From Candidatus Eiseniibacteriota bacterium (lineage in GTDB: Bacteria > Eisenbacteria > RBG-16-71-46), in the NCBI GenBank assembly GCA_031364845.1, contig JANLWX010000228.1:1-44548 (forward strand): a DNA stretch of 44,548 bases, given 5' to 3'. Each line of letters begins with the position of its first letter. Positions within the stretch are counted from its first letter, which is position 1. A program made the position numbers and the translations under genes. Below the pieces are notes generated by a model. The model did not search any database, was not told where the DNA came from, and was given only the letters and a program-made list of their open reading frames with translations. This document shows positions 1 to 44,548 of the stretch, one piece after another.

Positions 1-61
1 CATCCCCGTTGCTTGGGCCGACTGCATGCCTGCATTCAGAAAAAAAAGAGGGCCACCGGTG

Positions 62-688
62 TCAGGTCGAAAGCCGGCCGATTGGCTGTGGCAGACTGCT
101 CGCAATCCGTACAATTTCGCGTGCGATGTCTTCGGGCGAGAGAACAAAATCGATGCATCCGCTGGCGATCGCGCTCGCGGGCATGTCGGGCTGGCCCGCC
201 GTCTCGAGTTTCTGCGCGATGGTAATTCCGCCGACCTCTTTGATGCCGCACAGTGCATCTGCGCCGTCGCCATCATAGCCGGAGACAATGACGGCAATCA
301 ATTTTCCATTCCAGTTCTCGGTTAGTGACCGCAGGAAGACCGTGATCACGTCAGGCCAACCGCGCGGCTTTGAAATCGGCTCGAGGCGGAACTGGCCATC
401 CTGCACGTGGAGATCCCGTTGAGGAGGGATGATGAACACGTGGTTAGGGCGCAGCTCCAACCCTTCGGTGATCAACTGAACCGGCATCAGTGTAATGCGT
501 GGCAGGATTTCGTGCAACCGGGTGTCGACGGTTCGGAGATGATTGACGATGACGATCGCAACACCCATGTCGGCCGGAAGATGCTTTAGCAAACAGATAT
601 AGGCATCGAGGCCGCCGGCTGAACCGCCGACACAGACGACAGGAAAGTCCTTGGCTACGTTCTTGACGCTCAATGGCAAGCACTCCAC
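62..688 (-). CDS. cheB: Stand-alone CheB-type methylesterase domain protein (no receiver domain)
   Basis: 208-aa ORF with the CheB catalytic triad context: VGGSAGG (Ser), IVNHL (His), SGYDGDG (Asp), plus GGITIAQ and DMPASAI. The start is uncertain (GTG 688, or TTG 679/673 after AAGGTGGAG). Confidence 0.85.
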   Translation of the reverse strand: MECLPLSVKNVAKDFPVVCVGGSAGGLDAYICLLKHLPADMGVAIVIVNHLRTVDTRLHEILPRITLMPVQLITEGLELRPNHVFIIPPQRDLHVQDGQFRLEPISKPRGWPDVITVFLRSLTENWNGKLIAVIVSGYDGDGADALCGIKEVGGITIAQKLETAGQPDMPASAIASGCIDFVLSPEDIAREIVRIASSLPQPIGRLST

Positions 689-767
689 CTTGGATGGTTC
701 ATCAATCCCAACATGGGAACACCTTCGTCAAGCATCATGAGGGTCGGGACGGGCGGGTGACGACGAC

Positions 768-1916
768 TCATTCGGGTCGATCGCCTGAGGACGCGCGGGT
801 CGGCGTGATCGCCACCTTGAGCACGCCGTCGCGCTGATTCGCGAACAACTCATACGCCTGCTCGATCTGGTCGAGTGCGAAGCGGTGCGTGACCATCGGC
901 CGCAGATCGACGCGCCCCGACGCCACCACGTTCATCAGGCGGCGCATGCGCTCCTTCCCGCCGGGGCACAGCGTAGTGACGATGGTGTGATCGCCGAGAC
1001 CGGCGGCGAACGCATCGAGTGGAAGCGTGAGCTTGCCCGAGTAAACACCGAGGCTCGACAGCACTCCGCCCGGCCGGATCACGCGCAGGCAGCTCTCGAA
1101 GGTCTCTGGTGTTCCGAGCGCCTCGATGGCCACGTCCACGCCTCGTCCGGCGGTCTCGTCGAGGATCGCCTGCACCGGATCGCGCTCCTTGAAGTTGATC
1201 GCCACGTCCGCTCCGAAGTGGAGCGACATCGCCAGCCGGCCGGCCGACCCGTCCACGACGAAGATGCGCGTGGCGCCCGCCAGGCGCGCACCCACCATCG
1301 CGCACAGCCCGATCGGGCCCTGCGCGAACACGGCCACGGTGTCACCGATGCGCACGTGCGCGCTCTCGGCGCCACCGAAGCCGGTGCTCATGATGTCCGG
1401 GCACATGAGCACCTGTTCGTCGCTGAGGTGATCGGGGATCGGCGCCAGGTTCGCCATCGCATCGGGGATGAGCACGTACTCGGCCTGGCAGCCGTCGATC
1501 GTGTTGCCGAGCCGCCAGCCACCCATCGCCTTGCCACCGCATTGCGATGAACTGCCGCCGAGGCAGGTCCAGCACTGGCCACACGGCGTGATGGCCCCGG
1601 AAATCACGCGCTGCCCGACGACGTAACCACTCACCGCCTCGCCGAGCTGTTCGATAACACCCACGGGCTCGTGCCCGATCGTGAGCCCGCGCGCCACGGG
1701 ATACTCACCCTTCAGGATGTGCACGTCGGTCCCGCAGATCGTCGTGGTGGTCACTCGAACGAGTGCGTCGCGGGGACCCACTTCGGGGACCGGCTTCTCT
1801 TCGAGCACGATGCGACCCGGCTCCGCGAAGACGGCGGCCTTCATGGTGCGAGGTAGTTGCTGGGGCTGCTCTGGCATGAAGGCGGTCGATTGCGGGCTGA
1901 TGGGCGCGACGGTCAT
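768..1916 (-). CDS. Zn-dependent NAD(P)-dependent alcohol dehydrogenase (MDR superfamily)
   Basis: ICGTDVH and GHEPVG catalytic Zn motifs, CGQCWTCLGGSSSQC structural Zn motif, CPDIMSTGF, and AQGPIG Rossmann motif. Start moved to ATG 1916, which follows a GAGGAG SD at 1925-1930; 382 aa. Confidence 0.93.
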   Translation of the reverse strand: MTVAPISPQSTAFMPEQPQQLPRTMKAAVFAEPGRIVLEEKPVPEVGPRDALVRVTTTTICGTDVHILKGEYPVARGLTIGHEPVGVIEQLGEAVSGYVVGQRVISGAITPCGQCWTCLGGSSSQCGGKAMGGWRLGNTIDGCQAEYVLIPDAMANLAPIPDHLSDEQVLMCPDIMSTGFGGAESAHVRIGDTVAVFAQGPIGLCAMVGARLAGATRIFVVDGSAGRLAMSLHFGADVAINFKERDPVQAILDETAGRGVDVAIEALGTPETFESCLRVIRPGGVLSSLGVYSGKLTLPLDAFAAGLGDHTIVTTLCPGGKERMRRLMNVVASGRVDLRPMVTHRFALDQIEQAYELFANQRDGVLKVAITPTRASSGDRPE

Positions 1917-1972
1917 TTCGCTGTCTCCTCGGAAGTGCCGATTCGCTTCGATGGAACCGCTTCCTAACGGAG

Positions 1973-1988
1973 AGCCAGAGTCGTGCCA
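1973..1988 (-). promoter_or_regulatory. Putative sigma54 (-24/-12) promoter for the ADH gene
   Basis: Minus strand reads TGGCACG-ACTC-TGGCT, i.e. GG-N10-GC with one mismatch to TGGCACG-N4-TTGCW, about 57 nt upstream of the ATG. Confidence 0.55.
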
Positions 1989-2163
1989 CGCGGCGAGGTT
2001 CACGGGAACGCAGCGCAGGCCCTGAAACCGGTCGGAGCCGTCCGAGCTGCTGCGGGCCCGACGTGCGCGGGCCCGGCCATCCTTGTAGGAAGTGGCTGCG
2101 GGCGGAAGAGAATACAACCGGGAGTACTTGTGGGCGCTGCTGCCAGCGCAGCGGGGCAGCGAG

Positions 2164-2250
2164 TCAGTGGCCCGCTACCCGCAGAGACAGCCAAGCGCCA
2201 TCCGTTACCTTGCCGGGCTTGCAGTACATGATGTCTCGGATGAGTAGCAT
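2164..2250 (-). pseudogene. Truncated 28-aa ORF MLLIRDIMYCKPGKVTDGAWLSLRVAGH; probable 5' remnant of a NIPSNAP/Dabb-like gene
   Basis: AGGAG SD at 2256-2260 and ATG at 2250. The first 15 residues resemble, from recollection, the N-terminus of small NIPSNAP-like proteins; the similarity then ends and TGA occurs at 2164-2166. Confidence 0.4.
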
Positions 2251-2397
2251 GATGGCTCCTTGCGTTTCATAATCGGTTTGAGCACCACCAATCGCAACGC
2301 CCACAGAAACAGCACCGCCGCCAGTGCGCTGAAACTATCCGGCGTGCACATGAACTTGAAGGGGTTTTCTTCTCTCGTGCCGCGTCCGGAGTTTCCC

Positions 2398-2916
2398 ATG
2401 TGGCGACTGATCTCGTTCCTCGCGGTTCTGACGTTCGCGTGCGCTCCACGTCCGACTCCGGCCCCACCTCCCGCTGCCGCAATCACGACCGACCTCACCC
2501 GCTACGTCCTTCGGCCCGCTGTTTACGGACACGTCGCATCCATCGTCGCGCGCTTCACGGCTCCGGCGGATACGGCGGTCTTCATCCTCCATTGCAACGG
2601 AGCGATCTCGTGGGGTCTCCAGCGGCTCGTCGACGGTCGGTGGGAGAATGCGTGGGTCGCGACCACCAACGGTTGCCTCTCGGCGCCGATCCAAGTGACG
2701 GGCGGCGGCACGTACGCGGACACGCTGGAGCTGATCTCGCGGACGGACATGCCTCCGAACCCGGGAACCGTGCAGGCTGAAGTTCCACCCGGCACCTACC
2801 GTGTCGTCTGGTTCGGTGTGCTGACCGCGTTCGATCTCGACGCGCGACCGTTCGGCGACGAACTCGGGCTCGAACATCGCGTCTCGGCACCGATCGTGAT
2901 CGAGCGGGCGCCATGA
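2398..2916 (+). CDS. Hypothetical lipoprotein, small beta-rich (Ig-like) domain
   Basis: GGAG SD at 2388-2391 and ATG at 2398. Signal peptide MWRLISFLAVLTFA-C with lipobox-like Cys, Pro-rich linker, two further Cys and a PPGTYRVV strand; 172 aa. Confidence 0.7.
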   Translation: MWRLISFLAVLTFACAPRPTPAPPPAAAITTDLTRYVLRPAVYGHVASIVARFTAPADTAVFILHCNGAISWGLQRLVDGRWENAWVATTNGCLSAPIQVTGGGTYADTLELISRTDMPPNPGTVQAEVPPGTYRVVWFGVLTAFDLDARPFGDELGLEHRVSAPIVIERAP

Positions 2917-3126
2917 TCGGAAACCACAAACCGCGTTTGGTGTCCGTCCCGGCCGCTGTGTAACCGGCACGCGAAGCATACGGGCTCAGGGATCCACCTT
3001 CTCTGTCGGCCGCGAATGCACGCATCTTTGCACCGCGGTGGCGTCCGGTTTCGATGGACACGATCGACCGGCTGGGCGACGCGAAGCGCACGCGATGGTG
3101 GCGGGGTTCCTCGACGGCCGCTCTGC

Positions 3127-3933
3127 TCACTCCGCCAGGAACGCGACTTTCGCCAGCCCCAGCTCGATCTCGTCCCCGTGCCGCAGCCTTACGCCGCGCA
3201 CTGCGCCGCGCGCCACCGCAATCGAACGCCCGTCGCGTGCGATGCGCGTGCCGTGAGCACTACCGTCATCGAACACGCGGAACCCGTCGCCGGCGAAGTA
3301 CTCGATATGCGCATGCGCGCGCGACACGGTCGCGTTCACGGGATCCTCGCGGTCGAGGAACGCGACGTGATTGCGGCGCAGCTTGTGAGCGCCACGGCCT
3401 TCGACGCTTTCCATGCGTCCGAGATTGATGCGCTCGAGCCGCAGCTCGTGAATGCGGCGCCTGGCACCACCGGCCAGCACCATGATGCGAACGGTCGGAA
3501 CCGCGGTTGCGGCGCGCTCGGTCGCGGCGGCAGCATCGGTGCGCTTCTCTCCCGCCGGCCTGCGAAACGCGATCGCATACGGGCTCACGTCTTCGCTCGT
3601 GCGCGGACGCACGCGCACGCGCACGCCGAGCTCCTCCGGCGTTTCGCAGCGCACCTGACGCAGGCGTTCGCGCACGCGCTCTTCGAATGCGCCGGCGCCG
3701 AACACCGCGCGCGCGGCTTCGAGCGTCGCGGGCTCGACGCGCAATTCCACGCGGATCAGCTCGTACGGAAACACGCGCCCGCGCCCGCCCGAGGGCACGA
3801 CGCGCTGCTCGATTTCGTCCAGCATCGGCGGGATCCACTCGAACGGTTCCTCGGGCGCGACTTTGCGGCGCGTGAGCCGGTCGAGTTTTCCTTCGAGCGC
3901 CTTCTCCAGTTTGACCAGCTTGTCGAGCTTCAT
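3127..3933 (-). CDS. FhaA-like protein: N-terminal DUF3662/FhaA_N-like domain plus C-terminal FHA domain
   Basis: ATG 3933 after GAGGG. N-terminal ...GGRGRVFPYELIRVEL...; FHA motifs NLGR, VSRAH, GSAHGT, GDEIELG; 268 aa. Last gene of the operon. Confidence 0.85.
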   Translation of the reverse strand: MKLDKLVKLEKALEGKLDRLTRRKVAPEEPFEWIPPMLDEIEQRVVPSGGRGRVFPYELIRVELRVEPATLEAARAVFGAGAFEERVRERLRQVRCETPEELGVRVRVRPRTSEDVSPYAIAFRRPAGEKRTDAAAATERAATAVPTVRIMVLAGGARRRIHELRLERINLGRMESVEGRGAHKLRRNHVAFLDREDPVNATVSRAHAHIEYFAGDGFRVFDDGSAHGTRIARDGRSIAVARGAVRGVRLRHGDEIELGLAKVAFLAE

Positions 3934-3944
3934 GTCGCCCTCGT

Positions 3945-6900
3945 TCAGATAATGCCGAGCTTGCGGGCCTCGGCGACGATGCGTCCGGCGAGTTCGGCGG
4001 CGCGTCCGCCGCCGTAACCACCGTTTTCGATCAGAACGGAAAAGGCGATCCGTCGCCCGTGTGCATTCGATCCGTCGTTCGTCGCAGCCGATGCGACCGG
4101 TCCGTAGGGCGCGTAGCCGATGAACCACGCGTGCGAAGCGCCGTTCGCGATCTCGGCAGTGCCGGTCTTGCCGGCGATCGCGGGCACGACCGTCGCGAGA
4201 CGGCGCGCGGTGCCATGCTCGACGACGCGGCGCATCATGCGCGCGACGGCCGCAGCGGTGCCGCTGCTGATCACGACCGTGTCGGCCGCGGCACTCGCGG
4301 GCTTCAGCACCACGTGCGGCGAGCGCAGGGTTCCTCCGGCGGCGATCGTGGCGGCGACGCGCGCCATCGTGAGCGGCGTGGCGACCACCTGCGCCTGGCC
4401 GTAGGCGCCTTCGATCGCGTTCGCGCAGCGGCCGGCATCGCTCTTGGGATCGCCCATCGAGATGTCGAAGCTACGTCCCATGTCGCGCAGCGCAGGCCAG
4501 CCGAGTGCTCGTCCGAGTTGCGCGTAGTACGCATTGCACGAGACCGCCATCGCCTCCTCCATGCCGATCGAGCCGTGCGCGTCGTGTCCGGCGTCGTCGC
4601 GAACGAGCCGGCCTTCGATCACACTGCCCGCGCGGCCTCCCGGCAACGGGCGGCAGCTGAAGCGAGTGCCCGCGAGTTCGGCATCGGACGTGAGCGCGGC
4701 GGCTGCAGTCACGATCTTGAACGTCGAACCGGGCGGATAGAGTCCGAATCTCGCGCGATCCATCAACGGGCTCGCGGCGGCATCGGTGGCGTTCTCGGCG
4801 ACGTCGCTGTCGCGCAACAGGCCTTCGGGTGCGGGCTGGCTCACCGAAGCGAGCACCTCGCCGTTCTGCGCATCGAGCACCACGATCGATCCGCGATCGA
4901 GTCCCGCCGCCGCGAGTTGTTCGCGCAGCAGCGAAGTGAGGCGCGACTGCAGGCGCAGGTCGATCGTGAGCGTGAGGTCGCGATCGCGATTGACGAGCGC
5001 GCGCACTTTCGGATGCCGTGGCTGATGGCGATGCCGCCACAGCGGGACCAACTCGCTCAGGTCGCGGCGCACGACGCGCCGGGGTTCGTGGGTGCGCGGG
5101 TCCGTGATCGTCACCGCACGCGCGTGGTCGTCGTAGCCGCTCATGTAGGCATCGTGGCTGCGCTCGACATACGCGGTGTTGGAGGCGCCCCAGTTCTTGC
5201 GGCTCACGACATCGCCGAGCAAATGGAACGTGACGTTGCCGAACGGATAGTGCCGCTCATCCGTCGCGAGCGAGGTGCGATCGATGTCGACGCCGAGCTT
5301 CTTCAGCGCATCGCGGCGATCGGTGAGATCCTTCCAGCGGCTGGTGGCGAGCAGCACGCCGTTACGATCGAACACGTTCCCGCGCGGCACGGCGGCCGCG
5401 GCGAGCCGCAGCCGGGGGTTGTACTGGTAGCGATGCTGGCCGTCGCCCTGCAGTGCCAGGCTCCCGCGCGCGAACGTCGCGTCGGCGCGCACGACCTGGA
5501 TCCACGCGAGCTTCAACACGATCGCGACTCCGAATACGCCGATCACAGCGAGCAGGATGCCGCGCGGAGGATCGAACGCGAGGCCGAGCGCGGTCGGCGG
5601 CGGTGCTGCCGGAGCCGAGGCGCTGCGGAGTCCGGCGAGTGCCAGCCTCGCGGGCGCCTTCGTCTCACCGAGTGCGGCCGCGCCGCTCGCGGCGAGCGAC
5701 CACAGGATGCCGAGCGTGGCGAAGTGCAGGATCTGGGCGGAGCGCCCGAAACTCAGGAACGGCGTGACGACGCCCGACAAAGGCACGATGCCCGCAACCC
5801 CGCCCGCGATCAAGAGCGTTTGAAGTGCCAAACCCAGCGTGAGCCCGAGTCCCAGATACATCGTGTACGCCTCGGGAGCGCGGCGTGCGATGCGGAACCC
5901 GCGCGCGATCAGCAGCGCGAACAACGCGAAGCACGCGAGCAATCCGATGAAGCCCAGCTCCTCGCCCACCGATGCGAGGATGAGATCGGTGTGCGCGGCC
6001 GGGACGACCGACGGCGCTCCCAGCCCGAGCCCGGTGCCCGAGAGACCGCCCGAAGCGAACGCCCACAGTCCGTGTGCGATCTGATCGCCGCGCGAGAGTC
6101 CGTTTTCCCACGGATCGAGCCACATCGCGGTGCGCAGGCTCACGGTGCGCGGGAAGCCCAGGACGTAGCTGACGACGAACGCGCCGAACACCACGGCGAG
6201 GCCGCCGAGAGCGAGACCGACCTCGCGGCGGGTCACCGCATAGAGCGAGAGGAACAGTCCGAGCAGCAGCAGCGCGGGCCCGAGATCACGCTGGACGAAG
6301 AAGAACAGCACGCTCAGCGCGACGCCGATCGCGACCGGCAGCACGTGATGGAGCCGCGGCAGTTTGAGCAGCTTGAGATACCACGCGTCGCCGAGCGGAC
6401 GTTCGTCGAGCTCGCGTAGCAGCGCCCATTTGCTCGAGAAGTAGCCGGCAAGGAACAGCACGAGCAGCAGCCGGATCAATTCCATCGGCTGGGTGCCGAA
6501 CAAGTTGACCTTGGCATCGCTGCCCGAAGGACCGCGGCCGAGCACGACCAGCGCCAGCGACAGTGCCAGCGCTCCGAGCAACGGCACGAACGCGAGCCGG
6601 CGCAGCACGGTGCGCTCGTACGAAGGAATCGCGCACAGCACCATTGCCACGCCGCCAAACAGCACGCCCTCGGCGAAGCGCGTGAACAGCAGTTGATCGC
6701 GCAGTGGCTCGCGCAGGCTCACGAGCATCGCGAAACCGATTCCGCTGAGCGCGAGGGCGACCGGCACCAGCCAGCGGTCGCCGGATTTGCCGGTGGCGTG
6801 GAGCCCGAAGTGCATGAAGCCGAATGCGGCGACGAAGATCAGGACGTGGAGCATGAAGGAGCCGGCGAAGCGGCCGCCATCGCGCACGACCAGACTCGGC

Positions 6901-7472
6901 TTGAGCGCCTGGAACTGCTCGGAAGTGAAGAGTCCGATCATCACGGGTGCTGCGGACGGTTTTGCGGCGGCGTCCTTTGACGCGGCGGGGGCCTTCGCAT
7001 CTCCGCGCGCGGCGGCAGTGGCGAGCGCCGTTGCACCTCGTGCGCTGATACCCGGCAGATCCGCGCGCCCAGCGACGGCGTCCGCGCGCACGCGCATCGT
7101 GGCGAGCGCACCGACGTTTTCGAGCGGCCGCTCGGCGCCGCCCGCCGGCAGGCGCTTGAACATCTCGCTTGCGACGAACGCGCGCTCCGGCGCATCGGGC
7201 AGCACACCGCGCAGAATTGACTCCAGCGGGGCCGCGCTGCGCACCGAGTTCAGGTTGACCATCTCGCCACGCGCCAGCGCGAGACGCACGTTGCCGAAAC
7301 CTGCGCTGCGCGTCGGATACACCATCGCCAGCGCGAGCAGCGCGACACCAAGCGCGAGCCCGAGCGGCACCAGATGATCGCGCTCGAGCGCCGAGCGCCA
7401 TGAGCGGCCGCGGCGGCGCTGTGCGGCCGTGCTCCGCGTGGTTCTGCCGCGCGCCTCGAGCACTGCGCTCAT
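3945..7472 (-). CDS. SEDS glycosyltransferase (RodA/FtsW family) fused to a class B penicillin-binding transpeptidase
   Basis: SEDS motifs QPMELIR, QRDLGPA, PAAHTDLILASVGEELG and VPLSGVVTPFLSFG across many TM helices. Then a bPBP anchor (LKLAWIQVV), the RGNVFDRNG pedestal, and transpeptidase motifs STFK (SxxK), SCN (SxN), KTG. ATG 7472; 1175 aa. Confidence 0.93.
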   Translation of the reverse strand: MSAVLEARGRTTRSTAAQRRRGRSWRSALERDHLVPLGLALGVALLALAMVYPTRSAGFGNVRLALARGEMVNLNSVRSAAPLESILRGVLPDAPERAFVASEMFKRLPAGGAERPLENVGALATMRVRADAVAGRADLPGISARGATALATAAARGDAKAPAASKDAAAKPSAAPVMIGLFTSEQFQALKPSLVVRDGGRFAGSFMLHVLIFVAAFGFMHFGLHATGKSGDRWLVPVALALSGIGFAMLVSLREPLRDQLLFTRFAEGVLFGGVAMVLCAIPSYERTVLRRLAFVPLLGALALSLALVVLGRGPSGSDAKVNLFGTQPMELIRLLLVLFLAGYFSSKWALLRELDERPLGDAWYLKLLKLPRLHHVLPVAIGVALSVLFFFVQRDLGPALLLLGLFLSLYAVTRREVGLALGGLAVVFGAFVVSYVLGFPRTVSLRTAMWLDPWENGLSRGDQIAHGLWAFASGGLSGTGLGLGAPSVVPAAHTDLILASVGEELGFIGLLACFALFALLIARGFRIARRAPEAYTMYLGLGLTLGLALQTLLIAGGVAGIVPLSGVVTPFLSFGRSAQILHFATLGILWSLAASGAAALGETKAPARLALAGLRSASAPAAPPPTALGLAFDPPRGILLAVIGVFGVAIVLKLAWIQVVRADATFARGSLALQGDGQHRYQYNPRLRLAAAAVPRGNVFDRNGVLLATSRWKDLTDRRDALKKLGVDIDRTSLATDERHYPFGNVTFHLLGDVVSRKNWGASNTAYVERSHDAYMSGYDDHARAVTITDPRTHEPRRVVRRDLSELVPLWRHRHQPRHPKVRALVNRDRDLTLTIDLRLQSRLTSLLREQLAAAGLDRGSIVVLDAQNGEVLASVSQPAPEGLLRDSDVAENATDAAASPLMDRARFGLYPPGSTFKIVTAAAALTSDAELAGTRFSCRPLPGGRAGSVIEGRLVRDDAGHDAHGSIGMEEAMAVSCNAYYAQLGRALGWPALRDMGRSFDISMGDPKSDAGRCANAIEGAYGQAQVVATPLTMARVAATIAAGGTLRSPHVVLKPASAAADTVVISSGTAAAVARMMRRVVEHGTARRLATVVPAIAGKTGTAEIANGASHAWFIGYAPYGPVASAATNDGSNAHGRRIAFSVLIENGGYGGGRAAELAGRIVAEARKLGII

Positions 7473-7476
7473 CGGA

Positions 7477-9528
7477 TCACTGACTGCCGCCGAACAGCGG
7501 CGCGAGGATGCCGAGTCCCATCTTGCGGAGCCGCGCTTCGCGCACATCGCTCTCGCGCGTCTCGACCTTCTGCACGAGCTCCTGGACCTTGCGGATGTAG
7601 CGGCTCACTTCCCCGTACGCCGGAATGGTTTCGTAGCGCTCGAGCGCCTGACGGCAATCCTCGCGCACACGCTCGAGATACTTGTCCTCCTGCGGAATGC
7701 CGCGGTAGTCGGCCGCGCGCGACCAGGCCTTCTCGGCGCGCAAACGGTAACCGTCACCGAGCAGCGCGACGTCGCGGTTGCCGAACGCGTATCCGTTCTC
7801 CTCGGCGATGCCCAGCGCATCCCGCGCGGCTTCGGGATCTTCGAGGCCGTAGACATACGTGCGCGCCAGGCCGAGTTGCGGATCGCTCCAGCGCGGGCGC
7901 AGGCTCGCAGCTTCTTCGAATGCGCTGGTGGCCTCGTTGAAGTAGCGCAGCGCATCCGCCGGACGGCGGCCCTTCGCGGCCTGCGCGTTGATGCGAGCGA
8001 GATGTCCGCGGCAGTAGACGAGTCGCGCGCGGATCGCGCGATCGCGCGGCGCGATCGACGCCGCGTGTTCGAGCAGGCCGATCGCCTTGATCCATCCGTT
8101 CTCGCGAATCACCGGCGTGTCGGAACGGTAGTCCGCGATCAGCTCGTCGGCCGAGGACACGAACCAGTTCTTCACGTCGCCCGACAGCCCGAGTGTGCCG
8201 ACGCGCAGGAAGCTGCGTGATCCGAGCTGGCGATAGCGTTTCCAGACCGCATCCGAATCCCCGCGCGGCAGTCCGGGCAGTGCGGCCTTCAACTCGTTCG
8301 AAGCGCTCATCACCTGTGCTTCGTTGGACATCAGAAAGACCGCGGCGAACACCGCCAGCAGTCGCCAGCGAAATCGAAACCTCCGTCGCGGGACGGAGAC
8401 GTCGGGAGTGGCGGCCGGCGCAGCGGCAACCGGAGCCGCCGAAGTCGCGACCGGCGCAGGCAGTGTGATGTCGGCGGCGCCATTTCCGGCGCCGGCCCCC
8501 AGCGTGCGCCGAGTGTCGTCGAGATCCGCTGCCGCTCCGCTATCCGAAGACACGGTCCGCCGCGTTGCGTCCGATTCCGAAACCGTGCGCCGCGTCCCGT
8601 CGAGATCGTGAACGCCGTTCGAGGACGGCGCGGTACGGCGTGTCGCTTCGTAGCCCGCGGCGGAACCGGCGTCGGCCGACGCCAGCATCGCGCGTCCCTC
8701 GAGGAACGCGGCAAGATCGTCGCGCATCGCCGCGGCACTTGCGTAGCGCCGTTCGAGCGCGGGCGCGAGCGCCTTGCGCAACGCCGCGGCCAGCGACTCC
8801 GGGCAGTTCTCGGGCATCGCGTCGGGACGCGCGCGCGAGCGGATGAACTCTTCGAGCCGGCGCGTGCTCTCGCCGCGGAACGGCTGCTGGCCCGTGAGCG
8901 TTTCGTAGAGCACCACCGAAACCGACCACAGGTCGGAATGCGCATCGACATTGCCGGTTTCGATGCGCTCGGGCGACGAGTAGGGCAGGCTGCCGAATTC
9001 GTTGCGCGTGAGCGGCCGCGTGAGCGACAGCGCCTTGGCGATCCCGAAGTCGAGCACCTTCACCGCGCCCCCCGGCTCGATCCGCACGTTCTTGGGCTTG
9101 AGATCGCCGTGCACGATCCCGAGATGGGTGCGCCCCTCGACGGTGCGCGTGAAGCGTTGCGCGGTGCACAGCAGTCCGCACAGCTCGATCGCGATCCGCA
9201 CCGCCTCGCGCGGCTCGAGCGGCCCGCGGCGGATGCGGTCGGACAGGTCCTCGCCCGCGACGTACTCCATCGCGATGTACATGTCGTTCTCGACGCTCTC
9301 TTCGATCTCGAACACCTTCGGAACCCGCGGGTCGATCTCCGACAGACGCATCTGGATCAGCGCGCCTTCGCGCTCGGCCTCGCGCACGCCGGGGTCGGTC
9401 TTCGGAATCTTGAGCGCCACCGTGCGGCCATTGCGGCTGTCGACCGCCTTGAGCACGTCCGCCATGCCGCCGCTGCCGAGGCGCGAGAGAACCTCGAACG
9501 GTCCGACGCTGTGATAGCGGACGCTCAT
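7477..9528 (-). CDS. Hanks-type Ser/Thr protein kinase (non-RD), membrane-anchored, TPR-like C-terminal domain
   Basis: LGSGGMADV Gly-loop, VALK, HGDLKPKN, DFG, YSSPE, SDLWS. Then a linker with TRRT repeats, a short hydrophobic segment RWRLLAVFAAVFLM and helical Ala-rich repeats. ATG 9528 after AGGAG; 683 aa. Confidence 0.93.
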   Translation of the reverse strand: MSVRYHSVGPFEVLSRLGSGGMADVLKAVDSRNGRTVALKIPKTDPGVREAEREGALIQMRLSEIDPRVPKVFEIEESVENDMYIAMEYVAGEDLSDRIRRGPLEPREAVRIAIELCGLLCTAQRFTRTVEGRTHLGIVHGDLKPKNVRIEPGGAVKVLDFGIAKALSLTRPLTRNEFGSLPYSSPERIETGNVDAHSDLWSVSVVLYETLTGQQPFRGESTRRLEEFIRSRARPDAMPENCPESLAAALRKALAPALERRYASAAAMRDDLAAFLEGRAMLASADAGSAAGYEATRRTAPSSNGVHDLDGTRRTVSESDATRRTVSSDSGAAADLDDTRRTLGAGAGNGAADITLPAPVATSAAPVAAAPAATPDVSVPRRRFRFRWRLLAVFAAVFLMSNEAQVMSASNELKAALPGLPRGDSDAVWKRYRQLGSRSFLRVGTLGLSGDVKNWFVSSADELIADYRSDTPVIRENGWIKAIGLLEHAASIAPRDRAIRARLVYCRGHLARINAQAAKGRRPADALRYFNEATSAFEEAASLRPRWSDPQLGLARTYVYGLEDPEAARDALGIAEENGYAFGNRDVALLGDGYRLRAEKAWSRAADYRGIPQEDKYLERVREDCRQALERYETIPAYGEVSRYIRKVQELVQKVETRESDVREARLRKMGLGILAPLFGGSQ

Positions 9529-9587
9529 CGGCGCTCCTGCGCGCGGGCGACGCCCGTACTCCACGAGCGTGTGCGGGTCGCGGTCAT
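9525..9587 (-). CDS. Putative 20-aa micro-ORF MTATRTRSWSTGVARAQERR bridging the phosphatase and kinase genes
   Basis: Its ATG overlaps the PP2C stop (ATGA 9587-9584) and has GGGAG 6 nt upstream. Its TGA overlaps the kinase ATG (ATGA 9528-9525). Confidence 0.35.
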   Translation of the reverse strand: MTATRTRSWSTGVARAQERR

Positions 9588-11311
9588 CGTCGGCTCCCGC
9601 GCGCCGAAGTTCCGAGCGCGCCCGAACCATTCGCGCGGCCCCACGCTTCGAAGATGTTGTCCTCGGCCAGCGCGGCCCGGATCGAGGGCGGAGCGCCCCG
9701 CACGCCTTCGGCTCCATTGCCTGCGATGACGTTGCCGACCAGCACCGGCGTGGCGTTGCCTTCCAGTTCGACGCCGGCCCGCGACCGGCGTGCGTTACGG
9801 CCGTTGTCGAGGATCAGGTTGTGTCCGAGGCGCGGCGACGCAGGCCGCGAGATCGTCACGCCGGCACCCGGGTTCTTCTGAATCAGGCTCGCGTTCAGGG
9901 ACGCATCTCCGCGACCCTGAAAGACCACGCCCGCGCTGCGCGCTCCGGAGATCTCCACGTCTTCGATCGCGACTCGCGCGTCGCGCACTCGAATACCGAT
10001 GTCGAGCGGACTGCTGTCGCCGGCCGCGATCTTGAATCCCACGATGCGTCCCGCCGAGAGGCCCTCCGCCACGATCGCCACCAGCGGTGCCGAGCCTTCA
10101 CCGCGCGGGATCAGCACGGCCTGGCGGGGAACGCGGCTCATCAGCGTCACACCGTCTTCGAGCCGCACCTGTTCGCGATAGGTGCCGGGCGCGACCGAGA
10201 CCGTGTCGCCGGAGCGCGCGGCCGAGAGCGCGTCGCCGATCGCTCCGAACTCGAGTCCCGGCCCCACCAGCAGCGCGCGCGGCGCGCGCGACGTCTGAAA
10301 CGCGGGACCGAGCGGGAGTCCGGTGCTGGCGGGATTGCGATCGATCAGCGTGAAGCCCCAGAACATCGCAACGCCCGCGAGCGCGCCGAACGCGAACACG
10401 TAGCCGGGTCGCGTGAACCACGGACGTTCGACGGCGTCGGCGTCTGCATTGACCGCGCGAGCGCGCGGTGCGGATGACGACTCGCGCCGCGCTCCGAGCG
10501 CCGTCGCGAAACGGTCGCCCGCCGCCAGCGCCACCGTGACGTTGTCCTTGCCCCCCGCCGCGTTCGCCGCCTCGATCAGCCTTTCGACCGCTTTAGGCTC
10601 GTCGCCCGCATTCTCGCGCACGATGCGCGCGATCGTCCCGCTCGAAACCAGATCCGTGAGCCCGTCGCTGCAAAGAAGAATCGCGCCCTCGGGATCGAAC
10701 GGGAAACGGCTCACCTCGACGAAGTCCTCATCGAGTGGCGTGTGCTCTTCAGCGCCCACCGAGCGGTAGACTTCGTTGCGGCGCGGGTGGCGCATCGCAT
10801 CGGCCTCGCTCAGCTCGCCCTGGTCCTCGCGCATGCCGACCGGCGAATGATCGCGTGTGACTTTCACGATGCCGTCCGCGCCGAGGCGGTAGAGACGCGA
10901 GTCGCCGACGTGCCCCACCGTGACCATGCCGTCCTCGATCACCGCGAGTGTGAGGACGCATCCCATGCCTTCGAGATCTGGGTTCAGGCTCGCGAGGCGC
11001 ACGATTTCGTTGTTGGCGACCGCGATCGCTTCGCGCACGCGCTCTTCGACGCGACCGGTCTGGCGCTCGAGGCGCGAGCGCAGAAACGTGAGCGCGGTCT
11101 CGGCCGCCGTCTCGCCCGCCGCCTGGCCGCCGATGCCATCGACCACGATCAGGATGCCGCGCTCGGGATCGACGTGAAGACGGTCTTCGTTGTGGTCGCG
11201 GATCATCCCGCGATGGGTGGCACCCGCGCAGTGGATCGTGGCGCGTCGCGAACCCGGTCGCGCGGCGATCAGCGTCGCCCCGCTGTCGTGCAGCCGGTCA
11301 GGAAGGGTCAT
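9584..11311 (-). CDS. PP2C/PPM Ser/Thr phosphatase (PstP/Stp1-like) with TM helix and extracytoplasmic right-handed beta-helix domain
   Basis: PPM motifs RDHNED, VVDGIGG, HVGDSR, LCSDGLTD, GGKDNVT. TM YVFAFGALAGVAMFWGFTLI, then GDTVSVAPGTYREQV and Asn-ladder turns typical of pectin-lyase-like beta-helices; 575 aa. Confidence 0.92.
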   Translation of the reverse strand: MTLPDRLHDSGATLIAARPGSRRATIHCAGATHRGMIRDHNEDRLHVDPERGILIVVDGIGGQAAGETAAETALTFLRSRLERQTGRVEERVREAIAVANNEIVRLASLNPDLEGMGCVLTLAVIEDGMVTVGHVGDSRLYRLGADGIVKVTRDHSPVGMREDQGELSEADAMRHPRRNEVYRSVGAEEHTPLDEDFVEVSRFPFDPEGAILLCSDGLTDLVSSGTIARIVRENAGDEPKAVERLIEAANAAGGKDNVTVALAAGDRFATALGARRESSSAPRARAVNADADAVERPWFTRPGYVFAFGALAGVAMFWGFTLIDRNPASTGLPLGPAFQTSRAPRALLVGPGLEFGAIGDALSAARSGDTVSVAPGTYREQVRLEDGVTLMSRVPRQAVLIPRGEGSAPLVAIVAEGLSAGRIVGFKIAAGDSSPLDIGIRVRDARVAIEDVEISGARSAGVVFQGRGDASLNASLIQKNPGAGVTISRPASPRLGHNLILDNGRNARRSRAGVELEGNATPVLVGNVIAGNGAEGVRGAPPSIRAALAEDNIFEAWGRANGSGALGTSARGSRR

Positions 11312-11396
11312 GTCGGAGCGACTTCCAGCAGATCCACCCGACCGCGGCGACGAGTGCCAGGAGGAACAGCCAGCGGAGCGAGAAGAGCAGGCTCAC
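11298..11396 (-). CDS. 32-aa single-TM membrane peptide MSLLFSLRWLFLLALVAAVGWICWKSLRHDPS (FhaB N-terminal anchor-like)
   Basis: GTG 11396 to TGA 11300-11298, below the ORF-track cutoff. It has a clean hydrophobic helix followed by KSLRHD, overlaps the PP2C start by 14 nt, and lies between the fhaA-like and pstP-like genes. Confidence 0.6.
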   Translation of the reverse strand: MSLLFSLRWLFLLALVAAVGWICWKSLRHDPS

Positions 11397-11449
11397 GCGA
11401 GGACCACATGCAGGCGATGGAAACCGCTCAAGCGGAGTCGTCCGTTCAT
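11393..11449 (-). CDS. Putative 18-aa micro-ORF MNGRLRLSGFHRLHVVLA
   Basis: Its ATG overlaps the FhaA-like stop (ATGA 11449-11446). Its TGA overlaps the GTG of the 32-aa peptide (GTGA 11396-11393). Confidence 0.25.
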   Translation of the reverse strand: MNGRLRLSGFHRLHVVLA

Positions 11450-12393
11450 ACCGGGATCTCGGCGCGGAAGCTGATGAAGACCGCGCCGGCCAATCCGATC
11501 TCGGCCTCGGACTTCAACGGCACCTCGAGGTTCCTGTCGACCTTCTCACCGTCGCGCACTTCGATGCTTGATGGGATCGCCGCTCCGTCGACCGTGGTGC
11601 CGAGCGTGCTGAGATCCTTGATGTAGAAACGGCGCTCGGGTTCGTCGTAGCGCAGCCGCAGATGATCGCGCGATACGTCGGGCACGGTCTTGAGTTTTAG
11701 ATCGACCCAGTAGCCGGGGCCGCCTCTTCCGACCACGACCTGCGGCTTCTCCATGCGAAACAGGTGATCGCCGTTCTCGTCGCGGTAGCGGAGTGTGGCG
11801 AGCGCGCCCAAGACCGGTTCGGCGGCGGGCGGCGGCGGAGCCTCGGCGTGCGGGGCACTCGAGTCGGGCATCGAAGGCACGGCCACAGGCCCGGTGCGCG
11901 CCGGGATCGCGGCGGGAGCCGGTACGGCCTGTGAGGCAGCGGGCGCTTCGTGGCTTTCGATGCGATCGCCCCGCCGCGTCGTGACGATGCGCCGCGTGCG
12001 GCTGCCGCTCAGGCTCTCGGACTCGGGCGTGACGAGCGTCGAGTCGACCAGGATGTCGCCAGGCGCCAGTTCGTCGTTGGGATCGGAGATCAGCCGGATC
12101 TCCCACGCCGAGCCGGCCCGTTCGTGCGGCAATCGCGGGCGCCGCAGCGCCTCGCGGACTTTGGCTTCGATCTGGCTCGCGCGGTTCAGCTTCTCGAGTT
12201 CCTCGTCGAGCGCGCGGCGCGCCTGGTCGGCGATCACTGCGGCGAGGCTCTCCAAGCGCTGGAAGTCGGCCGGATGCAGGTAGACGTCGTACGTGGCGGG
12301 CACGATCGTGGAATAGCGCAGTTCTTCACCCTGGCTGCGCATGTTCTCGACCACCTGGGCGATGATGTCGCGACCGCGAACTTTGTCTTCCAT
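11446..12393 (-). CDS. FhaA-like protein: DUF3662/FhaA_N domain, Pro/Ala linker, C-terminal FHA domain
   Basis: IVPATYDVYLHPADFQRL matches the FhaA N-domain pattern. FHA motifs VVGR, VSRDH, DLSTLGTTVDG. Start ATG 12393 preferred (315 aa); ATG 12468 is possible. Confidence 0.88.
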   Translation of the reverse strand: MEDKVRGRDIIAQVVENMRSQGEELRYSTIVPATYDVYLHPADFQRLESLAAVIADQARRALDEELEKLNRASQIEAKVREALRRPRLPHERAGSAWEIRLISDPNDELAPGDILVDSTLVTPESESLSGSRTRRIVTTRRGDRIESHEAPAASQAVPAPAAIPARTGPVAVPSMPDSSAPHAEAPPPPAAEPVLGALATLRYRDENGDHLFRMEKPQVVVGRGGPGYWVDLKLKTVPDVSRDHLRLRYDEPERRFYIKDLSTLGTTVDGAAIPSSIEVRDGEKVDRNLEVPLKSEAEIGLAGAVFISFRAEIPV

Positions 12394-12502
12394 GGCAGGC
12401 TGGACCCTGACCGCGCAGCGTGAAGTCGACCGACAGGCTGGAGTAGGCGAAGTACCCTGGGCGTCCATGATAAGCCCCGGGCCCGGCGTTTCCAGTCGAC
12501 TT

Positions 12503-12520
12503 CTGACGAGCGCTCGTCAG
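12503..12520. promoter_or_regulatory. Perfect 18-bp palindrome CTGACGAGCGCTCGTCAG; candidate operator
   Basis: Exact dyad in the divergent intergenic region upstream of the FHA/kinase operon. Confidence 0.4.
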
Positions 12521-12640
12521 TGGATACGGCGAACTCCGGGCACAAGTTTCCAACCGATGGCCCTTCATCGGGCTACGAGCAGCGAGCAGGCGCAAAGAAG
12601 ACATGTCCCTGACATTCAGAGAGGCCGATCGGTCGTCCGG

Positions 12641-12677
12641 CCGCGTGGCCACGCGGGATTCGTGCGTCTACAATCCC
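12641..12677 (+). promoter_or_regulatory. Putative sigma70 promoter TGGCCA-N17-TACAAT with a 16-bp perfect palindrome centred on -35
   Basis: -35 at 12646-12651 and -10 at 12669-12674. Dyad CCGCGTGGCCACGCGG at 12641-12656; about 60 nt upstream of ATG 12737. Confidence 0.45.
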
Positions 12678-12736
12678 GGCCGCAGACTTCGGCGCAGCCT
12701 CCCCTCCTTTCCCCCTCCAGCGAAAACGAGACAACG

Positions 12737-13879
12737 ATGTCCAAACCCGCCAAGAAACCACGAGTCCTGATTCTCGGTGCCGGCTTCGGCGGGCTCGAAC
12801 TGAGCAGCGCGCTGTCGGAGGAGATGGGCGACGACCTCGCGATCACGCTCATCGACAAAGCGGAGTGCTTCGTCTTCGGGTTCTCGAAGCTGGAGGTGAT
12901 GTTCGGCCACAAGACCGCGGCCGCGGTGAGCATTCCGTACGCGGGCATCATCAAGCCGGGGGTCACCTTCCGACGCGAGACCATCACGGCGATCGATCCT
13001 GCCGCCCGCCGCGTCACCACCGACGCCGCCACCCACGAGGCGGACATCCTGGTGATCGCGCTCGGTGCCGCGTACGACACCACACCCGGCGTGACCATCG
13101 GAGAGAACGAGTTCTACTCGGTCGAGGGCGCGGTGCGCCTGGGCGAAGTTCTGCCGGCCTTCACGAGCGGCCATGCCGTGGTCGGCGTGTGCGGCGCTCC
13201 CTACAAGTGCCCGCCCGCACCGAGCGAGTGCGCGCTGATGCTGCACCAGCACCTGCTGGAGCGCGGCGTCCGGGACGACTGCCGCATCTCGATCGTGATT
13301 CCGTTCCCGAGCCCGGTGCCGCCATCTCCTGAAACTTCGAGCGCCCTGATCGCGGCGTTCGCCGAACGGAACATCGAATACATTCCCGACCGCCGGGTCA
13401 CGTCGGTGGACACGTCGAACAGGATCGTGACGCTCGACGACGGACGCCGGCTTCCGTGCGACCTGTTCCTCGGCGTTCCGAAACATCGCGCGCCGGACGT
13501 GGTCATCGCGGCCGGGATGACCGAGAACGGATGGGTGACGGTCGAGCCGCGCACGCTTCAGACATCGTTACCTGGCGTCTACGCGCTTGGCGACGTGTCC
13601 AATACGGGCGCTCCGAAAGCCGGTGTGTTCGCCGAGGGCGCCGCGCGTACCGTCGCGGACAATCTGATCGCCCACTTTCGAGGACTGGAGCAGACCGGGC
13701 TCTATGCGGGGGCGGGATCGTGCTACATCGAGTTCGGAGCCAATCGGATCGGCCGCGTCGACGTGGACTTCTTCACAGGGCCCAAGCCGACCGGAACCTT
13801 CCACGAACCGAGCGTGGCACAGCGCGTCCACAAGCAGGAGTTTGCCGACACGCGGCGCGCCCGCTGGTTCGGCCATTAG
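12737..13879 (+). CDS. FAD-dependent oxidoreductase, sulfide:quinone oxidoreductase / flavocytochrome c sulfide dehydrogenase-like
   Basis: ILGAGFGG FAD motif, YKCPPAPSE (first redox Cys), VYALGD, PKAGVFAE, CYIEFG (second Cys). Start moved to ATG 12737; 380 aa. Confidence 0.85.
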   Translation: MSKPAKKPRVLILGAGFGGLELSSALSEEMGDDLAITLIDKAECFVFGFSKLEVMFGHKTAAAVSIPYAGIIKPGVTFRRETITAIDPAARRVTTDAATHEADILVIALGAAYDTTPGVTIGENEFYSVEGAVRLGEVLPAFTSGHAVVGVCGAPYKCPPAPSECALMLHQHLLERGVRDDCRISIVIPFPSPVPPSPETSSALIAAFAERNIEYIPDRRVTSVDTSNRIVTLDDGRRLPCDLFLGVPKHRAPDVVIAAGMTENGWVTVEPRTLQTSLPGVYALGDVSNTGAPKAGVFAEGAARTVADNLIAHFRGLEQTGLYAGAGSCYIEFGANRIGRVDVDFFTGPKPTGTFHEPSVAQRVHKQEFADTRRARWFGH

Positions 13880-13997
13880 GCGGGGCTGAGGACTTCGATT
13901 GCTGCGTTGGCTGCGTCGCTCTTCACTGCGACGTATCTGACGATACGTCTCGCTCATCGCTCCTTGCCGCCTTGCACTCGAAGCCCTCAGACCCGCC
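13879..13997. mobile_element. 119-bp MITE-like / intergenic hairpin element
   Basis: 24-bp terminal inverted repeats GGCGGGGCTGAGGACTTCGATTGC ... GCACTCGAAGCCCTCAGACCCGCC (21/24 complementary), a central perfect stem GACGTATC-TGAC-GATACGTC, and no ORF. Confidence 0.55.
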
Positions 13998-14003
13998 AGG
14001 CTT

Positions 14004-15458
14004 CTAGAGTTTGATAAACCGGCGCGACAGTTCTTGAGTTCCTGCTTTGAGGCGCGCGAAGTAGACACCTGCGGGAACGACCTCTCCTGTTTCGTTTCGC
14101 CCGTCCCATGAGACGTCGTGGCGTCCGGCAGGCCGATCGCGGTCCGTGAGCATGCGTACCTGCCGCCCTGTGACATCGACGATCTCCACGCGTACGCGGG
14201 CCGGGCGCTGCAACATCATGCTCAGCGTCGTCGATTCGCGGCTGGGATTCGGCACGGGCGCGAGAAGCTGGACGCCCAGATCGCCCGGGCCTTCGATGAC
14301 GTCGACGGTGTCGGTGCTCTCGAACGCGCCGAGGTCGGGCGCCTCTCCGTCGTAGTCGGCGGCGTTACGCGACCACACGATCTGCCCGTGGTGCTCGAAC
14401 GACGCAGTGCCCGCATCGATCGCCGGGCTTCCATCCGAGAGTCTGCGGTCCGCCGACAGCAGAGGATCGCCTGAAAACGTCGTCGCCGCGTCAATGTTCG
14501 ATTGGGAATCGTCGGTGCCGTTCGCGAAGAACAGGTTGTACGCCGCGATCGAGCCGGCACCCACGTCTTTCACCGCGATATTCGTCGTGCGGACGAAGAT
14601 GTTGTTCACCGCGACGAGACTGTCGCCCCCGGTGATCCCGTGGTCGTTGCCGTCGAACGTGTTGTGATAGACGCCCACGCGCTCCTTGAGATTCGCGCCC
14701 TGATAGTTCTCGACCGTGTTCTGACAACACATGATCCCGATGCCGGCCATCGCGTTGTTCGCGATGAGATTGCCTTCGATATGGACCGTCCGCGGCGTGG
14801 GCACGTCGTAGCTGATGAGCTGGATGCCGTCTTCTTCGTTGCCTGTGATCGTGTTGTTCCGGATCACGACCGAGAGCAGCGGGCCGGAGTACGGCTGGAA
14901 GCGCATCTCGATCCCGTCGTCGCTGTTGTTCCGGATCGTGTTGTTCTCGATGATCGTCGTCACCGCATGATCGATGTCGATCCCATCGTCGGCGTTGCCC
15001 TCGAAGATGCAGCCTCGCACCAGCCCACCGGAGCCGGCTTCGTGGTCGATCCCGTCGCCCGTCTCCGTCACCCGATTGTCGAGGAAGTGGAACTTCCCGT
15101 TCGCGCTCACGCCATCATCGGCATTGCGCAGCGTGAGTCCGGAGATGACGGGGATCGCGGCCGAAGCCCCGATCCGGATGACCCGCAGGGCCCCGCCGCC
15201 ATCGATGACCGTCTGGTCGATGAAACTGCGATCGGCCGTCGTATGAAAGTGTGACGCAACGGTGATGGACTTGCCGGTGAGGACCAGACTCTCGAAGTAG
15301 GTCCCCGGGGCGATCAGCACGAGATCGCCGTCGGCGGAGGCATCGATCGCCGATTGGATGGTGGAGTAGTCGGAGGGGACTTCGCGCGTGAGCGCGAAGG
15401 CCGCCGGGGCCGATGACAGGATCAGGGCAAGACTGGCGCTGCAAACGTACGTCTTCAC
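14004..15458 (-). CDS. Secreted right-handed beta-helix protein with C-terminal FlgD-Ig/T9SS-like sorting domain
   Basis: GTG after AAGGAG and a signal peptide ending AFA. VPSDYSTIQSAIDA..GD..LIAPGTY start, repeated N.DDGI coils, SPAIDAG...APDLGAFE motif, and CTD PNP...WDGRNETG..VPAGVYF; 484 aa. Confidence 0.88.
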   Translation of the reverse strand: MKTYVCSASLALILSSAPAAFALTREVPSDYSTIQSAIDASADGDLVLIAPGTYFESLVLTGKSITVASHFHTTADRSFIDQTVIDGGGALRVIRIGASAAIPVISGLTLRNADDGVSANGKFHFLDNRVTETGDGIDHEAGSGGLVRGCIFEGNADDGIDIDHAVTTIIENNTIRNNSDDGIEMRFQPYSGPLLSVVIRNNTITGNEEDGIQLISYDVPTPRTVHIEGNLIANNAMAGIGIMCCQNTVENYQGANLKERVGVYHNTFDGNDHGITGGDSLVAVNNIFVRTTNIAVKDVGAGSIAAYNLFFANGTDDSQSNIDAATTFSGDPLLSADRRLSDGSPAIDAGTASFEHHGQIVWSRNAADYDGEAPDLGAFESTDTVDVIEGPGDLGVQLLAPVPNPSRESTTLSMMLQRPARVRVEIVDVTGRQVRMLTDRDRPAGRHDVSWDGRNETGEVVPAGVYFARLKAGTQELSRRFIKL

Positions 15459-15530
15459 GGTCGTGATGCTCCTTCGGTGGCTGCTCGCATGACCGTCCCT
15501 GCACGGCGTCTCTTCTTAATGAGTAGCATG

Positions 15531-15559
15531 AGTTTACGCCGCCGCTCGTGGCGGATCAA
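15531..15559 (-). promoter_or_regulatory. Putative sigma70 promoter TTGATC-N17-TAAACT for the beta-helix gene
   Basis: Minus strand -35 at 15559-15554 and -10 at 15536-15531, about 70 nt upstream of GTG 15458. Confidence 0.5.
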
Positions 15560-15744
15560 CGTTCGAGTTGGTGTATCTGTCGGCGCTTCCTGGAAGCAGT
15601 AAGGAGGTTAGCCGCGGGCCACGCGCACGGGCGAAGGACTCGAGATCGACCTTTCCTATGGATTCCGCCTTCATCGGCTCCTATGATGTCGCATCGCTTC
15701 GGTCTGTTCGAAGCCGAGTGGAATCCCTATCCACTGAGGCAATC

Positions 15745-18108
15745 ATGCGCCGCACATGGTTGACGACAACATTCTTGATTGCCGGGATCTGCGTGTGCAC
15801 CGCACGCGCAGAAGCCGTGAGTGACGTGCGCATCAGCCAGGTCTATGGCGGCGGTGGCAGCGCCAATCCCGCCGCGGCGTATCACCGCGACTTCGTCGAA
15901 CTCTTCAATGCGGGATCCGTCGCGGTCGACATCAGCGGCTGGGCCATTGAATACGGATCGCCGACCGGCAACTGGGGGGGCACCCCCGCACTCAACGTCT
16001 TCACATTCCCGCCCGGCACGGTCATGCAACCGTGTCGCTACCTCCTGATCGCAATGCCGAACACCAGCTCCACTGGCACGCCCTACATGGGCGCGGCACT
16101 TCCCGTGACGCCGGACTTCGAAGGCGTTGCGTTTCCGGTGACGTCGGGGCCCCAACTGACTCTGGGCAGCACGAACGGCAAGGTCGGTTTGTTCTCGGCC
16201 GCGTCGCCGAACACGCCTTGCGGCTCAGAGGGGGGCGCGTTGGTCGACAAGGTGGCTTATGGCACTTCCAACTGTCCCGATGGAACGGCGGCGGCGGCGC
16301 TAAGCATTACAACGGGCTCCGTGCGGCGCGGTAGAGGCTTCGTCGACACCGATAACAATTCCGCGGACTTCACGGTGGAATCACCGCCCGTTCCTCACAA
16401 CTCGTCGGCATCGCTCTGCAACCTGCCCGTGCCGGAGAACGTCCTGGCAACCCCGCAGTGCGGTGCGATCTCGATCGGGTGGGACACGGTTGCCGGTGCG
16501 GTCGGATTTCGCGTGAAGCGAGACGGCGTCGTCATCACGGGCATGGATACGATTTTCGCACCGCCCTTCGTCGATGCGAGCCCGGGCAATTCTCAACGAT
16601 GCTATGAGGTCTGCACCATCTCGATCGATGGCGACGGTGCCTATTCGCCCGCATCGTGTGCGGTCGCGGGCTCGGCGCCGACGGTCAAAGCCGCCTCGAA
16701 GGACGCGACGGTTCCCGAAGGTGGCAAGACCGGCTTCAGCGTCTTTGCGACGGGCTCGAATCTCACGTATGTGTGGAGAAAGAATGGCGTCGCCATTCCC
16801 GGCGCACCTAATGCCCGATTCATCTCGCTGGATAATGTCCAGACCTCGGACGCGGGAGCCTACGACGCATTGGTGTGCAACGCCTGCGGATGCGACAGCA
16901 GCACGGCGATGGTCCTTCAGGTGTGTCCGACGCCCTCGGCGACCGTTCCGAATCTAGTCTACGGCGTCATCGGCGATGCGTCTGCATCGATATCCGCGAC
17001 CATCAGTGGAGCCGTGTCGGTTCAATGGCTTCGGGATCGCCTTCCGGTGACCAACGGTCCCGACTTCTCGGGCGCGACCACGGCGACACTGACCATCATG
17101 GACCTCGCCGCGCAGGACGCCGGCCTGTACCAGGTGTCCGTGACCGGAGCGTGCACCCCCACCGCGATCAGCAACGTCTGCTACTTCGCGGTCGTAGAGG
17201 ACGCTTCGGTCGTGACCATCGTGATGCACCCGTCCAATCAGTCGGTTGCGCTGGGTTCTCCTGCCACCTTCAGCGTGCTGGCCGCGGGCGGCGGGACCCC
17301 GACCTATCAATGGCAGAAGTTCGATGGGAAATCGTGGCGTAGCGTGCCCGGCGCCACAGCGTCCGTCTATTCCGACCCTTCGGTCGATGCTTCCGATCTT
17401 GGCAGCTATCGATGCGTCGTCACCGCCTCCAACGGCGTGGCGGTGTTCTCGAATCCGGCGAGTCTCAATTCGGTCGGGCTCAGGCTCCTGACCGTGGGAT
17501 ACAAGCAGCTGGCGTGTGGATCGGCGATGGTCACCTGGACCACGAACGAGCCGGTAACCGCGGTCGTCAAGTATGGAAGCGATTGCAGGAGCCTCTCCGC
17601 CACGACCGCCGCAAGTCCGCTGGGACTGTCGGGCTCCGCAGTGATCGAATTGCCGGCGACGGCATTCGCGATGTTCCAGATCGTTGCGACGACACCCGGC
17701 GGAGCCACGGTACAGAGCTCCTGTACCCCTGCCTACTTCCCTTCCATGCAACTGAGCGTCGAAGTCTCGGCGATGCCCGGATACGGAAATCTGTATGCGG
17801 TCGAAGATGGCATTGCGGTCCGCATTCGGCTCAGAAACGATGGGTGCGTGGCGATACCGGGTCCGATCACACTCGAGAAACTTGCGCTGAATGGAGTTTC
17901 GCCGCGCAAGAGCGACGGCTCGGTGGACTTGCCCCGCGATCTGACGGTTCCCGCTCTCGAGTCTGGTGAAACTCGCGATGTGGACGGCGTGATGTTCTCC
18001 CGGTCCGAAGTGGGCCTCCCATCGGGCTCGGACGCCACACTTTGGGGTTCGATTCGCTATGGCGAGAAGCAGAACGTTGCCGTGGCGGGAAAGGTCAGAT
18101 TGCCATGA
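15745..18108 (+). CDS. Secreted lamin-tail-domain protein with FN3-like and immunoglobulin (I-set-like) domains
   Basis: GAGG SD, ATG 15745 and a signal peptide. LTD signature VRISQVYGGGG...DFVELFN...VDISGW; three Ig modules (YVWRKNG..DAGAYD, VQWLRD..DAGLYQ, YQWQK..DLGSYRC); 787 aa. Confidence 0.85.
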   Translation: MRRTWLTTTFLIAGICVCTARAEAVSDVRISQVYGGGGSANPAAAYHRDFVELFNAGSVAVDISGWAIEYGSPTGNWGGTPALNVFTFPPGTVMQPCRYLLIAMPNTSSTGTPYMGAALPVTPDFEGVAFPVTSGPQLTLGSTNGKVGLFSAASPNTPCGSEGGALVDKVAYGTSNCPDGTAAAALSITTGSVRRGRGFVDTDNNSADFTVESPPVPHNSSASLCNLPVPENVLATPQCGAISIGWDTVAGAVGFRVKRDGVVITGMDTIFAPPFVDASPGNSQRCYEVCTISIDGDGAYSPASCAVAGSAPTVKAASKDATVPEGGKTGFSVFATGSNLTYVWRKNGVAIPGAPNARFISLDNVQTSDAGAYDALVCNACGCDSSTAMVLQVCPTPSATVPNLVYGVIGDASASISATISGAVSVQWLRDRLPVTNGPDFSGATTATLTIMDLAAQDAGLYQVSVTGACTPTAISNVCYFAVVEDASVVTIVMHPSNQSVALGSPATFSVLAAGGGTPTYQWQKFDGKSWRSVPGATASVYSDPSVDASDLGSYRCVVTASNGVAVFSNPASLNSVGLRLLTVGYKQLACGSAMVTWTTNEPVTAVVKYGSDCRSLSATTAASPLGLSGSAVIELPATAFAMFQIVATTPGGATVQSSCTPAYFPSMQLSVEVSAMPGYGNLYAVEDGIAVRIRLRNDGCVAIPGPITLEKLALNGVSPRKSDGSVDLPRDLTVPALESGETRDVDGVMFSRSEVGLPSGSDATLWGSIRYGEKQNVAVAGKVRLP

Positions 18109-18121
18109 CCGGGGAAGTGCG

Positions 18122-18859
18122 ATGAAGCATTCCACTCGACTTGCCGCCCGCGTCCTCGTGACGGTTCTCCTGATGTTGCCGAGCACCGCGGGTGCGGATC
18201 TCGACTTCCTCCCCTTGCTCCCCGTCGTCTCGGCTCCCGCCGGAAGCAGCGTCGTGGTCGAAGCGCTGATCCGGAATTCGGGAAACCAGGTCGTGTACCT
18301 GGGTTCTGTGTCGGCGGACCTGATCGAGGGCTTTGCGGGCTCCGATGCGTTCGACGACTACAACGTCTCGGGTCCCGATTCGCTGTTGCCGGGTGAGTGC
18401 TGGGAAGGACCGGTCATCCGGCTCACACTGGCACCGGATGTGACGCCGGCGGACATGAAACAAGTCACGCTCCACTTCGCAGGCGGGCTTCACCGCTACG
18501 ACGGCCAGGCTCTGGGTGAACTCTCCTTCGCCTTGAACGACTCCACCACGCTGCTGTCGGTCCCCGGGCTCGATCCCGCCGAGGGAACCCGGTTCGTGAG
18601 CGTCTCACCCAATCCTGCACGCGGCGCTTCATTGATCGCGTTCGAACTCGCAGCGGAGCAGGCGGTCGACGTCCGCGTATACGATGTGCGCGGTGCCGCG
18701 ATCCGTCTGCTGGCTCACGGCCGCCGAAGCGCAGGCCTGCAGTCGGTGACGTGGGATGGCCGCGACGACGCCGGAGCCCGGTCGGCGCCCGGGATCTACT
18801 TCGTGCGGCTCACCGTTGCCGATGGCATTCGCAAGACCAAGGTCGTGCGCGTCCACTGA
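18122..18859 (+). CDS. Secreted protein: small beta-sandwich domain plus FlgD-Ig/T9SS-like C-terminal domain
   Basis: Signal peptide ending STAGA and CTD SPNPARG...YDVRG...WDGRDDAG..APGIYF. ATG 18122 lies 13 nt after the previous stop; 245 aa. Confidence 0.82.
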   Translation: MKHSTRLAARVLVTVLLMLPSTAGADLDFLPLLPVVSAPAGSSVVVEALIRNSGNQVVYLGSVSADLIEGFAGSDAFDDYNVSGPDSLLPGECWEGPVIRLTLAPDVTPADMKQVTLHFAGGLHRYDGQALGELSFALNDSTTLLSVPGLDPAEGTRFVSVSPNPARGASLIAFELAAEQAVDVRVYDVRGAAIRLLAHGRRSAGLQSVTWDGRDDAGARSAPGIYFVRLTVADGIRKTKVVRVH

Positions 18860-18979
18860 GGTCTGGCTGCGGTCGACGCCTTCACACGGGCAGACTCATC
18901 GAGGTTCCCGAGGCGACGCAGGCGGGCAAGGCATGTGCGGTGCTCGCGGCTTCGGCATAGTCGATGACGGAACACGATG

Positions 18980-19009
18980 CATCGGGCGCCCGGACTGCGG
19001 CGCCCGATG
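18980..19009. terminator. Stem-loop between convergent genes
   Basis: Perfect 11-bp stem CATCGGGCGCC / GGCGCCCGATG with an 8-nt loop; no strong U-tract. Confidence 0.45.
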
Positions 19010-19042
19010 GATCATGGAACTTCAGCGGGAGCGGCGTGCTTC

Positions 19043-22000
19043 TCACTGAATCTTCACGACCTTCGCTTCGAGCTGCCTCCCGCCTCCGCCGAGCCGCACG
19101 AAGTACACGCCTGCGGGCGCGCGCCGGCCGCGCTCATCACGTCCGTTCCAGGCGAATCGATGCGGACCCGCGGCCAGTTTCCCGCGCGAAACGGAGCGCA
19201 CCAGGCGTCCGCTCAGATCGTAGATGCCGAGGTCCAGGTTCTCCGATTGCGCGAGCGTGAACTCAATGGTCGAGCCGCTGAAGAACGGATTCGGTCTCGT
19301 CACGAGGCGCACGCTGCGCTCGAGCGGCGGCAGTGCCGGCACAGCGACGGTGGCCGTGCTGTCGTACGTTGCCTCGACCACGGTTCCGCTCAGGCGTTCC
19401 ATGCTGCCGTCACCGTCCGTGTCGGCTTCGAGCACGATCTCGTAGCGCGCCGCGAAGTCGTACCGGATCGGGTAGCTCACGGACACGTCCAACTGCGACT
19501 CGGCTCCCGGACCCGCGGTGACGGCACCCGTGACGGGCGTGCCGGGCGGCAGTCCGTTGAGGCTCAGCGCCTGCGGATCCGGATGATTCGGATCGATCCA
19601 CTCGGCACTCATCCGATAAGCCATCGTCGCGACCGGGTCGCACGGATGTTTGATCCCGATGCCGATCACAGTGCCTGCCGCCAAGCGCGCGGGGACTGGA
19701 ACTGCGCCCTGTTGCTGCGGCGTCGCGCACCAGCAGCTGTTGTCGGCGCGCAACATTCCGGTGCGGGTGCGGCAGATGCCGGTTGCGTCGTTCATGAACG
19801 TGAGCACGAAGCACGCGGTCGCATTCTGCGCCGTGAGACCGGCGGGACGCTTGATCGTCACACAGATCGCGGCGGACGTGCTGCCGGCGGGAACGGTGAT
19901 CACGCCGGCGGACGGAGTGATCTGCGTGGGACCTGCGACGGTGCACCCGGCTCCGGCGGGCAAGCCGGCCATCGACCAGTGATAGCTCTGCGGCGCGCCG
20001 GTGTTGTTGACGAGGTTGAAGCACACCTGCACCGTCGAGTCGCTCTGGCAGAACGTCTTCACCTGAGGCATCAGCGCGAACTCCGGGCACCAGCCGATTG
20101 GTCCGGGGTCGTATGCCTTGCGCGCGGCGGCGGCCGTGAGCGGGCTTGAGAAGATCGCGAGGGCACCGATGCAGCCCTGGAATCCGGGAGCCGTTCCGAA
20201 CGCCGAACTGACCTGACCGATCGCAACGTCCGCTTGATTCGAGACCGATCCGTTGTGCGGAACGAAATCGAAGGCCGGGGCGGGTGCGCCATCGAGATGC
20301 CAGCGTCCTTGTCCGGTCGCGCGATCGATCGATACGACCAGATGCGTCCATCCGTCCGGTGTCACGGTCGGACCGGGAACGATTTGCGGCGAGGCGCCGG
20401 TCCCGAGTTCGAGGAAGCTCTGGAGTCCGTCGAGATAGAGCGCCCAGCCCCGCGTGTGATAAGCGGACGAAGAGGTCCGCGCGCGCTTCTCGACGATCAT
20501 GCGCCGGCCGCCGCCGCTCGATGAGGCGTTGAACCAGGACGCGATCGCGAACGATCCGGTTCCGAAGTTGAGGTCGAGTTGATCGCTCGCCGGCACGACG
20601 GCGTAGTCCGCGGGCGTGGCGAAGCACAGCATCTCGGGAACCGACGAAGAACCGCCGGTGTGGATCTGAGCCACGTTGCGCGACGGATCGGCGTGCGCCA
20701 CGTCGGCGGCGGTTCCGGTCGGGGGGCCGCCGTTGAACGGCCACCACGCGGCGATGTTCGGCGGTGCCCCGATGCAGGCGAGCGTCGTCGAGCACGCGTA
20801 GTTGCCGAAGTTCACGCCGTTCTGCGTGGTGCCGGTGCCGAGCGTCACCGTGTGCGCGCCGGCAGGATGTGTCTGGACGAAACCGGGCTTCTGGACCTCG
20901 GTCACGGTCCAGGTGCCGCACGGAATGTCGTTGAAGCAGTAGTTTCCGTTCGCGTCGGTGATCTTCGTGGCGTAGAGCGGACCGTTCGGATAGTAGAGCG
21001 CGATCGTCCAACCCGGGAGTCCGGCTTCGCCGTTGTCTTGAACGCCATTGCGATTGGCATCGGCGAACTTCGTGCCGCAGATCGTGCAATGGATCGTGCA
21101 GACGGTGGTCGAACACGGCTGGTCCGGGAAGAACGCGGTTCCTCCGAGGGCGTTGCAGTCGGCCTGCGTGGCGACGGCCACGCAATTGAAGTCGAGACAG
21201 CATGCCGAGTTCTTCGAACAGAACCGGGCGATATATCCGTCGTCGGACCCGGCGTTGACCGGCTGATACCACGCGCCGCCGCCCGGGTTCATGGTCGGGA
21301 GGTTCGCGGGCAGAATCGTTTCGCCGGTCGCGAACAGACACCCGCCGACACCCACCGACACGCCGGACCCGAACTCGGGATTGGTGGATCCGAAGTAGGT
21401 CGACCACAGCAGCGTTCCGTCGTTGCCGAACTCGGTGAGCGTCGCGTCGCTCGATCCGACGAACGTGCCCTGGAAGAACGATCCGCCGCCCGGATCCAGC
21501 ACGGGCAGGTCGAGTGAGAACGTCATACCCGTCATGTAGACGCGGCCCTGCACATCGACCGCGAGCGGCTTGCCCATGAGGCCCTGAAGGAAGTCGTTGT
21601 CGCTTCCACCGAAGTACGTCGACCACACCGCGGCGTGCGTCGCGCTGAACTTCGCGATGAACAGGTCGTAGGTTCCGGCGAGCGCGCCCTGGAAGTACGA
21701 CGTTCCGCCCGGATTCACGGTCGGCAGGTTCGAGGAGACCGTGTACCCGCAGATGAACAGGTTGCCGTTCGCATCGACCACCGGCTCGTCACCGGTGTCG
21801 GTGCTGTCGCCGCCGAAATACGTCGCCCACAACTGGACGCCCGCGGGACTGAAGCGCGAAACGTGGGTGTCCTCATCGCCCGCGAGCGCGGGCTGGAAGT
21901 ATGCGCCGCCACCGGGATTGAGCGTGGGGAACGTGGTCGAGCGCGTCGTGCCGACGACGTAGACACTTCCGGGCGCGGTCGTGATGCCATAGGCCTCGTC

Positions 22001-23494
22001 GCTGTCGATCGCGCCGCCGTAATACGTCGCCCATTCGAGCGCACCCAGCGCGGCGAAACGCAGGACGAAGGCGTCGCGCGTGCCGCCCAGGGTATTGTCG
22101 AAGTACGCGCCTCCTCCCGGATTGAACACTGGGAGATCGTTCGAGGTCGTCGAACCGCACACGAACACCTTGCCCGCGAGATCGGTCGCGATCGCGTGCG
22201 TGTAGTCGCTGCTCTTGCCGCCGTAGAGCGTGGCCCACTGGCGCACACCCGCGGCATTGAATTTGAGGACGAATCCGTCGCGAGGCCCGCCGAGCGCGGG
22301 CTGATTGTATGCTCCCGCGAGGAACTGCGTGGGGAAGTCCGCGGACGCCGTGCTTCCGCAGACGTAGAGATTGCCCGACGCATCGACGGCGCAGTCGGCG
22401 TTCATCTCGTCCAGTGACCCGCCGTAGTAGGTCGCCCACTGGCGCACGCCCATCTGATTGAACTTCCAGATGAAGCCGTCCTGCGACCCCGCGAACGAGC
22501 CCTGAAAGTGCGCGCCGCCGCCCGGGTTCAGCACCGGCAGATTCGTGGAAGCGTTGTAGCCCACGACGTAGACCGTTTGGTTCGCATTGTCGCAATAGAT
22601 CGAGCGCGGGCCGTCGTAGCCGGTGCCACCGTAATACGTCGACCACACCATCGGCGGATCGATCACCAGCGGGCGGCTATGGTCGTACGCGTCGACGATC
22701 ACCGAGACTGCAGTCCCCTCGACATGAAACCGCGCGCCGACCGGATTCGACGGATCGTCCTGATAGCAACGCAGCGCGCCCTCGCGAACTTCGCCGAGCG
22801 ACGTGCGCACGAGCAGGGACTGAGCGTCGTCGGAGACCGTGATCGCGGTCGCCCCCTCGTACTGAAGGCGGATCTGAGTCGCGTCGGCCCCGGGGCGCAC
22901 GACGAAGTCGTGATGCACGCCTTCGCCTGGCTCGTTGCGGATCACCCAGTCGATGCCGCGGTAGACGTCGGGGAACGTGATGCGGCCATACGTCGGAACG
23001 TTCGTGACGCCATCCGGGCAGTGAGGCAGGTAGTAGTTGCTCGTGCCCTGGCCTGCGATCGGATTTTCGAGACGCGCGCGCTCGGGCCGGATCGAGGCGC
23101 CCATGAGGTCGAGATCGAGCCGCGCCCAGTCGTACATGCGCGTCTTCTCTTCGTTGCTGGCGGGCGCATGCGCGCGTTCCTCTCCTTCCTCCTCCTCGTT
23201 CCTGCGATCGACGAAGTAGTGAGAGATTCCCGACGTGGTCACATGGACCTGGGCGCCCGCGATGTTCGCCGAGTACAGCACGTCGCTGGCGGCGCGCCCG
23301 CTCGCATCGGCAATCTGTCCAAGATTCGGCGTCCAGCCGGCCGTCACGCTGTTCATCCACTCGGTCGCGCGCTGTTCGGTGGCCGCGTCGGCCTTGCGCC
23401 AGGTGGACGCCGCTGCCGTCATCGGCGGTGCGCATGCGGCGAGCGTCATTGGAATGGTCAGCGTCAGTGCGAATCTGCGCGTGTTCAGTGCCAT
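19043..23494 (-). CDS. Large secreted protein: SBBP-type 7-blade beta-propeller, Cys-rich module, SdrD-B-like, LamG-like jellyroll, FlgD-Ig CTD
   Basis: Signal peptide; N-domain WTPNLGQ..VYRGID..HDFVVRPGAD..LVIDP; seven W(S/A)T(Y/L)(Y/F)G(G/S) blades; ACC..C..C..C module; GTKFADANRNGVQDNGEAGLPGWTI; AWWPFN..FAIASWF..WTHLVV; CTD WNGRDERG..GVYF. ATG 23494 after GGAG (ATG 23521 overlapping the upstream stop is possible); 1483 aa. Confidence 0.9.
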   Translation of the reverse strand: MALNTRRFALTLTIPMTLAACAPPMTAAASTWRKADAATEQRATEWMNSVTAGWTPNLGQIADASGRAASDVLYSANIAGAQVHVTTSGISHYFVDRRNEEEEGEERAHAPASNEEKTRMYDWARLDLDLMGASIRPERARLENPIAGQGTSNYYLPHCPDGVTNVPTYGRITFPDVYRGIDWVIRNEPGEGVHHDFVVRPGADATQIRLQYEGATAITVSDDAQSLLVRTSLGEVREGALRCYQDDPSNPVGARFHVEGTAVSVIVDAYDHSRPLVIDPPMVWSTYYGGTGYDGPRSIYCDNANQTVYVVGYNASTNLPVLNPGGGAHFQGSFAGSQDGFIWKFNQMGVRQWATYYGGSLDEMNADCAVDASGNLYVCGSTASADFPTQFLAGAYNQPALGGPRDGFVLKFNAAGVRQWATLYGGKSSDYTHAIATDLAGKVFVCGSTTSNDLPVFNPGGGAYFDNTLGGTRDAFVLRFAALGALEWATYYGGAIDSDEAYGITTAPGSVYVVGTTRSTTFPTLNPGGGAYFQPALAGDEDTHVSRFSPAGVQLWATYFGGDSTDTGDEPVVDANGNLFICGYTVSSNLPTVNPGGTSYFQGALAGTYDLFIAKFSATHAAVWSTYFGGSDNDFLQGLMGKPLAVDVQGRVYMTGMTFSLDLPVLDPGGGSFFQGTFVGSSDATLTEFGNDGTLLWSTYFGSTNPEFGSGVSVGVGGCLFATGETILPANLPTMNPGGGAWYQPVNAGSDDGYIARFCSKNSACCLDFNCVAVATQADCNALGGTAFFPDQPCSTTVCTIHCTICGTKFADANRNGVQDNGEAGLPGWTIALYYPNGPLYATKITDANGNYCFNDIPCGTWTVTEVQKPGFVQTHPAGAHTVTLGTGTTQNGVNFGNYACSTTLACIGAPPNIAAWWPFNGGPPTGTAADVAHADPSRNVAQIHTGGSSSVPEMLCFATPADYAVVPASDQLDLNFGTGSFAIASWFNASSSGGGRRMIVEKRARTSSSAYHTRGWALYLDGLQSFLELGTGASPQIVPGPTVTPDGWTHLVVSIDRATGQGRWHLDGAPAPAFDFVPHNGSVSNQADVAIGQVSSAFGTAPGFQGCIGALAIFSSPLTAAAARKAYDPGPIGWCPEFALMPQVKTFCQSDSTVQVCFNLVNNTGAPQSYHWSMAGLPAGAGCTVAGPTQITPSAGVITVPAGSTSAAICVTIKRPAGLTAQNATACFVLTFMNDATGICRTRTGMLRADNSCWCATPQQQGAVPVPARLAAGTVIGIGIKHPCDPVATMAYRMSAEWIDPNHPDPQALSLNGLPPGTPVTGAVTAGPGAESQLDVSVSYPIRYDFAARYEIVLEADTDGDGSMERLSGTVVEATYDSTATVAVPALPPLERSVRLVTRPNPFFSGSTIEFTLAQSENLDLGIYDLSGRLVRSVSRGKLAAGPHRFAWNGRDERGRRAPAGVYFVRLGGGGRQLEAKVVKIQ

Positions 23495-23517
23495 CGGTTC
23501 TCCGTCCATCATGGTCC

Positions 23518-25239
23518 TCATCGCACGATCAACGCACGGCGCGTCATCGCCTCATCTCCCGCTCGAACACGGATGAAGTAGACCCCGCTCGCAACCGGCT
23601 CGTGATTCGGACCGCGGCCGTCCCAGCGCAACGACACCGCACCGGCAGAGTACTCGGTCCCGGCGGCGAGTGTTGCCACGCGCCGGCCGTCGATGCCCCA
23701 CACTTCAGCCGTCACGACTCGCACGGCCGGCAACTCGAAACGAATCTCCATCGGGCCGCGCGTCGGATTGGGCGCAGGCGACCGCAGCATGAAGGAGTCA
23801 TCGGCAACTCTGGTTTCGACCGCGACCACACCCCCGCCCGCGGAGACGTGCTGCGCATAGATATCGCGGTTGTTGCCACCGTCGCCTTCGGTGTTTCGAA
23901 AGTCCGTCCAGGCCACGATCGCTCCGCCGATGCCATCCGCGCACGCGACGGGGTTGATCTTGTCTCCATTGCCGAGACTCACGGGCACACCGGCCGCGTT
24001 CCACCGCTTCACTCCGGAACTGTCCACGCGCTGTGCGTAGAGGTCACGCATGACGAGATTGGGCTTATCGTCCCGCCAGATCACAATCGCGCCACGAGCG
24101 AGATCCGTCACCATGACGCAGTTCCCCTGATAGTCGGCAGCATTCACGATCGGCACGCCGTTCGCCGGCCAGCGCCGGTTGCCGCTTCCGTCCAACCGCT
24201 GTGCGTAGATGTCCTGGTTGCCCGCGCGGAAGTCTGACCAGCCGATGATCGCCCCACCCACTCCATCGCTGATCACACGGATCTCGTTTCCGCCGGCGCC
24301 GGCTGTGCTGACCTGAATTCCCCCCGGAGTCCATCCGCCCGAACCGATCCGCTGGGCGTACACACGCGAGCCTGCGGCAGCGTCGTTCGACCACGCCATG
24401 ATCGCGGAAGACGATCCGATGTAGGCTGCGGCGGGTGCGGTCTGGTTGCCGCTGCCGGACCCGATCGGTGTTCCGCCTGCAGCCCATTGATCCACACCCG
24501 CGGCACTCAGGCGATGCGCGTAGACATCGAAGTCGCTCGCGATGTTCTGCCACGCGATGAACACGCCCTTCGCTTGATTCACGGTACCGGTGCCGTCGGT
24601 GATGATGATCGGATTGAAGTCCGCGTTCGCACCGGTGCGGATCGGAACTCCGTTCGCCGCCCATCGCACGATGCCGTCGCCCGTCACGGCCTGCGCGTAG
24701 ACATCCTGGTTCCCCGAGCGCAGGTCCGTCCACGTGATGACGGCACCGGGACCGGGTGCGATGGAAGTCGTGCGCAAGTCGGAAACGATCGCCGCGCCGG
24801 TCTGGTTGCCGGCGGCGGTGCAGACCGGGAGTCCGCCGCCCCACTGCGTGACGCCGGTGGAGTTGATCTTCTGCGCGTAGATCTCGGTCGAGGCATGCTG
24901 TTCGCTGTAGGCGACGATGGCTCCGCCGAAACCATCGGCCACGGCGACCGGCGAGGATGCAGCGAGGCCGGGATTGCTGACGAGCACGCCACCGGCCGTC
25001 CACTGCGGCACTCCGGCGGAGTTGAGCCGCTGCGCGAATACATAGGCCCCTGTGCGTTCATCGGACCACACGATGATGGCACCCCCGGCCCCATCCGGGA
25101 CGATCGAAGGCTCCGACTGATTTCCGCCGACCGTGCAGACCGGGACACCGTCCTCGATCCACTGGCTTCGTGCTGGAGAGGCGACCGAGAGGAGCGCGAG
25201 CAAGTACAGGGACGCGACGCGTCCGACAGATGCGGCCAT
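23518..25239 (-). CDS. Secreted 8-repeat beta-propeller protein (W-x-D-x-R...DIYAQR repeats) with FlgD-Ig CTD
   Basis: Signal peptide from ATG 25239, eight ~55-60-aa repeats, and CTD PAPNP...WDGRG...ASGVYF; 573 aa. Confidence 0.88.
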   Translation of the reverse strand: MAASVGRVASLYLLALLSVASPARSQWIEDGVPVCTVGGNQSEPSIVPDGAGGAIIVWSDERTGAYVFAQRLNSAGVPQWTAGGVLVSNPGLAASSPVAVADGFGGAIVAYSEQHASTEIYAQKINSTGVTQWGGGLPVCTAAGNQTGAAIVSDLRTTSIAPGPGAVITWTDLRSGNQDVYAQAVTGDGIVRWAANGVPIRTGANADFNPIIITDGTGTVNQAKGVFIAWQNIASDFDVYAHRLSAAGVDQWAAGGTPIGSGSGNQTAPAAAYIGSSSAIMAWSNDAAAGSRVYAQRIGSGGWTPGGIQVSTAGAGGNEIRVISDGVGGAIIGWSDFRAGNQDIYAQRLDGSGNRRWPANGVPIVNAADYQGNCVMVTDLARGAIVIWRDDKPNLVMRDLYAQRVDSSGVKRWNAAGVPVSLGNGDKINPVACADGIGGAIVAWTDFRNTEGDGGNNRDIYAQHVSAGGGVVAVETRVADDSFMLRSPAPNPTRGPMEIRFELPAVRVVTAEVWGIDGRRVATLAAGTEYSAGAVSLRWDGRGPNHEPVASGVYFIRVRAGDEAMTRRALIVR

Positions 25240-25497
25240 GGTTCCGCCCGATGGAAATCGACCTGGTGCATTCACCGAAGCAGAACGATTCTGCGATGGG
25301 TGATCCGTTCGCCCGCGGCACGCACGCGCGCGCGAGGACCGGGGGTGTTCACAAGGGGCCTCCATGGCGGACGGGAGGCATGCGCCTCCCGTGGTCCGAT
25401 GGTTGATCGTGATCCGGCCTCAATGGTACGCCCGGTTCACCCTGAAGGCATCACAAATTCCGGACAGTAGCACCCCAAGTGCAGGGAACGCACCGTC

Positions 25498-28400
25498 TCA
25501 GCGCATGATCACGAACCGCTGGACGATCGACCGGCCCGTGGACTTGAGCCGGACGAAGTAGAGCCCCGGGTCGAGCGGGACGCGGCCCGCATCCGGCCAC
25601 TCCACCGAGTGTCGGCCCGCGGCACGGGCGCCATCCGCCAGCACCATCAGTTCACGTCCCTGGATGTCGTGAACGCTCAGGTGAACATGCGACTCGAGCG
25701 GCAGTGCGTACTGGAAACGCACCGCACCGCGCACCGGATTCGGCCACACCGGAGCCAGCGCAACATCGGTCACCGGTCCGTCGAACACGCCCGTGCTGCC
25801 CGAGATCCTGAACTCGGCATCGGAAACATCCTGCGCCGTAAGCCCCGCGGCATCGCGCGCCGTGGCGCGCACCAGAGCATGCGTCGTGAGGGGCACCGAC
25901 ACGAGCCAGTCGAAGGTGCCCGTGTTGGCGAGCCCCGAGGCGATGGACTCGAACGGACCGCCCGCTCCGGTGCGCGACAACTCGAGATCGACCGTCGTCA
26001 CTGCGGCGTTGTCCGCGGCCGTCCAGGTGATGTTCGTATTGCTTCCCGCATTCAACGTCTCGCCGCCGTTGGGCGCCGTCACCGCGATGGACGGCGGCTG
26101 CACATCGACGAACGTCACGGCGATCGTGTGGTTGGTGGTCACACTCGAGAACGTGTAACCGGCCGGAGCACCGACGCTGCCGCCATCGACCAGCACGTCG
26201 AGCACCTGGAAGCCGGGATCGGGAAGCATGGAGAAGGCCTGGCTGCCATTCGAGACCACGGACACGACCCCACTCGGTGAGATCGAGCCGCCCGCACCCG
26301 CACTCGCCGTGATCGAATACGACGGCAGATTGCCGATCGCGAACTCGGTGCCCGCAGTCGAAGTGGTCAGTCCCGAAACCTGCGTGCTGGTCGAGGTGCG
26401 CGCATTGATCGCAAGCGAGGACCACGCGGAGCCATTCCAGACCTGAGCCTGGAACGCGTTCGGATCCGCGGTCCCGTCGAGATCCGCGGCGGCATAGTTG
26501 AACGTGGCAAGCCATGTCGCACCGCTGGCGCTGGCGGGCGCGAGAATGTAGCGGCGGTTCACCGAACGCGCGGGATCGAGCATCGACGTGGCGAGATTCG
26601 GATGATCACCGGCCGTCGTCGCGGCCGTGAGGTTGAAGCCCGCCGGCGCGCCGGTTCCACTCACATCGATCGGGGCGTAGGTGCTCGCGTCTCCCACCGG
26701 AAGCGTTCCCGAGAAGGCGCCCGCCGGGTAGGTTTTCTTGAGATTGCCGTTCACCCAGCCGCTGCCCTGTCCCGCGCCCGTGACAGTCGAAGCCGCCGAC
26801 AAGCTCACCTTGCGCGCGCCGGTGGTGAGGCGCCCGCTCGTGAAGGCGAGGCCGCCGCCGAGCGCGATGTCGGTGACGAGCGAGACGTCCGCGGCGTTGG
26901 CGATGCCGACCGTGGCGCTGGCGTTCGTGGTCATTGCGCCCTGCACATCGATGGACTGTGGCGAAGTTCCGGACATCGTATAGGCCCCGGCCGAGGCGGG
27001 CGTGAGGTTGAGAATGCCCGCCGCCTTCACGTGAACATCGCCGCGGATCTGCACTCCCCCGGTCACGTTCAGGTTCAACGTCCCCCGCGTGACGATGAGG
27101 CTGTCGAGCGTGAGCGGGTTGCCGCCCGTGGGCGACTGGGCACCAAGCACGTTGTACTCGAAATCGGCGTACGTGCGCCCCGACATCGACGGCGTGATCG
27201 AGCCGTCCAACCGGTAGCGGCTCCCGGCGAGGAATGTCACCACCGAAGACGGCGCCCCGGCTCCAAAGGGATTCGCGCCGGCGATGTGCTGGTAGAGCGA
27301 GCCCGAGCGGAACTCGACCGAGTTGAGCGCGCTGGTTCCGCTGCCGGTGCCGAACGGGTTGCCGCTGAATCCGGTGCCGGCCACGAACGTTGAACCGGTG
27401 CCGTAGGCGAGCGACCCGGCACCCAGAGCGACCATGCGGTGCGCGGCGCCTGCGAGACTGGTGGTGCCCGAAATGTCGCCGGTCGCACTGCCCGCGAGTG
27501 CGAGCGTCACGGCACTCGCCCCCGTCAATTGAAGCGTCGATCCCGCCCCCACGCTGAGATCCGCGCCCGATCCTCCGGCGATCGTTACCGTCACCGCTGC
27601 GGACGACTGAAGCGTCACGTTCGTATTGTTGCTCACGAGCACCTGGCTGATCGTCTGGGTCGGCACGTTGGTGGCGATGGTCGTGGCGCCGTTGTTGAAC
27701 AGCAGCACATCGTCGGTCGCGGGCGTGGTCCGCGAAGGCGTCCAGTTCGCGGCCGTGGTCCACGACGCCGTGCCGGTCGAGTTCCACGTGTAGATGTGCT
27801 GGCCGAAGTTCGCGACGACATTTTTGTTCGCGTCCATCGTCACCGTCAGAGGATTGGTCGTGCCCGAGGCGTCACCGCTCCACGATTGGAAGTGCCAACC
27901 CACCGCCGCAGTGGCCGTGATCTGCACGTTGGTGCCGGGGTTGTATTGGGCCTGGTTCGGAACCGCCGCGACCGAACCGCTTCCGGTCGTCCCCAGCGTC
28001 AGCACGTAGGCGTCCAGTTCGAACGAAGCCGCGATGGTCTGATCCGAATGGATCGGGGCGAACGCGTAGTTCGTGACGGCGCCAACCGATGCGCCGTTCA
28101 CGAGCACGTCCTGCACGCGGTAGCCGGCATTTGGAGTGATGGTGAACGAGGGTGTGGCCCCATCGGGGACCACAATCGCGCCCGAGGGGGCGATCGCGCC
28201 GTTGGCCGCGGCACTCGCCGTGACGGTCCACCCGGTGATGGCGAAGTTCGTGTGGCTCGAATCCGAACCGACGTGCCCCGAGTTGTCGTAGGCGAGCACG
28301 CGCACGCGGGCGGTCGTGGTCAGATTCGAAGGCACCGTCCAATTGAAGGAACCGGAGTTCGCAATACCGGCCGCGACGGGATTCGGGAACGACGCGCCGC

Positions 28401-30771
28401 CGTCGGACGACCACGCGATGTCCACGGCGCTCACCGAGACATCGTCGGTGGCGGTCCACGTGATCGGATGGACCGTCGTGATTCCCCAGTTCTCGCCTCC
28501 GGCTGGTGACGTCACGGCGACGACCGGTGCCAGCGTGTCCGGGGTGCCGGAGATGCTGAGCGTCTGCGCGTTCGAAGTGCCGCCTCCGGGTGCCGGCGTG
28601 AACACGGTGATCAGCCGGTTTCCGCCACTCCCCTGGTCGACGCCGGTGATCGTCGCGAGCAGCTGGTTTGGGGACACGAACGTGGTCACGCGATCCGAGC
28701 CGTCGAATCGCACCACCGAGCACGCGCCGAAATTGGCACCGTTCACCGTGAGCGAGAACTGGGGATCGCCCACCGAGCGGGATGCAGGAGCGATCGACGT
28801 GGTCGAGGCGAGCGGCTTGATGCTCGCCACTGCGAAGTCGTTGGCGCTCGACTGCTGTGCGTTGGTCAGCACGATCTGCACGTCGCTCGCGCTCACGCGC
28901 GTTTGCGTGGTGCCGCCGGAGCCGGCGATCGCATCGACGTTGGTGCCCCCGGCCGGTGCCGTCACGACAACGTCGTAGGTGCCGCTCTCGAGGTATCCGA
29001 AGCTGTATTGACCCAGCGCGTTCGTCGTCGCGGTCGCCACCGTGGCCGCGCCCTGCTTGAGCGCCACAGTCACGCCGGCGATCGCGCTGCGATCGGCTGC
29101 GGTGCCGGCGCTGCCATCGCAGTCGTCGGTCACGGTGCCGAACACCTGTCCATAGGTGAACGTGAGCTTGTTCACCCAGGTGCCGAACGCGTTCGTGGCC
29201 TTGGTCCACTGGCCCACGTACCACGCCGAGGTCGAGCCGGGCGTGAACAGCGATCCGTCCTGATCGATGCCCGTATAGTCACCCCAACGGGATTGCGCGG
29301 TGGCGGTGAGACCGGCCTTGAGCAGCGCGCTCGGCTGAATCGCGGCATCGCCGCGCCGCTTGCCGCTGGCGTACGCCGAAGGACGCTCGGTGGTGCTCGA
29401 GCGGCCGAACCCCAGGAAGATGGTGCCGACCGAGTCCACGATCACGGCCGGGTAGTAGTAGAACGTGCTGGCCTGGCCGAACGTCTCATCGGTCAGCACC
29501 GCGCGGTCACTCAAGCGCATGCGCAAGAGCCGGATCGCCGAAACGTTCGTGGCGCCGATGGTGGCCGCCGTGTGCCACGCGGCGATGAGCACGCCGCCCC
29601 GGGTGTAGAAGTCGGTCGGCCGGCAATCGTTGGTGGCGACGAGCGCTGCAGAGCCGAGCTGCGGCGCATCCGGTGGCGCGCTGTAGGCGCTGACCGTGAC
29701 GAGATTGACTGTCGCCAGAGTAGGAGTGGCGGGCGGGCCGGTGAGCGTGCGGTACGTCACACGTGATCCGCTGCCCGTTCGGACGCACAACAAGTGGATC
29801 GTGTTGTCGCCCGACGTCAGGTTGCGCGCCGGCTTCGTGACGAAGTTGTCGTTGGTGTCGCCACCCGGAGGCGCCGAGAAATTGGCGATGTCGACATAGG
29901 TCAGGACGGCACCGCTGTAGGCGGCGGCGCGGTCGAGAATGCGCAGCTTCTGGTATCGATACGAGTCGCCGGCGAACGTGAACTGCTGGCTGCTGAACAC
30001 GATCTTGTCGTCGGAGATACCAAGGCCCTGATAGTCCGCCCAGTTCGTGGTCTGGACCGCGCCGTCCTTGGACATGTCGAACTTGTACAGCCACCACGCG
30101 CCACGCGCATCGTTGGTCTTGGAAATGGCGAGGTAGAAGTTGGAGAAGTTACTGGGCGATGTGCCCTGCGTGAAGCACAGCGCGACGAACCGGCCGCGCA
30201 GGGCGTCGTAGTAGCACTGGGCATCGGAGATCGCGCCCTCGGCGGCGGGCACGCCGAAGAACGTCGCGCCATCGGTCTCGACACGGTTCGTTCCGTCCTT
30301 GTTGGTGACGGTGACGCTGACATTGCCCGCCGAGAAGATGTTGAGCGGGCCACCTCCCACGGTCGGCTCACTTGGAATGAAGCCGCCCTGCGTGATGCCC
30401 TCGAAGCCGACACCCAGCGTCGGTGCGAGCGGCGACAGGGAACCCTTTCCGCTCGAGGGCGTCGTATCGAGCGTGAACCGTGCGAACGATGTGGCCGGAA
30501 GGAACGGCGGATTCGCCTTGAGGCGATCGACTTCCTCCTGCGCCTCTTCCCACTCGTGCTCGCGCCGCAGCGTGATCGGAAGGCTCTCGGAACCCGGGGC
30601 GCGCGGCGGCAGGCGGTTGAAGTCGAATGAGCGCGGAGTGACACCCTCCGCCGCGATCTGGCGTACTCCCATGGGGCCCGCGGGCGTCACCGGCGGATCG
30701 AAGGCGGCGCGGGCCGGCGATGAGACGAGCAACATGAGCGCAAGTACGGCGAGCGGGGCGGGCCGGATCAT
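25498..30771 (-). CDS. Very large secreted modular protein: RWGDY-type propeller-like domain, prealbumin/SdrD-like, IPT/TIG, SPxGGE Ig domains, InlB-B-like repeats, beta-rich region, FlgD-Ig-like CTD
   Basis: Signal peptide MIRPAPLAVLALMLLVSSPARA from ATG 30771. Motifs YYDALRGRF, DYQGLG, SRWGDY; LTVNGANF..PAPGGGTSN; VTSPAGGENW and VTAPNGGETL; GAIAPSG/GSISPSG repeats; CTD VWPNP..GLYFVRL; 1757 aa. Confidence 0.9.
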   Translation of the reverse strand: MIRPAPLAVLALMLLVSSPARAAFDPPVTPAGPMGVRQIAAEGVTPRSFDFNRLPPRAPGSESLPITLRREHEWEEAQEEVDRLKANPPFLPATSFARFTLDTTPSSGKGSLSPLAPTLGVGFEGITQGGFIPSEPTVGGGPLNIFSAGNVSVTVTNKDGTNRVETDGATFFGVPAAEGAISDAQCYYDALRGRFVALCFTQGTSPSNFSNFYLAISKTNDARGAWWLYKFDMSKDGAVQTTNWADYQGLGISDDKIVFSSQQFTFAGDSYRYQKLRILDRAAAYSGAVLTYVDIANFSAPPGGDTNDNFVTKPARNLTSGDNTIHLLCVRTGSGSRVTYRTLTGPPATPTLATVNLVTVSAYSAPPDAPQLGSAALVATNDCRPTDFYTRGGVLIAAWHTAATIGATNVSAIRLLRMRLSDRAVLTDETFGQASTFYYYPAVIVDSVGTIFLGFGRSSTTERPSAYASGKRRGDAAIQPSALLKAGLTATAQSRWGDYTGIDQDGSLFTPGSTSAWYVGQWTKATNAFGTWVNKLTFTYGQVFGTVTDDCDGSAGTAADRSAIAGVTVALKQGAATVATATTNALGQYSFGYLESGTYDVVVTAPAGGTNVDAIAGSGGTTQTRVSASDVQIVLTNAQQSSANDFAVASIKPLASTTSIAPASRSVGDPQFSLTVNGANFGACSVVRFDGSDRVTTFVSPNQLLATITGVDQGSGGNRLITVFTPAPGGGTSNAQTLSISGTPDTLAPVVAVTSPAGGENWGITTVHPITWTATDDVSVSAVDIAWSSDGGASFPNPVAAGIANSGSFNWTVPSNLTTTARVRVLAYDNSGHVGSDSSHTNFAITGWTVTASAAANGAIAPSGAIVVPDGATPSFTITPNAGYRVQDVLVNGASVGAVTNYAFAPIHSDQTIAASFELDAYVLTLGTTGSGSVAAVPNQAQYNPGTNVQITATAAVGWHFQSWSGDASGTTNPLTVTMDANKNVVANFGQHIYTWNSTGTASWTTAANWTPSRTTPATDDVLLFNNGATTIATNVPTQTISQVLVSNNTNVTLQSSAAVTVTIAGGSGADLSVGAGSTLQLTGASAVTLALAGSATGDISGTTSLAGAAHRMVALGAGSLAYGTGSTFVAGTGFSGNPFGTGSGTSALNSVEFRSGSLYQHIAGANPFGAGAPSSVVTFLAGSRYRLDGSITPSMSGRTYADFEYNVLGAQSPTGGNPLTLDSLIVTRGTLNLNVTGGVQIRGDVHVKAAGILNLTPASAGAYTMSGTSPQSIDVQGAMTTNASATVGIANAADVSLVTDIALGGGLAFTSGRLTTGARKVSLSAASTVTGAGQGSGWVNGNLKKTYPAGAFSGTLPVGDASTYAPIDVSGTGAPAGFNLTAATTAGDHPNLATSMLDPARSVNRRYILAPASASGATWLATFNYAAADLDGTADPNAFQAQVWNGSAWSSLAINARTSTSTQVSGLTTSTAGTEFAIGNLPSYSITASAGAGGSISPSGVVSVVSNGSQAFSMLPDPGFQVLDVLVDGGSVGAPAGYTFSSVTTNHTIAVTFVDVQPPSIAVTAPNGGETLNAGSNTNITWTAADNAAVTTVDLELSRTGAGGPFESIASGLANTGTFDWLVSVPLTTHALVRATARDAAGLTAQDVSDAEFRISGSTGVFDGPVTDVALAPVWPNPVRGAVRFQYALPLESHVHLSVHDIQGRELMVLADGARAAGRHSVEWPDAGRVPLDPGLYFVRLKSTGRSIVQRFVIMR

Positions 30772-30989
30772 GGGGAGGCTTCCTGAGGGTGGGAGGCGGT
30801 TCTGTGGACAAGGGCACCCTCGCGGGGTCCGCAATTCTAGCCTTCCCGCCTCGACGCCCCAACGCTTTTCTCGCCTCGATAGGGCCCGTGCATTTCGTTC
30901 GCGAAGGAACTCCAGACGTGCGCGAAGATCGGGACAGCACCTGGATGTGAAGGATCCCGGGGACCCGACGAGGCCGTGATTCGAAGCGC

Positions 30990-31019
30990 TTGACAGCCAT
31001 GGCGGTGCGGGCGCATCGT
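30990..31019 (+). promoter_or_regulatory. Putative sigma70 promoter TTGACA-N18-CATCGT for the sugar operon
   Basis: Consensus -35 TTGACA at 30990-30995 and a weaker -10 at 31014-31019, directly followed by the operator. Confidence 0.55.
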
Positions 31020-31039
31020 TTGTTCGGCTGCCAAACAAA
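31019..31039. promoter_or_regulatory. ROK/XylR-type operator TTTGTTCGGCTGCCAAACAAA
   Basis: 21-bp dyad with 9 of 10 pairs complementary. Its TTTGTT...AACAAA arms match XylR-type ROK operators; it overlaps the predicted +1 and a ROK repressor gene is in the operon. Confidence 0.7.
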
Positions 31040-31113
31040 GCGGCCACCGAGCGATGCCCGCTCCGTTCGAACCTGCTCGCGCGTCAATTCCATCGAATGG
31101 TCGGAGAACCGGA

Positions 31114-32493
31114 ATGACCTTGAGAATTCCTGTCCGAATCGTGATTGTGATGGCTGCGTGCCTGGCGGCGTTTTCAGGTTGTTCGCGGCGCTCGCCCACC
31201 GAGGCGTGGCCGCCGATCGTCGACCCGGTCGTATTCACCGACGGGTTCGGAACGAATGTGGGCTTCCAGGCGTTCGGCGGTTCGAAACTCGACGCGCTGT
31301 CGATCGACGAGACCACGAAGTACGCGGGCACCGCTTCGCTGAAGTTCACCGTCCCCGCACCGGGCGACCCTTCGGGCGGCTACTCCGGCGGCGCTTTCGT
31401 GACGAGCCAGGCGCGAAGCCTTGCCCCGTACAACGCGCTGAGTTTCTGGGTGAAGGCCAGCAGGACGGCATCGCTCGAAGTGGCGGGTTTCGGCAACGAC
31501 AACACCGGAACATCGAGATACGAGGCGAAGCGGTCCGCGATCGCGATGACGACCGCATGGTCGCAGGTCCTGATCCCGATCCCGCTCGCGGCCAAACTCG
31601 AAGCGGAACGAGGGATGTTCTTTCTCGCTGAAGGACCGCAGGGCGGCGCCGGACTGACGATCTGGATCGACGAGGTGCGGTTCGTCAATGTCCCCACGGT
31701 CACGAATCCACGCCCGGTCCTGAACACCCAGACGCTCAACACCCTCGTGGGCGCCACGATCAATCTGGGGGGCACGACGAGGACCATCTTCAACATCGGC
31801 GGCGCCGACTTTGCGGTGACGCACCAGCCCGAATATTTTTCGTTCATCTCGTCCAATCCCGCCGTCGCCGCGATCTCCGGCACCACGGTTCGCGTGCTCG
31901 GGACCGGGACCGCAGCCATCACCGCGAAACTCGAGGCCACCGACGCCACGGGAACCATCACGTTGAACGTCACAGCACCCCCGGCCACCGCCGCTCCCGC
32001 GCCGACGGCTCCGGCGATCGACGTCATTTCGCTCTACAGCAATGCCTATACGAATGTGCCGGTGGACACGTGGTCCGCAACCTGGGATGTCGCTGAGGTC
32101 TCGGATCTCACGATCGCGGGCAATCCCACAAAGGTCTACACCAACCTGTCGTTCGCCGGCATCGAGTTCACGAACCATCTGATCAACGCGACCGCGATGG
32201 ACTTCTTCCACATGGACGTCTGGGTGCCGAGTGGCTCGACGTTCAAGGTCAAACTTGTGGACTTCGGCGCCGACGGCATCTTCGGCGGCTGCGCCAACTG
32301 CGGCGATGACCGCGAGCAGGAACTGACGTTCAACGCCGGATCAACGCCGGCGCTGGTCACGGGAGCGTGGGTCGGCCTCGACATCCCATTCACGAGTTTC
32401 ACCAATCTCACCAACCGGGCGCACCTCGCGCAGATCATCATCTCGGGCGATACCCGCACGGTGTTTGTGGACAACGTCTACTTCCACAAATAG
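31114..32493 (+). CDS. Lipoprotein with two galactose-binding-like carbohydrate-binding domains flanking a Big_2 Ig domain (beta-glucan-locus associated)
   Basis: GGAG SD, ATG 31114 and lipobox FSG-C. RSLAPYNALSFWVKAS..IWIDEVRF domain, SSNPAVA..GTAAITA Big_2, and DVISLYSNAY..FHMDVW..VFVDNVYFHK domain; 459 aa. Confidence 0.8.
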   Translation: MTLRIPVRIVIVMAACLAAFSGCSRRSPTEAWPPIVDPVVFTDGFGTNVGFQAFGGSKLDALSIDETTKYAGTASLKFTVPAPGDPSGGYSGGAFVTSQARSLAPYNALSFWVKASRTASLEVAGFGNDNTGTSRYEAKRSAIAMTTAWSQVLIPIPLAAKLEAERGMFFLAEGPQGGAGLTIWIDEVRFVNVPTVTNPRPVLNTQTLNTLVGATINLGGTTRTIFNIGGADFAVTHQPEYFSFISSNPAVAAISGTTVRVLGTGTAAITAKLEATDATGTITLNVTAPPATAAPAPTAPAIDVISLYSNAYTNVPVDTWSATWDVAEVSDLTIAGNPTKVYTNLSFAGIEFTNHLINATAMDFFHMDVWVPSGSTFKVKLVDFGADGIFGGCANCGDDREQELTFNAGSTPALVTGAWVGLDIPFTSFTNLTNRAHLAQIIISGDTRTVFVDNVYFHK

Positions 32494-32536
32494 GGTGGGC
32501 GGGTCGCCAATCGATCGACTCGTGAGGGTGAACCAC

Positions 32537-33790
32537 ATGAATGAGCAGGCGCCGGGAACAAATGGTGCGAGGCGTGCGGGAGTGGCGCGGATGAACTCGC
32601 TCTCGCAGTCATTGTTCAGACTCATCTGGCAGGAACATCAGATCTCGCGCGCCGAGATCGCGCGGAACACGGGGCTGTCGCGCTCGACGGTCACCGAAAT
32701 CGTGGACGATCTGCTGCCGACCGGGCTGGTCGCTGAGGTCGGCGTCGGGCCTTCGCGCGGCGGCCGTCCGCCCATCGTGCTCGAGTTCAACTACGAGGCG
32801 GGTTGCATTCTCGGGGTCGACATGGGCGCGGCGCACGTGGCAGTCGCGCTGACCAACCTGCGCGGACATGTGCTGGCGTGGCAGCATCGGTTTCATCCGG
32901 TCCGCACCGATCCTGAAGGCACGCGCGCACTCATCGCAGAGCTGTGCGCCAAGTGTCTGGCCGAGATACCGGGGAGCCGCAAGCTGCTGGTCGGCATCGG
33001 CATCGCAGTCCCGTGCCCGGTCGATCCCCTGCATCCCGATCATCTCTCCGAGGTCGTGCTGCCCGACTGGCGTGGTCGTGGCGGTTTCAAACCGCTCGCC
33101 ACACGCTTTCGGGTGCCGCTGTTCGTGGACAACGACGCCAACCTCGGCGCGCTCGCCGAACGCTGGTGGGGCGCGGGGCGCGGGGTCGATGACTTCGCCT
33201 ACGTGAAGGTCGCAACCGGAGTGGGATCGGGGCACGTCCTTCAAGGCAAGGTTTACCGCGGGGCGACGGGCGTTGCCGGCGAGATCGGACACATGGCGAT
33301 CGATCCACACGGCAAGCCGTGCGTGTGCGGGCTGCGCGGTTGCCTGGCGACTCTGATCGGAGCTCCGGCCCTGGTCGATCGCGCGATCGAGTTGCGGGCC
33401 CAGTTTCCGAACAGCGTGCTGGCCACTGGCCATCTCACGATCGAGACGATCGAGGAAGCTGCGCTGGCCGGTGATCCTCTCGCCGCGCAGATCGTGACCG
33501 AGGCCGGTGGCAATCTCGGCATCGCGATCGCGAGCCTGCTCAACCTGATGAACCCGAGGCTCGTGATCGTGGGCGGCGGGATTTCGCGGCTCGGCGACCA
33601 GTTGCTCGAGCCGTTGCGCGATGTGATCCGCAGGCGGACCCTCGTGAGTTCGCTGGCCGTCGCCGAAGTCCGGACCAGCGAACTGGGCCCGCGGTCCACC
33701 GCGGTGGGCGCCGCGACCTATGTGCTGGATGCGGCGCTCGACGACTGCCGTTTGTTCCCATCCGCGTTCGACCCATCGAGGGCGGCATGA
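32537..33790 (+). CDS. ROK family transcriptional repressor (XylR/NagC-like)
   Basis: wHTH ISRAEIARNTGLSRSTVTEIV, GGRPP linker, DNDANLGALAE, GEIGH, CVCGLRGC Zn motif. ATG 32537 after GAGGGTG; 417 aa. Confidence 0.92.
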   Translation: MNEQAPGTNGARRAGVARMNSLSQSLFRLIWQEHQISRAEIARNTGLSRSTVTEIVDDLLPTGLVAEVGVGPSRGGRPPIVLEFNYEAGCILGVDMGAAHVAVALTNLRGHVLAWQHRFHPVRTDPEGTRALIAELCAKCLAEIPGSRKLLVGIGIAVPCPVDPLHPDHLSEVVLPDWRGRGGFKPLATRFRVPLFVDNDANLGALAERWWGAGRGVDDFAYVKVATGVGSGHVLQGKVYRGATGVAGEIGHMAIDPHGKPCVCGLRGCLATLIGAPALVDRAIELRAQFPNSVLATGHLTIETIEEAALAGDPLAAQIVTEAGGNLGIAIASLLNLMNPRLVIVGGGISRLGDQLLEPLRDVIRRRTLVSSLAVAEVRTSELGPRSTAVGAATYVLDAALDDCRLFPSAFDPSRAA

Positions 33791-34614
33791 TGCGAGGGCG
33801 CCGGGCGACCCTCCGGGCGATGGTGCCCTGCGTGTGCGCGCTCGCCGTCATCGCCTCGAGCGCCGGGTGTGCGAAGCACCCGACCAGGAACCAATGGAAT
33901 CTGGTGTGGCAGGACGAGTTCAACGGCCCCGCCGGACAGCCTCCCGATCCCGCGCGTTGGACGTACGACATCGGCACGGACTGGGGCAATGCGCAGCTCG
34001 AGTACGACACCGCGCGGCCGGAGAACGTCTCGCTCGACGGCGCCGGGAACCTCACGATCACGGCGCGCGAGGAGAGTTACGAGGGGCGAAACTACACCTC
34101 CGGTCGGATCAACACGCGCGGACGCTTCGAACAGGCCACGGGCCGGTTCGAGGCGCGCATGCGCCTGCCGAGTGGGCAGGGCCTGTGGCCGGCGTTCTGG
34201 CTCCTCGGATCCAACTTCGAGACCGCGGGCTGGCCGGCCTGCGGAGAGATCGACATCATGGAGTACCGCGGACAGGAACCGAGCCTGCTGCACGGCAGCC
34301 TTCACGGTCCGGGATACTCCGGCGGCAACGCGGTCACGCGATCGTTCGCGGTCCCGGGCGCCCCGCTCGATTCCGTGTTCCACGTCTTCGCGGTCGAATG
34401 GACCTCCAGCACGATCACCTGGATGCTGGATGACTCCGTCTACTTCACGGTCACACCGTCCAGCGTGCCGGGGTCGTGGGTGTTCAACCATCCGTTCTTC
34501 ATCATTCTCAATCTCGCGGTCGGTGGTGGTTTCGTCGGCGCTCCCGATGCCACTACGACCTTCCCGCAGCAGTTGATCGTGGACTACGTCCGCGTGTACC
34601 GACGCAGCCAATGA
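33787..34614 (+). CDS. GH16 endo-beta-1,3(-1,4)-glucanase (laminarinase-like), lipoprotein
   Basis: LVWQDEF, WGNAQLE, YTSGRI, GLWPAFW, catalytic GEIDIME, NLAVGG, VDYVRVY; lipobox SAG-C; ATGA overlap with ROK. Confidence 0.95.
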   Translation: MMRGRRATLRAMVPCVCALAVIASSAGCAKHPTRNQWNLVWQDEFNGPAGQPPDPARWTYDIGTDWGNAQLEYDTARPENVSLDGAGNLTITAREESYEGRNYTSGRINTRGRFEQATGRFEARMRLPSGQGLWPAFWLLGSNFETAGWPACGEIDIMEYRGQEPSLLHGSLHGPGYSGGNAVTRSFAVPGAPLDSVFHVFAVEWTSSTITWMLDDSVYFTVTPSSVPGSWVFNHPFFIILNLAVGGGFVGAPDATTTFPQQLIVDYVRVYRRSQ

Positions 34615-36296
34615 CCCTACGGGGCCTCACGGCATCGGCCGCCGCCATCGGGGCAATGGCGCTGTCGCTGCTGACACCGGGATGCGCCCGGTCCCGCGCG
34701 CCACTTCCGGATGGAATCCTCGTCGTGTCGCAGGAGCAGCAGTCGTCGTGGGTTCGCAATTTCAACCCGCTCACGACCGCGACTTCGGCCCGGTGGCCCA
34801 CATTGGCAGGCATCTACGAGCCGCTGTTCGTCTTCAACAGCGTGCAGGGCCGGCAGATTCCGTGGCTCGCGACCGCGAGCGAGTGGCTCGAGCAAAACCG
34901 GGTGCTGCGCGTCACGACGCGTGGCGGCGTGCTGTGGTCCGATGGAAGGACGTTCACCGCGCGCGACGTCGCGTTCACGTTCAATCTGCTCAAGCGCTTC
35001 CCGGCGCTCGATCGCCGCGGGGTGTGGGGATTTCTTTCGGCGGTGCGGGCGATCGACGATCGCACGGTGGACTTTCGGTTTTCGCGCGTGTTCATTCCGG
35101 GTTCGGACGAAATCGCGGCACAGCAGATCGTTCCCGAACACGGGTGGCGTGACGTCAAGGATCCGGTGGCATTCGCGAACGAGCATCCGGTGGCGACCGG
35201 TCCGTTCACCGAAGTGAGAGTTTTCAAGAACCAGGTCTACGAACTGGGACGCAATCCACATTACTGGCAACCGGGCCTGCCCAGAGTGGAAGCCCTGCGC
35301 TGCCCCGCGTTTCCCGGGAACGACCGCGCCAATCTGGCGCTCGTCTTCGATGAAGTGGACTGGGCGGGCAACTTCGTGCCGGCGATCGACCGGGTGTATG
35401 TCAGCCGAAAGCCCGAACATCACAAGTACTGGTTTCCACTCACCGGCAGCAGCATTTTTCTCTATGCGAACACCGGGAGAGCGCCGTTCAACGACGTGCG
35501 CGTGCGCAAGGCCCTCAGCATGGCGATCGACCGCGACCTGCTGGTGGATGTCGCGCTCTATCGATACTCCAAGCCGGCCGACGCCACCGGGCTCAGCGAT
35601 GCGTATTCGACGTGGCGTGATTCCGCGGCGGTCGCGAGCGGCGATTGGGTGCGCCACGACGTGGCACGCGCGTCCGCGCTGCTCGACGAGGCAGGATTCA
35701 AGCGAGGCGCCGATGGCAAGCGGCAACTCCCCGACGGGAAGCCGTGGCAGTACGAGATCCTCTGTGTCTCCGGCTGGTCCGACTGGGTGCGGGCGGCACA
35801 GGTGATCGCGCGCGGGTTTCAGGAGGTGGGCATCGACGCCACGGTGCGGACCTACGATTTCAGCGCGTGGTTCCAGCGCGTGCAGGAGGGCAACTTCGAT
35901 CTGAGCCTGGGCTGGTCGTTCGAGGGGCCGACCCCCTATACGTTCTACCAGTGGCTGATGGCATCCTCCACCGTGAAGCCCGCCGGCGTCGCGTCGATGG
36001 GCAACTGGCACCGCTATGGCAGCGCCGCGGCGACCCGGGCCCTCGCGGACTTCGAGCGCGAGGCCGACCCTGTCGCCCAGCGTCGCCTGTGCGCCGAGAT
36101 CCAACGCGTGTTCGTCGCCGAGGCCCCGGCGATACCGCTCTATCCCAATCCATCGTGGGCCGAATACAACACGAGCCGCATCGAGGGCTTCCCGTCGCGC
36201 GAAACCCCTTACGCGGATGCGTCTCCCAACAAGTTCGATCGCGGCGAACTGCTGCTGGTGCTGACGCGCATCACGCCCAAACCGGTGGCACGATGA
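34611..36296 (+). CDS. ABC transporter family-5 substrate-binding lipoprotein (oligosaccharide-binding OppA-like)
   Basis: Lipobox TPG-C, NFNP, WSDG..FTARDVAFTF, TGPF, VRKALSMAIDR, and GWSDW as in Thermotoga-type beta-glucoside binders. ATG 34611 overlaps the GH16 stop; 561 aa. Confidence 0.92.
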   Translation: MTLRGLTASAAAIGAMALSLLTPGCARSRAPLPDGILVVSQEQQSSWVRNFNPLTTATSARWPTLAGIYEPLFVFNSVQGRQIPWLATASEWLEQNRVLRVTTRGGVLWSDGRTFTARDVAFTFNLLKRFPALDRRGVWGFLSAVRAIDDRTVDFRFSRVFIPGSDEIAAQQIVPEHGWRDVKDPVAFANEHPVATGPFTEVRVFKNQVYELGRNPHYWQPGLPRVEALRCPAFPGNDRANLALVFDEVDWAGNFVPAIDRVYVSRKPEHHKYWFPLTGSSIFLYANTGRAPFNDVRVRKALSMAIDRDLLVDVALYRYSKPADATGLSDAYSTWRDSAAVASGDWVRHDVARASALLDEAGFKRGADGKRQLPDGKPWQYEILCVSGWSDWVRAAQVIARGFQEVGIDATVRTYDFSAWFQRVQEGNFDLSLGWSFEGPTPYTFYQWLMASSTVKPAGVASMGNWHRYGSAAATRALADFEREADPVAQRRLCAEIQRVFVAEAPAIPLYPNPSWAEYNTSRIEGFPSRETPYADASPNKFDRGELLLVLTRITPKPVAR

Positions 36297-37276
36297 GATT
36301 CCTGCTGCGGCGGCTCGGTTTCTACTGTGTCGCGGCGTGGGTGGCGCTGACGCTCAACTTCTTCCTGCCGCGCCTGATGCCAGGCGATCCGGCCACGGCC
36401 TTGTTCGCGCGCTTTCGCGGGCGCCTCGGGCCCGAAGCGCTGCAGGCGCTGCGTGAGACCTTCGGCCTCACCGACGCCCCGCTGTGGAGTCAGTACCTGA
36501 CCTACATCGGCCACGCCCTGCGCGGCGACTTCGGCATTTCGGTCGCCTACTTCCCGACGCCGGTCGCGCAGGTCATCGGCACCGGACTCCTGTGGACGAT
36601 CTTTCTCGCGGGCAGCGCGGTCATCGTGAGCTTCGCCATCGGCACTCTGCTCGGCATCGCCGCGGCCTGGTGGCGGCGTGGCTGGATCGACGCCCTGCTG
36701 CCCCCGTCGCTCGTGTTCATCGGTGCGCTCCCGTACTTCTGGCTCGCGATGGTTTCGCTCTACGTGCTCGGGTTTTCTCTGGGCTGGTTCCCGCTCGGTC
36801 ATGCGTATTCGGACGACCTGACGCCGAGCTTCTCCCCGGTGTTCCTCGCCGACGTCGCGGCGCACGCGGTGCTTCCGGTGGGCTCGATCGTCATCGCGAC
36901 CCTCGGCGGATGGCTGCTGTCGATGCGCAATACCATGATCACGATCCTCGGCTCGGACTACGTGAACCTCGCCCGGGCCAAGGGTCTCGATCCCGCCCGG
37001 GTCGTGCTGCGCTACGCCGCGCGCAATGCGCTGCTTCCGAGCATCACGAGTTTCGGCATGGCGCTCGGCTTCGTGCTCGGCGGATCGCTGCTCACCGAAG
37101 TCGTGTTCTCCTATCCCGGCCAGGGCTATCTGCTGGTGCAGGCGGTTCGCAGCCAGGACTATCCCCTCATGCAGGGAATCTTTCTCGTCATCACGCTCGC
37201 GGTGCTCGGCGCCAACTGGCTCGTCGACATCGTCTACCTGTGGCTTGATCCACGGATCCGGGATTCCGCGTCATGA
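36293..37276 (+). CDS. ABC transporter permease (OppB-like)
   Basis: FFLPRLMPGDP, DYVNLARAKGL (EAA), TEVVFSYPGQG, QDYPLMQG, LDPRIR. ATG 36293 overlaps the SBP stop; 327 aa. Confidence 0.93.
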   Translation: MRFLLRRLGFYCVAAWVALTLNFFLPRLMPGDPATALFARFRGRLGPEALQALRETFGLTDAPLWSQYLTYIGHALRGDFGISVAYFPTPVAQVIGTGLLWTIFLAGSAVIVSFAIGTLLGIAAAWWRRGWIDALLPPSLVFIGALPYFWLAMVSLYVLGFSLGWFPLGHAYSDDLTPSFSPVFLADVAAHAVLPVGSIVIATLGGWLLSMRNTMITILGSDYVNLARAKGLDPARVVLRYAARNALLPSITSFGMALGFVLGGSLLTEVVFSYPGQGYLLVQAVRSQDYPLMQGIFLVITLAVLGANWLVDIVYLWLDPRIRDSAS

Positions 37277-38214
37277 GCGCGCCGGGCAGCCCGCGCAGCA
37301 TCGGCATCGCGCTGTGGTGGGAGGCGATTCGCCGCGACCGCAAGGCGGGTATGGGGGCGGCGGTGCTTCTGGTATTCGCGTTCATCGCCCTGTTCGGCCC
37401 GCTGCTCGTCGGTGACCCGCAGGCACTGGTGGGCATCCCGCTCCAGCCGCCCTCGCTGCAGCACCTGCTCGGGACCACCGGCCAGGGCCAGGACGTGCTG
37501 ACGCAATTGGTGATCGGAACCCGCGTGTCGTTGCTGATCGGTTTCGGCGTGGGACTCGCGGTCGTCCTGATCGGAGCACTGGTGGGAGTGACCGCCGGCT
37601 TCTACGGCGGGCGCATCGACGGCCTGCTCTCCCTGTTGTTCAATGTGTTCCTCGTGATTCCGGGGTTGCCGCTCGCAATCGTGATCGCGGCCTACCTGCC
37701 GACGGGATCGTTCACCCTCGCGCTGGTGCTGATCGTCACGGGCTGGGCGTGGAACGCGCGCGTGATTCGCGCGCAAACGCTGAGCTTGCGCCAGCGCGAC
37801 TTCGTCGCGGCGGTGATCGTCACGGGCGAGTCGGATGCGCGCATCATCCTGAGCGAGATCCTGCCCACGATGACGTCGTTGCTCGTCGCTCAGGTCATCG
37901 GCAGCACGATCTACGCGATCGGCGCACAGGTCGGTCTCGAGTTCCTCGGGCTCGGCGATGTCTCGGCCGTGACCTGGGGCACCAACCTCTACTGGGCTCA
38001 GAACGATTCGGCCCTTCTCACCGGCGCGTGGTGGACCTTTGCTCCCACCGGAATCTGTGTCGCGCTGGTGGGGTTTGGCCTCAGCATGCTGAACTCGGGA
38101 TTCGATGAGATCACGAACCCCCGGCTCCAGCTCGAACGCGCATGGCGCGATCACCTCGGCCGGCACGGGATGAAGCCCGCGCGGTCCACTCCGGTGGTAC
38201 GGAACCATGACTGA
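37273..38214 (+). CDS. ABC transporter permease (OppC-like)
   Basis: HLLGTTGQGQDV, RAQTLSLRQRDFV, LEFLGLG, WGTNL, DEITNPRL. Confidence 0.93.
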   Translation: MSAPGSPRSIGIALWWEAIRRDRKAGMGAAVLLVFAFIALFGPLLVGDPQALVGIPLQPPSLQHLLGTTGQGQDVLTQLVIGTRVSLLIGFGVGLAVVLIGALVGVTAGFYGGRIDGLLSLLFNVFLVIPGLPLAIVIAAYLPTGSFTLALVLIVTGWAWNARVIRAQTLSLRQRDFVAAVIVTGESDARIILSEILPTMTSLLVAQVIGSTIYAIGAQVGLEFLGLGDVSAVTWGTNLYWAQNDSALLTGAWWTFAPTGICVALVGFGLSMLNSGFDEITNPRLQLERAWRDHLGRHGMKPARSTPVVRNHD

Positions 38215-39166
38215 ACCCATTCTCACGGTCCGCGACCTGTGCGTCGACTACATCACCGATCGCGGACCGGTGCGTGCCATCGACCGCGTGTCGCTCGAGG
38301 TGGGTCATGGCGAGATCCTCGGCGTCGCCGGTGAGTCCGGCAGCGGCAAATCGACCATGGCTCAAGCGCTGCTGCGAATCCTGCCTCCGCCCGCGGTGAT
38401 TTCCGGTGGCGAGGTTCTGCTCGGAAGCACCAATCTCCTCGCGCTGTCAGAACCGGAGTTGCGGGAGTTGCGGTGGAAGCGATTCTCGATGGTGTTCCAG
38501 AGCGCCATGGACGCCTTGAACCCGGTGATCACCGTCGGGGAGCAATTGATCGACACGCTGCAGGCGCATACGCCGATGAACGCGCATCAGGCGCGCGAGC
38601 GCGCCACGAAGCTGCTCGGCATGGTCGGCATTCCGCCGGCGCAACTCGACGCCTATGCCCACCAACTCTCGGGCGGGATGCGCCAGCGCATCGGTATCGC
38701 CATCGCGCTCACGCTCGAGCCTTCGCTCGTGATCCTCGATGAACCGACGACCGCGCTCGATGTGATCGTCGAGCGCGAGATCCTGGAGCAGATTCGCGAA
38801 CTTCAGACCCGTCTCGGCTTCTCGGTGATCTTCATCACCCACGACCTCGGACGGATGCTCCAGTTCTCGGACCGGGTCGCCGTGTTCTACGCCGCGCGGC
38901 TCGTCGAGATCGGGCCTGCCGATTCATTGCGCAACGCGCCCCGGCATCCGTATACGCAGGGGCTGCTGCGCGCGTTCCCCTCGTTGCACGGGGAATCGAC
39001 CGGCCGTGAAAGCATCGGGGGCGCGCCGCCAAGTCTGCAGAATCCGCCGCCTGGCTGCCGGTTCCACCCGCGCTGCCCGCTGGCGATGGACCGGTGCCGC
39101 ATCGAGCAGCCGGAACTGCTCGCAATCGAGCCGGAACATTCCGTCGCCTGCTTCGCGGTGCAGTAG
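38207..39166 (+). CDS. ABC transporter ATP-binding protein (OppD-like)
   Basis: Walker A GESGSGKST, LSGGMRQR, DEPTTALD, ITHD, HPYT, and C-terminal CRFHPRC..C..C cluster. Confidence 0.95.
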   Translation: MTEPILTVRDLCVDYITDRGPVRAIDRVSLEVGHGEILGVAGESGSGKSTMAQALLRILPPPAVISGGEVLLGSTNLLALSEPELRELRWKRFSMVFQSAMDALNPVITVGEQLIDTLQAHTPMNAHQARERATKLLGMVGIPPAQLDAYAHQLSGGMRQRIGIAIALTLEPSLVILDEPTTALDVIVEREILEQIRELQTRLGFSVIFITHDLGRMLQFSDRVAVFYAARLVEIGPADSLRNAPRHPYTQGLLRAFPSLHGESTGRESIGGAPPSLQNPPPGCRFHPRCPLAMDRCRIEQPELLAIEPEHSVACFAVQ

Positions 39167-39178
39167 CGGTATGCAGCG

Positions 39179-39208
39179 CGGGCGTGAGCCCTGAGGGACC
39201 CACGCCCG
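39179..39208. terminator. GC-rich stem-loop between convergent operons
   Basis: CGGGCGTG...CACGCCCG 8-bp outer stem with inner CCC-TGA-GGG, between stops at 39166 and 39234. Confidence 0.45.
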
Positions 39209-39233
39209 GATTACGGCAGTCTTCCCGCCTCCG

Positions 39234-42200
39234 CTACATCGCCAGCCGCACGTAGGTCCGGATCTCCCACTCGTTGCCGTTCGGGGAACCGTCGAAGCGG
39301 ATCCACTGGTTGGAGATCGTGTCGAGATACCGCTCGGTGTAGCGTGGGGTGTGCTCGTCCAGCGACCGCCACGTGCCGCGAACACCGATCCGGGTTTGAG
39401 CGTTGGTGTCGAACCACGTCGGAGCGCCCAGCGAATGGGACAGGTCGCCCATCAACTGGACCGGGTAGGTCAGGTTGAAATCCCGGTGATAGTCGTAGGT
39501 ACCCCAATCATTGAACTTGGCGAACGCGGAGAGGGTGGCGCTGCCCCCTGTAACTTTGAAGTCGGCACCCGAACGCGTGACGAGGCGCGGATCGTCGGAC
39601 AGACTGGGCTCCCCGGTTCCGTAGTAGGCGTGCGCCACGACGCGCACGCCGGTGCCAATGCGTGAGACGGCCCGCATGTTGATCTCCCACAGGTCGCGCG
39701 GCGGAGTCGAGCCGGCGAAGGCGAAGTATGCCACGCCGAACGAATCGGCCTGGGCCTCCGAGAAGAACCCAATAGCCGGATCCATGTTCGTCGGCATGTG
39801 GCGGTAGACGAAGCCGATGCTGCCGGCCAGGCGTGACTCCTCGCGAACATCGTTGTCCCACGCGTAGAGCCACGAAGCGGGCGTGGGATCGTAGCTGATG
39901 AGCAGCTCGGCGGCGGTCATCTCGCGGTTGGCGCGCACCGAGAACGGATCCTTGAAGTTGTCGCGCCAGATCTGCTTGTCGCGGGTCGCCTTCGCCGGAA
40001 TCGGACCGACAATGGGTTTCTGCCACCGGAAGTTGGGGCCGAACTGGAAGTGCCCCGAGTTGTAGGCAAAGCCGGTCAGGATGTTGCGCTGGTTCCCGAG
40101 GCCCAAGTCCTTGAGGGTCCAGCCGGTATAGGTCGCGGTCCCCGTCGGCCCGCCTTCGGCGACGATGCCCATGGACGCACCCTGCGCATACCATTGCAGC
40201 GGGCCGCGCGCCGCCGCGATACGAAACTTTCCGCCGAACGCATCCGCGGGATGAACGTAGTCGCGCAGGAACCTGTATGTGGTGTCCTCACGGACCGCTA
40301 CAGGGAAGTACTCATCCACGCGATTGGCCCCAGCCCAGATCCCTCCGGCCTCGAGGGTGAACGGACCGTGAGCCGTCTTGAGGTGAAGCGTCGTCTTCGT
40401 GGTCGGCAGAAGCCGGACACTGGTCGAACCAACGATCGTGAACCCGCTCTGGGTCGGCAGATCCTTCTCCACGACGGCGGTCGCGTCGAAGCGGCCGACC
40501 TGGCGGCGGTACTTGAACAACGCGGTCGGCGGCGCGCCCCACCACACTTGTGGTCCGAAGGCCGCCTTGAGCCCGCTCAGCGCCCGCTTGCCGCTCAATT
40601 CGAGACCGATCGGGGCCTCGGCATTGTAGATGTCGATATTGGGGCCGTAATTGGCTTCGCGGTAGAGCCCGAAGAAATCTCCCTCGTATCCCCAGTGGTA
40701 GTGGCCGGTCCGGTAGAAACCCTGCAAACCGAACCAGCGATCGTCCCAGCTCATGCTGGCCTGGTAGACCCGCACGCGCTCGTACCCTCCGGTCGTGACT
40801 CTATTGCCGTTGATGGTCGCGAGCGGCCGAATCGGCGAGCGATTCTCGTAGAAGATCTGATCGATCGGGTTATTCGGAACATTGCCCAGGATGTTGATGG
40901 AGAGATTGGCGGTCACGGCCGGCGACGGTTGCGCCTGGAAGTCCGTGTAGAACGACTGCAGGTGGTCGAAGCCCTGGGCCGAGGGCTGCTCGACTTTTTC
41001 GGGATCGCCGAGCCGGGGTGTGGTCACGAAGTGCCCGCCCGTGCTGATGGTTTCGAACTGCATGCGCACGCCGGACACGCGGACGCGCTCGAGGGCATTC
41101 GTTGCGAGTGCCGCGCGGTCGCCCCGCGCTTCGAGCGCGGATCCTCCCGGAGTGATCACCGCGAAATGCGCCCGGATGACTTCGCCGCTCGTCCCGGTCG
41201 CATAGGGATCGAGCGCGAACACTTTGCGCAGCGCGTAGTACGCCGCGCGCGGGTAGAGTTCGTACAGACCGCGGCTGTCCGGAGAGCCCTTGGCGCAGAT
41301 GCCCCACCACTCTTCGTTCATGTTGAACTCGCCCGCCACGAAGTCCTCGGGGTAGCCGGCATTGGGCCACGAGGCATTCGCGTCGTGGATGTCGAGGCGC
41401 TCTTCCTGCTTGTACTTCCACCAGCCATCCGACCACTGGAACACGCAGCCGCCGATCGCGTTGCCCTCCTGCCCGTGGCCTGCGCTCTTCTCGTAGATCT
41501 CGCGCCACAGCCCGATCAGGTAGCGCGCCTGCATCGGCTGGTCCTCGCGGAGGTCGCGCGCGTTAAAGGCATCGGAACCGAACTCGGTGTACATGACCGG
41601 AATGCCGAGCTTGTCCTTGACGACCTGGAACAGGTCGCGCGACGAGATGCCGCGATAGACATTCGTGCCCAGAATGTCGATGCCTTTGCACTCCTCTGCG
41701 ATCACGTCGATGTACTGGAGGTCGCCATTGGCGATGGCCACCGGCACATCGGGATCCTTTTCCTTCGTGGCACGAGCGATCTCGCCGAACAGCGAATACA
41801 GGAAACGCGCGCGGGCCACATCCCGCTCGCCCTTGGGCAGAGCCTCGATCTCGAACGAACTCCACGACAGTCCGTAGTTGTTTTCGTTGCCGAGCAGGTA
41901 CATCAGCACACCGGGGCAGCCGCGGTATTGCTGCATGGTGGCAGCGACGTCGGCGGCGATCGCGGCTCGCATGCGCGGATTGGAGTAATCGGTGTTCTGG
42001 TTCCACACGCCGTCCAGCGTGAAACCATAGCGGCCGACGGTGTGGTTGATGATGCTGTAGATCCCGTAGCGGTCGTGGATGTAGCGCACCCAGCGTGCCG
42101 GAATACCTGTGTAGACGCGGATGGCGTTGACACCCATTCCCGCCAGCAGTGACATCTCGCGGTCCAGCGCCGCCGTGATCATGTCCTCGGGTTGCTGCCA

Positions 42201-42439
42201 CAGGTTGTAGGCATAGTTCTGCCCGATCGGGATGTAGTCCCAGTTCATTCCCTTGACGAGAAAATCGCGGCCATCCACCTGCAGGCGCGAGCCCGTGGCG
42301 TCCGTGAGCACGGTTACCGGCTGTCGGCGGGCCGTGGAGTCGACCTGCGCCCTGGAGATCGCGGGCAACGCGACCAGCAGAATCGACAGCACAGCGAGGG
42401 TCGTGGCACTGGACTTCGGCTTGCGGGTGGCGAGCGGAA

Positions 42440-42443
<4 letters not shown>
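39234..42443 (-). CDS. Clan GH-A (GH2 TIM-barrel-like) glycoside hydrolase fused to a predicted outer-membrane beta-barrel
   Basis: Signal peptide; KGMNW, MGVNAIRVY, acid/base LGNENNY, nucleophile YTEFG, FQWSDGWWK, NEEWWGI. The C-terminal ~600 aa consist of amphipathic beta-strands ending EWEIRTYVRLAM. GTG overlaps the GH1 stop and follows AGGAG. Confidence 0.85.
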
Positions 42444-43831
<1,388 letters not shown>

Positions 43832-43834
43832 GGA

Positions 43835-44548
43835 TCAGTCCCGGGACGCCGGTACTGCGGGCGAGTAGAGATGGCAGCGCACGGAACGATCCCCCACCGC
43901 CCGCGGCTCGGGATCGGAGTTCCAGCACACATCGAGACGCTCCGGGCAGCGTGTCGCAAACGGGCAGCCCTGATCGTGCCGTCCCGCAGGCAGGGCCTGC
44001 GCGGGTGCCGCAGCGACCGCCCTGCGGTCGGTGTCGGCGATCGAGGCGAGCAGCGCGCGGGTGTAAGGGTGCGCAGGTGTGGCGACCACCTGTTCGCTGG
44101 GCCCATCCTCGACCAGGCGGCCCCGGTAGAGCACGAGGATGCGATCCGCGAGGTAGCGGGCCGAGGCCAGATCGTGGGTGATGAGCAGGATCGCAAGCCC
44201 GCGTTCGCGCTTGAGCTGGGCCAGCAGGTTGAGCACACCCATGCGAATCGAAACATCGAGCATCGAGGTCGGCTCATCGGCGACCAGGAGATCCGGTGCG
44301 ACCGCGAGCGCCCTTGCGATGGCGACCCGCTGACGCTGACCGCCAGAAAGCGCCGAGCCGCGCGTTCCCGCAGGTGTGTCCAGACCCAGCGGCATCGGAT
44401 CGACGAAGGCTGCAACTTCGGCATCCAGCAACACCTCTGCCAGCCGCGCCGGGTCACGGTCGGTCCGGCCAAGAAGCAGGTTTTCGCGCAGGGACTCATC
44501 AAACAGCGCTGCGTCCTGACTGACCGAGGCGAGAAGCGCGCGCTGGTC
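43835..44548 (-). CDS. Partial ABC ATPase: OppF-like C-terminal half joined in frame to an MsbA-like exporter NBD fragment (5' truncated by window end)
   Basis: Frame open from 44548: DQRALLASVSQDAALFDESLRENLLLGR..LGLDTPAGTRGSALSGGQRQRVAIARAL (exporter type), then AVAPDLLVADEPTSMLDVSIRMGVLNLL..ITHDL..HPYT..GCPFATRC..C..CHL (OppF type). Confidence 0.8.
   Translation of the reverse strand, partial: DQRALLASVSQDAALFDESLRENLLLGRTDRDPARLAEVLLDAEVAAFVDPMPLGLDTPAGTRGSALSGGQRQRVAIARALAVAPDLLVADEPTSMLDVSIRMGVLNLLAQLKRERGLAILLITHDLASARYLADRILVLYRGRLVEDGPSEQVVATPAHPYTRALLASIADTDRRAVAAAPAQALPAGRHDQGCPFATRCPERLDVCWNSDPEPRAVGDRSVRCHLYSPAVPASRD

Follow-up and report, generated by a model that had tools for sequence, protein, structure and literature searches.

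Related Systems

The actinobacterial operon fhaA-fhaB-pstP-rodA-pbpA-pknA-pknB occurs in Mycobacterium, Corynebacterium, and Streptomyces (as outlined in PMC11898655 and PMC6554272). Fused wall synthases are also known from nature. A 2025 microLife survey reported natural SEDS-bPBP chimeras under the name "bifunctional class B synthases" (PMC12516126). One of these, a GTase-TPase chimera of 1341 aa from Pedobacter ginsengisoli, is flanked by Ser/Thr kinase and phosphatase genes and was described there as rare and of unknown role; a SEDS-bPBP chimera with such neighbors is thus already on record in a Gram-negative bacterium. Table S10 of the same survey lists RodA-PbpA fusions in Coriobacteriia, Acidimicrobiia, and Anaerolineae, while the word FHA is absent from its main text. 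Moreover, engineered RodA-PBP2 and FtsW-PBP3 fusions, studied by biochemistry and cryo-EM, show that such chains are active (as reported in PMC10449877 and PMC6207328).

The literature search found no functional study of a signaling cassette of this kind outside the actinobacterial group, in agreement with the preliminary description of the present locus, although the survey had already described the chimeras themselves.

Organization of the Operon

The DNA analyzed, called the window below, is a stretch of 44,548 nucleotides from a Candidatus Eiseniibacteriota bacterium. Positions 3127-12393 of its minus strand hold a tight six-gene operon (Table 1). The operon that the preliminary description had proposed is therefore real, with all six parts at the positions it gave. 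Distances between the genes range from a 14-nt overlap, where the 3′ end of the small peptide ORF runs into the start of the PP2C gene, to 55 nt, and the FHA2 gene begins 11 nt past the fusion gene. The region upstream of FHA1 is probably the operon promoter region. It contains one sigma-70-like match, a consensus match only, at 12494-12467 on the minus strand, and the gene on its other side matches Pfam Pyr_redox_2. As had been claimed, no mre or dcw genes surround the operon within the window.

Table 1. Positions of the cassette genes, domains of the fusion, and upstream region in the window.
Feature	Position	Strand	Description or basis
FHA1	11446..12393	-	Cytoplasmic FhaA-like reader; Pfam FHA + FhaA_N
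Membrane peptide, 32 aa, one helix	11298..11396	-	GTG start; read from sequence
PP2C Ser/Thr phosphatase (eraser)	9584..11311	-	Pfam PP2C + Beta_helix
Hanks-type Ser/Thr kinase (writer)	7477..9528	-	Pfam Pkinase; ORF open up to 9717
SEDS::class-B PBP fusion (effector), 1175 aa	3945..7472	-	Pfam FTSW_RODA_SPOVE + Transpeptidase
Fusion N-terminal tail motif, residues 9-19, GRTTRSTAAQR	7416..7448	-	Homologue alignment
Fusion N-terminal module, residues 34-220	6813..7373	-	Hydropathy; AF2 model
SEDS glycosyltransferase domain, residues 232-625	5598..6779	-	PF01098
Class-B PBP part of fusion, residues 626-1175	3948..5597	-	PF00905
FHA2, second cytoplasmic reader	3127..3933	-	Pfam FHA
Intergenic region, FHA1 vs divergent SQR-like oxidoreductase gene	12394..12730	.	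Sigma-70-like consensus match

The Fused Synthase

The 1175-aa effector, identical to P0001, matches Pfam FTSW_RODA_SPOVE (170.2 bits) and Transpeptidase (144.7 bits), and hydropathy indicates about 13 membrane helices arranged 2 + 10 + 1. Specifically, HTD 494-496 of the SEDS half and the SxxK, SxN, and KTG motifs of the transpeptidase (S916/K919, S978-N980, and K1102-G1104) are invariant in 13 members of the fusion family. The SEDS Asp and Pro align with D262 and P257 of Escherichia coli RodA, whose roles are described in PMC10449877. Judged by these residues, both catalytic centers are intact. The PBP half has a linker in the cytoplasm and a membrane anchor of its own (residues 638-656). 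A pedestal region, for which Pfam PBP_dimer reaches no more than 18.3 bits, and the transpeptidase domain (about 861-1159) complete it. In the PDB, this half matches Penicillin-binding protein A best (3un7 and 3lo7, 82 bits).

The SEDS domain is preceded by a two-helix module that is restricted to the fusion family, in which membrane helix A and membrane helix B enclose a periplasmic domain some 150 aa long. It matches no Pfam family even at E 5, and its AF2 model (pLDDT 86.3) gives no match with Foldseek. VIA-align matches to ComEA 8dss_B (Z 7.9, rmsd 1.7, 64 aa) and to 2duy_A (Z 7.4, 63/65 aa) cover model residues 65-197 and tentatively suggest a ComEA-like fold for the periplasmic domain, at Z values where chance matches of helical models are frequent.

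The cytoplasmic N-terminus bears a near-invariant Thr-Arg-Ser within the consensus M-A-V-T-R-S. Across 118 homologues, the Thr column holds Thr in 88% and a gap in 11%, making Thr12 a candidate phospho-acceptor and FHA docking site.

The Signaling Proteins and the Small Peptide

In FHA1, which lacks any predicted membrane helix, a Pro/Ala-rich linker connects the N-domain (residues 1-100) to the FHA domain (Pfam FHA, 36.9 bits) at the C-terminus. The FhaA_N match of 23 bits lies under the cut-off of 25, but it is repeated at E <0.1 in 11/11 orthologues, in one case above the cut-off. The FHA domain retains GR and SRxH: no row departs from G222, R223, S241, or H244, and at least 90% of the rows have R242. 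FHA2 (Pfam FHA, 27.2 bits) combines its own N-domain with an FHA domain that contains an insertion. G172, R173, R205, and H207 are invariant; GR is thus kept, while Gly replaces the phosphate-binding Ser of SRxH in 3 of 12 rows. In profile-profile comparison, the FHA domains alone align and the N-domains do not. The preliminary description had taken FHA2 for a second FhaA-like protein, the product of a duplication, but no relation between its N-domain and that of FHA1 was detectable. FHA2 was found in 12/14 and in 3/5 related loci.

In the phosphatase, a single predicted membrane helix (residues 305-323) links a cytoplasmic PP2C domain (53.6 bits) to a right-handed beta-helix in the periplasm (about 356-540), an ectodomain that had been proposed earlier and is borne out by a Pfam Beta_helix match of 30.8 to 33.1 bits. 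This ectodomain is covered in 10/12 orthologues. The NCBIfam Stp1 model gives 194.5 bits against a cut-off of 230. The motifs RxxNED, DGxGG, DG, and DN can be read in the translation, and the catalytic motifs are complete in both the phosphatase and the kinase.

The kinase (Pfam Pkinase, 113.6 bits) is shorter than its longest ORF, 7477-9717, since orthologues place the probable start at 9528. Its catalytic loop, HGDLKPKN, is non-RD as first described; in an alignment of 13 kinases, 9 of the 12 that have the loop carry HGD. The juxtamembrane linker bears four TRRT repeats, and a single membrane helix precedes an all-alpha periplasmic domain of about 250 aa. A TPR-like ectodomain had been suggested, and the AF2 model of this domain (pLDDT 91.5) indeed has TPR proteins as all of its top Foldseek matches, although the likeness is weak (E from 2e-4, TM 0.2-0.36) and Pfam TPR_19 remains below its cut-off at 18.1 bits.

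The 32-aa peptide is hydrophobic, and the GC3 of its ORF, 0.85, is as in the neighboring genes. In 10/13 loci, the window included, the equivalent position is taken by an ORF for a hydrophobic peptide of roughly 30 aa.

Host and Distribution

The host genome, whose assembly has a contamination rating of 3.66%, encodes LpxC and BamA and is thus diderm, as had been thought probable. It contains three SEDS genes. A dcw FtsW is located on contig C169, and mreB-mreC-PBP2 and PBP2-RodA on contigs C14 and C212. The fusion is therefore a third, accessory synthase, as the preliminary description had supposed. Three Acidobacteriota carriers likewise possess exactly three SEDS genes apiece.

The neighborhood search that had been recommended found the cassette conserved, with identical gene order in 10/14 related loci. 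Across 15 related loci, the five cassette protein genes are the only ones that recur, and the flanking genes are different even between the window and a genome of its own genus. With two or three candidates scored per genome, members of the fusion family were found in 8/201 genomes of the window's own phylum, in 9/301 genomes of the Acidobacteriota, where similar architectures had been suggested, and in 7/401 Bacteroidota-side genomes, where the family members are 1170-1387 aa long. Additionally, there are more than 2000 metagenomic homologues of the fusion. The cassette is carried patchily by diderm soil bacteria.

Proposed Mechanism and Alternative Readings

On balance, the locus probably represents a self-contained accessory peptidoglycan synthase cassette that descends from the same stock as the actinobacterial locus and would be phospho-switched through its kinase, FHA proteins, and PP2C phosphatase. 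The Thr-Arg-Ser of the synthase tail and the TRRT repeats of the kinase suggest, from sequence, control by phospho-Thr and FHA domains. The effector is a single chain in which a RodA-type SEDS domain (clade B, below), a cytoplasmic linker, and a complete PbpA-like class-B transpeptidase follow an extra N-terminal part. That part is predicted to run from a tail in the cytoplasm through a first membrane helix into a periplasmic domain, possibly ComEA-like, and back into the membrane with a second helix. The TPR-like domain of the membrane kinase may sense some periplasmic cue, upon which the kinase would phosphorylate the threonines of its TRRT repeats and that of the synthase Thr-Arg-Ser. FHA1 and FHA2 would then bind these phospho-threonines, and the synthase would be switched or positioned. 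The membrane PP2C, whose ectodomain may recognize a glycan through its beta-helix, would return the system to its starting state. One of the three membrane proteins probably has the 32-aa peptide as a membrane subunit.

As to role, the fusion may be a specialized synthase for a developmental or stress state (resting cell, filament, or envelope damage) or a back-up that would sustain wall synthesis while soil beta-lactams block the housekeeping enzymes, a possibility of some weight that falls short of an even chance. This reading concerns role and is compatible with the phospho-switch mechanism. The presence of a third synthase beside an intact FtsW and RodA-PBP2, the patchy distribution with variable flanks, and the periplasmic sensor domains of both writer and eraser are consistent with it. 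In contrast, no sporulation or resistance genes recur beside the cassette across the compared loci, and the NCBIfam PBP2a/MecA models score 22-43 bits on the fusion, far under their cut-offs of 750-1525.

It is unlikely that the signaling genes act chiefly on other targets, with the FHA proteins controlling precursor supply or flipping and the fused synthase co-expressed without being the phospho-target. Such a division of labor has a parallel in mycobacterial FhaA, which is reported to bind phosphorylated MviN and CwlM (PMC11898655). Moreover, the N-tail motif is missing from the fusions without an adjacent kinase in loci L139, L140, L166, and L167; L166 and L167 nevertheless possess both FHA genes, so FHA docking cannot rest on the motif alone. 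Against this, FHA genes adjoin the fusion even where no kinase is adjacent (L165, with FHA1 only, L166, L167, and L168), Thr12 is almost invariant within the kinase-linked clade, and the 15 compared loci share no recurring gene for MurJ or CwlM.

The preliminary description had regarded the actinobacterial-style locus as rebuilt in a diderm, a reading under which FHA, PP2C, kinase, and synthase genes of other descent came together by convergence and mimic that locus. The differing gene order with the kinase ahead of the synthase, the single non-RD kinase without PASTA, the 32-aa peptide in the place of FhaB, and the sub-threshold FhaA_N match of FHA1 would fit such an origin, which is nonetheless improbable. 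In a SEDS tree from a quick tree search, 22 canonical FtsW/RodA rows are separated with 100% SH-aLRT from 43 others (clade B), which comprise the fusion family (17), the RodA of the actinobacterial PP2C operon (19), and a Firmicutes clade (7). Grouping the fusion with the canonical RodA clade is rejected by an AU test at p = 0.005, the group tested having been defined only after the tree was viewed. In addition, PbpA is the best match of the PBP half, the FhaA_N match recurs in all FHA1 orthologues, and genes 1-3 follow the order fhaA, small membrane gene, pstP. Because the SEDS half shares a clade with the actinobacterial operon RodA and the PBP half matches PbpA best in the PDB, the cassette appears to share its origin with the actinobacterial locus rather than to have converged on it. 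Within the Firmicutes clade, a small FHA gene lies directly upstream in 2/5 annotated loci.

A role of the fusion as the principal synthase of elongation or division, for which its intact active sites and nothing further speak, is contradicted to the point of being negligible by the separate RodA (393 bits) and FtsW (352.6 bits), which exceed the NCBIfam equivalog cut-offs in mre and dcw contexts whereas the fusion falls below both (133 and 168.7 bits), and by its rarity in the phylum, where 193/201 genomes lack it at E 1e-50.

Comparison with Known Systems

The engineered fusions share the topology of the cassette synthase, in which the SEDS C-terminus leads into the N-terminal anchor of the bPBP. 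Unlike the cassette, they are artificial, employ canonical RodA or FtsW, and have no signaling partners (as described in PMC10449877 and PMC6207328). The Pedobacter chimera, likened here by its description only, also unites polymerase and transpeptidase in one chain beside kinase and phosphatase genes; in both proteins the standard model detects no pedestal domain, and both hosts are Gram-negative and retain FtsW/FtsI and RodA/MrdA. Beyond the content of the main text of PMC12516126, the present analysis contributes the two FHA proteins, the small peptide, the ectodomains, the N-tail motif, the placement of the fusion in clade B, and the more than 2000 metagenomic homologues.

The RodA-PbpA fusions of Table S10 and a fused SEDS-PBP of Roseburia (L044) resemble the cassette fusion in joining a clade B SEDS to a PbpA-type PBP, and some of the former, e.g., that of Senegalimassilia faecalis, are flanked by kinase and phosphatase genes. 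In contrast to the cassette fusion, these proteins measure 860-930 aa, are without the two-helix module at the N-terminus, and contain a detectable PBPA_dimer domain. Their hosts differ as well, being monoderm or Chloroflexota. The Roseburia gene follows zapA and a U32 peptidase gene and is without FHA, PP2C, or kinase genes.

The actinobacterial operon and the cassette both begin with an FhaA-type reader, followed by a small membrane-protein gene and a membrane PP2C, and both include a SEDS of the same clade beside a PbpA-like transpeptidase as well as a membrane Hanks kinase. Despite this similarity, the cassette has its synthase in a single chain, extended at the N-terminus by an additional module, and one non-RD kinase, in which a TPR-like domain replaces PASTA, precedes this chain in place of two kinases. 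In the phosphatase, a beta-helix forms the ectodomain, gene 2 encodes a 32-aa peptide that lacks an FHA domain, and the operon ends in another FHA gene, whose product has an N-domain unrelated to that of the first. MreB, RodA-PBP2, and FtsW are also encoded by the diderm host, and unlike the actinobacterial operon, the cassette is accessory and patchy, neither universal nor essential-looking. Overall, the cassette appears to provide a third wall synthase with its own kinase, phosphatase, and two phosphate readers, related to the locus that controls the wall in the tuberculosis group.

Composition and limits of the cassette

The region 3127-12393 on the minus strand contains six closely packed genes, which are listed in the table together with other features of the window. 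A small secreted-protein gene is convergent with the 3' end of this operon and an SQR-like oxidoreductase gene is divergent from its 5' end, so the coordinates proposed in the preliminary description represent the true operon limits. That description was also right on what the parts are, and the six-part cassette it reported is confirmed as a whole. The identity of the system, as described here, can be stated with high confidence.

Features of the cassette and of other regions of the window
Feature	Position	Strand	Properties
FHA1	11446-12393	-	Pfam FHA 36.9 bits
32-aa hydrophobic ORF	11298-11396	-	GTG start; overlaps the start codon of the next gene
PP2C phosphatase	9584-11311	-	PP2C domain 53.6 bits; one predicted membrane helix; Beta_helix/NosD/DUF1565-type ectodomain
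Ser/Thr kinase	7477-9717 (ORF; likely start 9528, from orthologues)	-	Pkinase (PF00069) 113.6 bits
Fusion, 1175 aa	3945-7472	-	FTSW_RODA_SPOVE (PF01098) 170.2 bits, cut-off 26.4; Transpeptidase (PF00905) 144.7 bits, cut-off 22.1
FHA2	3127-3933	-	FHA domain 27.2 bits
Small gene converging on the operon end	2260-2916	+	Signal-peptide/lipoprotein-like start; no Pfam family
Series of very large secreted proteins (longest 1849 aa)	14004-31047		Beta-helix, Ig, SBBP beta-propeller, DUF7948, laminin-G and SdrD domains; each protein with a terminal FlgD_ig or Por_Secre_tail sorting domain
Probable carbohydrate-utilisation genes	32465-43831		ROK regulator, GH16, family-5 solute-binding protein, two permeases, ATPase, 1069-aa GH2-like protein, GH1

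The second gene of the cassette encodes a membrane peptide without an FHA domain and does not qualify as FhaB, a small membrane-anchored FHA protein. An alternative ATG frame of this ORF, which ends in ATGA at the PP2C start, was rejected because other loci conserve the hydrophobic frame. A scan for promoters and terminators returned only consensus-level matches, with no terminator after FHA2. The minus-strand ORFs that overlap the small convergent gene are probably non-coding and show a poorer GC pattern by codon position. Elsewhere in the window, the series of large secreted proteins resembles a type IX-like secretion system cargo island, and the genes at 32465-43831 form a probable beta-glucan or oligosaccharide utilisation cluster.

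A third synthase in a diderm host

The window is an entire contig of a 4.6-Mb assembly rated as 97% complete and 3.7% contaminated. Since this assembly encodes LpxC and several Omp85/BamA proteins, the host is a diderm, as had been supposed, and not an actinobacterium. Its FtsZ is 78-82% identical to those of six organism-named relatives, four of which are labelled Candidatus Eisenbacteria, and the abundance of FlgD_ig and Por_Secre_tail proteins encoded in the window agrees with an FCB-group bacterium.

The genome possesses three SEDS genes. The first lies in a murD-ftsW-murG-murC...ftsA-ftsZ cluster (contig C169), the second follows PBP2 on contig C212, which continues the mreB-mreC-PBP2 end of contig C14, and the third is the fusion. 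The housekeeping PBP2 is itself split by the assembly break, with its pedestal half ending C14 and its transpeptidase half starting C212 before rodA. The FtsW and RodA of the genome score 352.6 and 393 bits, respectively, and both exceed the NCBI equivalog cut-offs. The fusion falls under both (RodA TIGR02210, 133.1 vs 336.7 bits; FtsW TIGR02614, 168.7 vs 337.5 bits). The fusion is therefore a third, accessory synthase beside the housekeeping FtsW and RodA-PBP2 and not the sole elongation SEDS of the genome, which bears out the earlier proposal of a machine separate from the mre and dcw clusters. Three Acidobacteriota carriers likewise contain exactly three SEDS genes each.

The fused synthase

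Both halves of the fusion score above the Pfam cut-offs, and the catalytic Asp of periplasmic loop 4 is present in the SEDS half. This Asp (Asp496) aligns with D262 of E. coli RodA and the Pro before it with P257, and mutation of either residue in that enzyme abolishes polymerase activity (PMC10449877). Across 13 aligned family members, no variation occurs in the HTD motif of the SEDS domain or in SxxK, SxN and KTG of the PBP; the PBP motifs correspond to S916/K919, S978/N980 and K1102-T-G. Judged from these residues, the polymerase-transpeptidase chain is intact and the enzymes look active. For the pedestal, PBP_dimer reaches 18.3 bits against a cut-off of 24.4, and PBP_dimer_2 was not reported by Pfam. 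An RGxxxDRNG motif occurs in the roughly 200 aa that separate the anchor from the transpeptidase domain.

Hydropathy indicates about 13 membrane helices, comprising two before the SEDS domain, about ten within it and one PBP anchor, with a linker of about 40 residues joining the cytoplasmic SEDS C-terminus to the PBP part. Because the PBP retains its own anchor helix, this part is complete.

The N-terminal 230 residues are specific to the family and consist of a cytoplasmic tail followed by two helices, A and B, with a periplasmic domain of about 150 aa between them. The tail has the consensus M-A-V-T-R-S-x-A-A-x-R at its extreme N-terminus among 118 homologues, and position 12 of the window protein is a Thr in 88% of these and a gap in 11%. 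The motif is absent from fusions that have no adjacent kinase (loci L139, L140, L166 and L167). The N-terminal 234 aa matched no Pfam family even at E 5, and a Foldseek search with the predicted structure of the N-terminal module (pLDDT 86.3) returned nothing at E 0.001 or better. VIA-align matched the model to ComEA (8dss_B; Z 7.9, rmsd 1.7 over 64 aa), the ComEA-related 2duy_A (Z 7.4 over 63 of 65 aa) and the helix-hairpin-helix parts of Tex and GspK, all at Z 7.3-7.9. The first two superpose with low rmsd along almost their full length. Values in this range are common for helical models, and the likeness of the predicted module to ComEA and the (HhH)2 fold is thus only a lead.

Kinase, phosphatase and FHA proteins

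The Lys, Glu, catalytic loop, DFG and SPE of the kinase and the metal-binding motifs of the PP2C are all readable in translation. The catalytic loop of the window kinase reads HGD, and the enzyme is therefore non-RD, as originally noted. Among the 12 kinases covering this loop, nine have HGD, two HAD and one, from the rearranged locus L136, HRD. Four TRRT repeats lie between the catalytic domain and the membrane helix of the window kinase, and five further orthologues have one to three each. The kinase lacks a PASTA domain, and its match to NCBIfam PknB_PASTA (195 bits vs 450) covers only the kinase domain. The ectodomain is instead modelled as an all-alpha solenoid (pLDDT 91.5). In a Foldseek search of the PDB, its top ten matches and most of the others listed are TPR proteins, with modest scores of E 2e-4 or weaker and TM 0.2-0.36, and Pfam TPR_19 reaches 18.1 bits against a cut-off of 25.

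The phosphatase, with its PP2C domain and single predicted membrane helix, is of the membrane-anchored PstP type, and its score of 194.5 bits against the Stp1 equivalog is under the cut-off of 230. In addition to its FHA domain, FHA1 shows a match to FhaA_N (DUF3662) of 22.5-23 bits against a cut-off of 25. This weak match recurs in all 11 FHA1 orthologues (E < 0.1), and one of them exceeds the cut-off. FHA2 keeps GR and R-x-H, with the phosphate-binding Ser replaced by Gly in three of 12 orthologues. It had been regarded as a second, duplicated FhaA. In profile-profile comparison, however, only the FHA domains of the two proteins align (probability 96.8) and the N-domains do not, and the idea of a duplication was dropped. 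In a protein atlas, the look-alikes of FHA2 are unnamed FHA proteins, mostly from Acidobacteriota.

Conservation and distribution

Among 8000 candidates scored, more than 2000 fusion homologues were found at E 0.001 or better, and the best 120 all possess both domains. Fourteen related loci that have enough flank were compared. Three of these, from Bryobacteraceae, Acidobacteriota and Thermoanaerobaculia, came from a contig pattern scan with generic PBP motifs, in which three of 80 loci were family members, and 11 came from a genome search. Conservation of the neighbourhood, on which the original interpretation depended, is borne out by the identical order FHA1-PP2C-kinase-fusion-FHA2 in ten of the 14. 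The other four comprise one without an FHA1 match, one rearranged with a different kinase and two with a divergent fusion alone. Ten of 12 phosphatases cover the beta-helix ectodomain and 11 of 12 kinases align over the helical one, and at ten of 13 loci FHA1 and PP2C are separated by a hydrophobic peptide some 30 aa long. When the ORFs of 15 loci were compared all-against-all, only the five cassette genes recurred. The genes flanking the cassette in the window are not beside it even in a genome of the same genus, and they are excluded from the system because none recurs across loci.

Prevalence is low, and the figures, with two or three candidates scored per genome, are lower bounds: at least eight of 201 genomes sampled in the phylum of the window, at least nine of 301 in Acidobacteriota and at least seven of 401 in the phylum to which a Bacteroidia MAG belongs. 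In the last of these, the neighbourhoods are reduced to FHA1-PP2C-fusion-FHA2 (L166 and L167), FHA1-fusion-FHA2 (L168), FHA1-fusion (L165) or the fusion alone (L169). Across all 19 loci, FHA1 and FHA2 are present at 15 each, PP2C at 14 and a kinase inside the cassette at 12.

Several loci have unusual arrangements. At L166 (G854:C1, about 8783-12901), no stop separates the PP2C and fusion genes, and this open frame of 1387 aa may represent a phosphatase fused to the synthase or two genes that simply abut. One 8.8-Mb Acidobacteriota genome (G482:C1) carries the cassette twice, at about 1.39 Mb (L133, with no FHA1 match) and 8.38 Mb (L134, whose PP2C has no ectodomain match). The divergent fusions at L139 (genome G254) and L140 (G293) stand alone, without FHA, PP2C or kinase genes, and the former adjoins aminotransferase and glycosyltransferase genes.

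Evolutionary relationship to the actinobacterial locus

A profile of the SEDS domain of the fusions scores 165-202 bits on PP2C-linked SEDS proteins of Actinomycetota vs about 100 bits on the RodA and FtsW of the host itself. In a tree of 65 SEDS domains (IQ-TREE quick search), one branch with 100% SH-aLRT separates 22 sequences from 43. The smaller side contains the canonical FtsW and RodA, including those of the host genome, and the larger, which is the clade of the operon-linked RodA, comprises the fusion family (17 sequences, 100%), the actinobacterial operon RodA (19, 97%) and a Firmicutes group (seven, 95%). A constraint that joins the fusion family to canonical RodA lowers the log-likelihood by 55 units, and the AU test rejects it (p = 0.005, for a group picked after seeing the tree). 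At two of five annotated Firmicutes loci, a small FHA gene lies directly upstream of the SEDS-PBP, and the PBPs at these loci have a PbpA-type dimerisation domain. The best solved relative of the PBP half of the fusion is likewise Penicillin-binding protein A (3un7 and 3lo7, 82 bits), with MrdA at about 68 bits. Together with the FhaA_N matches in the FHA1 orthologues, these sequence comparisons argue that the cassette shares descent with fhaA-...-pstP-rodA-pbpA-pknB. The preliminary description had spoken of an actinobacterial-style locus rebuilt in a diderm, and such a convergent re-assembly is made unlikely by the tree, the AU test, the PbpA match and the weak FhaA_N matches.

Within the fusion family, the clade of the window is nested among fusions whose few organism labels are mostly Acidobacteriota. 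This nesting fits transfer between phyla, in either direction.

The tree also includes further SEDS proteins that genomes of Actinomycetota (Streptomyces, Terrabacter and Solirubrobacterales; L146, L147 and L148) encode in addition to the operon RodA and that group with diderm canonical RodA, so the "RodA" of the pknB operon and the MreB-type RodA are different branches. In the Lachnospiraceae, a SEDS of the 43-sequence clade and a PbpA-type PBP follow ruvB-zapA-U32 peptidase genes in a Roseburia sp. MAG (L044, 4398-7130) and in Coprococcus catus (L063). The two proteins are fused in Roseburia (911 aa) and separate in Coprococcus.

Proposed control of the synthase

The analysis shows that a writer (the kinase), an eraser (the PP2C) and two readers (the FHA proteins) are co-inherited with the synthase. 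By analogy with the general logic of Hanks kinases, PP2C phosphatases and FHA domains and with the mycobacterial system (PMC11898655), the kinase would phosphorylate the TRRT threonines of its own linker and Thr12 of the synthase. The FHA proteins would then bind these phospho-sites and activate, inhibit or place the synthase, and the PP2C would reverse the switch. Signals from the wall or the medium could enter through the two ectodomains and the periplasmic module. This particular phospho-switch is put forward tentatively, at somewhat less than even chance. When the 36-aa N-tail of the synthase was paired in a binding prediction with the FHA domains of the two readers, FHA1 and FHA2, the score was 0.00 (mark 0.32), which weighs neither way.

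A broader reading, which taken as a whole is rather unlikely, would combine these elements. The fusions would belong to a third ancient SEDS branch beside RodA and FtsW, with FHA control as its hallmark, that left the monoderms in mobile form, with effector, micro-subunit, writer, eraser and both readers packed into one self-contained cassette. It would then have become an add-on wall synthase in diderm soil bacteria of at least three phyla, switched via a phospho-threonine at its extreme N-terminus and steered by two periplasmic sensors and a ComEA-like module.

The cassette bears on how SEDS-bPBP synthases are switched on. The best-known system of phospho-control belongs to actinobacteria, which are hard to handle, and its locus is indispensable there and intertwined with numerous further kinase targets. 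The present cassette looks dispensable, holds all of its parts within about 9 kb and offers one conserved candidate phospho-site. Its polymerase-transpeptidase pair is also pre-fused, and fusion aided in vitro work on engineered chains. If the model is true, the cassette would allow direct tests of phosphorylation, FHA docking and polymerase activity in a compact natural system. Moreover, Ser/Thr control of wall synthesis would not be confined to Gram-positive bacteria, and the "rare" chimeras reported in 2025 would represent a large environmental family.

Comparison with known systems

The actinobacterial operon is well described (PMC11898655; PMC6554272), and natural SEDS-PBP fusions have been mentioned, with Rhodococcus RHA1 as an example (PMC10449877). 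A microLife study of 2025 (PMC12516126) reported 117 InterPro proteins with GTase, pedestal and TPase domains, and among the rows listed in its Table S10 are many RodA-PbpA fusions from Coriobacteriia and Anaerolineae. In that study, kinase and phosphatase genes were noted adjoining two fusions, one from Senegalimassilia faecalis and the other a GTase-TPase protein of 1341 aa from the Gram-negative Pedobacter ginsengisoli, described as "rare" and of unknown role. Its main text contains no mention of FHA. Literature searches for the cassette outside Actinobacteria returned nothing specific, and no paper was found on its occurrence in Acidobacteriota or Eisenbacteria, the FHA pair, the micro-peptide or the N-tail motif, although supplementary tables may list further members. 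The cassette is part of a large family from environmental sources, one putative member of which is in print.

The window fusion resembles the chimeras of PMC12516126 in combining GTase and TPase in one chain, a likeness that for the P. ginsengisoli protein is one of description, not of sequence. With the actinobacterial locus the cassette shares a membrane PP2C and a SEDS of the operon clade. In the actinobacterial locus, rodA and pbpA are separate and are followed by two PASTA kinases, whereas the cassette has one fused gene and a single kinase before the synthase. Moreover, the position of FhaB, a membrane-anchored FHA protein, is taken in the cassette by the 32-aa peptide. Overall, the cassette is a diderm, fused and apparently mobile version of the RodA-PbpA module controlled by FHA proteins, kinase and phosphatase.

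Follow-up and report, generated by a model that had tools for sequence, protein, structure and literature searches.

In Mycobacterium tuberculosis (Mtb), the C-terminal tail of the SEDS protein RodA is phosphorylated. PknB phosphorylates PbpA, as the title of Dasgupta 2006 states, and reduced peptidoglycan synthesis in mycobacteria has been linked to the phosphorylation of MviN and FhaA by PknB (PMC6428115). Natural fusions of a SEDS protein with a penicillin-binding protein of class B (bPBP) have been published from Rhodococcus, Coriobacteriia and Pedobacter, the Pedobacter protein being flanked by a kinase and a phosphatase and read as having two tandem SEDS domains (PMC12516126, PMC10449877). 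Table S11 of PMC12516126 requires a pedestal domain and holds mostly Actinomycetes, with one Acidobacteriota row in reverse domain order. For an engineered fusion of E. coli RodA with PBP2, both lipid II polymerisation and Bocillin binding are reported, and the PL2 Trp of SEDS proteins is called invariant and required for full activity in RodA and SpoVE (PMC10449877). The fusion architecture is therefore already described and not new, and the fusion alone would not surprise specialists. Here we analyse such a fusion in a contig of a Candidatus Eiseniibacteriota bacterium (the window, 44,548 nucleotides), where it bears on how a SEDS-bPBP pair may be switched without MreC or FtsQLB and on the role of RodA-PbpA-kinase loci.

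Results

The fusion (P0001) is a single 1175-aa open reading frame without internal stop at 3945..7472, with 13 predicted membrane helices. It lies on the minus strand, as do all features below; the preliminary description gave no strand. Just two Pfam families match it, FTSW_RODA_SPOVE (PF01098) at residues 244-595 (E 7.8e-50; 170 bits against a cut-off of 26.4, with the ten-helix fold also present) and Transpeptidase (PF00905) at 861-1159 (E 4.2e-42; 145 bits). Translation and Pfam bear out the SEDS Asp motif and three transpeptidase motifs reported for one frame: AHTD (493-496), STFK (916-919; 4716-4727), SCN (978-980; 4533-4541) and KTG (1102-1104; 4161-4169). The single-ORF fusion is real and not an assembly artefact. 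Always-split homologs or a break in the reads near 5550-5700 had been named as signs to the contrary, and neither appears in the homologs and contigs compared. Among the best 120 homologs, 118 exceed 1000 aa and carry both domains (full-length fusions at 42-78% identity), and about 100 further long representatives share less than 50% identity with one another. A gap-free contig spans the linker region: in run X1, possibly the source sample, a 3796-bp contig covers 5268-9063 with 0 gaps, and in run X3 a diverged contig spanning 5570-5895 differs by 21 substitutions, again with 0 gaps. Across 77 genome loci, both halves share one ORF at 32, none of them broken at the linker (0/32), and adjacent split pairs, the nearest non-fused relatives, occupy 34. 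Natural split members within the close family were sought and rejected, as the 120 best short matches end at scattered places; many are named 'partial' or have tails seemingly out of frame, and a few may be true splits. PLSDB plasmids gave no match at E 1e-30, no RNA holder is listed, and the window contains no tRNA.

The chain opens with a cytoplasmic N-tail (residues 1-32; 7377..7472) and two extra helices enclosing a periplasmic insert (57-198; 6879..7304), followed by the SEDS glycosyltransferase core (232-598; 5679..6779), a cytoplasmic Ala/Pro linker (599-632; 5577..5678), the bPBP anchor helix (638-660, in a helix predicted at 628-661; 5493..5561) and a non-canonical pedestal (661-835) with the transpeptidase domain (836-1175; together 3948..5492). 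Anchor helix and N-tail thus lie where they had been placed before, and the model (AF2 pLDDT 90.5, pTM 0.86), with its 13 predicted membrane helices on alternating sides, agrees with the topology proposed for a single-chain bifunctional synthase. The Ala/Pro linker is present too, but its long form is lineage-specific: it is unconserved and variable in length, and P0001 has 42 residues where the median across those alignment columns is 16. A linker Thr was rejected as a phosphosite, as 44 of 118 linkers have no Thr and no column is conserved. By fold, the SEDS half matches FtsW (8BH1_A; Z 30.8, rmsd 3.0, 330 aligned) and RodA (8TJ3_B; Z 29.3, rmsd 2.9, 319 aligned), with VIA Z to RodA/FtsW of 28.9-30.8. 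The bPBP half matches Eggerthella lenta 4MNR (Z 42.3), E. coli PBP3 (Z 40.9) and Mtb PbpA (Z 40.8), the last also being the best PDB sequence match of P0001. An anchor helix before a non-catalytic domain and no GT51 correspond to the class B layout. The structural match to PBP3/PbpA begins at about residue 690, within the pedestal region, where neither the PF03717 pedestal nor the PF21922 PBPA dimerisation domain matches P0001 at E 0.001; the distant members P0339, P0354 and P0260 have weak pedestal/PBPA-dimer matches.

The periplasmic insert appears to be related, indirectly, to ComEA/Tex-type helix-hairpin-helix (HhH) domains in a degenerate form. The HHH_3 profile matches none of 35 core inserts but matches that of P0354 at 1.1e-6, and the chain of comparisons gave 87.5% from core to distant inserts, 96% from distant inserts to the host HHH_3 and 1.3% from core inserts to the host HHH_3. 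PDB sequences, Pfam and the ESM Atlas yielded no direct fold or family for the insert, and searches with the whole model, in which it was folded as part of the full chain, were filled by the catalytic domains.

Both active sites had been described as intact. This stands for the catalytic residues of both halves, which, like the transpeptidase motifs, are invariant in 118/118 aligned close homologs, and D496, D396 and R447 are kept in 54/54 diverse fusion rows. D496 (5985-5987) aligns to E. coli RodA D262, and D396, R447, Q328, E331 and S578 correspond to RodA D159, R210, Q111, E114 and S344, all kept. However, 'intact' needs a caveat because the PL2 Trp is absent and G343 has become Arg or Lys. 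The PL2 Arg-Trp (RodA R101-W102) reads A320-K321 in P0001 (K321 at 6510-6512), and this Trp occurs in 0/54 fusion rows compared with 23/24 split and 9/9 canonical rows. At the G343 position (R577; 5742-5744), 42 of 54 fusion rows have Arg or Lys, compared with Gly in 33/33 others, and the R101 and E258 equivalents are mostly replaced among fusion rows. Judged from these alignments, the SEDS site is remodelled across the fusion family.

The fusion sits in a cassette with gene spacings of 4, 11 and 55 nt. The stop codon of a 683-aa Ser/Thr kinase (7477..9528; kinase domain, one membrane helix, weakly TPR-like outer domain) lies 4 nt ahead of the fusion start; the outer domain has no PASTA match, and weak TPR matches occur in 9/10 kinase tails. 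Four [DE]xTRRT repeats (8503-8649) mark its juxtamembrane linker. The motif [DE]xT[RK][RK] is found in the linkers of 27/28 cassette kinases, in at least two copies in 19, and among the host genome's open frames of at least 300 aa, this kinase alone carries [DE]xT[RK][RK]T two or more times. Next come a PP2C phosphatase that contains a membrane helix and whose outer domain is a beta-helix (9584..11311; Stp1/IreP-like, below the NCBIfam cut-off) and, at the fhaB position, a 32-aa single-helix membrane ORF (11298..11396) with a counterpart in 18/35 cassette loci. Its resemblance to fhaB was not specific (hhalign 55% to FhaB helices, 71% for a control helix). An FhaA-like protein (FhaA_N and FHA; 11446..12393, 315 aa counted from its ATG at 12393) carries a linker Thr133 (11995-11997) that is invariant in 35/35, and a second FHA protein (268 aa; 3127..3933) starts 11 nt past the fusion stop. 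The nearest solved FHA domains are those of OdhI/GarA. Thr motifs recur in the kinase linker, the FhaA linker and the fusion N-tail. Of the 34 loci whose flanks are long enough, 31 have the whole FhaA-PP2C-kinase-fusion-FHA cassette, counts that are not independent because the loci are related; most or all of it is missing at L108, L109 and L110, and the L108 and L109 fusions retain D496 despite this. No mre or dcw gene occurs among the scanned window neighbours, and we found no paper on this cassette in the open-access literature.

The N-tail is a candidate phosphosite or docking peptide. Where the whole Thr-rich tail had been proposed as the site, a conserved candidate Thr exists, but the conserved part is narrower, with only T12-x-S14 kept (T12-R-S14 in P0001; 7431-7439). 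T12 is kept in 107/107 aligned N-tails of close homologs while adjacent residues vary. The Thr is missing in the Bacteroidota-type subfamily and also in L113 and L114, whose cassettes are complete and whose N-tails keep a beta-branched pattern; in L113-L115, Ile or Val replaces it and the hydrophobic pattern is retained. Complex prediction for the unphosphorylated N-tail with both FHA proteins gave a weak score of 0.38 against 0.00 for the best of three controls, which include replacement of the FhaA-like chain (63% or more of contacts shared between runs, partner pLDDT 52 or higher). This mark was reached by 116/157 solved and 2/215 mismatched pairs, and at scores of 0.60 or below by just 18/157 solved pairs and both mismatches. 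In one sequence, P0254, PP2C, SEDS and bPBP form a triple fusion with PP2C directly ahead of the N-tail.

Alongside the host FtsW/FtsI and RodA/PBP2, the fusion counts as a third pair, with accessory status. The host also encodes MreC, FtsW (on C169) and RodA above NCBIfam cut-offs, an FtsI/SpoVD-like gene (on C190) and a PBP2-like gene, and P0001 stays below the equivalog cut-offs for ftsW (169/337.5 bits), rodA (133/336.7) and mrdA (176/455). Its distribution is patchy, with 8/201 genomes in its own phylum (Ca. Eisenbacteria) and 12/301 in Acidobacteriota. Close hosts are known from metagenome assemblies. In the SEDS tree, a quick tree, 54 fusion rows form one side of a branch (SH-aLRT 100), and host FtsW/RodA separate from the fusions plus split PbpA-like SEDS proteins (100). 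In the transpeptidase tree, 18 fusion rows form one side (97/93), and a tentative link of this domain to PbpA carries no star here (90/71) and is left open by the larger tree; P0001 also gave no PBP_dimer_2 match. Both trees leave out the Coriobacteriia fusions; they are unrooted and without AU test, so we claim no donor or order of events. The split relatives L041 and L061 have the gene order fhaA-fhaB-PP2C-SEDS-PbpA-kinase.

Discussion

On balance, P0001 is likely an accessory, single-chain RodA-PbpA-type peptidoglycan synthase with a cassette switch. Conserved residues and fold make it quite probable that D496 of the SEDS half serves lipid II polymerisation and S916 of the tethered bPBP half serves cross-linking, and the covalent fusion would fix 1:1 pairing and hold the stimulating anchor helix in place. 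As an optional module and not the host elongation or division enzyme, it might serve conditional wall repair, remodelling or a developmental state. The membrane kinase would autophosphorylate its [DE]xTRRT repeats and phosphorylate FhaA Thr133 and probably fusion T12; the FHA proteins would recognise these marks and bind the N-tail of the synthase, and the PP2C would reset them. The phospho-regulation suggested in the preliminary description gains by context (kinase, phosphatase and two FHA genes in 31/34 loci, the P0254 triple fusion, T12 in 107/107), so that control of the fusion by its own cassette seems a little better than an even bet, with T12 as the phosphosite a tentative choice against which the chances lie somewhat. 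Activation in place of MreC or FtsQLB, as suggested there, is just one possibility: the host does encode MreC, and the effect could be inhibitory, since mycobacterial PknB marks go with less peptidoglycan synthesis (PMC6428115).

The N-tail might instead dock on an FhaA-type scaffold as a beta-strand peptide, with no need of phosphorylation; kinase and phosphatase would then act on FhaA and the kinase itself, in a GarA/OdhI-like intramolecular switch, and not on the synthase. Such docking would accommodate the Ile/Val replacements in L113-L115, the weak prediction with unphosphorylated peptide, the invariant FhaA T133 and the OdhI/GarA affinity of the FHA domains, but it leaves T12 conserved amid varying neighbours and a PP2C fused directly before the N-tail in P0254; we think it unlikely. 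A more far-reaching form of the cassette-switched synthase is distinctly unlikely: an optional third diderm wall machine with a rewired SEDS and an HhH module, phosphothreonine-gated through N-tail, TPR kinase and two FHA readers, independent of MreC/FtsQLB, and possibly making altered glycan or linking local opening of the wall with a ligand in the periplasm, for instance DNA.

Given the Trp to Lys and Gly to Arg remodelling, the SEDS half may not be a normal lipid II polymerase: it might be slow, make short chains, be specific to a different lipid-linked substrate, or sense lipid II and signal to the kinase, while the transpeptidase carries out repair cross-linking. This is improbable: the family-wide Trp loss, the basic residue at the G343 position and the additional HhH-like domain would suit it, but the equivalents of D262, D159, R210, Q111, E114, K117 (as K/R) and S344, mutation-tested in RodA, are kept, and the new basic residues could stand in for R101 in pyrophosphate binding. 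Very improbable is a constitutive second elongation synthase working with host MreBCD, like the Rhodococcus fusion beside mreB, with the signalling genes as inherited passengers. The absence of mre/dcw genes among scanned neighbours and of a PBP_dimer pedestal match, the patchy distribution and the tight gene spacing count against it, even though published fusions next to mreB or rlmH are read as elongation enzymes (PMC12516126), the host has MreC, and fusions remain at L108 and L109 where the cassette is lacking. A lost stop codon or misassembly merging separate rodA and pbpA genes, which the adjacent split pairs and the 43 of 120 best short matches terminating near residues 560-640 might have hinted at, has a negligible chance and is already refuted by the diverse homolog set, with the gap-free contigs also speaking against it.

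A natural single-chain enzyme that comes with a kinase, a phosphatase and FHA readers of its own offers a compact system to reconstitute SEDS phospho-control, and through the family-wide loss of a supposedly invariant tryptophan it also provides a natural test case for the proposed SEDS mechanism.

Comparison with known systems

P0001 shows the features of the chimeras in PMC12516126, namely SEDS and transpeptidase in a chain above 800 aa with separate host FtsW/FtsI. The 1341-aa 'bifunctional bPBP' of Pedobacter ginsengisoli (PMC12516126) is likewise a single-chain SEDS and transpeptidase without a canonical pedestal match, in a diderm host with intact FtsWI and RodA-PBP2 and a flanking Ser/Thr kinase and phosphatase; the terms FHA, forkhead and phosphoryl are absent from the main text of that paper. 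The fusion family includes Bacteroidota proteins of 1217-1394 aa, and therefore the Pedobacter protein, its own sequence being outside our set, probably belongs to it too; its like-sized relatives appear to have a single SEDS domain interrupted by an insert. The Coriobacteriia SEDS-PBPA_dimer-TPase proteins (Senegalimassilia, 931 aa; Atopobium parvulum 4JBF/4R1G; Eggerthella lenta 4MNR) share domain order and kinase/phosphatase flanks with P0001, and their structures are the top Foldseek and top wide VIA matches of its model; the Atopobium chains are numbered 523-950 and therefore seem to derive from a fused parent chain. At about 930-950 aa they have the PBPA_dimer domain, whereas P0001 is without that match and adds the periplasmic HhH-like insert.

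The actinobacterial fhaA-fhaB-pstP-rodA-pbpA-pknA-pknB locus (PMC6554272) shares gene kinds with ours: FhaA_N-FHA, membrane PP2C, SEDS, bPBP and Hanks kinase. Here, in contrast, SEDS and bPBP are fused, the kinase lies upstream with a TPR-like instead of a PASTA outer domain, the PP2C has a beta-helix, a 32-aa helix stands alone at the fhaB position, a second FHA gene follows downstream, and the hosts are diderms in which the pair has an accessory role. The Rhodococcus jostii RHA1 and engineered RodA-PBP2 fusions share the topology SEDS-cytoplasmic linker-anchor helix-bPBP; they differ by a canonical pedestal, an mreB neighbour and the canonical Trp in E. coli RodA, and the available text of that paper reports no phospho-cassette (PMC10449877). 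To the known fusions, our analysis adds accessory status, a conserved cassette, a periplasmic insert, a remodelled SEDS site and recurring Thr motifs.

Results

The minus strand of window 3945-7472 translates as one open frame of 1175 aa (P0001). Its Pfam domains are FTSW_RODA_SPOVE (244-595) and Transpeptidase (861-1159), with no further Pfam domain found at E 0.001, and its FtsW, RodA and PBP2 scores fall short of the NCBIfam cut-offs. Among the best 120 homologs (of 1950 passing, 8000 scored), 118 exceed 1000 aa at 42-78% identity; the shorter P0014 and P0035 were left out of the resulting 118-row alignment, where H494-T495-D496, S916, K919, S978, N980 and K1102-G1104 are invariant (118/118). 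The single-ORF fusion is thus real, as the preliminary description had claimed from its SEDS and transpeptidase motifs. That description had also considered that homologs might always be split or the frame broken near the linker, which is contradicted by the long homologs, by the genome loci and by contigs of sequencing runs X1 (possibly the source sample) and X3 (a diverged strain) that span the linker gap-free. Both halves share one ORF at 32 of 77 loci; the rest are distant split SEDS and bPBP pairs (34), a PBP2-RodA pair (1) and the bPBP half alone (10). Only two of the 32 carry a break (L002, L019), both within the SEDS domain and none at the linker. L002, a 79% homolog, has a single in-frame TAG there, identical in genome G135, which is either an error or a pseudogene. 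In the Myxococcota relative L036, a family-type bPBP half has no SEDS match in the 3.2 kb upstream.

An AF2 model built on the 118 rows reached pLDDT 90.5 and pTM 0.86, with low confidence confined to residues 1-10, 612-618 and one C-terminal loop. Helices and charge predict 13 membrane passes: an inside N-tail, two helices (a and b) enclosing a periplasmic insert (57-198), then ten SEDS helices, a cytoplasmic linker, an anchor helix and the periplasmic bPBP. The SEDS part resembles FtsW 8BH1_A (Z 30.8, rmsd 3.0, 330 aligned) and RodA 8TJ3_B (Z 29.3, rmsd 2.9, 319 aligned), while the bPBP part resembles E. lenta 4MNR (Z 42.3, rmsd 2.4, 374 aligned), E. coli PBP3 (Z 40.9) and Mtb PbpA (Z 40.8). 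Over the same alignment columns the linker measures 14-56 residues (median 16; 42 in P0001). The earlier interpretation of a bifunctional, phosphorylation-activated synthase is supported in part, its topology agreeing with this prediction.

By alignment, D496, D396, R447 and S578 are equivalent to E. coli RodA D262, D159, R210 and S344, and Q328 and E331 occupy the RodA Q111 and E114 columns. The PL2 Trp (RodA W102), described as invariant and important in PMC10449877, is present in 23/24 split and 9/9 canonical rows and in 0/54 fusion rows, where its position is mostly Lys (K321 in P0001) or Arg. At the RodA G343 column, Arg or Lys stands in 42/54 fusion rows and 118/118 close homologs, whereas the 33 non-fusion rows all have Gly. 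Judging from these alignments, the two new basic residues may stand in for R101, holding pyrophosphate. Both active sites had been called intact; this is established only for the transpeptidase motifs and the SEDS catalytic Asp, but the SEDS site is remodelled, the PL2 Trp being lost in 54/54.

Trees were built from rows picked by similarity, including 9 canonical rows and leaving out published fusions. In the unrooted SEDS tree (87 rows), the 54 fusion rows form one side of a branch (SH-aLRT 100), as they do in the unrooted TP tree (SH-aLRT 99) and, with 18 of 39 rows, in a more careful unrooted TP tree (97/93). SEDS trees separate host-type FtsW and RodA from fusion and split PbpA-like SEDS (100); the corresponding separation in the TP half is weak in the careful tree (90/71) and left open by the other. 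The domain trees fit joint inheritance of both halves and a relation to the RodA-PbpA type; being unrooted, they show no donor.

The host genome encodes separate FtsW, RodA, FtsI-like, PBP2-like and MreC proteins, and the fusion is therefore an additional SEDS-bPBP pair. Its nearest titled relatives are from Ca. Eisenbacteria (66-74%), followed by Acidobacteriota. Carriers number 8/201 genomes in the host phylum and 12/301 in Acidobacteriota (the phylum of genome G201), possibly undercounts since 2-3 candidates per genome were scored. The broad family, for which 100 representatives of at least 900 aa from the best 150 were aligned, extends to Bacteroidota and, with one member, Capsulimonadaceae.

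The core inserts of close homologs had no direct match in PDB sequences, Pfam or the ESM Atlas, and their profile comparison with HHH_3 fails (1.3%). Recognisable HHH_3 domains sit at the insert position in distant fusions, and in profile comparison these distant inserts match both the core inserts (87.5%, E 3.6e-6) and the two HHH_3 domains of the host itself (96%, E 3.9e-9). We read insert 57-198 as a putative degenerate helix-hairpin-helix (HhH) domain. Five longer members (P0287, P0298, P0327, P0331, P0365) carry an additional carboxypeptidase-regulatory-like beta domain inside the insert.

The fusion lies in a same-strand cassette that opens with an FhaA_N-FHA gene and continues with an ORF for a 32-aa membrane peptide, the PP2C-helix-beta-helix gene, the kinase-helix-TPR-like gene, the fusion itself and another FHA gene; the last three junctions (PP2C-kinase, kinase-fusion, fusion-FHA) have gaps of 55, 4 and 11 nt. 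Among the 34 loci whose flanks reach 5.5 kb or more upstream and 0.9 kb or more downstream of the fusion, 31 have all four signalling genes, a count omitting 18 loci with short flanks and 12 duplicate or short views. The small membrane ORF (window 11298-11396, minus strand), between the fhaA-like and PP2C genes, has a counterpart in 18/35 cassette loci; it resembles the FhaB helix, but not specifically. At L116 the cassette is rearranged, with kinases flanking the fusion on both sides and with PP2C and the two FHA genes located downstream, and in four Acidobacteriota genomes (L098, L099, L100, L111) the whole cassette is duplicated, the second copy having a shorter PP2C. The fusions at L108 and L109 retain the SEDS-half catalytic residues and have neither cassette genes nor the N-tail motif.

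Elsewhere in the window lie genes for a series of large, secreted proteins that carry beta-helix, Ig and lectin domains and C-terminal domains of the FlgD-Ig or T9SS-like kind (14004-31047), and a beta-glucan use cluster of ROK regulator, GH16, ABC transporter, GH2-like and GH1 genes (32465-43831). A Type III sulfide-quinone reductase-like gene (12758-13879, plus strand), under the NCBIfam cut-off, terminates at TGA and lacks a long continuation. A 218-aa ORF (2260-2916, plus strand) has a possible lipoprotein-type signal.

Discussion

Phospho-control of the fusion in some form appears likely. The Thr-rich N-tail, proposed earlier as a candidate phosphosite, gains from T12 being present in 107/107 aligned N-tails (Ser/Thr at 14 in 106/107), but complete cassettes at L113 and L114 lack the N-tail Thr. 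Distant subfamilies also lack the N-tail motif. The kinase juxtamembrane linker (window 8503-8649, minus strand) has four [DE]xTRRT repeats, and 27/28 cassette kinases have at least one such motif (1-4 copies); no second host open frame of at least 300 aa has two, the motif occurring 17 times across 2.69 million residues. These repeats are likely autophosphorylation and FHA docking sites. T133 of the FhaA linker is invariant (35/35), and both FHA domains conserve the GR and SRxH motifs, which have a role in pThr binding. Complex prediction of residues 1-36 with the FHA pair gave weak binding (0.38 versus 0.00 for the best control; contacts agreeing to 63% or more, partner pLDDT 52 or above), the mark being reached by 116/157 solved and 2/215 mismatched pairs, of which 18 solved pairs and both mismatches scored at most 0.60. 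P0254, a single sequence on a 598-kb contig, is a 1389-aa PP2C-SEDS-bPBP triple fusion. PMC6428115 associates the phosphorylation of MviN and FhaA by PknB with reduced, not increased, synthesis.

In split relatives L044 and L070, a T2SSE-family ATPase gene and then an FHA gene lie directly 5' of the SEDS-PbpA pair. Together with the HhH insert of the fusions, this ATPase neighbour hints at a link to pilus or DNA-uptake machinery. Among the 49 of 85 candidate ORFs scanned, split relatives have a PbpA dimerisation domain and an upstream FHA gene, and the order fhaA-fhaB-PP2C-SEDS-PbpA-kinase, that of the locus in PMC6554272, is seen at L041 (Actinomycetota) and L061 (Sporomusaceae).

We found no paper in the open-access literature on the FHA cassette, the periplasmic insert or the remodelled SEDS site. 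Fusions as such are documented: PMC12516126 reports 117 SEDS-pedestal-TPase chimeras, together with a Senegalimassilia fusion and a pedestal-less Pedobacter fusion of 1341 aa, these two flanked by kinase and phosphatase genes. PMC10449877 notes the existence of single-ORF fusions, with Rhodococcus RHA1 as the cited case, and demonstrates activity of an engineered one. TP-domain structures from Atopobium, with residues numbered 523-950, have been available since 2013-14. The fusion itself is ordinary among such chimeras, and the parts that merit experiments are the cassette, the shared Thr motifs and the altered SEDS site.

Follow-up and report, generated by a model that had tools for sequence, protein, structure and literature searches.

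Laminarin-type glucans make up a large pool of fixed carbon, and published work on their uptake rests on SusC and SusD. In autotransporter enzymes such as EstA, the enzyme is a surface passenger that is followed by a helix and a 12-strand translocator; we know of no stand-alone barrel form of these proteins that is linked to sugar importers. Other outer-membrane barrels differ in strand number, with 16 or 18 strands in the ChiP porins according to one account (PMC13578368) and 24 in the usher PapC according to another (PMC10418385). Among glycoside hydrolases (GH), the TIM barrel of family GH158 is followed by a C-terminal Ig-like domain (PMC13195107). We have analyzed a gene that joins a clan GH-A hydrolase to a predicted 24-strand outer-membrane barrel. 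No description of this barrel was found in the mostly open-access main texts covered by our search; supplementary PUL tables or proteomes may list the gene. Published genes that may possibly be this one are the 'GH2' of Muricauda PULs (PMC13188888) and the 'GH158' of a Formosa agariphila PUL (bioRxiv 10.64898/2026.01.10.698779). The laminarin induction reported there is not counted as evidence here.

The window is a contig of 44,548 nucleotides from a Candidatus Eiseniibacteriota bacterium, and the features that concern us are the following (residue numbers are those of the fusion protein).

31019..31039, plus strand: palindromic operator-like site (matched by 16 of 100 shuffles when taken alone; its support is its position in relatives)
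31114..32493, plus strand: lipoprotein with CBM-like and Ig-like domains, candidate partner of the barrel (position of homologs in flavobacteria)
32537..33790, plus strand: ROK-family repressor (domain match)
33787..34614, plus strand: GH16 glucanase, lipobox read by eye (domain match)
34611..36296, plus strand: family-5 solute-binding protein, closest solved relatives being chitin-oligosaccharide-binding and other family-5 binding proteins
36293..38214, plus strand: two ABC permeases (domain match)
38207..39166, plus strand: ABC ATPase of oligopeptide/oligosaccharide type (domain match)
39167..39233, no strand assigned: hairpin between two convergent operons, probable terminator (z = -4.7; 0 of 200 shuffles fold as well)
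39234..42443, minus strand: whole gene of the fusion between GH-A hydrolase and predicted 24-strand outer-membrane barrel, 1069 aa (ORF call, homologs, AlphaFold)
39237..41084, minus strand: predicted 24-stranded outer-membrane beta-barrel, residues 454-1069, 616 aa (AlphaFold, VIA, alignment)
41085..41213, minus strand: helical linker, residues 411-453, with helices at 420-428 and 432-450 (AlphaFold)
41214..42317, minus strand: clan GH-A (beta/alpha)8 domain, residues 43-410, nearest to GH158 and GH157 (profile and structure searches)
41583..41585, minus strand: Glu287, predicted nucleophile, aligned with Glu229 of GH158(Pro) (alignment)
41883..41885, minus strand: Glu187, predicted acid/base, aligned with Glu143 of GH158(Pro) (alignment)
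42348..42443, minus strand: Sec signal peptide, residues 1-32, cut after Ala32 (read by eye; low pLDDT over residues 1-35)
42440..43831, minus strand: GH1 beta-glucosidase, no signal peptide seen, its stop overlapping the start of the fusion gene (TIGR03356 above cut-off)
43835..44350, minus strand: 3' part of a second ABC ATPase, whose true 5' part is on contig C138 (domain match and contig linking)

The GTG start of the fusion gene is preceded by AGGAG. The best 120 homologs of its product are 57-97% identical to it over 95-100% of the length, and a contig from a public run (X1 record 3, 39053-41519) bridges the junction between enzyme and barrel; the fusion is therefore neither a chance nor an assembly artefact. 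Judged from its predicted genes, the locus as continued on C138 is a beta-1,3-glucan catabolic cluster, with GH16, GH1, a GH149 phosphorylase on C138 (match to 6HQ6, E = 0), a family-5 ABC importer and a ROK repressor with operators. The second operator-like copy precedes the ATPase-GH1-fusion operon on C138 (L066 906-926). Since the enzyme-barrel gene sits in such a cluster, its product is probably a glucan channel, and the glucan substrate guessed in a prior sequence-only reading of this DNA is borne out by GH16, GH1 and GH149 here and by the beta-glucan hydrolases of related loci.

That reading had also noted a signal peptide, a GH-A TIM barrel with both catalytic Glu and a helical linker, all of which we find again. 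The acid/base (GNE, E187) and the nucleophile (TEFG, E287) are each kept in 141 of 144 aligned rows, and both are kept in all 114 full GH domains from the loci (104 by the strict motif, 10 by printed variants). Model and alignment together display the (beta/alpha)8 fold, Asn-Glu acid/base and Glu nucleophile of a retaining clan GH-A enzyme. A single-sequence PDB search with the target gave no match at E up to 1; the best profile matches are the GH158 structures 6PAL (1.4e-7) and 9ORO (3.9e-7). Foldseek ranks GH158 first and GH157 second, and the top VIA match is GH157 (LaGH157, 9FZ9/9G4N; Z 28-29, rmsd about 3, 310-313 aligned residues, 17% identity). By VIA, however, GH157, GH2 glucuronidases and GH158 are tied within about 1-2 Z, so the specificity of the enzyme rests mostly on gene context, which points to hydrolysis of beta-1,3-glucan.

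The domain resembles GH158 (BuGH158, 6PAL; the processive GH158(Pro), 9ORO; PMC13195107) in its TIM barrel, two Glu and kind of locus. Of the GH158 minus-subsite residues whose aromatic side chains select beta-1,3 linkages, Trp77 aligns with Tyr111 and Phe278 with Phe335; the positions corresponding to Trp236, Glu285 and Tyr291 are in poorly aligned stretches. Membership of GH158 is nevertheless rejected: a true GH158 encoded in these loci matches 9ORO at 2.3e-99, against the best profile value of the fusion enzyme given above, and the enzyme is only 24-27% identical to the locus-encoded GH158s, whose genes are separate from the fusion gene in some of the same loci. The C-terminal Ig-like domain of GH158 is also absent, the TIM barrel being followed by helices and then the barrel in the AlphaFold model. 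LaGH157 differs in being soluble and without a membrane barrel. Nor is this a GH2 enzyme, as PF02836 scores 20.3 bits (cut-off 21) and no flanking GH2 sugar-binding or Ig domain was matched. Some relatives of the fusion protein do pass the PF02836 cut-off, which explains the GH2 label. An automatic GH2 label over an unclassified GH-A domain had indeed been anticipated, and the subthreshold GH2 score and the want of family-level similarity to GH158 agree with it.

Two AlphaFold runs give the C-terminal region as a hairpin meander of 24 long amphipathic strands (pLDDT 93.8 and pTM 0.88 for the barrel model), in which one face carries turns mostly of 2-6 residues and the opposite face loops of 7-37. 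All of the top 50 VIA rows for this region are membrane barrels, none of them close. The strand count was calibrated on the VIA spans, in which 18-strand porins cover strands 1-18, TonB-dependent barrels 1-22 or 3-24, and ushers 1-24. Each of the 24 strands has a more hydrophobic and a more polar face in the alignment, a weak sign taken alone since the face was picked post hoc and alternation is also seen in two soluble hairpin strands. Close relatives usually end in M, L or I, with F or W at the end of 10 of 144, and six stand-alone barrels end in F, so that the C-terminus is fairly called beta-signal-like, as it had been. The even number of amphipathic antiparallel strands, the short turns and long loops, the signal peptide and the terminal strand are together those of an outer-membrane beta-barrel, as predicted from the model. 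The porin-like barrel proposed from the letters thus has its counterpart in the modelled topology and in fold searches that return only membrane barrels; its ten quoted segments all lie on long strands, but the strands number 24 and not about 20. Many GH-A enzymes carry CBM or Ig beta-sandwich modules, and a soluble string of these would be an ordinary C-terminal region for such a protein; it is the result that had been named as counting against a barrel, with AlphaFold as the check. The models, the fold searches and the named ESM Atlas neighbours of one stand-alone member (mostly porin or outer-membrane families, taken as leads only) all point to a membrane barrel, and we give the soluble alternative practically no weight.

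The barrel family, for which databases have no entry, forms 414 clusters when grouped at 50% identity. Its members occur in Eisenbacteria, Krumholzibacteria, Myxococcota, Cloacimonadota, Gammaproteobacteria and Flavobacteriaceae; within the host phylum 54 of 151 genomes encode it, and within a flavobacterial family 46 of 201. Enzyme-free barrels with their own signal peptide occur in 22 of 80 metagenome loci (14 distinct at 90%, 6 at 60%). Their homology extends along the entire barrel (hhalign E 5e-87); they begin strand 1 directly after the signal peptide with no N-terminal plug, and gave no family above cut-off in Pfam scans. Sixteen of the 22 adjoin a related family-5 binding protein or GH16, and a channel is therefore favoured over a mere anchor. 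Loops L5, L7, L13, L15 and L21 and a 21-residue turn, T16, are long and conserved; conserved Trp, Phe, Tyr, Asp, Glu and Arg lie in L5, L7, L15, L21 and T16, and the same loop residues are conserved in barrels with and without the enzyme.

These observations bear on the side of the membrane on which the enzyme lies. The barrel could serve as an autotransporter or anchor, with the linker helix passing through the lumen and the glucanase displayed outside the cell. The order of N-terminal enzyme, 19-residue helix (long enough to span a membrane) and C-terminal barrel is that of EstA-type autotransporters, and a soluble relative of the GH domain (L064) bears a FlgD-type tail, as do secreted proteins of these loci. 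Against such display are the 24 strands in place of 12, the lack of an autotransporter Pfam match (PF03797) in the fusion protein, the retention of enzyme-free barrels beside importers and the loop residues conserved whether or not an enzyme is attached. In addition, five VIA alignments extend beyond residue 460, and four of them stop within short turns (at 568, 569, 747 and 855), although short-turn residues make up only 59 of the 616 in the barrel; a second VIA pass, with the complete model as query, added none that reaches the barrel. This indirect clue from the model suggests that the enzyme is on the short-turn, periplasmic side. Periplasmic trimming is favoured over surface display only indirectly, and we regard display as unlikely.

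Gene neighbourhoods were surveyed in 57 loci of 12 kb or more, near-duplicates included, with flanks of at most 8 kb. A beta-glucan GH is present in 55 of them; an ABC or MFS importer is present in 34, and none was detected within the fetched flanks of the other 23. One of two partner lipoproteins, never both and with no SusD match, occurs in 45 of 57. A homolog of the lipoprotein at 31114..32493 lies directly 3' of the fusion gene in all 20 flavobacterial loci. The host genome gave no member of the small partner lipoprotein family, and a single-sequence PDB search with the partner lipoprotein gave weak, irrelevant matches only. Eight of the 20 flavobacterial loci have a SusC/SusD pair upstream in the same cluster, and thus the barrel is not always a substitute for SusC/D. 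In the first locus set, SusC was found in one of 146 loci (L057) with the SusC profile, which could miss other receptor types. The host genome (97% complete) has no SusD, LamB or OprB match and, by a PF00593 search, 15 TonB-dependent receptors, none of them on this contig.

The barrel might instead be closed and act as a glucan-binding receptor or scaffold, either resembling Wzi or docking secreted enzymes and the partner lipoprotein; it might also be a sensor. Import would then be left to other channels. Its long conserved loops could fill the lumen, Wzi, a carbohydrate-binding barrel by description, is among the VIA rows (Z 12.3), SusC/D pairs co-occur in the 8 flavobacterial loci, and the host's TonB-dependent receptors could import the glucan. 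Such a role accords poorly with the linked inner-membrane importers and the near absence of SusC from the first locus set, and a periplasmic enzyme would serve no evident purpose if the barrel above it were closed; we hold this role to be slightly less likely than surface display.

An energised or gated importer, in which TonB or substrate would displace a plug formed by the GH domain or T16 and the lipoprotein would be a SusD-like lid, would fit a barrel larger than SusC, a whole-protein model whose pTM of 0.84 suggests defined domain packing, and the fixed partner lipoprotein. In 10 of the 20 flavobacterial loci, moreover, the fusion gene comes directly after a LuxR-type regulator, a slot that susC holds in the others. 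Such an importer is made improbable by the plugless stand-alone barrels, the lack of a PF00593 match on the contig and the absence of a recurring TonB/ExbBD gene among the annotated neighbour clusters. Export of a beta-glucan made by the cell itself, which the GH would trim or transfer as in alginate or cellulose secretion, is more improbable still. The export channel AlgE is the best VIA row (Z 14.3, rmsd 7.6, 316 aligned) and the GH149 reaction is reversible according to PMC13188888, but AlgE lies within 1 Z of import porins, the neighbouring genes serve catabolism and are controlled by a sugar repressor, and no synthase or glycosyltransferase, as expected beside exopolysaccharide channels such as AlgE, BcsC and PgaA, was seen among the recurring annotated neighbour clusters (flanks at most 8 kb).

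The explanation that we favour, with some confidence, is a TonB-independent porin for glucan oligosaccharides with a periplasmic trimming enzyme, in which transport, an open pore and the side of the enzyme are our inferences. The fusion protein would be the outer-membrane entry step of beta-1,3-glucan uptake. By homology, surface or secreted GH16-type enzymes would cut glucan to oligosaccharides, which may then diffuse through the 24-strand barrel, its lumen narrowed by the conserved long loops and free of a TonB plug, while the partner lipoprotein may catch substrate at the mouth. The tethered retaining GH-A domain, its fold and catalytic residues assigned in silico, is presumed to lie under the barrel in the periplasm and to shorten incoming glucan chains, so that the gradient stays inward. 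Homology also suggests that the family-5 ABC transporter, or an MFS protein in other taxa, brings short oligomers into the cytoplasm; their breakdown would be completed there by GH1 and the GH149 phosphorylase under ROK control. The barrel is probably an unrecognised channel for algal and fungal beta-1,3-glucans in many kinds of bacteria. If it is a true channel, it would add a second import route to SusC/D and explain glucan loci without a TonB-dependent transporter; with a hydrolase coupled to a passive channel, polymer uptake could be driven at no energy cost in the outer membrane. Its recognition would also correct a widespread GH2 mis-annotation. Cultured flavobacteria share this gene order, and the idea should be testable there.

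A more tentative proposal, which we think somewhat doubtful, is that these proteins make up their own class of outer-membrane glycan importers, the third after sugar porins and SusC/D: 24-stranded, TonB-independent, taxonomically widespread and hidden under the GH2 label in laminarin loci, with a built-in periplasmic glucanase that cuts beta-1,3-glucan on its way out of the channel and so pulls it inward, and with an interchangeable surface lipoprotein. LamB, ChiP, OprB and CymA (PMC13578368) resemble our favoured model in leading from a passive oligosaccharide channel to a periplasmic binding protein and an ABC importer; they differ in that ChiPs have no attached enzyme, and the barrel here (7-9% identity, TM-scores near 0.25) is not a LamB/ChiP/OprB sugar porin, having 24 strands rather than 16-18 and no family profile match. 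With SusC/SusD it shares a large barrel, an adjoining lipoprotein in a glycan locus and, in half of the flavobacterial loci, the slot after the regulator. Identity with SusC or another TonB-dependent transporter is rejected on 24 strands as against 22 plus a plug, the plugless stand-alone members and the lack of a PF00593 or TIGR04056 match in the fusion protein, and the two systems co-exist in the 8 flavobacterial loci. The ushers PapC and FimD likewise have 24 strands and align from first to last strand by VIA, but at 6-9% identity and rmsd 5-7; the barrel model lacks their mid-barrel beta-sandwich plug and C-terminal periplasmic domains, and neither chaperone nor pilin genes, nor any pilus genes, appear among the annotated neighbours. 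EstA-type autotransporters are alike in domain order, although a type Va assignment is rejected on the strand number and PF03797 result given above. Finally, the MFS-GH17 fusion of Formosa (PMC6246565) also unites a transporter and a laminarin hydrolase in one chain, the transporter there being a helical inner-membrane protein and not an outer-membrane barrel.

The enzyme-barrel fusion is real: the target is an ORF of 1069 aa on the minus strand, its GTG start codon overlaps the stop of the GH1 gene, and its enzyme/barrel junction is bridged by one public-run contig. The source genome is 4.6 Mb and 97% complete. Both motifs of the sequence-only reading (GNE187, TEFG287), its ten quoted strand segments and, by eye, the signal peptide were all found in the target. 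Features referred to below are:

39234-42443 (-): target, signal peptide, GH-A TIM barrel, helical linker and predicted outer-membrane barrel
31114-32493 (+): window-type lipoprotein, candidate partner, CBM-like/Ig-like
1102-7367 of L066 (G000:C138), another contig of the same genome: continuation of the locus, encoding a GH149 phosphorylase and two secreted FlgD-tail proteins, divergent from the operon of ATPase, GH1 and target

A search with the target for proteins of similar length gave 5583 matches among 7999 candidates scored; at least 120 relatives, among those listed, are 57-97% identical to it over 95-100% of the query. The nearest named relatives among the matches listed are Candidatus Eisenbacteria, the probable host group. 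Of 151 genomes from the target's own phylum, 54 contain the barrel; of 201 from a family containing a Polaribacter record, 46 do. The fusion is widespread and apparently undescribed; no description of this barrel was found in the literature searched, which included PMC11345257, PMC6298971, PMC12175321, PMC13578368 and bioRxiv 10.64898/2026.01.10.698779. The nearest conceptual precedent in that literature is an MFS-GH17 fusion (PMC6246565). A Muricauda PUL (PMC13188888) has a 'GH2' at a matching position, which may be the same gene. Variant forms also occur. Protein P0238 is a longer fusion with a CBM4/9 module ahead of the GH domain, and P0127 (1351 aa) has an N-terminus resembling a second GH-like domain. 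At spirochaete locus L064 (7935-12582) the GH domain stands alone as a secreted protein with a FlgD tail. A divergent barrel-like gene of 704 aa lies ~1 kb downstream, so that the locus possibly holds a split form of the fusion.

The GH-A active site is intact in silico: 141 of 144 aligned rows retain both catalytic Glu, as do all 114 full GH domains of the fetched loci (residue roles from PMC13195107). GH158 was the first match of the family profile search, and Foldseek ranked GH158 ahead of GH157. Any structural claim on specificity is weakened because structural alignment (VIA) tied GH157, GH2 glucuronidases and GH158. Some loci carry a separate, true GH158 gene (match to 9ORO, 2.3e-99), with which the fused domain shares only 24-27% identity; on this comparison the fused domain would therefore work like GH158 but stand outside that family as filed.

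AlphaFold modelled the whole chain with mean pLDDT 89.3 and pTM 0.84 (144 sequences), and residues 412-1069 with pLDDT 93.8 and pTM 0.88 (146 sequences). The model runs from a TIM barrel (43-410) through two helices to 24 long strands, joined on one face by turns of 2, 3, 6, 2, 2, 2, 2, 21, 4, 2 and 13 residues and on the opposite face by loops of 7 to 37. Searches against Pfam and NCBIfam gave no match to the barrel. Membrane barrels made up 50 of the 50 top VIA rows and every Foldseek row listed, which, with the 24 strands, favours the porin-like barrel first proposed over soluble beta-sandwiches; the top VIA match is distant (Z 14.3, rmsd 7.6), with identity at most 12% across matches. The strand count is calibrated, since VIA ranges track the strand numbers of known barrels: alignments to 18-strand porins extend over strands 1-18, those to TonB-dependent barrels over 1-22 or 3-24, and those to FimD and PapC, both ushers, over 1-24. 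The strand numbers of OprD-type porins, FhuA and PapC are those given in PMC10418385. The architecture and the 24-strand barrel are thus shown in silico, as predicted models.

Two indirect clues favour a periplasmic enzyme: in stand-alone barrels strand 1 begins just after the signal peptide, and of the five VIA alignments that continue beyond residue 460, four stop at short-turn residues. An autotransporter-like arrangement is also possible, given the 19-residue linker helix. With the favoured periplasmic placement, the tethered enzyme would trim glucan in the periplasm.

The context of the target is, in silico, beta-1,3-glucan catabolic. It closes an operon made up of an ABC ATPase gene, GH1 and the target itself. 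Across a strong hairpin this operon converges on a second encoding a lipoprotein, a ROK repressor, GH16, a family-5 binding protein, two permeases and an ATPase. A palindrome lies upstream of both operons, and of 146 loci 28 contain a match to its pattern, in most cases shortly before the gene for GH1 or the ATPase. The last 200 bases of the window appear mis-joined, the true upstream DNA probably being C138: at 44316-44548 an oligopeptide-type ATPase switches to ABCB-like sequence at a ~36-nt shared stretch, 44083-44350 matches C138:1-268 at 96.6%, and the public contigs listed either stop at 44351 or begin at 44316. One of the two C138 FlgD-tail proteins is conserved in 17 loci.

Elsewhere in the window, 14004-31047 encodes a series of large secreted proteins whose C-terminal tails are of FlgD or T9SS type, the host not being a member of Bacteroidota; their domains are beta-helix, lamin-tail and Ig, SBBP and laminin G, and choice-of-anchor Z. 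At 15568-18859 an 846-aa lamin-tail/Ig ORF overlaps a 266-aa FlgD-tail ORF by ~50 nt, and the two may be one frameshifted gene. An FHA, PP2C and Ser/Thr kinase cluster (3945-12468), whose PP2C carries a fused beta-helix domain, ends with a RodA/FtsW-penicillin-binding protein fusion of 1200 aa.

The 57 loci that are 12 kb or longer include near-duplicates and so are not independent. A beta-glucan GH occurs in 55 of them, an ABC or MFS importer in 34, and one of two unrelated lipoproteins in 45, no locus having both. The second lipoprotein, of about 160-280 aa and with no Pfam match, is encoded immediately 3' of the barrel in 65 of the 110 loci having a downstream gene (e.g. L025, L046, L061, L104); it was never seen with the window-type lipoprotein. 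Both lipoproteins are candidate partners of the barrel.

The 97% complete host genome gave no SusD, LamB or OprB match and holds 15 TonB-dependent receptors. Regions of 20 kb were compared from 20 of the 46 flavobacterial genomes that contain the barrel. In all 20 the fusion gene is followed by a lipoprotein gene and then GH16, and GH149 is present in 18. SusC/SusD lie upstream in 8, a LuxR-type regulator directly precedes the fusion gene in 10 (two checked), and the remaining regions have an intervening gene (one) or are cut at the contig end (one). The barrel can therefore stand with or without SusC/D, which counters its simple replacement of that pair. Where both occur, short oligomers may pass through the barrel and long ones through SusC.

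Whether the barrel is a channel or an anchor can be judged from enzyme-free relatives. A profile built from seven short members, of which six have a clear signal peptide, found, in the best 80 of 256 metagenome loci, 22 barrel genes with no enzyme domain in the gene or nearby; they cluster into 14 groups at 90% identity and into 6 at 60%, and one cluster bears the database names Pseudomonadales and Oceanospirillaceae. They align over the target's whole barrel and share conserved loop residues with it. A related family-5 binding protein adjoins ten or eleven of them and GH16 adjoins 11; one or other is beside 16 of 22, the rest lying mostly on short or cut contigs. Since the link to a sugar importer is kept after loss of the enzyme, transport is the best reading of the barrel's role. 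Import through it would be passive. The target belongs to none of the SusC, usher or autotransporter families; although it also belongs to no known porin family, it would work like a sugar porin combined with a periplasmic hydrolase.
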